Assembly (NCBI RefSeq): GCF_035594765.1
Contig: NC_085842.1
Location: 226,249,747-226,313,746 of the forward strand
Direction: 5' to 3'
DNA: 64,000 bases
Origin: Anolis carolinensis
Lineage: Eukaryota
The position numbers and the translations under genes are program-made. Below the pieces are notes generated by a model, which was not told where the DNA came from, made no database searches, and saw only the letters and a list, made by a program, of their open reading frames with translations. Numbering within the stretch: the stretch's first letter is position 1; each line of letters begins with the position of its first letter. Positions 1-64,000 of the stretch are shown here, piece by piece.

Positions 1-902
1 TTGGACAGTAAAGCTGCATATAGGTTTCAATAAAATGTTAGGCTTTACTCTTACCAAAAAAATGGTTTTATAATGTAAATTCTGTGGAAATATGTTCCTT
101 CACACAGGAATACAGAACACGTCTATTAAACCCTTTAAAATATCTTCTCCTGAGACTTGAAACACTAGCACTCTAAAATATAGAGGCTAACTAGCCAACT
201 TAACAGTTCGAAAACATGAAGATGAGAGTAGATCAATAGGTACCGCTCCGGCGGGAAGATAACGGCGCTCCATGCAGTCATACCGGCCACATTGACCTAC
301 GGACAATTTTGGCTCTTCAAGTTAGAAGTGGAGATGAGCACCAACCCCCAGTGGACTTAATGTCAGGGGAAAACCTTTATACGGTAGTATTTAGTCCTTC
401 TTCCTTGAAGGCTTTTTAACTATATTCCTCAAAGAGGTATCACAGTAACTGTTCCCTTCCTTCCAATCCAAATCTCCATACCCTCTCCGCAAACACCAAA
501 CTCCTAACTTCAAAATGGCAGACTTCTAACTAACTGCACTCTCTTACATTCTCCCTGGCTCCGCCCATCTCTAGTTGCTAAGCAACTCCCTCCATTTTCA
601 TCAGCCAGTCAGACTGCACTTCCAGTTATGGAGCTGCCTGATCGCTCCTCCCCCTTGCTTTACTAAGCTTTTACAGGCAAGGCCTGAAATTACCTACACA
701 CCAGCCCTGTAAGGTAGGAAATCCGTTACACATTCCCTTTAGTGAGAACTGTATACAGCCTCCAAAGCACAACTGATAAGGACCAGGCCCAGCACCCATC
801 TAGATTATGCTGCTAAGGTTCCATCATCATATTTCTAAAGAAAAATCACAGTAGAACTCTAAAAAAAAAGAGCTTCATCATAGTCATGATTATATCTTAA
901 AG

Positions 903-1037
903 CAGTGGTTCTCAACCTGTGGGTCCCCAGATGTTTTGGCCTTCAACTCCCAGAAACACTAACAGCCGGTAAACTGGCTGAGATTTCTGGGAGTTGTAGG
1001 CCAAAACACCTGGGGACCCACAAGTTGAGAACCACTG
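903..1037. mobile_element. hAT-type MITE with 8-bp TSD TCTTAAAG
   Basis: TIR CAGTGGTTCTCAAC; TSD at 895-902 and 1038-1045. Related copies at about 3703-3837, 25240-25343, 30310-30444, 32262-32396, 38223-38355 and 63300-63378. Confidence 0.9.
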
Positions 1038-1246
1038 TCTTAAAGGAAAGTCAAAGGGGAGCCCTTGGGAGTCTCCCCGCTCAAAAAAGGGCTGGCACAC
1101 GTAGGAGAAGGAGTAGTGTGGAAAGAAATTCTTCTAATATTTGATAGCTTGAGTATACTCAGGAACTGAAGTTTTGTCTCTTTTGTAGAAAGTCTATACT
1201 TTTGTGCATTCTCTTATTTCATCATCATCATCATAATTATTATTAA

Positions 1247-2227
1247 ATAGCTGTGCCCTGCCACGCGTTGCTGTGCACTGAAAGGCCTCGCTGCTTCATA
1301 GCCTGGCCACTTTCTGTATAGGGGCATCCTTCCTTCTGCAGATTGAATGGGACGGAATAGCCTCGTGGCTTCAAAACCTGAGGGAAATCTTGGTTGGCCA
1401 GGTTGAACACCACTGAATAGCCTTGCTGCTTGCAAGCCTGGCCGCTTTCTACCTTGTGGGATTCTTGTTTGGCCAGGTCGAATAGCAATGAATAGTCTCA
1501 GTGCAGCAAGTATGAATGCTGCAATTAGTTACCTTGATTAGCATTTAATGGCCTTGCAGCTTCAAAGCCTGGCTGCTTCCTGCCTGAGGGAATCCTTTGT
1601 TGGGAGGTGTGAGTGGCCCTGATTGTTTTCTGTCTGGAATTCCCCTGTCTTCTGAGTGTTGTTCTTTATTTACTGCCCTAATTTTAGAGATTATATTGTG
1701 CTGTATTATTATACCACAGTAATTATTACATATTATATTTATAATCTTATATTATCTGCTTAGAACTGGATTATATGAGGCCCTTCCTACTCAACTGTAT
1801 AAAATCCACACTGAACTGGATTATATTGCAGTGAGGACTCAAGATAACCCAGTTCAAAGCAGATGATCCTGCCTTGGCATTCAGGGTTATATAGGTGTGT
1901 GGTAGGGCCTTGAGTCTACACTGCCATATAATCCAGTTCAAATAAAATAATCTGTATTTTATAGGCAGTGTGGAAGAGGCCTGATTGAAGAGGCCCTGGG
2001 CGCCATTAAATGGCCAAGTAGGTTGCTAGGAGACATAGTGGGCGCAGCAATGGGAAAAAACAGTTCTTCCTCTTCCTCTAATTAGGACTTTATTTTTCTT
2101 TTCTTTTTTATTGAAAGACATATTTTGGATGACTATGTCTTTTGTGGCCAAATTTGGTGTTATTTGGTTCAGTAGCTTTGTTGTTTATTCCAAAATAAAA
2201 TTAACATAACATTTATATATATATAGA
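1247..2227 (-). mobile_element. Non-autonomous Helitron-like element carrying Penelope- and MITE-derived pieces
   Basis: Minus-strand 5' A|TCTATATA at 2227; 3' subterminal GC-rich segment (GCAACGCGTGGCAGGGCACAG) and degenerate CTAG at 1247. Confidence 0.6.
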
Positions 2228-2232
2228 TATAC

Positions 2233-2563
2233 GGAGCCCCCGGTGGCGCAGAAGATTAAACTGCTGAGCTGCTGAACTTGCTGACCGAAAGGTCGGCGGC
2301 TTGAATCCAGAGAGCAGAGTGAGGTTCCGTCGTTAGCCCCAGCTTCTGCCAACCTAGCAGTTCAAAAACATGCAAATGTGAGTAGATCAATAGGTACCGC
2401 TCTGGTGGGAAGGCAACAGTGCTCCATGCAGTCATGCTGGCCACATGACCTTGGAGGCATCTACGGAAAACGCCGGCTCTTCAGCTTAGGAATAGAGATG
2501 AGCACCAACCCGCAGTCAGACACGACTAGACTTAATGTCAGGGGAAAACCTTTATCTTACCTA
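2233..2563 (+). mobile_element. Sauria SINE
   Basis: GGAGCCCCCGGTGGCGCAG tRNA-like head and ...TCAGGGGAAAACCTTTA tail. Other copies at about 188-380(+), 2985-3250(-), 23670-23810(-), 25996-26325(-) and 53521-53836(+). Confidence 0.85.
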
Positions 2564-2576
2564 TAATATATACATA

Positions 2577-2738
2577 TCAATAATATTTTAAATAATCTCT
2601 TCTTTTATCAAAGTATTTAGCCCATTGGTGTGGGCATGCTTTTACAAAAGAGCACCTAAGCATCTCACACTTAAATGCACCCTCCATACTTTCATCTAAG
2701 CACGTCCAGTATTCAACCCGGGCTTCCCAGCACACCTT
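2577..2738 (-). pseudogene. COA6-like processed retrocopy fragment (within ORF 2577-2825)
   Basis: KVCWEARVEYWTCLDESMEGAFKCEMLRCSFVKACPHQWAKYFDKRRDYLK matches COA6 (CX9C-CX10C, W.KYFDKRRDYLK); intronless; native N- and C-termini missing. Confidence 0.85.
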
Positions 2739-4713
2739 CAATTTGTCTATAAATAAAACATTTTGGTTTGCCAAGTACGGTCTCCAATCTGTTCTTTGTG
2801 CTGCGGTGCCTTCCAGTTCATTCATTTAAGCACGAGATAGAATAGAAACATTTGTACTGGAAAATAAAATAACATTTAACACCCAAGAGAAATTTAAGTG
2901 TGTTGCAAGTGATGACTAGGAGTAATACTGAGAAATACTGATTGTAAATTAGATGGGATGCTAAAGAAAATCCAAAGTATCAAGGGTAAAAGGTTTTCCC
3001 TTGACATTAAGTCTAGTCGTATCCAACTCTGGGGGTTGGTGCTCATCTTCATTTCTAAGTCAAAGAGCTGGCATTGTCCATGGACACCTCCTAGGTCATG
3101 TGGCCAGCACAACTGTATGGAGCACTGTTACCTTACTGCTAGAGCGATACCTATTGATCTACTCACATTTGCATGTTTTCGAACTGCGAGGTTGGCAGAA
3201 GCTGGGGCTAACTGTGGGAGCTCACTCCACTCTCTGGATTCAAACTGCCGAGGCTCGATATCAAGGGTAGTGTTCAACAGTGGAATATGCTGCCTCAGTG
3301 TGTGATGGGAGTGTCCTTCTCTAGAAGTTTTTAAACAAAGGCTGGACGGCCATCTGTCAGGAATGCTTTCTTTATACATTCCTGCATGGCAGAAGGGTGT
3401 TGGGTTTGATGCTCCTTGTGGTCTCTTCCAGCTCAATAATTCTAACTCATGGAGATATGGATTAACCCTTACAGATGGATACATAAAAAAATATCAGACA
3501 ACTTCTACATTATTCTGCCATAGAAAATTTTCTCCCCGTTTAAAAAAAAAGCTAATCTTTTACATTCTGATTTAATGATCAATCAATCTCCTTTAAGCGC
3601 ACTGGAGGCAAAAGAACCAGTTTTCTGGTTCTCTCCAGGCTCTTCTCTTGGCTGGTTTCAGCCAAGACCTTTCATTTTCTATTTTAAATTGTTTCTCTAT
3701 CACAGTGGCTCTCAATTTTTGGGTCCCCAGATGTTTTGGCCTTCAACTCCCAGAAATCCTAACAGCTGGCAAAATGGCTGGGATTTCTGAGAGTTGTAGG
3801 CCAAAACACCTGGAGACCCACAGGTTGAGAACTACTGCTTTATCACCTCCAAGTCTGCCAGGGTTTCTGTGGCAAGGTACCATGGAATAAAAACAATGCA
3901 CAAAAAATGCTTAAATAAATCCTATCACAACTTCAGTCATAAAACAAATTGCCATTAAGTGGGAGGGAAGCAGCTAGCAAGACACACCAACATCATGTTA
4001 TGTAATATCTATGTAATAATTATTGATTTTATGTACACGGTAAGCCTGAGGGCAAATCAAAAATTTTGTAAGCTGCTCTGAGTGCCTTTTGTAGTCAAGG
4101 AGCAGGGTAAACGTTTTCTAAATAATAACAAATAAGGATTGGTTTTTATACATTATCAACTCAATTTCCTTTCATTTTTGTAAATATCGGGGCAATGTGC
4201 AAGTATAATTGAAGCAAACAAAACCACACTGCCATCATTAAAACAAAGGAAAGCAATTATTTAAACATGATCAGCATGCTCAAATGTCATAAGGAAGAGG
4301 GAGCAGGTTTGTTTTCTGCTGCCTTGGACACTAGGACTCAGAGCAAAGGGTTCAAATTACAGAAGATTCCACTTGAATCTTAGGAAGGACTTCCTGACTG
4401 TAAGAGCTATTCAGCAGTGGAACTCTCTGCCTCGAAGTGTGGTGGAAGCTCCTTCCTTGGAAACGTTTAAAAAGAGGCTAGATGGCCATCTGTCATGCAG
4501 GAAAAGCATTTGATAGTGCTTTTTCCTGCATGGCAGGGGGTTGGACTTGATGGTTCATGTGGTTTCTTCCAGCTCTATGATTCCATGATCTTCAGATCCT
4601 ACACTCCAAATACTAGCCAGTCATATGATCATTTTCCCTGGGAATGTTCACTGTCCATTTGCCTTTCAAAACCTGGAGAAGAAACAGTCTTGTGCAAGAA
4701 AAATAAATTAATC

Positions 4714-4719
4714 TTTATT
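4714..4719 (-). other. TOPORS: Probable TOPORS polyadenylation signal (AATAAA)
   Basis: TTTATT on the plus strand about 0.7 kb past the stop, after an AT-rich, repeat-free 3'UTR-like stretch. Confidence 0.55.
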
Positions 4720-5430
4720 TGAGAGTACAGTTCAAAGAATTTTCACAAAGTCTTCATTGTAAAACTTTTGTGAAGTATGTACATAAATAACAGCCTACAT
4801 CAACCTTACATATATGCTTAAGAGACACAGCAGAGAAGAGGGAGAAGCAGCAAGCGTGTTTCTTTGAGAAGAAAGAAAAAGCAGAAAGGCAGATCGGCCT
4901 CTTAAAAAGAGAGAAAAATCCCTGATAGAAAAGAAATGGCCAAGGCTTAATACAAAGCAGTGAACTATACAGATGAAGCCTATAGCAAAAGTTTTTTTTT
5001 CCAATTTTCATTTTTTATAAAAGCAATAAAAGTTTTCTAAGTTCATGTTTTTAAAAAAGTTTCCTTAACACTGAACTTTACAAATTAAGCCCAAAACAAA
5101 AGCAAAATTGTTCCCCCCCCAAAATTCACATTAAAAAAATCTTATTTTCTAAGTTTTAAAAAAGAGAGATATGGCAAGTCTATATTACATAGGGGAAAAT
5201 ACAGAATATTTTTGTGGCACAAGAAACATCTAACATACAGTCTTCAAAAGATGGGAGGGTGGCAATAATGAGGAATATTGCACCCTTTTGATTGAAGTAC
5301 AAAAATTCAAGATGACACACTTCACACAGAAGTAATTTCATCATTCTTAGCACACAAACAAGGTTTGGTGCTTTCCAGAAAAGCCTATTTTTAAAAAAGA
5401 GTCATATCATAAAACATTTTGTTTACAAGG

Positions 5431-8376
5431 CTATAGATTTTGTTTTGACGTGTCCAACTGACACGAATGTTCCTGAAGATGTTTCGAGAGGCGTAAGAGC
5501 AAGGACGCTTTGTGGGGTGGCGAGTGATGGAAAGATTCAGTTTCTCCATTGCTCAGCTCAAATGAAGCCTTGTTATTGTCTGCCTCAGAAGGTGCATGCC
5601 TGCCATCTGGATCTTGCAACTCTTCAACTCCATTTAGAGGCTCAATGCCACTTAGAGTTTCATCTCCTACATCGTCCCTTCTGGGAGTCACACTGTGTTC
5701 CTTCTCCACATTTTCAGCTTCATCAGCTTTGACGTCTTTGCCATCTCTGGCTTCCAAGAGTAGTGATGGGGACTCTGTCTCCCTTTCATTTGGAGGAAAT
5801 GGGCCCAAAGGACTCCAGGAGATGATACTGTCACATTCAGTATTATCCTGGATTTCACTAGCTTTATCACTGTCACTGTCAATAGTAATCACAACAGGCG
5901 AAGAAACAGGAGAGTAGCCCACCTGGTTTGCGTGCGGCTTCCTGTCCCATTTTCTTTTCTTCTTCTGACGCCTTGTCATGTCTGTGGCTGTCCCTTCATA
6001 AACAATCTCCACACTTGGGCTTCTTGACGTCTTTTTTGTCTTCTTTTGTGGGATGTCAGCTTCTGACTGACTGTTCAAGAGGTCAGCTGTCCTTTTGTAA
6101 GGATCCTGATGCTTTGGCACAAGATTTTCGAACACAAGTTCTTTTTTAGAAGGAGCAGCTTCCTCACTTCCTCTAGGCATACTCTCGAGGTGACGGGTCT
6201 TGTATTTCCTTTTGCCACTGGGTTTCTCTGATCGTGTTCTGTCTGATCCTCGAGAAGGAGTGTGAGACCGACTGCTGGACTGACTTCTTGATCTATCCCT
6301 TCCATAGTAGTAACTTGTGCTGCGACCTCTTGACATCTGATTATTGGTTCGCTCGTAAAAAGAGCGGACTCCATAGTCTGGGCTAGGAGAATGCCTGAAG
6401 TACTGATTCCGTCTGCTATGAGATAATTCATAATAATCTCGGGAGGCATTCCTCTCATATTTGCTGTGGTATTGGCCTCTGAAGTAATCATCACTATCTT
6501 GCCTTCTTGAACTTTTTCTGCATTCATTGCTACGAGATCTTGATCGACTCAGTTCTCGAGAGTAAATGCTTTCATCGCTCAGAGACAGAACTTTGCTTTT
6601 GCGAGAGAGGCTTTTGTCTCGGGTTTTGGACTTCTTTTTATCCTTTTTGTGCTTGCGTCTGCTGCTATCCCTCTTCTTCTTCCGTTTTTCCAGACTACGA
6701 TCCTTGTTCTTACTTTTGAAACTACGGTGCTCTCGGTCCAATTGCGGTGCGTAGGCTTCGGATTTCCTCCTTTTGGTAAAAGCGTAGCAGTCATCATAAT
6801 CATCCTCTCTCTCTCTAGGTGAATTTTGTAAACAAGTACTTCCACTGGCTTTATTTTTGTCATTTTCACTCCTTTTGGAATTTTGTTTTTTATTCGAGGA
6901 GGACACCTTCGCCTTATGACTGGCACTACCATCTCTGGACCCGAGAGAGAAGGGAGATGCATACCCACTGGCATCTGTATCACTAAAGCTCTGATACTGG
7001 ATGGGTTTCACTTTTTTCTGAACTTCTTCACATTTTCCTCCATCAACAACAGATTCCTCAGAGTCTGAAGACAGCTCCACAAGCTCAGGAGTTCTTTCAG
7101 CCAGCGGCTTCACATAGCCAACAATAACACAGTTTTCAAGGGAATCACAACTATCCTCGTTCCTCTCCACAGAAGGTGGTAACTGTGCTGGCAATACTGG
7201 TGCGTTGGTGGAGGGGTCTTCATCAGATGTTTCTGAAGTATCCAAAGTGGTGGACACAGTGGCACAAACCTGGTCAGAGCTTGAGTAAGATGGACCAGGG
7301 GTCTCATCATCCCAAGGCGCCTGGTCAGTACCGACAATAAAGGAATTCCGTTCAGCTTCCTGGGAATCGGTCTCATCTGGAGAGATGGTAATGACAGAGG
7401 ATTCTGATCGGCTTCCTTCCTCGTAAGATGGTGCAGGACAGTCATAATTAGCATGTTCGTCAAATGCGTCTATATTATAAGGGCACCTGGCAAAGTTAAT
7501 AAATTCATGCAAAAAGTGCTCTGTCCGATGAAGTAAAAAGGACTTTATCTGATCAGTGAATGCTGTGCTTTCTAGGTTGTACCGAGTGATGTTGCTCATT
7601 ATGATGTGCTGCACAACGGTGACAAGCGATCCATTAGCGCCAAACAAGACGGTAAGCTCGCGCTTCAGCCACGGAACTAGTCTATGAAGGCAGGCAGGAT
7701 TCCTGCGGAAAAATTCAGCGGATATGTCTCGGTAGCGCCCTCCATCTTCGATGCTTCGGACACGGGTGCCAGAGCGATACAGAGCTCTACGGAAGTTGAT
7801 GATTTCTTGCTCCTGAATTTGACGCATGGATCGGCCTTCCAAGTTCGCCTGTCGCCTGGAACGAAGTCTCCTGATTGTCTCAGTTATCTCTGTGTCTCTC
7901 TGTCCCGTTGACTGGCTTAACGGGCCTTCAAATAGGATTCCATTATCTGGAGGCGAGGCAGTTCGTCTAGTGTTGGGATTCCTCCGAGGGTAAGCCGAAG
8001 TGCGACGCTCCCTTGTTACAGTAGTTCGGTAACGGAATCTCCTCCCATCGGGGTTGCCAAAGGTATCTGTTTCTGCAGGCTTGACTGTATATACCTTATA
8101 GTCATTTTGTGATTTCATACTATGCACAACTGAGTGAAACGGTTGCTTGCATAAAGGGCATTCTGCTTTGTTCTTAGACCATTCCTGTATGCATCTGAAG
8201 CAGAATTTGTGCCAACACTGATCAAGGTAGGATATATTTTCAAATCTATCTAGGCATATAGGGCATTTAGAGTCTGGTGATGCATCTGATGATGACATTG
8301 TCTGGTGCAATTTCTTTGTGCCAGATTTAGACGAAAAGCTACCAGCCATCGAGTGGTTGGTCAGCGGTGTCAAATT
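5431..8376 (-). CDS. TOPORS: TOPORS E3 ubiquitin/SUMO ligase, large terminal coding exon (981 aa + stop)
   Basis: 980-aa ORF with RING finger (DASPDSKCPICLDRF...CWHKFCFRCIQEWSKNKAECPLCKQPF), HRLVPWLKRELTVLFG block, RS-rich region and SIM-like motifs (VELSSDSEE, VVITIDSDSD). Acceptor ttttcag|AAT at 8377-8378, phase 0. Confidence 0.98.
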   Translation of the reverse strand, partial: NLTPLTNHSMAGSFSSKSGTKKLHQTMSSSDASPDSKCPICLDRFENISYLDQCWHKFCFRCIQEWSKNKAECPLCKQPFHSVVHSMKSQNDYKVYTVKPAETDTFGNPDGRRFRYRTTVTRERRTSAYPRRNPNTRRTASPPDNGILFEGPLSQSTGQRDTEITETIRRLRSRRQANLEGRSMRQIQEQEIINFRRALYRSGTRVRSIEDGGRYRDISAEFFRRNPACLHRLVPWLKRELTVLFGANGSLVTVVQHIIMSNITRYNLESTAFTDQIKSFLLHRTEHFLHEFINFARCPYNIDAFDEHANYDCPAPSYEEGSRSESSVITISPDETDSQEAERNSFIVGTDQAPWDDETPGPSYSSSDQVCATVSTTLDTSETSDEDPSTNAPVLPAQLPPSVERNEDSCDSLENCVIVGYVKPLAERTPELVELSSDSEESVVDGGKCEEVQKKVKPIQYQSFSDTDASGYASPFSLGSRDGSASHKAKVSSSNKKQNSKRSENDKNKASGSTCLQNSPREREDDYDDCYAFTKRRKSEAYAPQLDREHRSFKSKNKDRSLEKRKKKRDSSRRKHKKDKKKSKTRDKSLSRKSKVLSLSDESIYSRELSRSRSRSNECRKSSRRQDSDDYFRGQYHSKYERNASRDYYELSHSRRNQYFRHSPSPDYGVRSFYERTNNQMSRGRSTSYYYGRDRSRSQSSSRSHTPSRGSDRTRSEKPSGKRKYKTRHLESMPRGSEEAAPSKKELVFENLVPKHQDPYKRTADLLNSQSEADIPQKKTKKTSRSPSVEIVYEGTATDMTRRQKKKRKWDRKPHANQVGYSPVSSPVVITIDSDSDKASEIQDNTECDSIISWSPLGPFPPNERETESPSLLLEARDGKDVKADEAENVEKEHSVTPRRDDVGDETLSGIEPLNGVEELQDPDGRHAPSEADNNKASFELSNGETESFHHSPPHKASLLLRLSKHLQEHSCQLDTSKQNL

Positions 8377-9039
8377 CTGAAAATGAAAACAGAGAGAAAA
8401 GTCATCATAATGTGTTTAACTCAATTTATGCCAATTAAAACTAGCGCTAAATTTGTTTTCAGTTGAAGTTAAACATGAGATTATTCAAATACCAACCAAT
8501 ATAATATTTTAGCAAAGTGAACAACTTTAGCATTGCTGGACTGTTTATCACATGAATCATAACTTGAGTTAACAGTGCAACAACATCTGAGGTGGCCAGA
8601 AAATATCCATTCCTATTCTATAACCTCAAGTAATGCATTTCTTGTTGCAATGGCCTCCTACCATTATGTTAATTTACATAATAACTAACAATATACTGTC
8701 AAGAAAGACGGATAAAGCAAAATCAAGGCCAAGACTTTTAACATGGCATATGTACAGCCAATCCTTCACATTGGCTGAGGTAAGGGCACAGAAAAATGCA
8801 AAAAATGCTTCTTTTTTTTTAACCAGCAAGAACATCTTGCTGGTAAAGGAAGAAGTTCTTGCCAGAATTTCCAAGTCTTCCAGCACAGCTCTATGATGAA
8901 CATTTCCATAAAAGTCGCACTAGAAATTTCTATAGAAAATATTGACATCAAATCCAAAAATAATCAAATCCATAAAAGCCAAACCCGCAAATGTGCAGGG
9001 CTGACTGTATATGCCAGCATCATAATAATAGTAATAACA

Positions 9040-9090
<51 letters not shown>

Positions 9091-11310
9091 TATATTCTGC
9101 CCTATCTCCCCAAGGGGACTCAGGATGGTTTACAACAAATATCAGCAAACATTCAGTGCTGTAAAGAAACAATGATGGAACAAAGACACGATGGAGCTGT
9201 GTCATTCCTGGCTGCCCCCTCTTCACTCTGAGGCTTCAAAGCGGTGGTTATGGTGGACCTCAGTTGTTCAAACTGGCTATGCAATGGACCATGAAGCTTG
9301 AGTTTATCTGTCTTGTGGTCTCTTTGAGCCACCTGACAGATAGTCTGAGGTTCAAAAAGCCTTCTCAATTGCATTAGATCCGAATGTTATAGGGAAGGTG
9401 GTTAGGTAAACAGCAAGGAAAGAGCTCCTGAGCCTCAGCATGAAGAAAGCTAAGTTTCTGGAACTGTCAAATCAACAATCTGTAAACCACACAAAGAGCC
9501 TTTGAGGCTGAAGAGTTGGGTATAGATATACTAGGTCCTTGTATCCATTAGGGGTTGGTTCCCCCCATGAATATCAAAATCTGTGGATGCTGACGTCCCC
9601 TTATGCACAATGGCACAATAAAAGACACAATAAAAGGCAAAATCAAGGTTTGCTCTTTGGATCTTTTTCAAATCAAAGACGGCTAAATTCCTAGATGCAG
9701 AACCCATGGATATGTAGGTCTGACTGTGCAAACACTGTGAATAATGAAATAAAATGAAAATATGCCTTGCAACTTTGCTGTACTTGGTTTCCGAAGGGAA
9801 TATGAGGTTGTGTGCCACAGGTATAGTCCCCAGTGACAAGCCGCTCACACATCTGAGCCCATTAAACTGCTCTTTGGGTGTATTGTTTTGTGGGCATTAA
9901 GATGAGTACAGTTGTGTTTCCAGCTGAAAAACATCCCCAAGCCTGTGGCGTTAAAGAGCAGACAGAAGCCACCCAACCCTTGTGATTGTTGGTCACAATT
10001 AATCTACGTCAGTGTTTCCCAAACTCTACTCGTCCAGGTATTTTGGAATGTGTCCTCCAGAATCCCTGAACACTGGCCACGGCAGCTGAGGCTTCTATCC
10101 TCACAGTTATTTTTTGGGGGGGTGGGGGTGGGTGGGTGGGTGTTGGGAATCAATTATCTAAATGGATATGGATCGGATCCAGCAAGGCTTCCCCTCCCAA
10201 CAGTGTCTCTAAGCCTATACAAAATACATGCCCTTTGGTGTGCCTCCAAAGCACAACTGCAAAGGACCAGACTCAGCGCCTATCTCGATTATGCTAACGT
10301 TCCATCATCATCGTCATCATTTCTAAAGGAAAAATTAAAGCAGAGTCCCCTGAAAGATCTGTTGTTGTCATCATATCTTAAAGGAAAGTTAAAGGAAAGC
10401 CCTAGAGAGTCTCCCCCCTTTAAAAAAGAGCTGGTACACGAAGGAGTAGTGTGGAAAGAAAATGCCCACAAATCTTGTGCTGCAAGAATTAGCCTTCTCC
10501 GATTCTTCTAATGTTTGATAGCTTGAATATACTCAGAAATTGAAGTTTTTTCTCTTTTGTAGGAAGCTTATACATTTTGTGAATTCCCTTTTTTCATCAT
10601 CATCATCATTATTATATATCAATATCATGATAATGATGAACGTGTGTATACCTTAAAGGAAAGTCAAAGAGAAGCCATAGAGATCTCCCCCCCTCAAAAA
10701 AGGCTGGCACCCTTTGACCCCTCCAAAGAAAATGTTTAAGTGCCTTGGCTGAATGCCATGGCACCTGGGGTTTGGAGTTCGGAGAGGCCCCACCTCTCTT
10801 TGGCAGGGAAGGCTAAAGACGTCGTGAAACTAGAAATCCCATGCTTCCATGGCAATGAGAAGTGGTCTCAAACTGCACTGAAACCACAGTGTAAAGCTGG
10901 ATCTACACTGCCATATAATCGGTTCAAGGCAGTGACTCAGCATTCTGAAACTGCATTACATGGCAGTGTCAATCCAGCCTAAAATAGACTTGCTTTTCCA
11001 GAAGGAATTGTGACAATACCTGCAAAGAGAGATGCCCACCAGCACACTACGCTCTTACAGTGCTATGATCCCACTATAACTGCCCAGGTAGCTTCCTAAG
11101 TTTCCCTCAGTGGACCTGAGGAACCCTTGAGGGAATAGTACTAGGAGAGTGTGCCTGATAAGAGTACTTAATCACATTCACACATGATTTGACTGCCAAG
11201 CCGACATGGTTCCCAAGACCACTTGGCCTTCCAGGGATTTGGCACTTCATCTCCCAGAAGCTCAAACGATCTGGGCCAGCTGCCGGGAATTCTGGGAGAT
11301 GAAGTCCAAA

Positions 11311-12743
11311 CAGTTGTCGAAGGCCTTCATGGCCAGAATCATTGGGTTGCTGTGAATTTTCCTAGCTGTATGGCCATGTTCCAGAAGCATTATCTCCTGA
11401 CGTTTCGTCCACATCTATGGCAAGCATTTTCAGAAGTTGTGAGGTCTGTTGCAAACTATGCAAGAGGGGTTTATATATCTGTGGAATGTCCAAGGTGGGA
11501 GGAAATTGGCCACCTTGATTAGCACTGAATGCCCTTGCAGCTTCAAAGCCTGGCTGCTTCCTGCCTGGGGGAATCCTTTGTTGGGAGGTGTTAGCTGGCC
11601 CTTGTTGATTTCTGTCTGGAATTTCCGTTTTCTGACAGTTGTTATTTATTTACTGTCCTGATTTTAAAGATTTTTAATACTACTGGTAGCCAGATTCTGT
11701 TCATTTTCATGGTTTACTCCTTTCTGTTTAAATTGTCCACATGCTTGTGGATTTCAATGGCTTCTCTCTGTAGTCTGATATGGTGGTTGTTAGAGTGGTC
11801 CAGCATTCCTGTGTTCTCAAATAATATGCTGTGTCCAGGTTGGTTCATCAAGTGCTCTGCTATCGTGTCAGCGAAGCTACTTGAGAGCATACTGCAAGTC
11901 GCTTCTGGTATGAGAGCACTGGCCATTTACAAAGACATTGCCCAGTGGACGCCTGGATGTATTACCACCGGGCTGGGATGGTATATGTCATGCGTGGACA
12001 TGAACGAAGCCTCCCACAAGGATGGTAAAGAACATCAAAAACATCTGGGCGTCCCCTGGGTAATGTCCTTGGCAGACAGCCAATTCTCTCACACTAGAAG
12101 CGACTTGCAGTTTCTCCAGTCACTCCTGACACATTTTTTTTAAAATCCTGCTGGAAGGTTTCCCTGATGTCCCCGCAAGCTAGAAATGACAGACGGGAGC
12201 TCACCTCGTCTCACGGATTCCAATCGGCATCCTTCAGGTCAGAAACCCAACCTTTAGGTCAGCAGTCCAGCGGCACAAGGGTTTAACCCATTGTGCTATT
12301 TTGCTATGGCTGACTTCTCAGGTTGAATTAGCCTGCAGTGCCTTTCATGTTCCTTGATTCATGATTCGAATCAAGGAACATGAAAGGCACTGAAGCCTAA
12401 TTCAGGGCAGTACATAAAGAACAACACTCAGAAGACTAGGAAATTCCAGACAAGAAAAAAAATCAGGGCTAGTTAAAACCTTTCAACAAAGGATTCCCCC
12501 AGGTAGGAAGCAGCCAGGCTTTGAAGCTGCAAGGCTACTCAATGCTAATCAAAGTGCCCAATTGCAACATTTACACTTGCCTCAAACAGACAAGAGTTCT
12601 TTCTCACACCCTGGACCTTCCACAGATATTTAAACCACTTGTCTACTTTCCAACAGAGCTCACAACCTCTGAGGATGCCTGCCATAGATGTGGGCGAAAC
12701 GTCTGGAGAGAATGCTTCTGGAACATGGCCATACACCCACCCA
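11311..12743. mobile_element. Penelope-like insertion (two inverted fragments plus nested SINE pieces)
   Basis: GIY-YIG-region remnant IAEHLMNQPGHSILFENT.MLDHSNNHHIRLQREAIEIHKH (minus strand, 11714-11860); plus-strand copy of the same 3' region at about 12410-12735; GAAGTCCAA at both 11301 and 12744. Confidence 0.8.
12666..12706 (+). ncRNA. Penelope-associated minimal hammerhead ribozyme motif
   Basis: CTGAGGA - stem II (GCCTGC/GTGGGC) - GAAAC GTC, with palindromic ACGT helix III; helix I imperfect. Confidence 0.5.
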
Positions 12744-12809
12744 GAAGTCCAAGCCACCCGCAAGGACCCAAATTGGACAAAAGAGGGCCTCGAGGGAAAC
12801 TCCGCCCAC

Positions 12810-13300
12810 CTATTTTTTTTTCCTTTCCCCAAAGGGAGGGGTGGGCGAGAATCCCTTTTGGGAGGCTCCGCAGGGATGGCTCAGAGGGGCGCGTGCCTCT
12901 CTCGGTCTCTCTCTCGCAGCTCGCACTCGCCCGGAGCCTGAGAGGACCCGGATGAGCCAACGGCTTAAGAATCCACTGCTCACCTGCTTCGAACGTTGGC
13001 GCCGGCGACCGTTGGAGCCGCCGGCTCGTCTCCGAAGCTCCCGCGAGTCACACATCGAGAAGGAGGAAAAGGAGAGCGGTTAGGCCTGGCACGTCCACCT
13101 CAGCCGGGGCAACAACTGCCGCTCACTTCCTTGGTCCTTGCCCTGACCCGGATGTACAACTCTACCAGGGGTCATGAGGACCGGCTTCCGGCTCGACAGG
13201 AAAACCAGAGGCGCCGACCAAACATCCTCACAGAGTTTGGCGAAACTTCCACGTCCGGATTGCAACAGGGCATGCAGGGGGTGGGGGGGGGGGTGGGTGG
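12810..13300. promoter_or_regulatory. CpG-rich TOPORS promoter/5' region with ETS-type motifs
   Basis: High CpG/GC content; CCGGATGT, CACTTCC and CCGGCTTCCGG between 13120 and 13260; G-run at about 13277-13301. Confidence 0.55.
12984..13055 (-). CDS. TOPORS: TOPORS probable first coding exon (MCDSRELRRRAGGSNGRRRQRSKQ)
   Basis: ATG at 13055 with an in-frame upstream TAA; 24 codons ending CAG|GTGAGC, phase 0, matching the phase-0 acceptor at 8376; CpG-rich setting. Joined protein is 1005 aa. Confidence 0.75.
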
Positions 13301-13340
13301 GAGTTGCAGTCCCAAGAATATTTCAAGCCTAATGATGACG

Positions 13341-13377
<37 letters not shown>

Positions 13378-13629
13378 AAGCCGTGGATTCCCTCAAGGCT
13401 TCCTCAGGTCACTGCTTGGGGCCACTGAGCGGTGAGCGGAGTTTCCCTCGAGGTCCTCGTTTACCCTGTTTGGGTCCTGCGTGTTCTTTGGACTTCATCT
13501 CCCAGAATTCCCGGCAGCTGGCCCAGATCGTTTGAGCTTCTGGGAGTTGAAGTGCCAAACCCCTGGAAGGCTAAAGGTTGGGAACCATGTTGCCTCGGCA
13601 GTCAAATCATGTGTGAATGTGATTAAGTA

Positions 13630-13935
13630 CAGTAGAGTCTCACTTATCCAACATAAACGGGCCGGCAGAGTGTTGGATAAGCGAATATGTTGGATAATAA
13701 GGAGGCATTAGGGGGGAGGCCTATTAAACATCAAATTAGGTTATGATTTTACAAATTAAGCACCAAAACATGTTATACAACAAATCTGACAGAAAAAGTA
13801 ATTCAATACGCAGTAATGCTATGTAGTAATTACTGTATTTACGAATTTAGCACCAAAATATCACGATGTATTGAAAACATTGACTACAAAACTGTGTTGG
13901 ATAATCCAGAATGTTGGATAAGTGAGACTCTACTG
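13630..13935. mobile_element. Tc1/mariner MITE with TA TSD
   Basis: TIR CAGTAGAGTCTCACTTATCCAA flanked by TA. Related copies at 17699-18014, 26348-26617 and 61686-62029. Confidence 0.9.
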
Positions 13936-14359
13936 TACTCTTATCAGGCACACTCCCCTATTACTATTCCCTCAAGAGTTCCTCAGGTCCACTGAGGGAA
14001 ACTTAGGAAGCTACCTGGCCAGTTAAAGTGGGATAATAGTGCTATAAGACTGTAATGTGGTGGGCATCTCCCTTAGCAGCCTTTGTCACAATTCCTTCTG
14101 GAAAAGGCTGGATCTACACTATCACATAATGCAGTTTCAGATTGCTGAGTCACTGCCTTGAACTGGATTATTTGACATTGTAGGTCCAACATTACACTGT
14201 GGATTCAGGGCAGTTTGACACCACTTCTCATTGCCATGGCTCAATGCTATGGAAGAATGGGATTTGTAGTTTCACAACATCTTTAAAAGTTTGTACGCTG
14301 GACTGGCCACGTTGTCCGAATGCCCAATCATAGTCTTACAAAACATTTACGGTATCCCC

Positions 14360-14885
14360 AATTGTCCACATGCTTGTGGATTTCAGTGGCTTCTCTGTGT
14401 AGTCTGACATGGGGGTTGTTAGGGCGGTCCAGCATTTCTGTGTTCTCAAATAATATGCTGTGTCCAGGTTGATGAACCAACCACTGAAAATGAACAAAAT
14501 CTGGCTACTAGTATTTTAAAAAAACCCTACAATCAGTACAGTAAATAAAGAACAGAAAACTGGGGAATTCCAGACATGAAACAATCAGGGCCAGTTAATC
14601 ACCTCCAAACAAAGAATGTCCCCAGGCAGGAAGCAGCTAGACCTTGAAGCTGAAAAGGCTATTCAATGCTAATCAAGGTAGTCAATTACAACATTCACAC
14701 TTTCCTCCAACAGACAAGAGTTCTTCCTCCCAACCTGGACTTTCCACAGATATAGAAACCTCACTTGCCTAGTTTCCTACAGACCCCACAACCTCAGAGG
14801 ATGCCTGCCATAGATGTGGGCGAAACGTCAGGAGAGAATGCTTCTGGAACATAGCCATACAGCCCGGAAAACTCACAGCAACCCA
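14360..14885. mobile_element. Penelope fragments (inverted junction near 14470)
   Basis: Same sequence family as 11311-12743 and 27410-28050. Confidence 0.75.
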
Positions 14886-15703
14886 CTTTGCGAGGCTCTT
14901 CATTTAAAAAAAACAAACGGAAAGGAGCCTCGTTTTCCTGGTGGTTTTGCTCCTACAACGTCCACATTAAAAACTACTGCACTTGCTTGCTTGGTTTTTC
15001 TTTTCCCACGATCAAGAAGCTGGGGAATGACGCATTGATCTCCCCATTGTTTGGAGATCAATGTCAGCATGCTTGAAATAAGTGCGCAGAGGACAGCAGC
15101 CAAAAAAGCTTCACTTACTTGAGAGTGAGTCGCTGGAGAGCCGCTCTCAATCTTTGGTTCTCCATTGCTTTGACTTTTTTACAAAAAGACTTCAACTCCC
15201 AGAAGCCTCAGCCAGCGTGGTAAGTGCTGCGGGATTCTGGGGAATGAAGTCCGGGGGAAAAAAATTGGAAGAGCACAGAGAGCCACTATAATAGGATCTC
15301 TGGAACCACCTTTTTAAACAAATGTGCATTCACTTGGGATGCGAATAAAACTAATCCTGACTGCAGGGCTGGGGGACGTCAATTCCCACAATCCCTTTCT
15401 TTTGGGCCTTGGTGCCGAGGCTTCTGGGAATTGAAGTCCTGCCTCTGCCAGAGTAGAGGGTTTTCTTCTATTTACAAATATGGATCTCCCTTTCCTGCCC
15501 ACTTTCCTTGCAAAGCTGAGAAAAGTTACCATTTTTGGACTCCTGACTCGCTTGAATCTACCCATAACTCCTGCTTGGTGGTGATTTCTGGGAGTTGCAG
15601 TCCAAAAAGGGACTTTTGTAAGCTCTGCCCTTTCCTGTCTGGCCTTCCTACCTCACTTCCCGAGGCCGCTGCACGATTGTAACTAGGAGCAACGCGGAGA
15701 GAA

Positions 15704-15748
15704 ATGATCCAGATGAACCGGACCATACAAGAATGGATATACTCGCTG
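15704..15748 (+). CDS. SMIM27: SMIM27 (TOPORS-AS1 micropeptide) coding exon 1, MIQMNRTIQEWIYSL
   Basis: ATG plus 15 codons, then CTG|GTAAGG donor; resembles recalled human SMIM27 MKPVSRRTLDWIYSV; divergent from TOPORS as in mammals. Confidence 0.88.
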
Positions 15749-18411
15749 GTAAGGAGGGGGACCTTGGGAAAGTCACACTCTCTCAGCCTCAGGAAGGCAG
15801 TGGCAAACCTCATCTGGACAAATCCTGCCCTGTGATCGGGTCAGAAAGGACACAGTAAAACTCACTTCCAGTCTGTATAAACGCCCTCTTGTGGAGGGAT
15901 GTCTGATTAAACTTAGTAGGACTTACTCTAGAGTAGATCAATTTTTAAATAACCACAAAGGAGCCATAGTGAGGTATCTAAAGACCTGGTATTATGGTAA
16001 AGCTTTCTTAACTTTGTGGCTGAGAACCAGCGTTGGAAGAAAATGCCCCTGTTTGAGGGAAGGGTTGTTGTTATTATTATTGTCATCATCATTAGGCTGG
16101 GGGATTCTGGGCCTTGCAATATGAAAAAGAGAGGAACTATCCCCCAGGACTATATCTACACTATAGAATGAATGCAGTTTGGCACCACTTTAACCGCAGT
16201 GGCTCCATGTGAGAGAATCCTGGGAGTTGTAGTATAACAGGGTCTTTAGCCTTCTCTGCTAAAAGCTGCCAAATTACAAATCCCAGCAGTCCATAGTATT
16301 ACACCATGGCAGTTAAAGTGGGATCAAGCTGTATTCATTCAACAGCAGAGATGCATCCCTGGACTGCTGTTTGAGTCTTTGTGCCTGCTGTCTGGGAGCT
16401 TTAATGCTGATGGCCTTACAATCTCTCAGGAGGTGCAAGTATTTCAGGATCCAGTTTTAGAAGATCCACCCTGAGAGCTTAAGACAAGAACATCAGCTGA
16501 GAAATTGTTTAGGAACCAACATCCACCAGAATGCTAGGGGAATCCACCCCTAACTGGAAAGGTAGGGGGTAAACTGGGTGTATTGTAGTGTATTCCACTG
16601 AGGTTTGGACATTTGAAGGCCAGAATAATTTTTAAAATGAATCTTCACTCCAAAGTGTGCATTTAACTGGTGCACCTAGAGGCACATTTGCTCCCCCCCC
16701 CCAACTTACAGCATCTGCATATTCCAATTCTGTAGTCTGGGTAGGCCAAGTGCAAACTCTGAGACAACAGTTTCAATGAAGTTTAGCCATCGTGATTTCC
16801 CGTAAAAAACAACAACAAATTCATTCATTTTTAATTCTGTTTTAGTCTTGACCTTTTGAATGTTTTTACTGTATTGTGATTTTATGTGTAAACAGCCTTA
16901 TTCCCCCGTTTTAGAATGACGGGGTTTAAAGATCAGTACAGGGATAGCTCAGGCCCCTTCCACACTGCTGTATAAAATCCACATTGAACTGGATTATATG
17001 GCAGTGTGGACTCAGATAGTCTGGCTCAAAGCAGATATTGTGGATTATCGGTATTGATATTCTGGTTTCTATAGCTGTGTTGAAGGGATCTGATAACAAA
17101 GCCTCTGATAAAAAAGCTCCTTTTTACAGTCTTTTTACAGGATTCCAGCTACTTCTTGCCCTGTGTTTATCTGGAAAGTGTTTTTCTGTTTGTTTTTCAC
17201 AACATTTATATTGGGAATATGAACAAGGGATGCTAGAGAAAAAGTGTGGCATTGCAGAATTGTCTGCAGTAAACAATGCAATAAAGCTTAACCTGAGAAA
17301 AAATGGGGCTGTGTTTTAGTCAATGCTATTGCAGCTCCATATGAGCTTATGTACAACAGGAGAGGTAAACAGGCACCTACAGAATCACTTATGAGATTCT
17401 GTGAGGAGCAAAACAGAAGAAGGCAAATGGGGGAAGCAGATTAGCCTGTATCACTTCAGCTCTACTGGTATGTTGAAAAATTACAGATCTATAGTTTTTG
17501 ACACCAAAACGGAAATAAGAAAAGTTGTTCTTGAAAGGAAAAAAATATATTACCCCAAGATGTATCTCAGAAGAAGCTTTCAAGTATCCTCAGATTCAAA
17601 ATGTTTATTTATGCAAGACTCACTTGACCTGGTTGTTTCATTTTATATGTATAGGATGATAGTTTTGAATGAAAAGTCTACTGAAACATGTCAAACTGCA
17701 ATAGAGTCTCACTTATCCAAGCCTCACTTATCCAAGCGTCTGGAAGCCATTTTTGTAGTCAATGTTTTCAATATATTGTGATATTTTGGTGCTAAATTCA
17801 TAAATACAGTAATTACAACATAACATTACTGCATATTGAATTACTTTTTCTGTCAAATTTGTTGTATAACATGATGTTTTGGTGCGTAATTTGTAAAATC
17901 ATAGCCTAATTTGATGTTTAATAGGCTTTTCCTTAATCCCTCCTTATTATCCAAGATATTCGCTTATCCAAGCTTCTGCTGGCTCGTTTAGCTTGGATAA
18001 GTGAGACTCTACTGTACTTCTTTTCTGTGATGTAGAAACCTATCCGTGTTCTTTCCATGTTATTTCTGCCTCTGGTGCCAAAGTTTCTTAACAAAAAATG
18101 AAGTCCATGAAAACATCTTCTTTAGTAACTGAGATGTACCTGCATTTGCAGTAGGCATTTTCTATGCTCTATTGCCCAGAGGTTCTTGAGAAAAACTATG
18201 GCCCCTTCTACACTGCCATAACAAATTCAGCTTATCTGCTTTGTATTGGATTATATGAGTGTAGACTACCATAATCAAGTTCAAAGCAGATGTGAATTAT
18301 CTGTGTTGATAACCTAGATTATGTGGCAGTGTAGAAGGGGACTGTTATCCTTCTTAAGAGACACTGGCAAAACATCTGTCTGTGAAATGTCATGTTATCT
18401 TCTTTTAACAG

Positions 18412-18522
18412 ATTCTTCTCACTATTGTGTTGCTTTCATGGGGATATGTTATTTACGCAACACGAATAGCAGCCAAGTGGCATCTGAAGGAACTCTACCC
18501 CCTGCAAGCACAAGATCTTTGA
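18412..18522 (+). CDS. SMIM27: SMIM27 coding exon 2, ILLTIVLLSWGYVIYATRIAAKWHLKELYPLQAQDL*
   Basis: Acceptor tcttttaacag|, phase 0; hydrophobic TM segment aligning to recalled human LLLAIVLISWGCIIYASMVSARRQLRKKYP. Total 51 aa. Confidence 0.9.
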   Translation: MLLTIVLLSWGYVIYATRIAAKWHLKELYPLQAQDL

Positions 18523-19383
18523 GGGAAACTATGGCAGAATCCTTCTACAGAGATGCCAAAGCATTTAAGGATAGTTCCAGCAAGAGTCTTTAAATTTCAC
18601 AACAAAGACCCAATATAAAATGAACATTGTGCTTGGAATTAATAGCCGTTTTTAAGACAGCTTTAACAGAGGAACACCATTTACTCAGCTCTTATACGAA
18701 TACAATTTAGAGGAAAGATGCCAAATGCTGTCATCCAAAAAGGATTACTCTCAAACACAACTCCACTAGTCTTGTACATCAAATATTCCATGTCTGAAGA
18801 TCGCACATTATCTTACTGCTAAAGCAAGAAATTACTAAGCCAACAACCGCGCAATGGTGATTTCGACTGAATATTTCGTAAGAAAATTTCATTTGTATAA
18901 AGGATTTAATGGTGAAGAAACATGTTTTGGTATCTGAAAGAGTCAGGATTTGCTGTATGGTATTATCTAATATTTAAATGGTTAGATCAACAATCCAAGG
19001 AGAAATTGACACTGAGCAGTAACAAAGCGAGGAATTAAAACTGAAATTTGTTTAATTGTAAATTTTGTATTGTTTTGTAAACTGTATATTAAACATTTAT
19101 TGAACTACGATTTACCAATGAAGTGTAAATTGAGCTTCTTTCCTTCTTCAACTCTTGTTCAATACAAACTAAATTGGGCTCATTCAATCATATCTTACAG
19201 TAAATCATATTTTACTGTTTCTTTGACTTCTTGTTTTAATGTATATTATTATCTATTGTATTGTTTTAATTGTGTTATGATATGTTGTTTTTATATTTTA
19301 TTATATTGTATTGCTCTGGGCATGGCCCCATGTAAGCCGCCCCGAGTCCCCGTTGGGGAGATGGTGGCGGGGTATAAATAAAG

Positions 19384-19429
<46 letters not shown>

Positions 19430-19999
19430 CTCTAAATAGATAGCGTTTGATAACCAGATTCCTCGTGTTTTATACTTGCTGAGTTGGTTTAAAAAAAGAT
19501 AGTTACAACCTTTCCTTTTTTGTATAAAATGTAAGACTAGCTACATTTTTTTTTTGCTAAATCAGCCATGGCAAAAGTTGGACTGAGTTGACTAAATCTC
19601 AATGTTACAGTAGAAATGTTGGATCAATGGAACTTGGAAGACCTACCTTAATTCAGTGAGCCTATTCTAGTCCAAGACTAGCTCAGTAGCTGCTTTTGTC
19701 CCAAAAAAAATCACTCTTTGTTTGAATGAAGCAGCTACTTAAGAGATTAACCTTGGCTTTCTGCAGCTAACACATTACTTGACAATTTTCCAATGTTTTG
19801 CATTATGTATTTCTTTACTTTTTGAGTAAGAGGGCAATGCGAGGGCAATGCAGCAACAAACTTTTAGTTCATAACGAAAAATCCAAAAAAAGCAATCCTG
19901 AAGTTGAAGCCATTTTTATTCTTAAATAAGATTCTGAGTTCTGTAAGTGAATTTTAGTAATCAACACAAATGCCTGCAAGTTTCTGAGTTCTTGAGCGT

Positions 20000-20065
20000 T
20001 TAATGATGACTGTCTGGTATTTCTAATGGAGGAACAACTTCCTTTGTCTCCAGAATAGTGTCACC
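20000..20065 (-). CDS. NDUFB6: NDUFB6 exon 4, GDTILETKEVVPPLEIPDSHH*
   Basis: tttcttag| acceptor; matches the GDTILETGEVIPP...HH C-terminus; minus-strand AATAAA at 19915-19920. Confidence 0.95.
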   Translation of the reverse strand, partial: GDTILETKEVVPPLEIPDSHH

Positions 20066-21173
20066 CTAAGAAATTAAAGAAATGATGTCATCAAAATCAA
20101 GTAACTATATGAAACATTTGTCTTACCAAGACAAAAACAGCAATTTCACATGCAGAACATTTAGGGGCTATTTTTCTGTGTATAAGCAATTTTTAGTATA
20201 CAGCACTCTTGTGAGTTTCCTTTTTTTTTTTTAACTGAATGCTCATTTTATATTGCAATACTACTCTCATAACCTCCATTTCACTTACACATACCCAGGG
20301 AAAATGGTCTCTGTAGGATTTTTCTAGGTGCTCCAGGTCTCCCAAATTTCTCTGGAAGTTGCCACAGAGCTATGTTTGGAAGACCTACCAAATTCCTCAA
20401 AAGGATACCTCTCTAGCCTCTCGAACACTATGATATGCTGGGACCACAAGTAAGCTAATTTGGTCATATTTGTGGTTTCAGGTAATTACAGTCTTACCGG
20501 GAAGTAATCAACCACAGGTATGGTGGTCTAATTGCAACCTATTAACATCTCAAATGTGAGGAATAATCAAACACACAGAAAAAAACATTGTTCTTGAGCT
20601 GCATACCTACTGTTGGCAGGAGATCTACATATTTATATAGGTAAGACATTTGATTTAATAGGTGCTACTTCTTTGCCTTCTAGAGAATAGATTAAATCAA
20701 AGCAATTTAAACAGCATCTAAATGTATTTAATTCAGCAAAAGAAAACCCTGATTTCCCTAATACATCTTCACATGTTTAAAATGGCACAAATATGTGCAC
20801 TAAAATTTTAGAGGTATTTTCAACATTTATTAGGACATAGTGACCATTCTTCTTGAGGCATGGTGTGAGTTTTCTTTTGCCCTTTTTTCTATTGTCTTCT
20901 CTGCCTTGTTTGGCTTAGCTCTATCCACATTAACAATTTCACTTTACTGAGAAATAGAAATTATAAGCCCAAAATTAGAAGCAAGAGCTGATAATTATTC
21001 AGTTCTAGACTAAACTAATATCACAAGATAAAAAGCTTACATTAATGTCCAAGCTGATTTGTAAAAAAATGTGTTTTAAATCATCTCTGCTCATCCACGT
21101 TGCTTACATACAACTTCTAAAGATGTTTCTCTATATAAATGACATAAGGGGAGGGGGAATGAAATCAACTCAC

Positions 21174-21218
21174 TGGGAATATCTTGGGCTTGGAGACGAC
21201 AGCTCCATATGGCTGATA
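21174..21218 (-). CDS. NDUFB6: NDUFB6 exon 3, YQPYGAVVSKPKIFP
   Basis: ttttcag| acceptor, |gtgagt donor, 45 nt; matches the PYG..K.xIFP motif. Confidence 0.93.
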
Positions 21219-21885
21219 CTGAAAATGAAAACAAAAACATCAGGATTCTGGGAAAAGAAATTGCTTTGATGTATTCATTAAATTCTGTGCTCGCCCACAT
21301 TCATATCTTAATTTACTTGTGGCTCAAAAAGAAGACTAAAAGCTATTTAGAGTTCAAATATATTCCCAAATGAATGCTTTCTTTCATGAACAGGGAAAGT
21401 ACTACCCAATTTCTGGCAATATGATTATTAGGCCTATTATCAGTTGGTGGTTCACAAGTAATAGCATATAAACACAAAAACCCCACACTTTCTCAATGGC
21501 AAAGGAACCACTTCTAAGAACAATCTGTCTCTAATATACTCATATATCTATTAGATATTTTACCGGTCTCAACTTTGATAACCCAAAATGGCAATGTGGA
21601 CATAATGGGGTTGCTGATATAGTATTCTATCTGTCAAAACACCAATTCACTAGAACGGTCAAAGGTTATCTTAAAGCTGGAAATTTATTTAACCTGGGCT
21701 ACTAGTTGAAAAAGTTTCTTTTTCATCTGGTTATGGGAAGGTGTTCAAATCTTAAGTAATTCTTTTAAATACCTCAGATGCAATGAAAGAAGAGAAAAAT
21801 AGACTTCTACATGCAGTATCACACTTGCCATATGAGATATTTTCGCTTACATACCCTTATGTGCTTTTAAGCCATTTTTCTTTTT

Positions 21886-22160
21886 GGAGCCTCTGGTGGC
21901 ACAGTGGGTTAAACCCTTGTGCTGGCAGGACTGAGGACTTGAAGGTTGGGTTGCTGACCTGAAGGTTGTCGGTTCGAATCTAACCTGGGGAGAGCATGGA
22001 TGAGCTCCCTCTATCAGCTCCAGCTCCATGCAGGGACATGAGAGAAGCCTCCCACAAGGATGGTAAAAACATCAAAATATTTGGGCGTCCCTTGGGCAAC
22101 GTCTTTGCAGACGGCCAATTCTCTCACGGCAGAAGTGACTTGCAGTTTCTCAAGTCGTGA
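21886..22160 (+). mobile_element. Second tRNA-derived SINE family
   Basis: tRNA-like head with GGTTCGAATC box B and distinct body (CCCACAAGGATGGTAAAAACATC). Copies at about 11880-12300 (nested), 51585-51715(+) and 61016-61277(-). Confidence 0.8.
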
Positions 22161-22894
22161 CTAACAGTGACCCTAAGGCAAACCTTTCACGGTTTTCTTT
22201 GCAAGAGGGGTTTTTGTTTGCTTTCCTTCTGATTTAAGAATAAGATTCACATTTGCATGAGTCGAGTAGTCTTCGTAGAAGGTTTTCCCACTATCTCTCT
22301 TCTCAATCCAGTCCATTCATTCCAAGAAAACTATCTCGGATAGTAAGACCTTCCAGAATATCATGAATATAGCAAGGGGAAGACCAATGGAAGACAATGT
22401 CCACATTTGTCATTTTCCCTCCCAAAACTGGAAGTCCATTCTCCTTGTACAACACCTTTGGACCAGACAATACATTCTCATTAACAAGAGATTGTATTTA
22501 AAATGTGTATGAATTCTCATTTCCAGGTCTGCTAGCCAAAATATAAATTAAAAGGATTCCTTAAGGATTTTCTGGCAGATCCACAAAATAGCCTTTTTTC
22601 CATTGTAATTGGCTTGAACAAAATTTGGAGTCTGATTCATGTTGTTTCTGTGTAATTCCAGCATTTTTTCCTGCCCAGGTTTGTATGTAATCAGCCCCTG
22701 CAGTAAAGAGTCTGACATCCGTGTATTTGAAGGTTTCCCCAACCCATTTTCTATAGGACCCTTTAAAATCTTCAGCAAGAGACAGATGGGAAGTGTGAGA
22801 AGATAAGCACAGACTGTGTCTTGTATTTGTGTACAAAATATGGCTAGGTCCCTGTGTTAAATTACAAAAAATGCTGCACAGTATACATACGTAC

Positions 22895-22987
22895 CAGCAG
22901 GTGGTATTTTACGTAGTAGTGAGTAAGCCAAAAAGGAACAAGTATTCCAGTGAAAACAAATGCTCCAGCTTTGTAGGTTTTGTACAC
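22895..22987 (-). CDS. NDUFB6: NDUFB6 exon 2, VYKTYKAGAFVFTGILVPFWLTHYYVKYHLL
   Basis: ccctttag| acceptor, |gtacgt donor, 93 nt, phase 0/0; TM helix and HYYxKYH motif. Confidence 0.93.
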
Positions 22988-23294
22988 CTAAAGGGAAATT
23001 ATTTTTATGGTTAGTTTTTAAAATCACATTACCTTTTACATATGTTATTTTTAAATTAAAATCATTGTTTTAGTTTGCAGACTTTGGACTACTATGGACA
23101 GGCCTCACTCCATTTTCCATCACCATTGCTCTAGACTCCTTCATGCCTTGGCCCAGCAACGGGAAACAGTCCTTCCCTCCATAGTCTAGTTGCTATTGCA
23201 GTGGTCTGGGCAGCCAGCATTTGTGGACTTAATACCCTTCACCACTACCATTCCCTTTTCTTTAGAAAGTTAATCTCTATAATCAGATATCTAT

Positions 23295-23579
23295 AGATTA
23301 CCTCAAAGACAACTATGTTTAAAGGACAAGCAGAAAACTGGAAGAAAGAAGATCGGAAGTCATCCATTCCCTCCCCCCCTCCCATTAGAAATTACCCTTC
23401 CCTAACCCCCTTTCCTCCCCCCCCCCTCACCATTTGCTATAGAACTATTACATCCCCTCACCCCAACCCACATCCCGCCCCTCAGTATCTTTCCCTTGGA
23501 CAACCCCTCCCCAACCTTCCCATAGGGCCACCAATGTAACTCACAAAAAAGTTTTAATAAAAATAAAAATTAAAAAAAA
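23295..23579 (+). mobile_element. Short 5'-truncated L1-like 3' end with 14-bp TSD
   Basis: C-rich 3'UTR, AATAAA and polyA; flanked by AATCAGATATCTAT at 23281-23294 and 23580-23593. Confidence 0.75.
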
Positions 23580-23877
23580 AATCAGATATCTATGTAGTCC
23601 TTATATGTGTCTATGTGCCTTCAAATAAATATTAATATTTTATGTTTAATGACAAAAAAGGTTGAAGTGGTTTTTCATTTGTATAAGTTAAGTCTAGTCT
23701 GGTCTGACTCTGGGGGTTGGTGCTCATCTCCATTTCTAAGCCGAAGAGCCGGCGTTGTCTGTAGACACCTCCAAGGTCATGTGGCCGGCATGACTGCATG
23801 GAGCGCCGTTATTTGTATACTCATATCTTAATGCATTTGTGTTGTTTTAATTTGTATTGTATCATTTTTGTATTGTA

Positions 23878-25496
23878 CTAGCTGTGCTCGGCCATGCGTT
23901 GCTATGGTTTATGGGAATGCTTTGTTGGCCAGGTGGAATAGCAGTGAATAGCCTTGCAGCTTCAAAGCCTGGCCATTTTCTTCTTATGGGAATCCTTGTT
24001 TGGTGAGCTGGAATACAAAGGGATAGGCTTGCTGCTTGGAAGACTGGGTACTTGCGTTGTGGGGGAATAGTTTTTTGGGCTGCTAGAATTGCAATGAATA
24101 GCCTCACTACTTCAAAGCCTGGCTGCTTGCTACCTAGGGGAATCTTTGGTTGATCAGCTTCAATAGTACAGCCTGGTTGACTTCTACCAAGGTTAACCTT
24201 TTGTTGGTCTGGTTGAATTGCACTGAATAGTCTTGCAGCTTCAATGCCTGGCTGTCTTATAGCTAGGGGAATCCTTGTTTGGCGAGCTGGAGTAGCACCC
24301 TCAATCAAAGAGCCTGGCTACTTTCTTTGTAGGGGAATCCTTGTTTGGCCAGCTTGAATTGCACTGAATAGTCTTGCAGCTTAAAAGCCCGGCCGCTTTC
24401 TACATAGGGCATCCTTGCTAGGCCAGGTTGAATGGGACTGAGCAGCCTTGTGAATTCAAAGTCTGGGTTTTTTTTTTACCTATGGAAAATCTTGGTTGGT
24501 CATGTTGAATAGCACTGAATAGCCTTGCTGCTTGCAAGCTTGGCTGCTTTCTACCTTGTGGAATCCTTGGTTGGCCAGGTTGAATAGCAATGTATTGTCT
24601 CGGTGCGGCAAGTATGAATGCTGCAATTGGTCACCTTGATTAGCCTTTAATGGCCTTGCAGCTTCAAAGCCTGGCTGCTTCCTCCCAGGGGGAATCCTTT
24701 GTTGGGAGGTGTTAGCTGGCCCTGATTGTTTCCTTTCTGGAATTTCCAATTTCCCTGTTTTCAGAGTGTTGCTCTTTATTTACTGCCCTGCTTTCAGAGA
24801 TTATATTGTTCTGTATTATTATACCAAAGTAATTATTATGTATTATATTTATAATATATTATCTGCTTAAAACTGGATTATATGAGGCCCTTTCTACACA
24901 GCTGTATAAAATCCACACTGAACTAAATTATATGGCAGTGTGGGCTCAAGATAATCCAGGTCAAAGCAGATACTGTGGATTATGTGCCTTGGCATTCTGA
25001 GTTATATAGCTGTGTGGAAGGACATTAAGTCTACACAGTGTGGATGAGGCCTAAGTGAACTTTGCCTGTCCCCTGGGCGCCATTGTGGCTCAGGGGGTTG
25101 CTGGGAAATGAAGGGGCGGGGCCTAAAGGCAGCAGGGCCTACCTTTCTGACTGGCAACCAGGGGGAGAATAGCTCTTCTCATCCTCTGTAATTTGGAGTA
25201 TTTTTCTAGGTTTTTTTATTGAAAGACATAGATTGGATATTTTGGCCTTCAACTCCCAGAAATCATAACAGTTGGTAAACTAGCTGGGATTTCTGGGAGT
25301 TGTAGGCCAAAACACCTGGGGACCCACAGGTTGAGAACCACTGGTCTAAATGATCCTCCTCTTCTTTCCCACAACAGAGAAAATCCAATGATCACAGGGA
25401 CAGAAAGCGAGGTGACATCTTCCGAATAGGGGCACAGTCAGCAAAGCAAACACCACAGGGGTTTTAACCCTTTCCTATGCTGTCCAAAGATATAGA
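23878..25496 (-). mobile_element. Second copy of the same Helitron-like family with an expanded ~70-bp internal array
   Basis: 3' CTAG|T at 23878-23881 with the same subterminal sequence; internal organisation collinear with 1247-2227. Confidence 0.65.
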
Positions 25497-26908
25497 TAGA
25501 TAATAATAAAAAAACTTTATTTATAACCCGCTCTCTCTCCCCCGAAAGGACTCAGGGTGGTGTATATATATATCACACACGTAACACAGATGATAAACAT
25601 TCAGTGCCCTAAAGGAATCAAACAAACAACAAGGTAAAACATAAAATAGAATAAACACAGTATAACTTACAAAACAACAAAGCTGAAGGTTAAACTAGAT
25701 AGGAGTTATACTTTAAAATGTACCTGTTCTGACTTACATACAAATGCAACTTCAGAACAAACTTACAGAACCTATCTTGTTAGTAACTTGGGGCCTGCCT
25801 GCACTCAAGTCTTGCTTTTATTATTATTATTAATTTATTTATTTCCAAGGTGTGCCCATTGTAACAGGCATGGGCAAACTTTGGCCCATAAGGTGTTTTT
25901 GGACTTCAACTCCCACAATTCCTAACAGCCATTAGTTGAAGTCCAAAACACCTGGAGAGCCGAAGATTACCAATGCTTGCATCATAAAATAGCTAGGTAA
26001 AAGTAAAGGTTTTTTCCTGACAATAACACTAGCTGTGTCCGACTCTGCAGGTCGGTGCTCATCTCCATTTCTAAGTCGAAGAGCCGGAATTGTCCTTAGA
26101 CACCTCCAAGGTCATGTGGCTGGCATGACTGCATGGAGCGCTGTTACCTTCCCGCCTGAGTGGTACCTATTGATCTACCCACATTTGTATGTTTTCAAAC
26201 TGCTAGGTTGGCAGAAGCTGGTGCTAACAGCAGGCACTCACCCCGCCCCCCGGATTCGAACTCCCGACCTTTCAGTCAGCAAGTTCAGCAGCTCAGCAAT
26301 TTAACCCGCTACACCATCGGGGGCTTCATAACATAACTATTGATATACAGTAGAGTCTCACTTATCCAAGACTCATTTATCCAAGGTTCTGGATTATCCA
26401 AGGCATTTTTGTAGTCAATGTTTTCAATATATCATATTTTGGTGCTAAATTTGTAAATACAGTAATTACAACATAACATTACTGCGTACTGAACTACTTT
26501 TTCTGTCAAATTTGTTGTATTTGTTGTGGCTTTTCCTTAATCCCTCCTTATTATCCAAGATATTCGCTTATCCAAGGTTCTGCCGGCCGTTTAGCTTGGA
26601 TAAGTGAGACTCTACTGTATAAAGCCACAAATAAAAGTCGTAATTCTACACCTTCTAATTGGTCTTGCGAAGATGTCACCCATCGTCTACCGTATGGCAG
26701 CCATCAGGTCAATAGATCACAGACATTTCTTGTGGAGATTTGTTCAGAGGGCGGGCTGTCCTTGCCTTATTCTGAGGCGAAGAGAGTGCAGTTTGCCCAA
26801 GGACACCCTGTGGGTTCCCCTGGCTGAAAAGGGCCACTGCGTTTATATCCTTCCCGTCCCTTTTCCCTCGCTTACGGCCTTCTTCCCCTTCGGCCTTTGG
26901 CGGCTCAC

Positions 26909-27085
26909 CTGAGTCCTCCACAGCCCGCCAGGTTTGAGGAAGTTCTGCCAGAAGCCCTCAACCAGGCCGGGCTTCTCCGGCGGCAAGACGGGCTCCCTCG
27001 GGCTCAGCTCCTGGTCCTTGAGCCAGCGCCGCCGGAGCTCCCTCAGCTGCTGAAGCCGGAGCTTCTCGTCCGGCGTGTAACCCAT
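26909..27085 (-). CDS. NDUFB6: NDUFB6 (complex I B17 subunit) exon 1; may begin at upstream in-frame ATG 27130
   Basis: [36 protein letters not shown] is near-identical to NDUFB6; donor CAG|GTGAGC, phase 0. Confidence 0.96.
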
Positions 27086-27120
27086 CACCGACCGCGGAGG
27101 ACCCCCACCGCCGCGCTCTA

Positions 27121-27225
27121 GGCCCGCCATCTTGGCTAAGGCTGTTTGCTCCGCCCCCTCCTCCTTCGACCTTGCCGAGGCCGGAAGTGACGTTATCAAA
27201 GCGGAAGCTTTTTTCGCTGCCATGG
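27121..27225. promoter_or_regulatory. NDUFB6 CpG-island promoter with ETS-CRE composite, GC box and YY1 motif
   Basis: CCGGAAGTGACGT at 27181-27193, CCGCCCC at 27151, CGCCATCTT (YY1) overlapping ATG 27130. Confidence 0.7.
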
Positions 27226-27409
27226 CAACGGCCTTGTGAATTCTGAGCGTCGTAGTTTAGTGCTGTGGCTTAATGCGATGGAGTAAAGGAAGCTCTACGC
27301 TTACAAGGCCTGCACCCTTCTCAGTCACCAAACTACGACTCCCATGGAGTCATGGCAGCTCAACTGCATTTGGGAGCCTTTTACCTCTACAGTCTACCGT
27401 ATACCATGC

Positions 27410-28052
27410 AGCTGTGGACAAATCTACATAGGGACCACCAAAGGCAGCATTCATTGCCCAGACACGAACCAAGGAACGTGAAAGGTACTGCAGACTAACT
27501 CAACCAGAGAAACCAGCCATAGCAGAGCACTTGATGAACCAGTCTGGACATGGCATATTAATGGAGAACACAGAAATGCTGGACCAACCTAACAACCATG
27601 CCAGACGAGCATGTGGACAATTTCAACAGAAAGCAGGAAACCATGAAAATAAAATCAGTGGCTACCAGCATTTTTTTAAAAAAAATCTCTAAAATCAGGA
27701 CAGTAAATGAACAACACTCTGAAAACTGAGGAATTCTAGACATGAAACAATCAGGGCCAGCTAACACCTCCCACAAAGGAAGCAGCCAAGCTTTAAACCT
27801 GCAAGGCCATTCAATGCTAATCAAGCTGGCCAGTTGCAACATTCACACTTGCTTCAGGCAGACAAGAGTTCTTTCTCCCACCTGGACATTCCACAGATAT
27901 ATAAACCCCATTTGCCTAGTTTCCAACAAACCCCACAACCTCTGAGGATGCCTGCCATAGATGTGGGAGAAATGTCAGGAGAGAATGCTTCTGGAACATG
28001 GCCACACAGCCTGGAAAACTCACAGCAACCCAGTGATGAAAGCCTTCAACAA
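27410..28052 (+). mobile_element. Penelope 3' fragment immediately upstream of the NDUFB6 promoter
   Basis: GIY-YIG remnant (GTTK.S...R.KE.ER.CRL.QPEK.AIAEHLMNQ) followed by the family 3'UTR with a hammerhead-like motif. Confidence 0.8.
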
Positions 28053-28369
28053 CACATCAAACTGCATTAGTGTCTGACAAGTCAGATCATTGGATGCCGT
28101 ATACTATCTTATCTTTTAATTGCCTTTTTAGTTTAACTTGTAATAATTTTTCAGGTGGTAATTGTGTGTGGTGTGTTATATTATGTTTAAGTATAATTTT
28201 CAGTTATTTTTCGGCTAATTTTATAAGTTCATATTGATACGTTTTTCCCACAGTTTTGATGTTATTTATCTTTGTTTTCGGCATTGAATGTTTGCCACTT
28301 TATTATTTTTGTTGGAAACCACCTTGAGTCTCCTCAGGGAGATAGGACGGCTTATAAATAAATAAATAA

Positions 28370-28411
<42 letters not shown>

Positions 28412-30032
28412 GGTACTGTGTAGAGCCAATCTCTGTGTCCCTCCTTCAAGCAGCCACTTCTAGAATGTCATACTGCTTTGCCATGGTAGCAAAATTATTA
28501 TTATTACTATTATTATATTTCATAAAATAAATATATTTATGACATGGTGCAACATAGGAAAATGCTGCCTAAAGTCTACCATATCACCTGGGAGTATGAT
28601 TTTACAAAAACTATCCAGACCCTCCTAGAAAACCGCAGATCTTGTATGTGGAGTCTACTTTTTTTTGGATGTGAGGTCATATCAGTTTGGTCATATGTTA
28701 TGACCACTCTATTTTCACATTTGTGGGGTTTTAGTAGTATTAGTGCAGTATTCAGACAAACAGTCCCCAGGTTATATATATTAGCTTTGGATAGCATAGG
28801 GAAGGATGAACACCCCTGTGGTGTTTCCTTTGCTGTCTGCCTCTGTTCAGAAGATTTCGCCTCACTTTCCATGCCTGTGAGAATTGGATTTTGAACAATT
28901 AGGATTGTTGTGGAAACTATGATTGGTCATAAAGCTTCAGCGGAGGCACATTTCCCCATGATAACTTCAGGGAGTGAATTTCCCTTTGGGAAATGTTGTC
29001 TCGCCGCTGTTGTTAACTATGAGTAGTTTGTAAGTCGGATATTTGTAAGTCGGGGGCTGGCTGTAGCTAGGAGTCACATTTAGGTATAAAGAAGAGTTTT
29101 AGATGAGGGATGCTCAACCTGTAGTGGTAACGTACATTTTGGGAGCATACATTTGGCATGCAAAAAGTGACCCAAGTCCTACCTCAACTCCCTGAAAGAC
29201 ATGGAATATTTTAAAATTGACAAAGCATAGTCTGTGTTCATTACTTTGGAAGAGAGCCGTAAGAATAACTATTTTAACCAAGGCTCTAATGCACAACTTT
29301 CCAAGCTGTGTGTTGCCTCTAGTTCCTATGTGTGTCATGTGAAAAATGCTTGCCCACTCCACCCCCACAAACAAAGGCTGGTTCTGATCAAGTGTAAGTC
29401 TGTTATAACAATGATGTTTGTGCTGAACTCCATGGAGCGGCTATAAAGAAAACTACACAAGAATCAACTATAGGACATAAAAAGTGTAAAAAAAATCCAA
29501 ACCTCATTTAAAAACTACTATATAGTATTAAATTCTTATAAGGGGTTGGTTTAACCTTCACTTTGCCAGTAAAACTGAATTACCATGTTGCAAAAGGATG
29601 CATGTCTAAAATTCGTGTCACCAACATGAAAGGTTTGGAAATGCTGCTCTGATGTATTGTGCATTTGCCACTACATACTTTGGTCCAGAGAGAAATGTTT
29701 ATTGGAAGCATGCCTTCTTCCAGTGGACTGGCTAGAACCAAAAATATCCAAACAACTAAAGTCAGTTTGCCAGTATGCTTGCTTTGCATTGATGGAAATT
29801 TTATTGTCTTCATCCGTATTTCTCAAGCAGACCACAGAGGAAGTTTGTGCACAGTCAGAACATACTGACATCAAGGGATCTTGACGTAATCATACATTTT
29901 CTCCCTCCATGTTTCCCTTTCCCACCCTCCCCTAGGAAAAAAAATCAGAGCAAATTTTGTGGGTTCTTCACACTTTGCTCAGTACAATGAGTGTTCACAT
30001 TCCTGTTTTCCTTTATTCGTCTTCCAAGATCT

Positions 30033-30176
30033 TCACTTTTGGCCTTTCTCTGAAGGGACTGAATTTCCAGACATGTTCCCATGCACTCTGACCCGATAAA
30101 TGCAGGTAAATTCCGCATTGCCCCAGTTACTTTGCACCTTGAATTTCATACAAAGAAATTGCTTTGCAGCTTCCTT
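30033..30176 (-). CDS. SUN3-like exon 10 (KEAAKQFLCMKFKVQSNWGNAEFTCIYRVRVHG...K*)
   Basis: Diagnostic SNWG...TCIYR.RVHG SUN terminus; tatttcag| acceptor; TGA at 30033-30035; minus-strand AATAAA at 30012-30017. Confidence 0.97.
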   Translation of the reverse strand, partial: KEAAKQFLCMKFKVQSNWGNAEFTCIYRVRVHGNMSGNSVPSEKGQK

Positions 30177-31122
30177 CTGAAATACAGAGAGGGCAAAGAG
30201 AGACCAAATAAAATAGAAGCTTGCACCACTTTATGAGTACAGTACAGTCATCCTACATTTGCAGTTTTGACTTTTGCAGATTTGATTATTTTTTGTGGAG
30301 GACCCAAAGCAGTAGTTCTAAATCTTTAGCCCTTCAAGTGTTTTCGACTTCAACTCCCAGAAATCCCAGCCATCTTACCAGCTGTTAGGAATTGTGGGAG
30401 CTGAAGCTCAAAACACCTGGAGGACCAAAGGTTGGGAACCATTGACCTAGAGGTTTCTAGAGAGAACATCTCTCAAGGAATCTCTTGGTCCTCCAAATGT
30501 GATTCTGTGATCAGCTTCCAATGGAAATCAATGATAGAGTTGTGTTGGAAAAACTAATCCCACTTTATAACTGTCATGATATTATGTGGAAATCAACAAT
30601 TTGTAGTTTGGTGAGACACTATAGCTTTCTAGCCAGGAATTCTAAATACCTTTTTCTACAATGAATCCATAACATCTGATATGGAATCATGGTGCCATAA
30701 TATGAAAAGCATCCTGTTGTCATTTAACATTGTTTGCACTGCTACTTAAGTACAGAAATGAATAAATTATGGATTTGAGATGCCCCAAGTTATGTAATTA
30801 TGTAGATCCCCATGATCCTCCAGAGCAATTATATGGTATTCTTTGGCTGAAAGCCTAAGATATTGTTGATTTCAATTGCAAAAAGTACAATATCAGATTA
30901 TGCAAAAATTATGCAAAGATTCCTAGAACAGATTCCTCACATTATATGTTGGCCTACTGTGTAGCTATTTTTATGAAGTATGAAAGGAACCTAGGATTGC
31001 CCCTTAGCTGTTCAAAGAGCAATATCTATCGGAAAACCTGTTTAGCACCCCTTTTAGGCCAGCCCATTGGTGTCCAGGGTTTTTTCAACCACGCTTCCCC
31101 ACTGATCCCATTTTCAGGGTAC

Positions 31123-31212
31123 CTGCAGCTGGAATGTCTGGATCGTTTCCTTCTCTATATCATACATGAATGTTCCTAACAAAGTTTCTTCATTGATTTC
31201 ATCATCTATCCC
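31123..31212 (-). CDS. SUN3-like exon 9 (GIDDEINEETLLGTFMYDIEKETIQTFQLQ)
   Basis: LLG.F.YD....IQTF SUN motif; cttccag| acceptor and |gtaccc donor. Confidence 0.95.
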
Positions 31213-31847
31213 CTGGAAGTGAAAAAGAGAATTGGCAGAAATCAATGGCAGATCATTGATACTTCTATGAAGAAGACCAGAACACTGCTTAAGAGCAACA
31301 TAGGAAACTGTGCTTTCCTAAGTCAGCTCAGGGGTCAATTCAGAATCAGACAGGGTTGGTGGCAGCCTTGGATCTAGCAGGAGATGGTCAAGGAAACTGG
31401 ATCAAGGAAACTGGAAGTGAGTAAAGAGAGTGGCTGTCGTCTGGGAAGCAGGCAAGTAGGAAGACAGAAACACCAAAGACACCTTGTCAGAGCCAAGAAG
31501 GAGAGAGAAAAGTCTAGGGATATCCCAAATAAAGCCTGGTGGGTTGTATTTATAATTAAATGAAGAAGAGGAAAATATATTATTTGGAACTGCTGCACTT
31601 GAGAGGACATTATTGCTTTTTGTAACCCCATACAGCAGGATCCTCCTAGGACATTGAGAGTCCCTGTCCAAGACCTGGCAGATAGTTTAGTCTATGCCAA
31701 CCCTCACCTCCTTGGCTTGTGGGGCAATGAGTACTCTGAGTTGGCATCAGAAGAACTGCCAATCAAGTCTTCCCTTCCTTTAAATTATAGTTCTCTGGCT
31801 ATACCTCAGAGGAACAGGTAAATGCTAAGTCGGACGTCAATACTCAC

Positions 31848-32015
31848 ATAAACTGAGAAGTCCTTCAAGGCGCTGGTGACTCCTTTTACAGGAGAGACAG
31901 CCCTGGGGATATGCTGTACTGTGACTGCAGTTGGAAAGATTCTTTCAGGCAGTTTTATGACCACTTGGCCCTCACTTCCATGGAATGCCCAACAGTTTCC
32001 TGGGTAAACATCTGG
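31848..32015 (-). CDS. SUN3-like exon 8 (PDVYPGNCWAFHGSEGQVVIKL...SALKDFSVY)
   Basis: Diagnostic SUN motif PGNCWAF.G; tgtgtttag| acceptor and |gtgagt donor; 168 nt. Confidence 0.96.
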
Positions 32016-32660
32016 CTAAACACAGGAAGCAACTTAAGTGAATAAAATACAATCTCATAACACACATGTTCAACATATATGACTTGACTTCTCAGAGTGA
32101 GCACAGAAGTCTGCTGGGAATTTCCAGAGTTTGGATACTGGAGAGTGGTGGTTCCACCTAACAAGTGGGTTTGCTCTGGGTTTTAGTCTGATTTTTAAAG
32201 GAGCTATCCAGGGTCCCAATTTGTTTAAGAGTAACCATCACCTCTTTGGGTTTTTCCACATTAGTGGTTCTCAGTCTGTGGATCCCCAGGTATTTTGGCC
32301 TACAATTCTCAGAAATCCCAGCCAGTTTACCAGCTGTTAGAATTTCTGGGAGTTGAAGACCAAAACATCTGGGGACCCACAGGTTGAGAACCACTGCTCT
32401 CCACAGAATGCAGAGCAGGAGAGATTGGCTTGTTCTTGTCCTCTGACAGAATAATTTCTTGAGCTAACACTCCTCCTTCATACTAAATCAAAAGAAGGAG
32501 AAGGGTCCAAGGACAAACAATAACTGAGTGAAGGTTTTTGTCCAACCTTATCATCTTGCAATGCCACCTATGAAAATTGGCATGATGGCATATATTTAAT
32601 GTTCTAAAATATTGTTCTAAAGTTGCTTCTTTTTTTTTTTACCATCAATAAAAACAGTAC

Positions 32661-32776
32661 CTGTAGAATCGTTTCAGGGGGTTTGGCTGTAGAAATGAAG
32701 AAGTATTTATACCAACAGCTCTTTGCATTCTCAGGCTCATAGCTCTTTGAAGTCCTGCTGTGATCAATAGTGGCTC
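32661..32776 (-). CDS. SUN3-like exon 7 (ATIDHSRTSKSY...PPETILQ; KASH-lid region)
   Basis: tctctag| acceptor, CAG|gtactg donor; phase 1 to 0; GA.I..TS.SY and P..ILQ motifs. Confidence 0.92.
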
Positions 32777-33019
32777 CTAGAGATTTATTTTAGGAAGGAA
32801 CGAAAGAAAGAGATTAAAAGAAAGTGCTAACTCCATTCATTGGTAAGGCATAAGGAAGTTTTTCATCAGTTTGATCCATTGCTCCCCTTATCACTGCCCA
32901 TATTACTATCTGTCTATCATTATGCATGTTAAGTCAGCATCTCAAGAAGCTCGTAAAGAAGACAGTTTCTTTCTTCTGGAGGCAAACAATAGCTGGGGAA
33001 TTCTCTCAGATTAATATGT

Positions 33020-33725
33020 TTTTTTTATTTTCAATCTACATATTCATCAAAACAATGAAAAAAATCTACATACATGTATATATGCATGAACCAATACAAT
33101 ACTTCCTAACAACTGTACAATATTTGTATTTGGTTATGCTCTTCCCTCTTCCTACCCCTCTCAGTTTAGTGATTTCCTGTCCCTTAAGTTGGAGACATTC
33201 ATATATAATTCTGTTCTTCCTTCCTATGACATTGTTTTTCTATTCTTTCTTCTGGCCTGATATTTATTATTTATAAATTCCCTGCACTGATTCTAACAGG
33301 TTAAATTACTGTATGAAGCCTTGTTTTTTAAAAAACCTTTCCTTCTTTCTTTTTTTAATACAAAGTTTATAAATTGTTCCCGGTCCTTGATAAAGTTTTT
33401 TGTATTTTTTTCTTTATTCATCATTGCTAATTTGTCAATTCTTCTATTGTTGGGAGGTCTGTCTTCTTCCAGAACTGTGTGTATACTAATTCTTCCTGCT
33501 ATTATCATTGCAGTTTAATGATTTCTTGTTTGTTTATTTGACATTCCCAATAAAAATAATTTGGTCTCCAATTGTATCTTTGATTTTAAAAATTTTTGCA
33601 GTGTTTTTCATACCTTGCCCCAGAATTCTCGTTTTTTTTACAAGACCACCACACATGAAAGAAAGTTCCTTCGTGTTCTTTACATTTCCAGCACTTGCTG
33701 TTTCTTCCCTTATACATTTTAGCTA
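33020..33725 (-). mobile_element. L1-clade LINE 3' fragment
   Basis: [19 protein letters not shown]-terminal ORF2 motif; A-rich on the minus strand. Confidence 0.75.
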
Positions 33726-34916
33726 GTTTTGCTGTGGTGTGCGTGGCTTCCCCCCATAGACTGTGTGGCAACATGGGAGCTCTTCCGTGTTACCCTGACG
33801 GCAGCATGCGCCGGCTCCACCCTGCTTCACCCATCGAACCAGCACAGCATCATGTGATGGGAGACGGCCGGCTTCGTGAGAAGCCTGAGCTAAAATCGGC
33901 GTTGAGCGCCAATTTAGCTCAATGTGATGAGGCCATTAGTCTAATACTAAAACAATGGTTGTGCTCAGAGATCCAGTAATGTAGCAGCACATTGTCCCAG
34001 CCACTGGATGCCTGCAGTGGCTTCTTATGGCTCTTCTTGATTTGTTTTCTTGTTATCAGGGGCCCTATTGGTTAATGAACTACATGTTACAGAGGGTGCA
34101 TCTACACTGCAGAATGAATGTAATTCAACATCACTTTAACTGTCATAGTTGAATGCTATGGCATACTAGGATTTGTAGTTTTGTGAGGCACCAGCATTCT
34201 TTGACAGAAAAAAAAACTAAAGACATTGTAAAATTAGAACTCTTGTGACCCCATAGCACTGAACCATGGCATTTAAAGTGGTGTCGAACTGCATTAATTC
34301 TACAGTGCAGATGTACTCTAATTCTCCCAGCCATTTTTGCAATCCAAATTTCTCTGTCTTGGCTTCCTTCTACTTTTTCTTTAGGGAAAAAAGGCTAAAA
34401 AGTGAGGAAAAGCCAGAAAGCAGAGGAATCATGAAACACGTTCTTCCCTCTTACTGATTTTCTTCTTCTCTCCTCTAGCCCTTGTGACAGTATTATAAAA
34501 CAACTCTTATAACATATTTATACAAAAAAATAAGACGTCAATATGGTTTGAACCACCCAAAATAACTTCTACCATAGTCTTATGTGTTCACTCAAAAGCA
34601 TGTTCTGCCAGAAGTTGAGGTTTGGATAGCTCTTCAGATGTTGGACTGCAACTCCCATCATCACTAGACCTCCTAGGCAACTGTGAAGCATGATAGGAAG
34701 TGTGGTTCAGCAACTTCCTGACAGCAAGAGCTGTTCTGCTGTGGAATATGCTGCCTCAGGGGATGGTTGAGTCTGCTTCTTGGGAATATTTGAAGAATCA
34801 CCCATTTCCCAGGCTTGTTCTAAGTGCATACTTAGAATAGTTACCTTACTGGGCTTGCTAAACTAAAAAAAGGAAGAAAAAATTAATTCAAATAAAAGTA
34901 TACAGTCAACCATTAC

Positions 34917-35001
34917 CTATTGTTTTTTGAGCCCAATCTGGCATTTGTACATGATCCTCATATGTCTTCCTAAAAGCTTGATTAATCATTTCAAGCACTT
35001 G
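34917..35001 (-). CDS. SUN3-like exon 6 (QVLEMINQAFRKTYEDHVQMPDWAQKTIG)
   Basis: tttctttacag| acceptor, G|gtaatg donor; equivalent to the EDxV..DYAL.S.G motif that leads into SUN domains. Confidence 0.9.
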
Positions 35002-36158
35002 CTGTAAAGAAACGGAAAACCCATCAGCTTAGTCCAAAGGCATGATTATTCCAAATACCAATGACATCCATTCTGTAATGTAAATTATAACTGAACCTCG
35101 GACTGTAGAAATCAGTGCCAGCTAGATCCTACCATTGCTCTGTTTTTTACAAAGTGTGCTGTCATTTGGTCTGGTTCAGAAAAGAGCTTCTTAAGCGAGA
35201 ATGCATTTTTCATGGATTGGTCATCACAGTTTTGAAGCTATGTCATAACTGTTAGGAGAACCTGAGTACTCCAAACCTTTGCTTCATAAATGTAAGATAC
35301 AGGAACATGACAGGATGTCTCATCTGCACTAATATATAATGCAGTGTAGCAATTGCATTAGCCCTGTGTGTCCATACAACACACACAGGCTAAATCAATT
35401 GAACCCAGGGTAAATCACTTAATCTGGTTAAAAGAACACTGGTAAAGGTTCAAATCCTGAAAATCTTCAACATTACCAGAGAGTCACCTTTGAGGACCGA
35501 AGAGATTCCTAGAAAGATTCTTTCTAGATATTTCTAAATCCTCTGGTGGTTTGAATCAAATCTGTGAATAATTATATCCACAAAAGTGAAATCTGCAAAT
35601 ATTGAGAGCCAACTGTAATGCCCAGGATCTTTTGCATTAACCAAGGGTTTTTCAATTTAGAAAAAAAATATATTCTGAGGTTACAATATGTGAAAACCAT
35701 TGATCTTGATTAATGAATGTCAGTGGTTTGAAAACTTCAAGCATTACTATTAAGGACATTATGTTAGGGCATGGGAACAAACCTAGTTCTACCTTTTTGG
35801 GGTTTTCAGACAGAGAGGGTATCTCCCAATACAAGCATGTAGCCAGGGGGTGGGGGGTGGGGGTGGGGTTGAGGGGCTTCAGCCCCCCCCCCCCAATTCT
35901 CAGAGTGGTCCGCGAGGAGGCCTTACATTTATTATTTAAACTGTTATGTTTATTCATATCATGATCTGATTACCATGCTCAATATATCCCATATGCATGG
36001 GGAGTATTGGGATAACGATACAAAAGGTTTGCGAGGGTAGATCCTCCCCCACCCAGACTCAGCCCCCGACTCAAAATCCTGGCTACGGGCCTGTCCCAGT
36101 ATAAAACATAAATTAACAAAGTACAGATAACTCTAAGGGTCATTTTACAGTTTCCTAC

Positions 36159-36318
36159 ATCTTTGTTCTCTCCTGGGATGTCATTTTCCTTGAGGATTTG
36201 TTTTATAGAATTCGGGATGCCTTTCTGGATGCTCTTCATTTCAGCTTGCAGATGTGCTGTCCGATTTTTAATTACTGGGATTTCCTGAATTTGCTCTTGA
36301 AGGCCATTTTGAGACTTC
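36159..36318 (-). CDS. SUN3-like exon 5 (coiled-coil, KSQNGLQEQIQE...GENKD)
   Basis: tttttcctcattccaag| acceptor, GAT|gtagga donor; phase 2 to 0; lies within track ORF 35979-36383. Confidence 0.85.
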
Positions 36319-36969
36319 CTTGGAATGAGGAAAAAGGAAACAGTAGGATTAGAAATTCGTCCTTTGGCAAAACTACGCTGCAACCTGCAGTGATACTGTC
36401 ACAGAAAAAAATCAGCAAATATTTGTGAATTACCTCAGATTGAAACTAAACAATCTGACACATATAATTTACAATGCCAAATATTGTCTAGTTGAGTCCC
36501 CTCTGGGGTGGGAAAGGCGGAATAGAAATGAAGTAAACAAACAATCAAACATATAGTTTTCAGAGGTGTGCTCCCTCGAGTGACAAAATTTAATTTTCCC
36601 AAGTTACTAGAAATTAAGACATATATCTTGCACTTGTTAGATCCCAGTGCCCATTAAGACACAAGGAATTATTGTTGTTGTTGTTTATTTATACCCAACC
36701 TTTTCTCTCCACAAGGAGACTCAAAGCAGCACCACACTATTTAAATCAAGAAGTATAGCACCCAAGGCTGGCCAAGTTATTTCTGAATTTTTTTCCTTCG
36801 TGTATCGTTTTGTTTCGACGGTTGGTTTACACAAAACGAATGGTGACATTTTTGTAAGAATCGAGGGAACGACACAAAAATGAAAACCTCAGCTATTGTG
36901 CTTGCTTTTGTTTTCTTTTCATACTGACAGAGGGCTGCTGCTTTCCCACTATAGCTGATGGGTGTTCAT

Positions 36970-37415
36970 AATAATATTAATATAAATAACGATAGTTACT
37001 CTGGCACTCTAAGCTGAGTCTGAAAGAGGAGTTCCTCCCAATTCCATCCGATGTGTATTAATGGGTCTTGATGATAATATTTATATTAATATTGAGAACA
37101 GAAGTTATTCTGGCACCCTAAGCAGAGTCTGGGAGAGCAGCTCCTCCCAATTCCATCCGATGTGTATTAATTGTCTTGATTATAATATTTATATTAATAT
37201 TGAGAACAGAAGTTATTCTGGCACCCTAAGCCGAGTCTGGGAGGGCAGTTCCTCCCAAATCCATTCGATGTGGATCGATGGGTCTTGATGGTAATATTTA
37301 CATTAATGTTAAGAACAACAGTTATTCTGGCATCCTAAGCCAAGTCTGGGAGGGCAGTGCCTCCCAATTACATCCGATGTGGATCAATGGGTCTTGATAA
37401 TAAGAATAATATTAA
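36970..37415. repeat. ~108-bp tandem repeat, about 4 copies, in SUN intron 4
   Basis: GTTA(C/T)TCTGGCA recurs at 36995, 37104, 37212 and 37321. Confidence 0.85.
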
Positions 37416-37823
37416 TAAAAATAGTGCTCTGGGGAAGACCCAAATGTTTTAAAAGTTGGTGGGCTAAAGGGGGTCGAAATGCCATCCATGTGTGGCGATT
37501 TTCACCCCTCTGGCCTGAAAAAAGAGCTGGGGGGAGGGGGGGAGGGAGTCTTGGAAGCCCTCCCATTGCAGCCAATGTTAAAAAAAAATTGTTTTTTTCA
37601 TAAGCCAGACAAAAATTCGCGTCATATAGGTGGCCCATTTTTGTTAGTGGGACATAAATATGAAAATGAGATGACATGAATGAAACTACACAAAATGAAC
37701 AGCAATTCTATATGAATGCACACCTCTAATAAATAGTATACACCCATAATGTCTTTTTCATGAAGTAGTAATGCCTAGCCTAGAGTAAGCAGGATTTAAG
37801 TAGAGTCTTTAAAACCCTCTTAC

Positions 37824-37864
37824 CATAATGATTTCAGCTCACTTTCATACCGTAGCGCCAGCTC
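37824..37864 (-). CDS. SUN3-like exon 4 (ELALRYESELKSLW)
   Basis: ttttccctctgatag| acceptor, TG|gtaaga donor; 41 nt, phase 0 to 2. Confidence 0.8.
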
Positions 37865-38403
37865 CTATCAGAGGGAAAACAAGCACATAGATATCAATAT
37901 TAACAAGATATGGGAACCTTTAAGGGCAAGCGATTCTCATCTCTTGAGGTAGGAATGCCGTTCATAGTATAAACAGACTAGACTTTAGATTTGTCTCCTT
38001 CCAAAGTGGGTGAGGATGGGGGAAAGAGAGCAGGAAGCAAGGAGAGAATGTGTATATACGTATGCGCCTTCAAGTCCCCTATCCACTTAAGGCAACCCAA
38101 TGAGTTCATTGGGATTTCTTAGGCAAGGAATACGCATCAGTAGAGGTTTTGCCAATTTCTTCCTCCAAAATATAGCCTACAGTGCCTCGTATTTATTGGC
38201 AGTCTCTTATCTGTGTGCTAAGCAGTGGTTCTCTACCTGTGGGAACACAGGTGTTTGACCTACAACTCCCAGAAATCCCAGCCAGTTTACCAGCTGTTGA
38301 GATTTATGGGAGTTGAAGGCCAAAACATTTGGGACCCACAAGTTGAGAACCACTGTGCTAAAGAATCTTTCAGAGTTTTTCCCTAGCCCAGAAAGGTGCT
38401 CAC

Positions 38404-38459
38404 CTGTGATGAGAAACCATCTGTTAATTTTAGGTATTGACAGTAGCAATAAATGGTAC
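38404..38459 (-). CDS. SUN3-like exon 3 (GTIYCYCQYLKLTDGFSSQ)
   Basis: tctcctacag| acceptor, CAG|gtgagc donor; phase 1 to 0. Confidence 0.8.
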
Positions 38460-38942
38460 CTGTAGGAGATAAGAAAACAATGCTTGTTAATCATTAATAA
38501 CCATTATCACAGTGGGACAAAAGGTTTTTACTGCAAGGGATTTTTTTTTTGCAGTTTCTAGCATTACTTACCTACCTCTGATTAAACCTGCAGGATTTTG
38601 ACAAATAATTTTGTTGTTTGTGCCTTCAAGGTGACTCCAGTTTATGCCAATCCTATCATGGGTTTGTTCAGAGAGGATTTCCTATTGCCCTTATCTGAGG
38701 CTGAAGAAATATGACTCGTCCAAAGTCACCCAGCGGATTTTTGTGCTTGAATAGAGATTGGAATCCTTGACCTCCGAGAGCCCAGCACTGAAACCACTAC
38801 ACCAGAGCTTTATTATGCATCATGACACGTTAGTGTGTTGGCTGTAGTGCATAGGGGTGCTGTGTAAATTTAATGAGAAACCTCAATATGAAATAAGCAA
38901 TAAAATATTTTTAACAAAAAATAAAAGATTTTCATGAGATAG

Positions 38943-39801
38943 TGTTGTGGTTCAGCCAGATGAAGACGAGGGGATTGGGGTTTCAGGACCTGGGAGAGTG
39001 CTAGATGGTTCTGTAGATGAGGAAAAGGAGGGGGTTTTGGAGCAAGATGCTGTCTCTGAGATGGAAGTTGAAAGTGGAACTATTTTGGAATCCAAAAGGC
39101 AGCAAGAGCACCTTTCACCCACAAGGAGTGTAGCAACCCATGATAACATTAGCTCATCCATGGGAGCAGCTGGCTTAGACAGAAATACTAGGCTGCTTCT
39201 GAGGTTGAAGAAATTCAAGTGCAGGAAATCGGAAAGGATCCATGAGGAAGAAGTGCAGAAGCAGGCACCTCAAGGTCAAATAAATACTTTTTGTAGTCCT
39301 TAAATCACAGAGAGTTCTGTTGGGATTTTAGATCAGGCAACGTTGCTATCAAAAAGAACTCTAGTCTCATTCCCAGTTCATGCCTTAGTTCAAAACCCAA
39401 GATTCATATCATGTTTTGATTCTGTTTTATGGATATACCTTTGGATTCATGCTCATGTTTTGCTTCGTTTTATGGATTTATTTTGGAATTAATGTTCATG
39501 TTTTAATCCTTGTTTCCTAGATTTGCTCTCATGTTGGATTCTGGGGATTCCTGTTCCTTGTCTCTGAAACAGCTTTGAGCTGTTTGGATTATTATCTTCG
39601 GATTGTTTTCCTATTAACAGTTTGGTCTGTTCTATTGCTTGTGGGACTTGTTTCCTTTATTAACTCTTGGATTTTACCTTTCCAATTTCTTATGGTGTTT
39701 TTCCCATTTTATATATGTTTTTATCAATAAACTGTTTTACTATTACGTCTGGATTCTTGGTTGGTGCTAAGAGCAAGGTGAACACTTGCTGAGGTGCAAC
39801 A
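38943..39801 (+). mobile_element. Solo LTR (Gypsy-like) in SUN intron 2
   Basis: TGTTG...CAACA termini, AATAAA at 39726, near-perfect 5-bp TSD GATAG/GATAT. Confidence 0.75.
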
Positions 39802-40705
39802 GATATGTTATGTGCCCAGACATTTTGTTATTGCAATTTCTGTTTGTGTCTCTATGTCTTATAAGGGGTTGGTTAAACCTTTGTTTTACTAGTAAATTAT
39901 GCATGTCCAAAATGTATATCACCAACATAAAATGCTTGGAAGGCTCTGCACGAAAAGAGCGAAAAGGGGAGCCAGGAAGACAGTTCCATCTTGTCTCTTT
40001 TGCCATCAGTTGGGGGCCCTCCCCCAGTAACATGCTATGCTAATAATAATTATATTATATATATAATATTTATTATATATTTTATATAATATACAATATA
40101 ATATAATATACAGTAATATATAATATAATATACTGTATATACATATAATATTTATAATAATATTATAATGTAATAAAATACTAATAATAATTCAATACAA
40201 TAATATTAATTATATATTTATATTACATGTAATATTAATATTGTGTAGTGATATAGTACAATATAGTAATTTAATGCTAATATTGTGCTATGCTAATAAT
40301 ATAATATATTGTATGTACATATAATTTGTAAGCTGCTCTGAGTCCCCTTTGGGGTGAGAAGGGCAGGATATAAATGTAGTAAATAATAAATAAATAAACC
40401 AATACTTACTCACAAGCACTTCAAAATAGGTCAGGTTGTCAGAGTGAAACAAGATATGACTGAGCAGGGATTTGAACCTTAGGTCCCTTCTACACTGCCA
40501 TCTAATCCAGATTATCAAAACAGAACATCCACATTATCTGCTTTGAACTGGATTATATGAGTCTGCACTGCCATATAATCCAATTCAAAGCAGATAATTT
40601 GGATTTTATATATCAGCGTAGAAGGGGCCGTGGAATTAATCATATAGGTGAGTGAATGAACCAGTAGACACTTGAATGGGTCACTCTTGAATTATGAACA
40701 CTCAC

Positions 40706-40776
40706 CACAAACGACCGGAACTGCTATTATCAGGAACCTTGAAACTTTTACAAAGTTTGCCATGGTGAATTGGTCT
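40706..40776 (-). CDS. SUN3-like exon 2 (DQFTMANFVKVSRFLIIAVPVVC; start of TM helix)
   Basis: tttcctctacag| acceptor, G|gtgagt donor; phase 2 to 1. Confidence 0.8.
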
Positions 40777-41922
40777 CTGTAGAGGAAACAAAGCAGTGTT
40801 GTCATTAAACAGAAACAGATAGACGTCTTGGAAACCAACTATGGAAGGAGTCCTCACAAAAGTGTAAGACATTTTCTGACATCTCTTGAAGAATGATATT
40901 GGACCAAAGATGGAAGAAACAAGTGCTAACATTTTCAGTCATTCATTAGATTTTACATAAGCTCCTCTGCCTTCATCTCTGTCCCTCCCCACCCTTTTCT
41001 TTGTCTGGCATAAGATAATGTAGCATGTGACATCATTGGCCCATATAAGAAAAATCTTCGAGTGCTATATTACACAAAGGTATTTCCTAGTTCTGCCTAG
41101 AAATGAACCTGGGACTTTCTAAATGCAAAGCCTTGTGTAGAGCTTTACTACTGAAGATCCAAAGTCCCTCACAAATCTTGTTGACATGGCTTTGCAAGGT
41201 AGCCGTTTCTTGTTTCAATCAAACAGAATATGGGAAAGTTATTTTGTTAGACTAAAGAACATGGGAAAGCTATTTTATTGAACTAAAGTTCACCAAATCT
41301 CTTAGCCAGCATGTCCTGTAGTTATGATGTTTTAGGACTATGGGAATTGTAGTTTTTGACAAAAAAAAAAAAAGATAAAGAGGTGGATTTTTTTTTCAAG
41401 GCATGAAGAAATCTCCAAAATTGTATTTTTGACCAGTAGGGGTTCTGAGATGAATGCTATTGAAAAAGCAAGATACTTTCATGGATCTCACACATACTTA
41501 CATTGTGCAGATGCAGGTGTGTAAAAGATATTTTGGGATGCAGAAAATCACCATTAGCAATAGGCAAGGAATGTTGCATATGGTTTCTGGAAATGAAAAT
41601 GAAATCACAAAGCATTTAAAAGCCCAGACTAGATGAGATGTATTAAATAATGCCAGCAATCCCGCAAGGCCAGTTAGTATGATTATTTCTCATATTTAAG
41701 ATAGTTGATCCAGGAAAGAGCAACCTCAGACCTGAAAACATAGGACTCTGAGGCTGGATCTACACTGCCATATAATCCCGTTTTTGAATCCAGATTATCT
41801 GCTTTGAACTGGATTATACGAGTCTACACTACGATGAAATCCTGATCAAAACAGATAATTGGATTCAGAAACTGAGTTATATAGCAGTGTAGATGGGTCC
41901 CCAGATTCACAGTTACAGAGTT

Positions 41923-44605
41923 CATAGAATCATAGAATCATAGAATAGTAGAGTTGGAAGAGACCACATGGGCCATCCAGTCCAACCCCCTGCTAAGAAG
42001 CAGGAAATCGCATTCAAAGCACCCCCGACAGATGGCCATCCAGCCTCTGCTTAAAAGCCTCCAAAGAAGGAGCCTCCACCACGGCCCCGGGGAGAGAGTT
42101 CCACTGTCGAACAGCCCTCACAGTTAGGAAGTTCTTCCTGATGTTCAGGTGGAATCTCCTTTCCTGTAGTTTGAAGCCATTGTTCCGTGTCCTAGTCTGC
42201 AGGGCAGCAGAAAACAAGCTTGCTCCCTCCTCCCTTTGACTTCCCTTCACGTATTTGTACATGGCTATCATGTCTCCTCTCAGCCTTCTCTTCTGCAGGC
42301 TAAACATGCCCAGCTCTTTAAGCCGCTCCTCATAGGGCTTGTTCTCCAGACCCTTAATCATTTTAGTCGCCCTCCTCTGGACGCTTTCCAGCTTGTCAAC
42401 ATCTCCCTTCAACTGTGGTGCCCAAAATTGGACACAGTATTCCAGGTGTGGTCTGACCAAGGCAGAATAGAGGGGGAGCATAACTTCCCTGGATCTAGAC
42501 GCTATTCCCCTATTGATGCAGGCCAGAATCCCATTGGCTTTTTTACCAGCCGCATCACATTGTTGGCTCATGTTTAACTTGTTGTCCACAAGGACTCCAA
42601 GGTCTTTTTCGCACACACTGCTGTCAAGCCAGGCGTCCCCCATTCTGTATCTTTGATTTCCATTTTTTCTGCCGAAGTGAAGTATCTTGCATTTGTCCCT
42701 GTTGAACTTCATTTTGTTAGTTTCGGCCCATCTCTCTAGTCTGTCAAGATCGTTTTGAATTCTGTTCCTGTCTTCTGGAGTGTTAGCTATCCCTCCCAGT
42801 TTTGTGTCGTCTGCAAACTTGATGATCGTGCCTTCTAACCCTTCGTCTAAGTCGTTAATAAAGATGTTGAACAGAACTGGGCCCAGGACGGAGCCCTGCG
42901 GCACTCCACTTGTCACTTCTTTCCATGATGAAGACGACGCATTGGTGAGCACCCTTTGGGTTCGTTCGCTTAGCCAATTACAGATCCACCTAACCGTAGT
43001 TTTGTCTAGCCCACATTTTACTAGTTTGTTTGCCAGAAGGTCGTGGGGGACTTTGTCGAAGGCCTTACTGAAATCCAGGTACGCTACATCCACGGCATTC
43101 CCTGTATCAACCCAACTCGTAACTCTATCGAAAAAAGAGATCAGATTATTCTGGCATGACTTGTTTTTGGTAAATCCGTGTTGACTATTAGCAATGACCG
43201 CATTTGTTTCTAAGTGTTCGCAGACCACTTCCTTAATGATCTTTTCCAGAATTTTGCCTGGTATTGATGTGAGGCTGACCGGACGGTAATTGTTTGTGTC
43301 GTTCTTTTTTCCCTTCTTGAAGATAGGGACCACATTCGCCCTCCTCCAATCTGCTGGGACTTCTCCCGTTCTCCAAGAACTCTCGAAGATAATTGCCAGT
43401 GGTTCTGAAATAACTTCCGCTAGTTCCTTCAGTACTCTTGGATGTAGCTGGTCTGGCCCTGGGGACTTGAATTCGTTTAGAGTGGCCAGGTGTTCCTGGA
43501 CAACTTGTTTCCCTATTTGGGGTTGGATTTCCCCCAATCCTTCGTCCATTCCATGTTACTGAGGTTGAAGATGGCTTTCTTTTTGTGAGAAGACCGAGGC
43601 AAATAAGGCATTAAGTAGTTCTGCCTTTTCCCTGTCCCGTCGCCATCACCCCATCTTCTCCTTGCAATGGCCCTATCGCCTCCTTTTTCTTCCTTTTTCT
43701 ACCAACGTAAGCAAAAAAGCCTTTTTTGTTGTTTTTTATGTCCCTGGCAAGCCTGAGCTCATTTTGTGCTTTAGCCTTGCGAACCTTTTCCCTACAGGTG
43801 TTGGCTATACGTTTGAATTCTTCTTTGGTGATTTCTCCCCTTTTCCACTTCTTGTGCATGTCACTTTTGAGCTTTAGCTCAGTTAGAAGTTCTTTGGACA
43901 TCCATTCTGGCTTCTTTGCACTTGTCTTATTTTTCTTCTTTGTTGGCACTGTTTGCATTTGCGCCTTGAGTGTTTCACTTTTGAAAAACTCCCATCCATC
44001 CTTAACTCCCTTGTTTTTTTATATCGGCGTCCATGGAATGCCGCTTAGTAATTCCTTCATTTTTTGGAAGTCAGCTCTCTTAAAGTCCAGAAAGCGTGTT
44101 TGACTTGTCTTAGTTTCAGCATTAATTTGTATTGCAAACTGCAGGAGCACATGGTCACTTGCCCCTAAGGATCCAACCACTTCAACTGTATTGATCAGGT
44201 CTTCCACATTTGTTAAGATTAGATCAAGAGTTGCTGATCCCCTTGTTGCCTCTTCTACCTTCTGGACCATAAAATTATCTGCAAGGCAAGTGAGGAATTT
44301 GTTGGACTTTGTACTCTTGGCTGAGTTTGTTTTCCAGCAGATATCGGGATAATTGAAATCGCCCATGACTACTATATCTCTTCTTTGTGCCTGTTTGGTC
44401 AGCTGTTGACAGAAGGCTTCATCAAGTCCTTCATTCTGACTCGGAGGTCTGTAGTAGACACCCACGACAAGATCTTTTTGAGTCCCGGTTCCCTTGATTC
44501 TTATCCAGATGCTTTCAAGCTGGTTTCCCGGATTACAGTCTTGCATTTCTTCTGCAACGTAACTGTTTTTGACATATAAAGCTACCCCCCCCCTCCTCTC
44601 CCCTT
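41923..44605 (-). mobile_element. CR1 LINE, 5'-truncated, near-complete ORF2 (APE + RT), in SUN intron 1
   Basis: RT motifs ([18 protein letters not shown]) at 42014-43549; APE motifs (GVYYRPP, MGDFNYPDICW, SDH) at 44019-44546; (TTCTATGA)n 3' tail. Nonsense codons at about 43556 and 44019 and a frameshift near 43640. Confidence 0.96.
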
Positions 44606-47600
44606 TGTTCTATTTCTGTGAAAGAGGCTATAGCCCTCAATGGTTAAATTCCAGTGATGGGAGTCATCCCACCAGGTTTCACTGCACTATAGTCCATATA
44701 GTTCACTGCACTATAGTCCATACCAAAAGAATCATGCAATTCAAATGCTTTGCAAGCAAAGGTCTAAGGACTTTATTATACCTGGCTGTTGAGTCATGAC
44801 AACTGTGATGTTAAAGCAAATGGAAACATATCACTATTGGAACAATCATGTTCACACCCCACTGCAATTGCACTATACTGCAGCTTTGGTGATGTGAATT
44901 CTCATGACCAATCTTCCTACCTACGATCCCCTAATAGGCACATCTGCACTGCGATTTTTCTATTTTGCTGCAACTATACAGTTTTGATAATCCTGAAAAA
45001 TCTTCATCTGCTTTGCAATATTGGGATTGCAGCAGAAGAAAGCTATTGAAATAGTGACAGAAGAATAGCAGTAGATTTTTCTCTTCAATGAAAAGAGATG
45101 ATCCAATCATGATTCAAGAGTAAGGAAACTGAAACAGATATGAAGTTGTGTGATAAACCCAAGCAAAGGTGTAATTGCACTTTATTATCAACCTTGTGTG
45201 ATAAAGACCTAAGATACCTCCTGCCATAGCTCGAAAAATGTATACCAAGTCTGAGTCATGATCCTACATGCCCAAGATTCCCAGTCACCAAGTAAAATTA
45301 GTTAATTATATTAATCAGACTATTTAAAAAAACAACCCAGTCAAAATATTGCCACCCAAAGAACTTGAAAAAAATTACCCATCTGGACCATAATTCCCCA
45401 AATCCTTCAGTGGTCATGCTAAATCTGTAGTCCAAAAAGATAGATTTTCTGGGGTCTGAGTGCTGTATTGTGAATCCAGAATGGTATAGGATGCAACAAA
45501 CACAGTTAAAGTGAAATCATAGTGTTGTTATTAAGAAGTGCAAAAAAGTTCATAGTAGCAAATACACCAGCCAATGTAGCATAGTACATTAGCAAAATTT
45601 CTGTACAAATTCAGATCTTCATTTCGCAAAGACAGGAAGCTAGATGTTTTTATGAAACCTTCAATAAAGGGAGACATAGACACTAAAAATGCATCCACTC
45701 ATCTTAAAGGGCATCAATTGGTTATCACAAAACTATAGAATTTGAACAGAAAGTATCCAAATCTTGGAGGAGTAAGTATTGACATTCATCACTATCAGAA
45801 CTTTTAAAGTGGGTATCCAACACACTGAATCTATTTTGGGATAGGTTGCAGCCCTTGGAGATCTTCTTTAAAGTTCACATTTTAATCCAAAACAAACTGT
45901 GATGCAGGGCACATCTACACTGTAGAATGAATGTAGTCTGACACGACTTGAACTGCCACGGATCAATGCTATGATAGATTTATTTATTTATTGGTTAGTC
46001 CTCTGACCATATCAATGGTTCAATGCTATGAGATCCTGGGGTTTGGAATTTGGTGAGGCACCAGGACTATTTGCCAGAGAAGGCTAAAGATCTTATAAAA
46101 CTATAGCTCTCATGATTCCATAGCACTGAGATAAAGTGCTGTCAAATTGCATTCATTCTAGTGTGTAGATGAACCTGTAGATGCCAATTGCTGTAATTGT
46201 AATGACTTTAGTGATCAGCTAGTGCATCTCCTCGCTCAGTGTAGACTGAAGTTGCAGCATCATTGAACAATGCCAATCCATCATCTGTCAAATATCAGCA
46301 ATGATTAAAAGTTGTCCATTTTCTAAAAAACCTCACACACCCAGAAAGTTTCTGTGTTAATGCTGCAATGCGAATAGCCCCCAAAGCTACCAAGCAGAAG
46401 ATGCTTTACAGCTAGTATGTCCTTTGCTCCATTTTTTAAAGGCAGAAGAAGCAATGGGAAAACACAAATGTCACGTGGACACTTCGCATAAATGCCATGC
46501 ATTAGGTAAGGGGATCCACAATCAAAGGCATATCTGGAAGGACCACTATTGTTAAAAGGTGTGAGATGCATACTTAACACATTCTTCTGAGATGCTGTGG
46601 ATGACCTTGACAACAAGGTGCTAGAGCTGGTCTCTCTTGCAATGACCTCTCTGATGAATGCTGTTTGGCATCTGTCTGGTGAATGTCCTGTAAAGAAATG
46701 TCATCTCATTATCAGCCAGGCATCACCAGCATCCAAGACTGAATAATTCTGTCTGAAAGTTAAACATACCTTATCAGAGGAATGGGTTGATTCTACTTCT
46801 GTTTCCATCTGACTTCTTGTTCTTTTCTCTCTTTATTGTTATAAATTGAATGTTTGTGATCCAAAGTATCTGGATTTGGCCATCAACTTAGGAGATAGGG
46901 CTCATCTACATCAGGCAAGTCAGCCTGATATAACTCTGCCTTAGAACAACCCTGGATCCAACACAAATGTGCTTAATCTGGGGCCACTGTTTAAATAGTC
47001 ACCTACTGGGCTGTCACCTTCCATGTGTCTCCATCGCCACCACTCTTAGCTGGTCATGGAGTTGCGTCTGAGTAAGAGGCCACTGAGGTTGCCTCTGCTG
47101 TTGTCCAAAAGGAGCACTTGTGTAACCAGAAAGGATGGTGTGGATCTCCCCTCCTTTTCACTCAGATATCAGCAGAGGCAATTGCAGTGGCTAGGTGCTT
47201 GGATGGAGGTACATGACTGACAAAGAGCAGTAGCGGGGCAACATTATACAAGCCATTCCCTTTCCTTGTTGTAATCCCAGTGAAGGGTGAGAGTGATGGC
47301 AATGGTTTGCATTTGGATTGCAGATCATTCTGAATCAGAGCCTCACGTAAACTCTGAAGGATCCTCCAAATTGCCTAAAGCATGAGAAAATCAGAGTATA
47401 ACCAAAGCCTGGAAGATGGAATGCATTGTGAAGACTGCCAACAGTCCATTCACAGTGAGTACTGCGGGCTGGGGATTGGTCTATGTAGATAAACCAATTT
47501 GAAGAGAAACGGCACAATAATACAACTCATATGTTTCGTGGGAGATGATGTAAAGGACTGACTGCAAAAGCCAGTGTGGTTTGATCGCTGAACTGTGACT

Positions 47601-49075
47601 CTGAGAGGCCAGCGTTTGCTAAACTATTTAGTTATGGAAGCCCACTGGGTAAAACCCACTTACTTGAGTAAGTCACTCTCACAGCCTCATCAGACAGTGT
47701 GATTTTTAACATCTTAGGATGCTTTCATCCTGTCTGGGGGACGGAGGCCTATGTCGGACATCACATGATGTTGTGTGACTTCCGGCATAGGCTGTGACCC
47801 CAACTGGGGTGAAACCGTTGCCAGACACTTCCCTAGCAACATGGGAGGTTTCTCAGGTTGTGTTGCCTCTAATGGAGCCAGCATGGGCTTCCCCGCAATG
47901 GCGATGCTTTCCCCATGTGATGGGGAAAGCGTCACCAAGAGGGAGCTGTGAATGGGGTGACAGAGTTGCCCCGTTTCTCCCTCTTTCCTCCCTGGAAGCC
48001 TGGTGAAGCGGGATGCTTCACCAGGGCTTTAGGATGAGGTCCTCAATCATCCTCAGAGGAAGGCAGTGGAAAAAAAAACCTCTCTGATGAAATCTTACTA
48101 AGAAACATCTTGATAGGTTTACCTTAAGTTAGACTTGATTTGAAGGCACACAACAACAATAACAAGAAATGACTATAAGATTAAATATGCAATGACGTGA
48201 AAAGAAGTCAACACATTTGTTAAATCTGTACATGTTGATCTCAGTTATGATTGGTTCCACACATTGTCTTAGTTCAGTATGTCCAAAAAACCCCTAAGCC
48301 CTATCTTACAGAGACTATGTCCATTTATCCAAATTCTGTGTCAAGAAGATGGCAAACCAACTGCTTAATATTTTTTTTTCAACTTACCCCCATCTTGCCC
48401 CTCTTCATCATCTACAGTCATTTGACTAGATGAAGTCATTGAATTTTTGGTGTAATTGCCAGCAGAGTTGCGCAAGTACCAGCTGGAAGACAAACACAAT
48501 GGCATATTTGAAAATTTAAAATATGTCCTTTTTTTAAAAAAAAAAAAATGGAAAGGTTTTTCTAAAACTTCACAGAAGTTCAGGAAAGATAGCCTGTCTC
48601 CAATCCTCCATGGTTGTTGTAAAGAACAATTATGCTCTTTTAGTTGCTACTCCCTCCATATTTCAGTGGTGTAATTCCAATTTGAGTGGATTTCTAGTAG
48701 ACTCATTGGAGTACACCTATTGAATCCATAAAATCTGTATGATTATATAGGACAGTTTATTACTCTTAAAATCAATTAATGATTTAAGATAGCTGTTTAG
48801 TGAGTGGCAGCCTACTATGACACATGCGTAACCACTTGAAAAAAATTTTTTTATATATATATCTCTATTGTGTAAAGGACTTTACCACAGAGATTTGCCA
48901 GACAGAAATCTGAGAAAGGTGAACATAGATACAATTCTTTCCACCTCTTAAAACAATCTTTTCTATACTATGTCATCATCATTGTGAAGGTAAGCATTGG
49001 CTCATTGTTCTTCTTATGTTCTTTTTGTCTGTTTCCCAGAAGAGACACACAAAAACTAACACTCAGCCTCTCTAC

Positions 49076-49200
49076 CTTTTTGCCGGGGTACTGCTTGATC
49101 CTGATGATCCACTAGGATGATCATCACAAACATCTGGATTATCTTGAAAGGCCTGTTTTCGCTGGTCTGGACTTCTTCGCACAGAACGTTTTCCATTCAT
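49076..49200 (-). CDS. SUN3-like gene exon 1 (MNGKRSVRRSPDQRKQAF...SSTPAK)
   Basis: ATG, basic/Ser-rich nucleoplasmic-type N-terminus, AG|GTAGAG donor in phase 2, matching the next exon. Confidence 0.65.
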
Positions 49201-50269
49201 TGTTGAAAAGATGAAGTGCGAATTGGCTATATTTTCATAGAAATCTCTTTGGTTCTTCTGTTGGGATTATAGACAACAAAAACCAACATGAAAAAACAGC
49301 ACACACAAGAAAAGCTTCACTTTCAATAGGCCAGCATCAAGTGATATCCATGGTCTTTCCCATGTATTTCTGCCAGATGTTCAGAAAGTGATGTCATAAA
49401 AGAACTCTGTAGTGAGAGAATTATGATGGCTTCATGACATCACAAAAGAAATCCAGTTAGGATTGCGTTGTTTCAGTGCTGTGGTGGTTAGAGTATGGGG
49501 GTATGGGTGTGTTGTTTTGTGATATGTGATGTGCTGGGGAAAGTATTTAATTTGACAATAACGTTATTCTATTCTATCCATGTATAACTGCTACATTCCT
49601 CCTTGGACTCAATAACACCATCACTACCCACATCAAGGAAAATTTGTGTCATGCATTTCTGGTATAGAATCATTAAAGCATTGTATTGGATTCCAAAGTG
49701 TAGGGCAGGAATGTCATGTTTTGTCTCATCCCAACATTCTTGAACAGGTATGTAGAAGCAGTAATATAAAGCATGTGCCTTGTATGTAGAAGGTCACTGC
49801 CTTAGTTGAACTTCTTCCTTAGACTGAGAACCTTATTGCACAAAACTGTCATTCCACAGGAGCCACACTATCATAGATTTTTCTTCCTGGGTTATAAATG
49901 TCATTTCCTAATTGGTTTTATCATAAAAACATGGAAAAAGTTTATTAAACTTCCAAAATGTCATTGTTGCGGGACATACTGAAGTGCTATAGTTTTTCAA
50001 TGAATATCTTGTAGAGTCTCAACCAATTCAACATAGTTTGTGGCAGGCGCAAAAACGAAATTTATGGACAATAATAGCAACTTTCAAAGTAAGTGCCCTG
50101 AGTCTCCTTTTGGTGAAAAGGACAGGATACAAGTACTGTAATAAATAAATAAATATTAAACTAAAAATAACATTTTCAAAACAGGAACAGAAAATTTTTC
50201 AAATTTTGTTACATAGTGGAATGGATACATACTAGGATGAGCACCTTTGAAACAACACCTCTTTTCATA

Positions 50270-51018
50270 CATCAGTTGTCCTGCCCTTGTGCTTTGCTAC
50301 TCTGCTGCTGAATACGCATGCCCAGTATGGAATACATCTCACCCCTTTAAAACAGTGCATGTGGCTCTTAATTAGGCATGCCACATTATCACTGGATGTC
50401 TATATCCAACACCACTGGGGAAATTATACTGTTTAGCTGGTATTGCACCATCTGATACCCACCAGGAATTAACAGCTAGCAATGAAAGGACCAAGGCATT
50501 GACATCTCTGGCCGATCCCCTGTTTGGGTATCAACCAGCATGCCAACAACTTAAATCAAGAAACAGCTTCCTAAGATCTACAGAGATATTCGGAAGAACA
50601 TCTCAGCAAGTGAGAGTCCAAAAGTGGCAGGCAAAAACCCGGAACCTGATCATTGGCTGATACTGGATGAGAAACTCCCTCCTGGGCACACAGAAGGCTA
50701 AGTGACTTGAAAGGTGCTGAACAGGCTGTGCTCTGGCACCACGAGATGCAGAGCCAATCTTAAGAAAAGGGGCTTCAACGTGGGGACGAGGACATGCAAG
50801 TGTGGAGAAGAGCAAACCACAGACCACTTACTACAATTCAGTCTAAGCCCTGCCACATATACAATGGAGGATCTTCTTACAGCAACACCAGAGGTCTTTG
50901 AAGTGACCAGCGTCTGGTCAAACAAAATGTAGCTTAGTGCCAAGTTTTTAACTTTGTTTGTAGTTTTTTATACATTATAGCTGTATTCTCAATTCTGACA
51001 CGATAAATAAATAAATAA
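50270..51018 (+). mobile_element. Degenerate Vingi/Ingi-type non-LTR retrotransposon 3' fragment
   Basis: Remnants of CYSAAEYACPVW, IITGCL, LAGIAP, LNRL.SGTTRC and CKCGEEQTTDHLLQ; (TAAA)n tail. Confidence 0.75.
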
Positions 51019-51796
51019 GCTGTGCTGATTTGACAATCTGTGGTCCTGCAATCAAATGTCTGTCTTCATTGCTCCGTTATTTATTTTTATTTTAGAGCAA
51101 TTTTGGCAATGAAATGACAACAAAAAGGTGTGTGTGTGTGTCGCCCTTTGATGATACTTTCCTACTAGCATGCTGGCACAGAAGCAGAATGGACCCATTG
51201 TACCAACACAGACAACAGGAACATTGCAGGATTGTGAGCTATTGGAGGGTTTTGCTGGTCAATAGTAAGGGATTGGTTAATCCAGAGGACAACACAGACC
51301 GGCAGTGGGATGCACGCAGCATTGTATTTTAGAGATGCTGTTTCAAAGTTGTTTTGCCTGCATTAAGTGACAAATTGCCATTGTGTGTAGCCTCATGCAA
51401 TAGTTTTCCTTTTAAAAAGCTTTTTGGAGATTTTTTATTGATAACTCATTCAGAAAAATCTAACAAAAACAAACCTACAAACAAACAAAAAGGCAAGAAA
51501 ATAAACAAGTCAAAATGCAAAAAACAAAAACAGTATCAAAACATTTTCTTAATATAAAAACATATTATTATTGCATCCACTGAGACATGCGAGAAATCTC
51601 CCACAGGATGGTAAAACATCAAACATCTAGGCGTCCCCTGGACAATATCCTTGCAGACAGCCAATTCTCTCAGACCAGAAGTGAATTGTTGTTTCTCAAG
51701 TTGCTTCTGACACACACAAAAAAATACATCGACTAGAACACCCCACCTCTAAATATTAACTGCACACAAATTTACAGAACTTAGTCTAAGTGTATG

Positions 51797-52309
51797 TGTC
51801 ATGCCACGAGAAGGCAGAACATTACCTGCTGCCCTGCCTCTTTAAGATTCTAAAGGGGTGGAGCTTAGCCTTGGCTCCTGCTAGCCTGAAATGGCAGTTA
51901 TTTTTGTCAGTTAGATTTTGTCAGTTGGTAAGGCACTGGAAGGAAGTGTAGGAAGCAAAAAGGATCACAGAAATTCACGTCACGTTGGAACTGTATTCAA
52001 ATTAGATTAAAAGCCATAGACTACAGCAATAGAGAAAGCCATGTCAACATTGCATTGAAGTCATCTCAAAGATGCAAAGAATCCAGTCATAACAAGACTT
52101 TATACTCTGTGGCAATATCTATCCAGAACTGCATAGACTTAAAGATTTCTTTCCTCACAAGAGACTTCATAGTGGCAACAAGAGGAAAAGAGATCAATTT
52201 TGTCTATTAATAAAATATTTTGTTTCACCAAATACAGTCTCCAATCTGTCCTTCGTGCTATGGTTCCTTCCAGTTCATTAGTTCAGCATGGAGGCAGAAC
52301 AGTATGACA
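51797..52309 (+). mobile_element. Probable solo LTR
   Basis: TGTCAT...ATGACA termini and internal AATAAA near 52209; no clear TSD. Confidence 0.5.
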
Positions 52310-52738
52310 CACTCTGTCCGGTGGTTTTATCTTCTCAACTTTCCACGTTCATTAAAAGAAGAAAAAACATTAATTCATCCTTTCCATATTAGATGGGGAA
52401 TTCAGATCAAGGCATGGAAGTCTGCTAAGATGCTGCTTGTATGCAGAGCAAAACTGCAGCATCTTTGTGGGAAACTGGAATGTGATCAATTCATAAGCTG
52501 TTGTCGACCTCTAGTGGAAATAAGGAAATATTTCTACTGCTATTGGTCTGATGGTTAAATATATTGAAAAAACTTTGTCTTTTACTTCTTTAATTTTATG
52601 CTTATACATGCTCCTTCTGTATGCCAAACTCACTGATGTTCCACTCCCTGTTTTCAAACAAAACTTTTCTGTGGTGTAAACCATTGTGAAAATTTTACAT
52701 TTACATGGCCTGATAGCCACAACAGAGATAAGCTAATA

Positions 52739-53151
52739 CAGCAGAGTTCCAGTTAACCAACTTCCGGTTATCCGACCTACCGTATTATCCGACGTGCTTG
52801 CCGGAAGGACGAGACTCTTCCCTTCGGCAAGCACCTGGTTTAGGGAAGCCCATTGCATGTTGCTGCCTAGCAACACTGCTTGGGCTTCTTTAAACCAGGC
52901 GCTTGCCAAAGGGAAGAGCCTTTTCCCCTCCGCAAAAACCCGGCACTTTGGTGAAGCCCAGGCCATGTTGCTAGGCAGCAGCACGGCTCGGGCTTCTCTA
53001 AACCAGGCGTTTGCCGAAGGGAAGAGGCTCTTCCCCTCTGCAAGCACCCAGATTGCCGGAAGGGATAATAGGGCCCCTCCCTATTATTCTACAATTCTGG
53101 TTATCTGACATTTGGCCCTCTCATTTATCTCGGATAACTGGAACTCTACTG
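52739..53151. mobile_element. Tc1/mariner-type MITE with GC-rich internal subrepeats
   Basis: TIR CAG(C/T)AGAGTTCCAGTTA, TA flanks, repeated GAAGGGAAGAG.CTCTTCCC units. Confidence 0.75.
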
Positions 53152-54632
53152 TACTTTGATGTTCTTTTTTCCCCTCAAGAATTCCAAATGAATTGATGGG
53201 AAAGTCATTGCTTGTGGTATGTACAGACATGCAGCTATTGTCTGTGTTTACGGATTTCACAGATTTTCTCTGTTACTTAATAAAAATCTTAGCATGATAG
53301 TGACTACTACATATTTTTGTTATTCTGAATGGTCATTGTTCCAATCTAAAGCACGTTCTTGCTTAGCACAAAAGTACTGTATGTATATCTTGCGTGATTA
53401 GATAATTGCGCCACTCATTCATTCACAGAGTTATTAAATTTGTATTCTATTTTCTTCAAAGAAGGGGATTCAAAATGGTTTTTCTTCCCTGACTTCCCAA
53501 TTCGTTTTCCCTACCCCTATGAGCGGGGCCCCTGGTGGCACAGTGTGTTAAAGCGCTGAGCTGCTGAATTTACGGACCAAAAGGTCCCAGGTTCAAATCC
53601 CGGCAGCGAAATGAGCGCCCGCTGTTAGCCCCAGCTTCTGCCAACCTAGAAGTTCAAAAACATGCAAATGTGAGTAGATCAATAGGTAGGTAACGCTGCT
53701 TCATGCCGGCTGCATGACCTTGGAGGTGGCTATGGACAACGCCGGCTCTTCGGTTTAGAAATGGAGATGAGCACCAACCCCCGAGTCGGTCACGGCTGGA
53801 CTTAACGCCAGGGGAAACCTTTACCTTTACCTTTACCGCTATGATCCCATACATGGACCTTGTGAATGTAACATTTTCACAATGATTTACACCACAAGAA
53901 GGTTTTGTTTCAAAACAGGAGTGGAATATCAGTGAATTTGTTATGCAGAGTGAGCATATATGAGCATAAAAGTAAAGAAGTAAAAGACTTTTTTAAAATA
54001 TATGTAACTGTTAGACCATATTTTATTTCCACTAGAGGTCAGCAACAGCTTAGGAATTGATCTCTTGCATATACCAGCAGCCGCATATTAGCTGACCTCT
54101 ACATTTCCTGTCCTATCCAGCACTGTTGCTGATGTCAGGCAGCAAGGATTGGCAGCATGTCCAGAAAGCCTGGATGACAGTAGTAGGCATCCTGTTTATG
54201 AATTGCCATAGTGCATGACTGACTCACAATATCACAATTCATTTTTATGGTCATTGTACAGATAGGAAGTTTTTTTCTGACCATACAATAGCAAAAGGTC
54301 CCTCACCAAAAGGTCCCACACAAAAGATTCCCCCCCCCCCATACAAACAGTTCTGGATTGCCAGAGAGTGGGGCAGAACCAGAAGGGGAACAAATTCAGA
54401 TCTTTTCCCCAACTCCTGCTAATAGATTGACTGAATCCAGCCACTTCATCACATTTACTAAATTCCACTGAATGCTACACTTAAAATCTGGGAAGCCATT
54501 GTTCTCATCGCATTAGTTTGGCTTCAAGTGTAGGATAGAGCATTATTTGTGTATTTTAAGTGTGGGGGCCAGCATTCTTTTAAAATGTTTGAGGAAATGG
54601 TGGGGAAATGGATTTTTGGTAATTATATGGAT

Positions 54633-55323
54633 CAGCGGTCTTCAAACTTTTTCAGTGGAGGGCCGTTTCATGATCCCTCAGACTGTTGGGGGGCCGGACC
54701 ATGATGAAATAGTCCAAAATTAGGATTGTTGTTGTTGTGTGCCTTCAAGTCATTGTAGACTTAGATCAAGTCTAAAGTTTAGGACAGGGGCCAGGTAAAG
54801 GACCTTGGGGGGGCCGCATCCAGCCCATGGGCCTTAGTTTGGGGACCCCTGATCTAGACGATCTCATAAGACCATAGGTAAGCAAAGAGACCTCCAAGGA
54901 CCATCTAGACGGACTCATAAGACCATAGGTAAGAAAAGGGACCCTCAAAGGCCATCTAGATGATCTCATAAAGTCTTCAGAAGAGCATCAATAAGGAAAG
55001 GGACCCTCAAAGACCATCTAGATGGTTTCATAAGACCATAGGTAAGGAAAGGGATCCTCAAAGGCCATCTAGACAGTCTCATAGGACTATAGGTAAGGAA
55101 AGTGACCTCCAAAAGCCATCTAGATGGTCTCATAAGGCCGTAGCTAAGCAAAGAGACCTCCAAAGACCATCTAGACAATCTCATAACACCATATATAAGC
55201 AAAAAGACCTCCAAAGACCAGGTAGACTTAGGTCAACCCTAAGTCTAAAGTTTAGGACAGGGGCCAGGTAAATGACCTTGGAGGGCCGTATCCGGCTCCC
55301 GGGCCTTGGTTTGGGGACCCCTG
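54633..55323. mobile_element. hAT-type element with duplicated right end enclosing a 51-bp minisatellite
   Basis: TIR-like CAGCGGTCTTCAAACT / GTTTGGGGACCCCTG; ATATGGAT/ATCTGGAT flanks; right end present at both 54755-54851 and 55222-55323. Confidence 0.7.
54852..55220. repeat. 51-bp minisatellite, about 7 copies
   Basis: ATCTAGA recurs at 54852, 54903, 54954, 55016, 55067, 55118 and 55169. Confidence 0.85.
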
Positions 55324-55524
55324 ATCTGGATAAATGGACAATTCTCTAATGTGATGCCATTTGTTGCTCCCAGGTTTAAAATGAAAGGTTTCCCCAATTT
55401 GTGGGAAGGGAACTTGTAGGAGGAGCCAAAAGTACCCTTGTTAGGGAAAGCATTACCTTTTGTTCACCGAGTTTTTACTTTGTCAGAACAATTTCTTTTA
55501 AAAAATTGGCCTTTCCGGGTTGGG

Positions 55525-55613
55525 TCCTTCCCTTCCCTTCCCTTCCCTTCCCTTCCCTTCCTTCTGTGATATGTCTGTGCCTTGTGTTGCATGGGAAAGC
55601 CGGGAGAGAAGGG

Positions 55614-55691
<78 letters not shown>
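55525..55691. repeat. Microsatellite cluster (CCCTT)n, (GTT)n(ATT)n
   Basis: Seen directly. Other (ATT)n/(TAA)n tracts at 9039-9090, 13341-13375, 19384-19427, 28371-28411 and 61287-61337; (TA)n at 62578-62620. Confidence 0.95.
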
Positions 55692-55692
<1 letters not shown>

Positions 55693-58600
55693 GCCATGCT
55701 GTGCAGTCCTAGGAGTTATAGTTTCCCAAGATCCATACCCTTCTCTTGGTGCATTTACACTATGGAATGAATGCTGTTCAAAAATTCATTACCCAATGTA
55801 TAACCGGTGGGAGGGTACCAGTATTTAAAAATTAATTCAGAAGTATCAAGTGCAGTTTTCTTTTGAAAGATAAGTATGTGGGATAAACACTTATTCTCTC
55901 TTAATAATTATTGTTTGTGAACATTTTTAAAGACTATAAAGTTTCTACAAAAATATAAAGCTTTTAAAAAAGTAATTTTAGAGTAATTATTGATAAAGAT
56001 AAAACCATTTAGCAAAATATGAAAATACGTAACAAAATAGTTGAATTAGCATCTGTCTGTAGCAAACAGTTATTAATGTGGTAAAGTCATGTTTATTCAT
56101 TGTCCACATCCAATTTTATTTTTTAGTGAATATTCCTTTTATTCTTTGTTCTCAGTAAAGATGCTTTGAAGGATAAATGGGCTTCCATTTCAATTAAAAA
56201 CAAATAAAACTAATGAGATGGGTGAAAGATGGAAGTGTTTCAGAAAACCTTTGTGTTTTTCCATTAATTATGAAATTTATCTGCATAAATGAGTAAGTGG
56301 GGGATAACTGGGGCAACAAACACCAAAATAGATTTTACTCTTTTCTCTACTTCTTTCTTTGATGGTCACTGTGATTTTGGATTTGGGCATAGGAAAAGAG
56401 GTGGGTGTTGTGGACAATTTTGATAGTATCAGATTCCATACTATGAAATGCAGAGGTTTCATATTAGATCCTTTGGTCAAAATTGTACATGTTGCATATA
56501 GCTATGCACTGTTCAATTTCCTCCAAGTACTAGGCAGCTGGCAAGACATGGGAAACACTCCTTCCACTGCCATTAACCAGAAGAAAGGAGGGAGCTGAAC
56601 CCTCAACCTTCCTCCTGGCTGAATGGGCACTTCTGGTGATACCATGTGGGGAATTTGTGATAGTTAGGAGATCACATGAAGCTCTGCAGCTGGCTGAGAG
56701 CAGCAATGGCAGTGACACGGGTACACTACACCTCACATTTCCCTGATGAGCACACGGAAAAGGGGATGGTTATAGTGTCCCATCGGGACAACTGACTGAC
56801 TGTGCTGGCACAGCAGTGCCAGGAGATTTAAGCCTTTTCTTGCATTACTAGTTTGTAAAGTAGCTTCTCTCAGATTGCAATCATAGGGCTAACAACTTGG
56901 CAATCATTGTCAGGAGTCTTTAGACCCACCCCTTTTCCCAGGGTTTTGGAGGGAGAGAGGGGATTTTGCCCAGTCTCACTGTTGGAAGCCTAGTAGCAGG
57001 ACGTGTGGGATTCTCTTTCCCACCTGCACAAAAGCTTCACTTCTCACAGCTTTGCTGTGGGAATAAAAGAATAGTTCCACAGCACAGTTCCTACAACCTT
57101 CGTGGAGCAAATCAAAGTGACACCTTCCAGTTTGACAGTATCCACAGCAACCTTGCCTGGTAAGGGACCACTCGGGCCATCCATAATGCAGCTTGGAGCC
57201 GGGAGTAGGGGCCTCACGCCAGCAGGGTAGAGAAAGATTTCCCAGGGAAGGGTCAGAAGATTTCCCAAATGAAAAAAGGAACAGTTTACCAACAGTTGCC
57301 TGCCCCTGATAGCAGATTGAGGAAGCTACCGGTTTTCCAAAGTTATAAAGCATTTAATTCATTTGTTTGAAGATTTAAACCCAAATAAAGAACTTTGTTG
57401 AACTTATTTGGAGCCTCAATAGAACTTTGTGTTGGGAAATCTAAGGGACCCTTCAGCTGAGGCACCCCGGCATCCCGTTGGGCATACAGAAGGCACTTCC
57501 TGTGAACAGACATTATTACAGGCCCAGCGTGCGACAGCACACTGACCCAAATCAGACCAGCCATGGGGATAGTCATGTGTTTCAAGCACATGAGTTTCAG
57601 TTGTTCCTTGGTTCCGGTTGTTTATAAGTTATATTGTGCTTATTTTATTTTGTGTTTTACCGTGATTGTTGTTATTCGTTGGGTATTGAATGCTTGCCAA
57701 TTTTGTTATTTTTTGTAAACCACCCTGAGTCACTTCCGGGAAAGAAGGCGGGTTATAAATAAAGTTGTTGTTGTTGTTTGTTGTTGTTGTTGTTGTTGTT
57801 GTTATTGTTATTATTATTGTTAGGCATTCCCATTGGACAAACCACCAACTTTTCATAACGCATAGCTAAAACAAATCAATCTGGTTTAGCTTGCAATACT
57901 TACCAGAAGTGGAGAAACATTATGGGGACAGTCAGAAGCTAACTCAGGGTGAGTTTGGGTGATAATGCCCATGTAGATGAGCTCCTGTTGACTGCTCTAA
58001 TCAGCATTGTTTCTGGCATCAGTTAGATGGGGCTCATCTACATAGGTCACATACCCAAAAGGGACAAGAAGCTGCTATATGGTGTTTACATGGTGCATGT
58101 GGCCATCTCGCCCCCTACACTGGGTAAAGCGGCTTAGTGCAGTTTGTCCCATGTTAGACAAAATACTCCAGAGTTGCCCTTTCGGGTGTGCTTTAACACC
58201 CGTTTTGTTGTTCATGCATGTCAGTGCCATCATCCTGCTTTCCCTATGTTCTGCAACTTGGGAAGAAAGGGATAGCATTTATCTTGGTTGGTTTCTCCCC
58301 CCTCGCCTTAGCAACAGACATGGAGCTCCAGAGAGTTCCTGACTATTGCTCAGCAACTTTGCCAATGCCAGGCAAGTACCCACTTGACTTGAAGAGTATC
58401 ATGAATTCATAGAGTCGGAAGCAACCACAAGGGCCATCTAGTCTAATCCCTCACTTCCCCCCATCCTTGCTTTTCCAAGTTGAACAGGTACCTTTGCTGA
58501 TTTCGGCTAAGGTGTCAAGTGATGGCCAGGAGCTGGGTTTAGCTCAATTGGACGGCGAAGAGTCTCATGTCAGAGCAATGTAAACTAACAGGATCTGATT

Positions 58601-61285
58601 CAAAGCAACAGTGTTTCAAACCAGCCCTGAATTTTGTGATCTTGTGTAGATGGGGCCATGGTTATATTTGTGAAAGTCTGCTTACACAACTATGAACTGA
58701 ACATGTGCATTGCACAATTGCCAACATAATTTAGATAGGTATGACAGGATTCTAACTATTACTAAATAAATATTAACCTATTAGCATCCCACAAGAACAT
58801 GCCAGTGGTTACTAGTCCTCAGTTGCCTCAATCTTTCCAGTAACAATCAATTAAGGTGTAAAAATGGACAACATGGGATTCAGATTTTCCTGATTTTCCT
58901 CCAGTCCAATTGATGCTGTTTGTGTGTGTGTGTGTGTGTGTAAACTGCATGCAATAACATCCTACACATCTCTTCCTTAACAAAATTTTGCTGATGAGAT
59001 GGTTCCGCAGCAGAGCTACATATCCCCATTTGACCTTCAGAGTTGGGTACAAATACAAGGTTGTAAGGATCTAACACCCTTTACTGAAAACTGTTATCTT
59101 TAGTTCAAACAAGAAGGTCCTATTGCCCAAAGTGACCCTGCATAAAAATAGTAGAACTTTACTACATGAAGCGAAAACTAGAATATTACTGTGTTCTCTC
59201 AGATGGTGAGTTACATAATTCATGCATGAAAGTAGTTTCAACCAAAAATATGTTATATGAAACTGGTGACATGGATCATCACAAAATTGGAAAATAGTAC
59301 AGCTGCTTCCAAGTGATTCAAGGAGTTGAAGGTCTGAGGAAGCATTTCAACATAACCAAGTGGTAATACTGTGTACTAGGATAGGGGTAGGTAGACAACA
59401 GCCTTTTTTTATTGGGAATGTGTTATCTTTTTAAACTTTTGTATGTTTTTCATTAATTTTAAATGGCTTCTAAAGTAATTTTAATGTTCTTAAATTTTAT
59501 TGTAAATTTTTAAAATTTGCTATCTTTGGAAGCTTCTCTTGGGTCTCATTCTGGGAAAAAGGTGGCACATAAATAAAATAAAATAAATAAAATGTTCAGA
59601 TCCCTAGAAATCTGTTAGATTTCCTTTCCTATTTATGAAAACTAAATCTTAGGATTCTAGTTTTTAAAAGTTTTAAAAAAATGTTGTTGTTAGCATTTGT
59701 AGAGGAGATCTTTAATTCATCATATTATATTGTTATTTTTAAAATAAATACTAGGTATTCCAAAACACTACAGCTTCGGATCCACGCAGAACCTTGTGAA
59801 ATAGTACACAGAAGCTTCTGTTCCACATATATATCATTTGCAAAAACAAAATGTATGGGGAGACAAGCATATCTCGTAAAAACCTTTCATTTATATATTT
59901 AAATATATATGATTTACTGCTTCTTTCACATAGACTCAGAGGTGTTCGTTACATTTGTGCAACACACCTGCACACTGTAGCTGACACACGAATGTGTCAC
60001 AACAAATAGTTTGGAAAGCTTTGATCTAAGTTAACTCATCAGTGGATCCCAGATTACCAGTAAATGCTAATATACCTTATGCCCACCACTGCACTACTAG
60101 ACCACACTCTTCTTTCCATGTGGCTGTGGTCTTAAATTGGAAGTGAGTCCCCTTTTTTAGCCCAGTGACTAATTTTTACTTTGGGAAGACTCTCACTGAC
60201 ATTGATGGTGGATCCAAATACAGAATAGGTGAAACCTAAGCAAAGCAAAATGGAGCAAAATAAAGTTTCAACCAATATGACCATTTTTCAAGAAGACATG
60301 CAAAGCATTACTCAGGTGTATACACATGCACTCAACTCTAAACAGTAGTGAGAGAGATTTTAGGCATACTGTGAGCAGCTGAAGAATTTAGCATTTAATT
60401 CTATTAAAAAAAACTACAGGCTTGAATATTTCATTATTTTTTATCCGTGATTGGAAGTAAGAGATGGGAGCGAGAAGTAAGAATATGGTTTCTCCGAAAT
60501 GATGAACAAATTATCTTCAGCAGGGAGCAGGGAAATGCCAGTGTTTCTCTTCAGTCTGATCAGAGATATCAGCAGGGATTTTCCTTGCACAATACTGAAA
60601 ACAGAAGAAGATACTGCAACAGATACTTGGTGGCAATGTTCCTCTAGAGATGTGTCAATATGTCAGTTTCTCTTTCACTGAGCTTCTTAGAGCCCTATGT
60701 TCTTGTTCTGTCAATCTATAATTGTATATTTATATTATAATTGTATATTTATATTACATGCAATATTACTAATAATATTGCAATATAGTCGTATAATATA
60801 ATATATTGTATGTATATATACTTGTAAACCACCCTGAGTCCCCTTCGGGATGAGAAGGGTGGGATATAAATGTTGCTAATAAAAAATAAAAATAAAACGT
60901 TCCAAAATGAATTGTAATAAATATTTTTTAGCTTTCTGATATGGAAGTGTGTATGTATGTGTGTGCTTTTACACATAAAGGGTAATTAAAAAGTCAACCA
61001 ACACCACTTCACTTGTGTCAAGAGCGACTTGAGAAATTGCAAGTTGCTTCTGGTGTGAGAGAATTGACCATCTGCAAGAACATTGCCCAGGGGATACTGG
61101 GATGTTTGATGTTTTTACCATCCTTGTGGGAGGCATCTCTCATGTCCCCACATGGAGCCGGAGCTGATAGGGGGAGCTCATCCGCACTCTTGCCGGATTG
61201 GATTCAAACCGGCAACCTTCAGGTCAGCAACCCAACCTTCAAGTCAGCAGTTTAACCCATTGCGCCACTGGGGACTCCAATAGTA

Positions 61286-61338
<53 letters not shown>

Positions 61339-62574
61339 TTTATTCTTGTATCCCACCACCATCTCCCTGAAGGAACTCGGGATGGCTTATGCAAGGCACA
61401 AGACAACTAAAAGCAAGACATGAAATAAAATACAATATAAAATACAATTCAATAAAACACATAAGCATGTAATAACAGCACCACACTCAGCATAAAAGAG
61501 TGCTCGGAAGGATGAAGTTAATCACTAAAGGTATCTATTTAGTGAAGCATTTAATACACAAAATGCAAAAATACAAAATGTACAAAAATTCATCTCTTTT
61601 CTTCAGTTGCTGAACATAAAACTGAACCTCACCCAAAATGACAGTTTAGATCTCTATTTTCAGCATCCTTCAGTGGATGATGGTACAGTAGAGTATCGCT
61701 TATCCAACATAAATGGGCCAGCAAAATGTTGGATAAGTGAAAACATTGGATAATAAGGAGGGATTAAGGAAAAGCCTATTAAACATCAAATTATGTTATG
61801 ATTTTACTAATTAAGCACCAAAACAACATGTTTTACAACAAATCAACAGAAAAGGCAGTTCAATACACAGTAACGTTATGTAGTAATTACTGTATTTATG
61901 AATTTATCACCAAAACATCACAATGTATTGAAAACATTGACTACAAAAACATTGACTACTGAGAGGCAGATTGCGTTGGATAATCCAGAATGCTGGCTAA
62001 GTGAAGGTTGGATAAGCGAGACTCTACTGTATATGCAGTTTCATGTTTCCACACTACACCCAGGAGCATATCCTCTTCAGAGTTGGGAGCCATACCTTTG
62101 CAATTTTTAGTTTTTGGCATGGCTTTGATGAGAATGTTCTCTCAAGGAATCTTTAGGTCCTTCAGTGTGTTGTGTTTTATTATTAACTTCCAGCATAAAT
62201 TGATATAGAATCATAGAATCATAGAATTATTGAGTTGGAAGATACCACAAGTGTCATCCAGTTCAACTTCCTGCCATGCACAAACACCAGGGGACCTCAT
62301 CATGCGGGGGAACCTAGACATATATTGAGATGTCTACACTATAATACCAACAGACAAGGAACACGACATTAAAACTAGCAATTGTTTTTTCACTTTCTCA
62401 GGGGGCCTGTGCCCCTCACCCCAGTGAATGTGGGAGGCTGACTGTACATATATACAAACATCCAGCAAAGAAGAGGCACTCTTCACCTGTGTTCTCAAGT
62501 ATCCGTAAGTATGCTAGCAGAGATTTAAATTTTCCAACAGTCAGACAGTATCCTGGCCAATATTTCCCAATGTG

Positions 62575-62624
<50 letters not shown>

Positions 62625-64000
62625 AAAATGTTTGTTGAACAAAATCTGGAATTTCCCTTTTAAAAAACCCCACCAAAACACATTGATATGTATATAGAAT
62701 TTGTAGAACCAAGAATTAATGAAATACAATTTAGCATGTTACTTTTTAAAAATCATTGCAATTATACAGTAATTTACAAAACTGAGAACTACTGGACTTT
62801 GTCTGTGCATTGTACACTTTAATGCAGTGTCGTTATTGTGTTGTTAATAATATGATAAAGATAGGGAGAAGGGGAAAGTCCTGCACACAACTTCTGAAAT
62901 GAAGAGGATTGCAGTATTCAATGTATTATCCTTTTTTTTAAAAATAAATAACTGAGATAATTCTTTGAATATGTGGAAGTTTTCAATCAGAAGCATATTC
63001 CAGGATAGCTGTGTTAGCTATGCATCTTGCATGTTTTATTTTGTGCATTTTAGCTCCCCCAGTGTCAATGATCTTGTATTTTGAATTGTATTGTAAAATG
63101 AAGCATTATTCTCCACAAGATGGCAGGCTGCACTCAAAATTTACCCTTCTGCTGTATTATTTAAATATTTTTTTCCATTGATGTGCAGGACCTCATCAGA
63201 TGAGATCCCTGATGTAGCCACTATCTATAATAATAGCAATAAGGTGTCAGGCAAATACATGATTTGTTTCCTCCTGAGAGCACCTTGTACTTTGCAGATC
63301 AATGGTTCTCAACCTGTGGGTCACCAGATGTTTTGGCCTTCAACTCCCAGAAATTCTAACAGCTGGTAAACTGGCTGAGTAGCAGCCTTCTTGAGTGATG
63401 TATCAAAAGAGTTGCAGACAGTTTTGGCTGAGAAGGTAACTCACATTTATAAGGGTGGCAAAGTCAGCTAATATCATGTTGCCACTTGAGGAGAAGGGCA
63501 AGAGAGAATCCCCTCTTATTCTTTGTACATAAGTGATCAGCCTTGCAGTCACGTGTTATTATGCCACCTTCTACTGAAGGTGAAGAAGTAGCGTAAAGGT
63601 ATTGGGTAACTTTTATGGAATACACAACTCAGTTCTTCCAACAGTTTCAACTATGTGCCTCTTAGTATCTACTGCCTGAAGCAGTGGCTTCATTGAAGAG
63701 CTAGTCTTGGATGGTGGTCATGAGAAGGCAACCAGGGTGTTTCACAATTCACTCGTGATAATTTGAAGGTGTAATTCAAAGAACTCCTTCTTATGCAATA
63801 TGCCAGACAAACTCAAACATAATTGGGTTATCTCTTTTGACATCTTGCTTTCTTGATGACAGAACACATTATTTGCACCACAAATGCTTCTGTACAAGGA
63901 TTATCTCTCTGTGTCAACTTGCCATGCCTCTTTCACTTACATTTTGTAGAGCTTTCTGAAAAACCTAAACCCCAAAATGGCAAAATCCTGAGGTATGTAT

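What the first reader, a model, noticed from the sequence alone, without database searches (positions are those of the whole stretch)
10814..14285. TOPORS first coding exon sits in the spacer of a local inverted duplication
Seen: 10814-11310 plus 12744-12810 is the reverse complement of 13431-14285. The match includes non-TE-looking sequence (GGTAGCTTCCTAAGTTTCCCTCAGTGGACCTGAGGAA and CCTCGAGGGAAACTCCGC.CACC) and runs across junctions between repeats. The spacer (12811-13430, about 620 bp) contains the CpG-rich region and the 72-nt exon. The segment 11230-11310 differs from its partner at only about 2 of 80 positions, while the outer parts are visibly more diverged. Inference: arm-to-arm gene conversion. 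Recombination between the arms could invert the exon and promoter. If transcription starts further upstream, near SMIM27, the pre-mRNA would fold the exon into a stem-loop (exon skipping, A-to-I editing or circularisation).
Basis: partly seen in the sequence, partly recalled or inferred. Interest (0 to 1): 0.7.

Follow-up and report, generated by a model that had tools for sequence, protein, structure and literature searches.

The report
Old mirror copy around TOPORS promoter
In this lizard a 550-base stretch is present as two mirror-image copies on either side of the TOPORS gene's CpG-rich start and first coding exon; it is likely an old copying scar, probably patched here and there by DNA copying between the two copies, and nothing found shows that it flips the promoter or controls splicing.

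Summary
The inverted duplication is real, local and present in other animals' sequencing runs. Without two later transposon insertions (a 1.43-kb Penelope-like element in the left arm, a 310-bp MITE in the right) the arms are about 550 bp and 89% identical. Their 200-bp core has no other copy in the genome search, and 0 of 60 random 10-kb stretches hold such a pair. The right arm is likely the copy: it cuts a repeat that is whole on the left. Two tracts (3/113 and 2/83 differences) sit amid about 14% divergence. Arm-to-arm conversion is the likeliest cause, but the clustering test is borderline (p 0.007-0.06; 0.09-0.22 after merging adjacent changes). An invertible promoter is unlikely today: the longest perfect match is 60 bp and both arms are split. 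Skipping by a stem-loop is unshown: the exon looks like a first exon, isoforms lacking it are annotated across squamates, and transposon inverted pairs lie in 28 of 60 random stretches. One RNA run splices TOPORS to 94 unidentified letters, which keeps that door slightly open. Verdict: new member of a known kind, low interest.

The parts
5431..8376 (-). TOPORS large coding exon (RING domain, 981 codons); acceptor at 8376
   Evidence: ORF; 100% identical to P0001, named TOPORS by its source; an RNA contig ends exactly at 8376 and goes on spliced
10735..10880 (.). Dispersed repeat A, whole on the left; the left arm starts inside it at 10814
   Evidence: 39 of 39 other scored genomic copies cross 10814; the right-arm copy stops at about 14285
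10814..11309 (+). Left arm, outer and middle part, in TOPORS intron; repeat-free core about 11000-11200
11084..11197 (+). High-identity tract 1 (3 substitutions in 113 columns), spans the MITE insertion site of the other arm
11228..11309 (+). High-identity tract 2 (2 in 83; 60-bp perfect run 11251-11310), a copy of a dispersed palindromic repeat
11310..12744 (.). Penelope-like fold-back insertion with nested repeats that splits the left arm; 9-bp duplication GAAGTCCAA at its ends; hammerhead core at 12669
   Evidence: borders; 7077 candidates; hammerhead core, laid out as described for PAc in PMC11167929 (passages)
12745..12810 (+). Left arm, inner part (10 substitutions in 57 columns)
12811..13430 (.). 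Spacer: single-copy CpG island (GC 0.57, CpG o/e 0.77), likely promoter
   Evidence: promoter role inferred; long contigs of runs X7, X10, X19 lie here (weak hint)
12984..13055 (-). Coding part of the TOPORS first coding exon (24 codons), donor CAG|GTGAGC
   Evidence: begins P0001; same N-terminus in geckos, snakes, lacertids, skinks, varanids
13080..13175 (-). Upstream in-frame ATG: a 31-codon upstream ORF in the window; a 40-residue N-terminal extension on the 13082 G allele
   Evidence: translation and P0122; G in 6 of 7 runs that cover the site
13387..13428 (-). Third, partial copy of the arm core (11100-11136) abutting the inner end of the right arm
13431..13627 (-). Right arm, inner and middle part
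13628..13937 (.). MITE with terminal inverted repeats and TA duplication, inserted in the right arm; 9 of 303 sites differ from the majority of 29 close copies
13938..14285 (-). Right arm, outer part; ends inside repeat A
14290..14885 (.). Second Penelope-like fragment pair abutting the right arm; its plus part is an inverted match to 11343-11714
15116..15789 (.). Second candidate promoter region with the first coding exon of the SMIM27-like gene (plus strand, donor 15749) and a minus-strand donor-like site CAA|GTAAGT at 15118
   Evidence: splice 15748 to 18412 in RNA runs X15 and X24, long contigs in X10 and X19; donor scan; the name SMIM27 is recalled, Pfam gave no family

Best explanation
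A 550-bp segment that now lies in the TOPORS intron next to the CpG island exists as two inverted copies around the island and the first coding exon; it likely arose by one local copying error, was probably patched afterwards by short arm-to-arm conversions, and likely has no function. Shown: the two arms, their uniqueness, the two later insertions, two near-identical tracts. Inferred: the right arm is the copy, made by a replication template switch (copy through the spacer, switch strand, copy the intron segment backwards, return), with the short third copy at 13387-13428 as a leftover of an extra switch; the event is about as old as the Penelope-like insertions (about 7% change per copy); later conversion or template-switch tracts of 80-220 bp reset 11084-11197 and 11228-11309, last at about the time of the MITE insertion (3%). 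If the island fires both ways, each nascent RNA would carry one arm in the same sense, so the arms would not pair.
For: Unique local pair present in independent runs. Polarity: repeat A is crossed at 10814 by 15 of 24 local hits and 39 of 39 other scored genomic copies, but at 14285 by 0 of 65 hits, and its missing half does not reappear in 14286-15700 (score 20, shuffled maximum 29). Order of events: target-site duplications at both inserts. Conversion: 11 of 224 columns differ in 11084-11309 against 45 of 314 outside (Fisher p 0.0003, segments chosen after seeing the data); run-length permutation p 0.0065-0.011; the left insert differs from the majority of 24 copies at 55 of 866 sites (6.4%), which predicts about 13-14% between arms, as seen outside the tracts, and at 14% a 224-column window with 11 or fewer changes occurs in 0.0003 of simulations; in tract 2 the arms share 8 changes from the repeat majority and have 2 private ones, and all 4 CpG columns are kept. 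Known processes: template switches create and homogenise inverted repeats (PMC5453318, PMC8604942, passages).
Against: Clustering is not significant once adjacent differences are merged into single events (p 0.09-0.22); best-interval test p 0.06 and longest-run p 0.024-0.055. The dating is soft: the coding-end pieces of the Penelope-like inserts differ from the majority at only 4 of 143 and 4 of 112 sites, and at a 10.4% null the scan-corrected p is 0.03-0.18. The right arm's outer end abuts another insertion, so a later deletion could also explain the cut repeat. No outgroup DNA could be read. No junction microhomology was seen.
Confidence: 0.6

Rival explanations
1. Same old duplication, but no conversion: the alike tracts come from chance, clustered multi-base mutations elsewhere, or local constraint (for example transcription-factor sites; the palindromic repeat resembles the ZNF143/THAP11 motif, recalled, untested).
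For: Clustering p 0.09-0.22 after merging adjacent changes; younger age estimates from parts of the inserts.
Against: The 60-bp perfect run includes the loop of the palindrome, not only motif-like ends; two separate tracts; 8 shared against 2 private changes.
Confidence: 0.2
2. The arms act in RNA: a TOPORS transcript that starts upstream of 14285 (second promoter at 15.1-15.8 kb, or read-through from NDUFB6) carries both arms, which would pair, loop out the island and coding exon, and favour the shorter 972-residue form; pairing would select for the alike tracts.
Against: No joint from upstream was displayed (15 of 101 joints shown). Forms lacking the exon are annotated in Podarcis, Varanus, Hemicordylus and chimpanzee too, lineages far older than a 7%-old duplication. 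By eye no pyrimidine-tract-plus-YAG acceptor lies in front of the exon, so an alternative first exon would bypass it without any stem. X15 covers the right arm at depth 15 but 8429-11110 at 0-3, and its right-arm contig has 1 other letter in 413. Transposon inverted pairs of similar strength flank the same exon (-514) and occur in 28 of 60 random stretches.
Confidence: 0.08
3. The arms make the promoter and exon an invertible, polymorphic cassette by non-allelic homologous recombination.
For: Inverted repeats 620 bp apart; close repeats can recombine through matches under 50 bp (PMC2583991, passages); template switching can invert short spacers.
Against: Longest perfect tracts 60, 41 and 34 bp against 134-232 bp and 300-500 bp thresholds cited in PMC2583991; both arms are split by insertions; a flip would likely cut TOPORS from its conserved start, and Topors loss harms mice. 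Contigs cannot phase across the perfect tracts, so absence was not shown.
Confidence: 0.04
4. The copy was made from RNA: a Penelope-like reverse transcriptase jumped onto nascent TOPORS intron RNA and wrote it back upstream.
For: The right arm abuts a Penelope-like fragment pair of similar age (27 of 396 sites from majority); read on the minus strand it has the sense of a cDNA of the intron; both inner ends fall at donor-like G|GT sites.
Against: Those donor-like sites match only 6 of 9 consensus positions; the third partial copy at the inner junction fits serial DNA template switches better; no target-site duplication around arm plus element was seen.
Confidence: 0.06
5. Both arms are copies of one dispersed composite repeat, or the structure is an assembly error.
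For: About 60% of each arm is made of short dispersed repeats.
Against: The core and all junctions occur only here; arm-specific letters are read in independent runs; 10% divergence and arm-specific insertions are not what a mis-assembly gives.
Confidence: 0.02

Closest known systems
Template-switch inverted repeats (four-point model type 1-4-3-2 / 3-2-1-4; FoSTeS/MMBIR at larger scale), PMC5453318, passages seen
   Same: A nearby segment is copied backwards, leaving an inverted repeat around an unflipped spacer.
   Different: The paper's events span tens of bases; this copy is about 550 bp with a 620-bp spacer and an extra short copy, nearer to FoSTeS-type serial switches; the ancestral state was not seen.
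Homogenisation of inverted-repeat arms (yeast short repeats, PMC8604942, passages; primate X palindromes, PMC8981503, start of abstract only)
   Same: Arms more alike in places than their age predicts.
   Different: Palindrome arms stay above 99% identical; here 89% overall with two short tracts, and the statistics are borderline.
Human inversions mediated by inverted repeats, PMC3961182, passages seen
   Same: Inverted repeats flank a gene start; some human cases move first exons.
   Different: The paper defines highly identical repeats as 1 kb or more and 97% or more; one likely breakpoint region is 782 bp at 99.9%. Here the perfect match is 60 bp and no inverted allele is known.
Exon skipping, circular RNA and A-to-I editing driven by inverted intronic repeats such as Alu pairs (recalled, no call)
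   Same: Complementary stretches on both sides of an exon could pair in a precursor RNA.
   Different: Needs an internal exon and one transcript through both arms; neither is shown, and the exon looks like a first exon.

Membership tests
Local inverted duplication by template switch | Two copies of a locally unique segment in inverted orientation, close together | tested here: met
Local inverted duplication by template switch | Spacer keeps its ancestral orientation | tested here: met
   Exon is in the same sense as the large exon and encodes the N-terminus conserved in squamates
Local inverted duplication by template switch | Single-copy ancestral state in an outgroup, with switch points | not testable with these tools
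   No other lizard genome is held; relatives look-up empty
Local inverted duplication by template switch | Microhomology or templated insertion at the junctions | tested here: inconclusive
   No microhomology outside the match; a 24-40 bp third copy at the inner junction could be a templated insertion
Short-range four-point events (PMC5453318) | Copied fragment of at most tens of bases | tested here: not met
   About 550 bp
Conversion-homogenised inverted repeat | Tracts more alike than the age of the duplication predicts | tested here: inconclusive
   p 0.0003 at 14% expected divergence, 0.03 at 10.4%; not significant after merging adjacent changes
Conversion-homogenised inverted repeat | Paralogues closer than orthologues across species, or shared polymorphism | not testable with these tools
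   Proxy only: 8 shared, 2 private changes against the repeat majority; variant tables were swamped by transposon contigs
Conversion-homogenised palindrome (primate X type) | Arm identity above 99% | tested here: not met
   56 substitutions and 8 indels in 538 columns
Inverted-repeat-mediated polymorphic inversion | Long uninterrupted identity (130-500 bp) | tested here: not met
   60 bp at most (thresholds)
Inverted-repeat-mediated polymorphic inversion | Both orientations segregate | not testable with these tools
   Only contigs were served; none spans the structure
Stem-loop-driven skipping, back-splicing or editing | Both arms in one precursor RNA | tested here: inconclusive
   Unstranded contigs; right arm covered, left side hardly; 94 unidentified upstream letters
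Stem-loop-driven skipping, back-splicing or editing | Exon has a splice acceptor | tested here: inconclusive
   No clear acceptor by eye; not scored with a trained model
Stem-loop-driven skipping, back-splicing or editing | Clustered A-to-G changes in the arms | tested here: inconclusive
   None among the 15 differences listed; contigs drop rare variants
Dispersed composite repeat | Whole unit found at many loci | tested here: not met

The most novel reading that the evidence does not exclude
A neutral copying scar was recruited as an RNA switch: transcripts from a second, upstream promoter carry both arms, which pair over 500 bases and loop out the CpG island and the conserved first coding exon, so promoter choice plus a conversion-maintained stem sets the ratio of long to short TOPORS in this lizard.
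Probability: 0.08. Interest if true: 0.6.

Novelty: new member of a known kind. Interest (0 to 1): 0.25.

Why it matters
As a scar it is a tidy, datable example of a sub-kilobase inverted duplication at a CpG-island promoter: two nested transposons give a clock, so an anole species alignment could measure how short and how interrupted repeats can be and still convert. It would matter more only if an upstream-started transcript pairs the arms or an inverted allele exists, since TOPORS loss harms mice. I found no paper on this locus: (3 papers hold both TOPORS and Anolis; listings only, none on this by title or abstract start), for the general pattern; the library lacks most subscription journals.

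Tried and rejected
Run search: no RNA holder listed on record; no raw or long reads were served, so inversion, strand and start sites were not testable. at 85% likeness was swamped by transposon contigs; only 40 of 305 difference rows and 32 pieces were shown, so shared-polymorphism tests failed. I laid 8 of the 24 listed runs. X24 has no cover of 12899-13345, which proves nothing. Depth contrasts in X7, X10 and X19 (higher on the spacer and at 15.1-15.8 kb) are a hint only: contig depth cannot rank parts of a gene and holders were found with the spacer. Placing X15's 94 letters: the leftover depth of one bin fits 15119-15212 exactly (26.0 against 21.76 + 4.24), but another X15 contig already holds those letters, which contig assembly should forbid; a candidate exon at 11059-11154 fails for the same reason; left open. 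A donor-like GT at 13125 was dropped: 7 of 7 covering runs read the other letter. My first label 'Sauria SINE' for the left insert was dropped for Penelope-like. I first misread NDUFB6 as plus strand; it is minus. Rfam: 15 matches, all far below gathering scores, hairpin look-alikes. The direct match 677-1246 with 10182-10622 is partly a dispersed repeat and was not pursued. No supplements were opened.
Full report
Observation. The inverted match is real. BLAST of 9001-16500 against the window gives three blocks, and alignment shows one original unit split twice: the left arm 10814-11309 plus 12745-12810 by a 1.43-kb insertion with a 9-bp duplication at its ends, the right arm 13431-13627 plus 13938-14285 by a 310-bp TA-flanked MITE. 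Without inserts the alignment has 538 columns, 56 substitutions and 8 indels. About 60% of an arm is short dispersed repeats, but the core 11030-11230, the inner block and the spacer match only this locus (lower bounds by the tool's own note). In 60 evenly spaced 10-kb stretches of G000, 28 hold some inverted match of 80 bp or more, 0 hold one with 100 repeat-free bases on both arms; the window does. Contigs from 8 laid runs (8 of 24 listed) read both arms and the arm-spacer junctions with 0-2 other letters. None spans the whole, so they exclude an artefact but say nothing on orientation polymorphism.

Genes. The large minus-strand exon 8376-5431 is identical to P0001, which its source names TOPORS of Anolis carolinensis. 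P0001 begins with the 24 codons at 13055-12984, and this N-terminus is conserved in geckos, snakes, skinks, lacertids and varanids, so the spacer has its ancestral orientation. The spacer is a single-copy CpG island. An in-frame ATG at 13175 shows that 72 nt is only the coding part: an older gene model (P0122) starts there. A small plus-strand gene, SMIM27 by recall (no Pfam hit), is spliced 15748 to 18412 in runs X15 and X24; NDUFB6 starts near 27 kb on the minus strand. Mouse Topors has three exons, the last starting at residue 69 (PMC2873312, passages), so the lizard exon is the positional match of mammalian exon 2.

History. Repeat A runs through the left arm's outer end (15 of 24 local hits, 39 of 39 other scored genomic copies) but stops at the right arm's end (0 of 65 hits cross it), and its other half is not found further on. 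The right arm is therefore likely the copy, although the Penelope-like fragment that abuts it could have deleted the rest. A 24-40 bp third copy of the core sits at the inner junction, as serial template switches would leave (inference; template switches making inverted repeats: PMC5453318, passages). The left insert has the hammerhead core and start-codon layout described for the anole Penelope-like element PAc (PMC11167929, passages). It differs from the majority of 24 close copies at 55 of 866 sites, the MITE at 9 of 303. Both entered after the duplication, which is thus about 6-7% old per copy; the arms differ by 45 of 314 columns outside the alike zone, in line with that.

Conversion. Differences by block: 35/257, 3/113, 6/28, 2/83, 10/57. 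For: permutation p 0.0065-0.011 on run lengths; at 14% expected divergence a zone like 11084-11309 (11/224) arises in 0.0003 of scans; 8 shared against 2 private changes in tract 2. Against: longest-run p 0.024-0.055, best-interval p 0.06, p 0.09-0.22 when adjacent changes are merged, p 0.03-0.18 at a 10.4% null, and parts of the inserts look younger (4/143, 4/112). I put conversion or template-switch homogenisation (PMC8604942, passages) at about two in three, given the duplication.

Inversion. The perfect tracts are 60, 41 and 34 bp. PMC2583991 (passages) cites a 20-fold fall in recombination from 232 to 134 bp and 300-500 bp for human meiosis, but also events through matches under 50 bp between close repeats; PMC3961182 (passages) treats repeats of 1 kb and 97% as highly identical. 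Rare flips cannot be excluded, but they would likely separate TOPORS from its conserved start. Not testable here.

RNA. X15 is RNA (spliced joint). It has contigs at 13003 to at least 13247, 13913-14325 and 14859-15748 at depth 15-20, and depth 0-3 over 8429-11110. The simplest reading, inferred and unstranded, is a plus-strand transcript from the island through the right arm towards SMIM27, mirror to TOPORS through the left arm; such RNAs hold the arm in the same sense and cannot pair. X10 and X19 hint at a second promoter at 15.1-15.8 kb, with a good minus-strand donor at 15118. If an upstream exon is used, both arms are in one precursor and would pair strongly. Even then the arms need not cause anything: forms without this exon are annotated in A. 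sagrei, Podarcis, Varanus, Hemicordylus and chimpanzee, no clear acceptor precedes the exon (by eye), an inverted transposon pair of like strength flanks the same exon, and no editing cluster was listed (weak).

Context. Earlier AI notes of this scan describe similar layouts in other genomes; they are leads, not support, but suggest the pattern recurs. No note exists for this place or its relatives.

Verdict. A real, uncommon but familiar kind of structure: an old local inverted duplication around a promoter, probably patchily converted, with no function shown. Interest 0.25; new member of a known kind.

Noticed in passing
window 13082 (minus-strand codon 13082-13080) and ATG at 13175: A segregating stop: the window and run X4 have TAA, closing a 31-codon upstream ORF 25 bases before the TOPORS ATG; 6 of 7 covering runs and the older model P0122 have CAA, which opens a 40-residue in-frame extension. 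Could alter translation.
   Followed up: partly
window 8376, run X15 record 9: TOPORS contig spliced to 94 unidentified upstream letters, apparently not the annotated first coding exon.
   Followed up: partly
window 15116-15789: Second promoter-like site beside the SMIM27-like exon, 2 kb from the CpG island, with a minus-strand donor CAA|GTAAGT at 15118; candidate alternative first exon of TOPORS.
   Followed up: partly
window 12324-12404: 81-nt near-perfect palindrome at the centre of the fold-back Penelope-like insert; Rfam gives only sub-threshold microRNA look-alikes.
   Followed up: partly
window 677-1246 and 10182-10622; 10373-10437 and 10648-10710: Older direct matches on both sides of the TOPORS large exon; part is a dispersed repeat, but 10242-10344 matched only 758-855 among 41 scored matches, so a second, older local duplication is possible.
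   Followed up: partly
window 12810 (minus) and 13431 (plus): Both inner arm ends fall on weak splice-donor-like G|GT sites (6 of 9 consensus positions).
   Followed up: partly
window 42014-44609: Nearly whole CR1-type retrotransposon reading frames (endonuclease and reverse transcriptase, label recalled) on the minus strand, in pieces.
   Followed up: no
P0081: A rodent TOPORS model carries the NDUFB6 Pfam domain, suggesting NDUFB6-TOPORS read-through or a fused gene model.
   Followed up: no

What the first reader, a model, noticed from the sequence alone, without database searches (positions are those of the whole stretch)
30012..49200. Hidden intact 10-exon SUN-domain (SUN3-like) gene upstream of NDUFB6
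Seen: ten minus-strand exons (125, 71, 56, 41, 160, 85, 116, 168, 90 and 144 nt), all GT-AG with compatible phases. They join into a stop-free 351-aa protein: basic/Ser-rich N-terminus, one TM helix (FLIIAVPVVCGTIYCYC), coiled coil, and a full SUN domain (PGNCWAF.G, LLGTF.YD, SNWG..FTCIYRVRVHG), followed by AATAAA. Only exon 5 appears in the ORF track. Established: short single-TM SUN proteins (SUN3, SPAG4/SUN4, SUN5) are spermatid LINC-complex components. As I recall, mammalian SUN3 is on a different chromosome, no SUN gene neighbours TOPORS-NDUFB6 in mammals, and this exon/phase pattern resembles SUN3. Inference: a sauropsid- or squamate-specific SUN3-like paralog, or an ancient paralog lost in mammals, possibly involved in shaping the elongated squamate sperm head.
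Basis: partly seen in the sequence, partly recalled or inferred. Interest (0 to 1): 0.85.

Follow-up and report, generated by a model that had tools for sequence, protein, structure and literature searches.

The report
Lizard counterpart of sperm SUN4/SUN5
This is an intact 13-exon lizard gene for a sperm-type nuclear-envelope anchor protein, already listed in databases for related reptiles as 'SUN3-like', which most likely is the single reptile/bird counterpart of the two mammalian genes that shape the sperm head (SUN4) and fasten it to the tail (SUN5).

Summary
The gene is real, but the model and the interpretation need correcting. All ten exons exist with GT-AG and an open frame. It lies upstream of NDUFB6 there and in python too. 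It is not squamate-specific: orthologs occur in turtles, crocodilians and birds. It is not relocated SUN3: lizards have a separate SUN3 (AU p=0.018). Trees place it as sister to mammalian SUN4/SPAG4 plus SUN5 (96/92 and 97/92; four shared residues; same 13-exon phase series as SUN5; two hydrophobic segments as in SUN4). Best reading (about 0.7): the unduplicated sauropsid pro-ortholog of SUN4 and SUN5, a spermatid LINC protein, misnamed by automatic annotation. A lineage lost in mammals is not formally rejected (p=0.08-0.12). No earlier scan note covers this gene.

The parts
49076..49200 (-). exon 1 (125 nt coding, start ATG at 49200)
   Evidence: same size in A. sagrei and python
   Evidence: 29 of 31 codons identical to A. 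sagrei
   Evidence: AG/GT and size kept in A. sagrei and python
   Evidence: 85 nt also in python and turtle
40706..40776 (-). exon 5 (71 nt); start of the second hydrophobic segment, the likely transmembrane helix (about aa 148-170)
38404..38459 (-). exon 6 (56 nt); end of the transmembrane segment
37824..37864 (-). exon 7 (41 nt); start of the luminal helix
36159..36318 (-). exon 8 (160 nt); coiled-coil region
34917..35001 (-). exon 9 (85 nt); helices preceding the SUN domain
32661..32776 (-). exon 10 (116 nt); KASH-lid region
31848..32015 (-). exon 11 (168 nt); SUN domain
   Evidence: Pfam PF07738 E 1e-14
31123..31212 (-). exon 12 (90 nt); SUN domain
   Evidence: Pfam PF07738 E 9e-4
30033..30176 (-). 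exon 13 coding part (144 nt, with stop); end of SUN domain
   Evidence: Pfam PF07738 E 3e-9
49435..49442 (.). CRE-like octamer (TGATGTCA on the gene's strand), 242 nt upstream of the ATG
   Evidence: kept in A. sagrei and python at the same spacing to the second site, not in turtle; function inferred only
49389..49396 (.). CRE-like octamer (TGACATCA on the gene's strand), 196 nt upstream of the ATG
   Evidence: kept in A. sagrei and python; function inferred only
   Evidence: kept in A. sagrei, absent at that place in python
29698..29703 (-). distal AATAAA, 330 nt after the stop; the more likely poly(A) signal
   Evidence: A. sagrei has one at +329, python at +294; use not tested
42014..44546 (-). 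LINE (CR1-type by inference) endonuclease and reverse-transcriptase frames inside intron 3; not part of the protein
   Evidence: Pfam RVT_1 E 5e-35, Exo_endo_phos_2 E 3e-12; intron 3 is 4987 nt here against 913 nt in A. sagrei
26909..27088 (-). neighbour: first coding exon of NDUFB6, about 2.9 kb downstream, same strand
   Evidence: Pfam NDUF_B6 E 1e-23; same neighbour in A. sagrei and python

Best explanation
A 13-exon, 449-aa short SUN protein that is the single sauropsid pro-ortholog of mammalian SUN4/SPAG4 and SUN5: the amniote ancestor had SUN3 and one SUN4/5 gene; mammals duplicated the latter, reptiles and birds kept it undivided (with later tandem copies in some snakes and birds). [quoted passage not shown]
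For: ML tree of the C-terminal 192 columns: sauropsid clade sister to SUN4+SUN5 at 96/92, SUN3 of mammals, lizards and ostrich a separate clade at 97/94; 97/92 after removing birds, SUN1 and long branches. Four columns unite this clade with SUN4 and SUN5 against SUN3, amphibian proteins and SUN1/2 (D282, A308, Q333, V431), one unites it with SUN3, none unite SUN3+SUN4+SUN5 against it. Sister to SUN5 alone or SUN4 alone is rejected (p 0.002, 0.003). A search with the wombat SUN5 SUN domain listed only mammalian SUN5, then SPAG4, and as first non-mammal a member of this clade. Intron phases 2,1,1,2,1,0,2,0,1,0,0,0 are identical in anole, turtle and Tasmanian devil SUN5; bat SPAG4 lacks only the first; platypus SUN3 has the last nine. 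Two hydrophobic segments as in SPAG4, one in mammalian SUN3 (PMC10112980). Ensembl 88 already called 20 chicken genes co-orthologs of Sun5/Spag4, 75-97% testis (PMC6609395). dN/dS 0.32 against A. sagrei. Fold.
Against: The AU test does not reject a SUN3-sister position (p 0.08; 0.05 in the reduced set) or a position outside SUN3/4/5 (p 0.11, 0.12). SUN4 and SUN5 have long stems. Synteny does not help: this gene sits by NDUFB6, bat SPAG4 between a ferlin and a copine gene, so a move must be assumed. The 13-exon plan and the two hydrophobic segments may be ancestral (amphibian proteins and ostrich SUN3 also have two segments), and luminal exon sizes 41/160/85 match SUN3 (41/172/85), not SUN4/5 (23-35/109/76-79). 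Absence of other sauropsid SUN4/SUN5 genes rests on a word-filtered search showing 120 of 398 hits. No marsupial or monotreme SPAG4 was in the tree. That the chicken genes of PMC6609395 belong to this clade was not checked by sequence. Expression and splicing were not shown.
Confidence: 0.7

Rival explanations
1. An old, separate SUN lineage (outside SUN3+SUN4+SUN5) kept by sauropsids next to NDUFB6 and lost in mammals; sauropsids would then have lost or never shown SUN4/5.
For: Not rejected by AU tests (p 0.112 and 0.116). Own locus; about equal identity (45-50%) to SUN3, SUN4 and SUN5; own KASH-lid signature.
Against: 11.5 log-likelihood units worse; no column unites SUN3+SUN4+SUN5 against it; needs two reciprocal losses where the best tree needs none; no other sauropsid SUN4/5 seen.
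Confidence: 0.14
2. A duplicate of SUN3 made before or at the base of amniotes and lost in mammals, i.e. the database name 'SUN3-like' is right.
For: Luminal exon sizes match SUN3; AU p 0.08; one shared column (S353).
Against: 12-14 log-likelihood units worse, p 0.0504 in the reduced set; exon sizes may be ancestral; four columns point to SUN4/5.
Confidence: 0.13
3. It is simply the SUN3 ortholog, moved away from HUS1.
For: Database names; HUS1 linkage of lizard SUN3 could not be shown within 10 kb.
Against: Phrynocephalus has both this gene (P0003, 127-Mb contig) and a SUN3 (P0121, 68-Mb contig), 40% identical; Sceloporus has an annotated SUN3 on another chromosome than its copy of this gene; AU p 0.018.
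Confidence: 0.02
4. A silent or decaying gene, or a chance assembly of exon-like pieces.
For: No spliced reads were obtained; a LINE sits in intron 3.
Against: All 13 exons keep size, phase and splice sites in A. sagrei, dN/dS 0.32; structure kept in python and turtle.
Confidence: 0.01

Closest known systems
RefSeq 'SUN domain-containing protein 3-like' of Anolis sagrei and other reptiles (automatic name)
   Same: One-to-one ortholog: 13 exons of equal size, 449 aa, 397 of 442 whole codons identical, upstream of NDUFB6.
   Different: Only a LINE insertion in intron 3; the name points to the wrong paralog according to my trees.
Mammalian SUN5/SPAG4L
   Same: 13 exons with identical phase series; shared residues D282, A308, Q333, V431; first KASH-lid tryptophan kept.
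   Different: Longer coiled-coil exons (160/85 vs 109/79 nt); second and third tryptophans of the SUN5 'Trp anchor' (10.1101/2025.08.04.668116) are absent; different locus.
Mammalian SUN4/SPAG4
   Same: Similar length (439-449 aa), long disordered N-terminus, two hydrophobic motifs of which the second is the TM in SUN4 (PMC10112980), 90-nt penultimate exon, same shared residues.
   Different: SPAG4 has 12 exons, a shorter coiled coil, and lies between a ferlin and a copine gene.
SUN3
   Same: Luminal exon sizes 41/160-172/85/116/168; short-SUN architecture; 46-49% identity in the C-terminal 190 aa.
   Different: Separate gene in the same lizards; 10 exons and one hydrophobic segment in mammals; HUS1 neighbour in platypus.
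SUN1/SUN2 (solved structures)
   Same: SUN fold and preceding helices (phmmer E 1e-53 to 1e-44; Foldseek E 1e-20).
   Different: Much shorter; lacks the cysteine that in SUN1/2 bonds to KASH (column seen; role from my own knowledge).

Membership tests
SUN-domain (LINC) proteins | C-terminal Sad1_UNC domain, complete | tested here: met
   (A. sagrei ortholog 148 bits, profile 4-131 of 132)
SUN-domain (LINC) proteins | Hydrophobic membrane segment followed by coiled coil before the SUN domain | tested here: met
   hydropathy; long helix 145-240 in the model of the A. sagrei ortholog
SUN-domain (LINC) proteins | [quoted passage not shown] | not testable with these tools
   needs cell biology
SUN4/SUN5 lineage | Forms a clade with SUN4 and SUN5 to the exclusion of SUN3 | tested here: met
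   96/92 and 97/92, but alternatives not rejected by AU
SUN4/SUN5 lineage | No other SUN4 or SUN5 ortholog in sauropsid genomes | tested here: inconclusive
   none among listed hits; search is word-filtered and cut at 120 rows; no genome-wide look
SUN4/SUN5 lineage | Same genomic neighbourhood as mammalian SPAG4 or SUN5 | tested here: not met
   NDUFB6 neighbour versus ferlin/copine for SPAG4; SUN5 neighbours not named by the tool
SUN4/SUN5 lineage | 12-13 exon phase series and two hydrophobic motifs | tested here: met
   may be ancestral, so weak for orthology
SUN4/SUN5 lineage | Spermatid-restricted expression | tested here: inconclusive
SUN5 proper | One-to-one orthology; three-tryptophan KASH-lid anchor | tested here: not met
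   AU p 0.002; only the first Trp kept in most rows
SUN4/SPAG4 proper | One-to-one orthology | tested here: not met
   AU p 0.003
SUN3 | Groups with mammalian SUN3 as its ortholog | tested here: not met
   AU p 0.018; other lizard and ostrich proteins take that place
SUN3 | HUS1-linked locus | tested here: not met
   platypus SUN3 has HUS1 downstream; this gene has NDUFB6

The most novel reading that the evidence does not exclude
A sixth vertebrate SUN lineage, older than the SUN3/SUN4/SUN5 splits or sister to SUN3, kept by all sauropsids (and amplified in birds and some snakes) in place of SUN4/5 and lost in mammals, with its own KASH-lid chemistry.
Probability: 0.2. Interest if true: 0.5.

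Novelty: new member of a known kind. Interest (0 to 1): 0.32.

Why it matters
Modest. The gene is already predicted in public annotations and belongs to a well-studied family. What is added is a correction of identity: if it is the undivided SUN4/5 gene, then the two mammalian sperm LINC functions (manchette coupling by SUN4, head-tail anchoring by SUN5, the main acephalic-sperm gene) arose by splitting one ancestral gene, and a lizard or bird offers the pre-duplication state in which to test that. I found no paper that states this for reptiles, though Ensembl trees implied it for chicken.

Tried and rejected
So no junction was tested with reads. The joined (spliced) protein of the window was not used in any search, tree or fold: exons were searched by reference one at a time, and the A. 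sagrei ortholog P0152 stood in for the whole protein; joining was done only inside one script to check the frame. One human protein returned by a search (P0253) was left out. Contig look-ups for alligator, emu, ostrich SUN3 and Sceloporus SUN3 found nothing on record. NDUFB6 was not within 10 kb of the turtle gene and HUS1 not within 10 kb of Phrynocephalus SUN3, so synteny beyond squamates is open. The wombat SUN5 model was odd (10 exons) and was replaced by the Tasmanian devil's. A paper search for the CRE-like octamer gave nothing relevant. Earlier scan notes held nothing on this gene. Rejected: squamate-specific origin, relocated SUN3, one-to-one SUN4 or SUN5, pseudogene.

Full report
Setting. 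The window is vertebrate DNA with TOPORS (5431-8373) and NDUFB6 (first exon near 27088) on the minus strand. The gene's closest relative found is in Anolis sagrei (397 of 442 whole codons identical, dS 0.14), so the source is most likely another anole (inference).

Observation. The last three match Pfam Sad1_UNC in order. But annotated relatives are 435-458 aa long, and tblastn of them on the window shows three more blocks in the supposed first intron: 48482-48388, 46687-46574 and 41586-41502. They add 98 codons, a multiple of three nucleotides, which is why the shorter model stayed in frame. The 13 exons give 449 aa, the exact length of the A. sagrei protein, and each has the same size and splice dinucleotides there; exons 3 and 4 are also seen with AG/GT in python, and the turtle gene has 13 exons with the same phases. 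dN/dS against A. sagrei is 0.32 overall, 0.29 in the SUN exons and 0.45 in the three added exons (few changes). The gene is real and under constraint.

Anatomy. For whole-protein work I used the A. sagrei ortholog (P0152); the window's joined protein was not sent to any search. The AlphaFold model (mean pLDDT 62) shows a low-confidence, probably disordered N-terminus (1-105), a helix at 106-138, a long helix at 145-240, short helices, and a beta-sandwich from about 325; sequence and fold match SUN1/SUN2 structures. Hydropathy gives two segments (110-128 and 148-166) in all non-avian sauropsid members and in SPAG4, one in mammalian SUN3. In SUN4 the second is the transmembrane helix and the first adds membrane retention (PMC10112980); SUN5 has an amphipathic helix in the like place (10.1101/2025.08.04.668116). 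The KASH-lid is aromatic but has no tryptophan at the column of SUN5 Trp232 in any of 16 sauropsid rows, and the SUN1/2 cysteine before the lid is absent as in SUN3/4/5. Two CRE-like octamers 46 nt apart upstream of the ATG are kept in A. sagrei and python; a CREM-type spermatid promoter is a guess from my own knowledge.

Distribution and synteny. Relatives named 'SUN3-like', 'SPAG4-like' or 'SUN2-like' occur in all main squamate groups, turtles, crocodilians and birds and form one clade (100/96). NDUFB6 is the downstream neighbour in A. sagrei and python; in the turtle no neighbour lay within 10 kb. Platypus SUN3 has HUS1 downstream, bat SPAG4 lies between a ferlin and a copine gene. Lizards have a second, true SUN3: Sceloporus XP_042332863 and Phrynocephalus KAJ7322742, the latter 40% identical to the same species' copy of this gene and on another contig.

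Orthology. On 192 C-terminal columns of 65 proteins (human left out), SUN3 of mammals, lizards and ostrich forms one clade (97/94) and the sauropsid clade is sister to SUN4+SUN5 (96/92); 97/92 without birds, SUN1 and long branches. Four columns support that union, one supports a union with SUN3, none the exclusion of this clade. AU tests reject relocated SUN3 (p 0.018) and one-to-one SUN5 or SUN4 (p 0.002, 0.003); they do not reject sister-to-SUN3 (p 0.08, 0.05) or outside-all (p 0.11, 0.12). A search with the wombat SUN5 domain listed no sauropsid protein above a member of this clade. The intron phase series is identical to Tasmanian devil SUN5 (13 exons); SPAG4 lacks the first intron; platypus SUN3 has only the last nine. 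These structural likenesses may be ancestral and weigh less than the tree. Pairwise identity to SUN3, SUN4 and SUN5 is about equal, 45-50%, which explains the scattered automatic names. Ensembl 88 listed 20 chicken genes as shared co-orthologs of Sun5 and Spag4, 75-97% testis, besides 11 Sun3 co-orthologs (PMC6609395).

Expression. Not shown. The run index lists eleven small runs (61-531 million letters) holding 0.28-0.40 of the words of 29900-33000, six other small runs of the species holding 0.00-0.04, and genome-sized runs holding 0.83-0.90.

How it most likely works. Shown: an intact short SUN protein. Inferred from SUN3/4/5 biology (PMC8812575, PMC5634783, PMC10112980): a type II inner-nuclear-membrane protein of spermatids that trimerises, binds a nesprin, and transmits force between nucleus and manchette and/or tail base. 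As the probable undivided SUN4/5 gene it may do both jobs, perhaps in heteromers with SUN3. Probability about 0.7 for the orthology; the dual role is less certain (about 0.4).

Verdict. Observation partly confirmed (13 exons, not 10). A new member of a known kind, already auto-annotated in relatives under a probably wrong name.

Noticed in passing
window 42014-44546 (-): LINE with endonuclease and 511-aa reverse-transcriptase frames inside intron 3; the intron is 4987 nt here and 913 nt in A. sagrei, so the insertion is recent.
   Followed up: partly
proteins P0004, P0164, P0167, P0176, P0177, P0179; P0190, P0191, P0194-P0196; P0110: Several near-identical copies on one contig in the snake Erythrolamprus reginae and in the birds Morus bassanus and Mycteria americana (neighbouring locus tags): independent tandem amplification of this gene.
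   Followed up: no
L002 about 9930-10023: In the turtle Mauremys an ATG with the same first codons as the lizard start lies upstream of the annotated start but runs into a stop; its first coding exon is only 23 nt.
   Followed up: no
proteins P0007, P0009, P0010, P0012, P0024, P0048, P0075, P0092: Amphibians seem to have short SUN proteins that fall outside both amniote clades (unresolved, 65/89 as one group), compatible with a single pre-duplication gene; Xenopus tropicalis copy is on a 154-Mb chromosome.
   Followed up: partly
window 49389-49442: Inverted pair of CRE-like octamers in a conserved proximal promoter; only 7 such octamers in the whole window.
   Followed up: partly
exons 4-6 (41586-38404): Both hydrophobic segments are rich in cysteines in most sauropsid members; possible lipidation sites, untested.
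   Followed up: no
window 20014-27088 (-): NDUFB6 exons near 27088, 22930 and 20030 form an intact-looking gene; TOPORS main exon at 5431-8373.
   Followed up: partly
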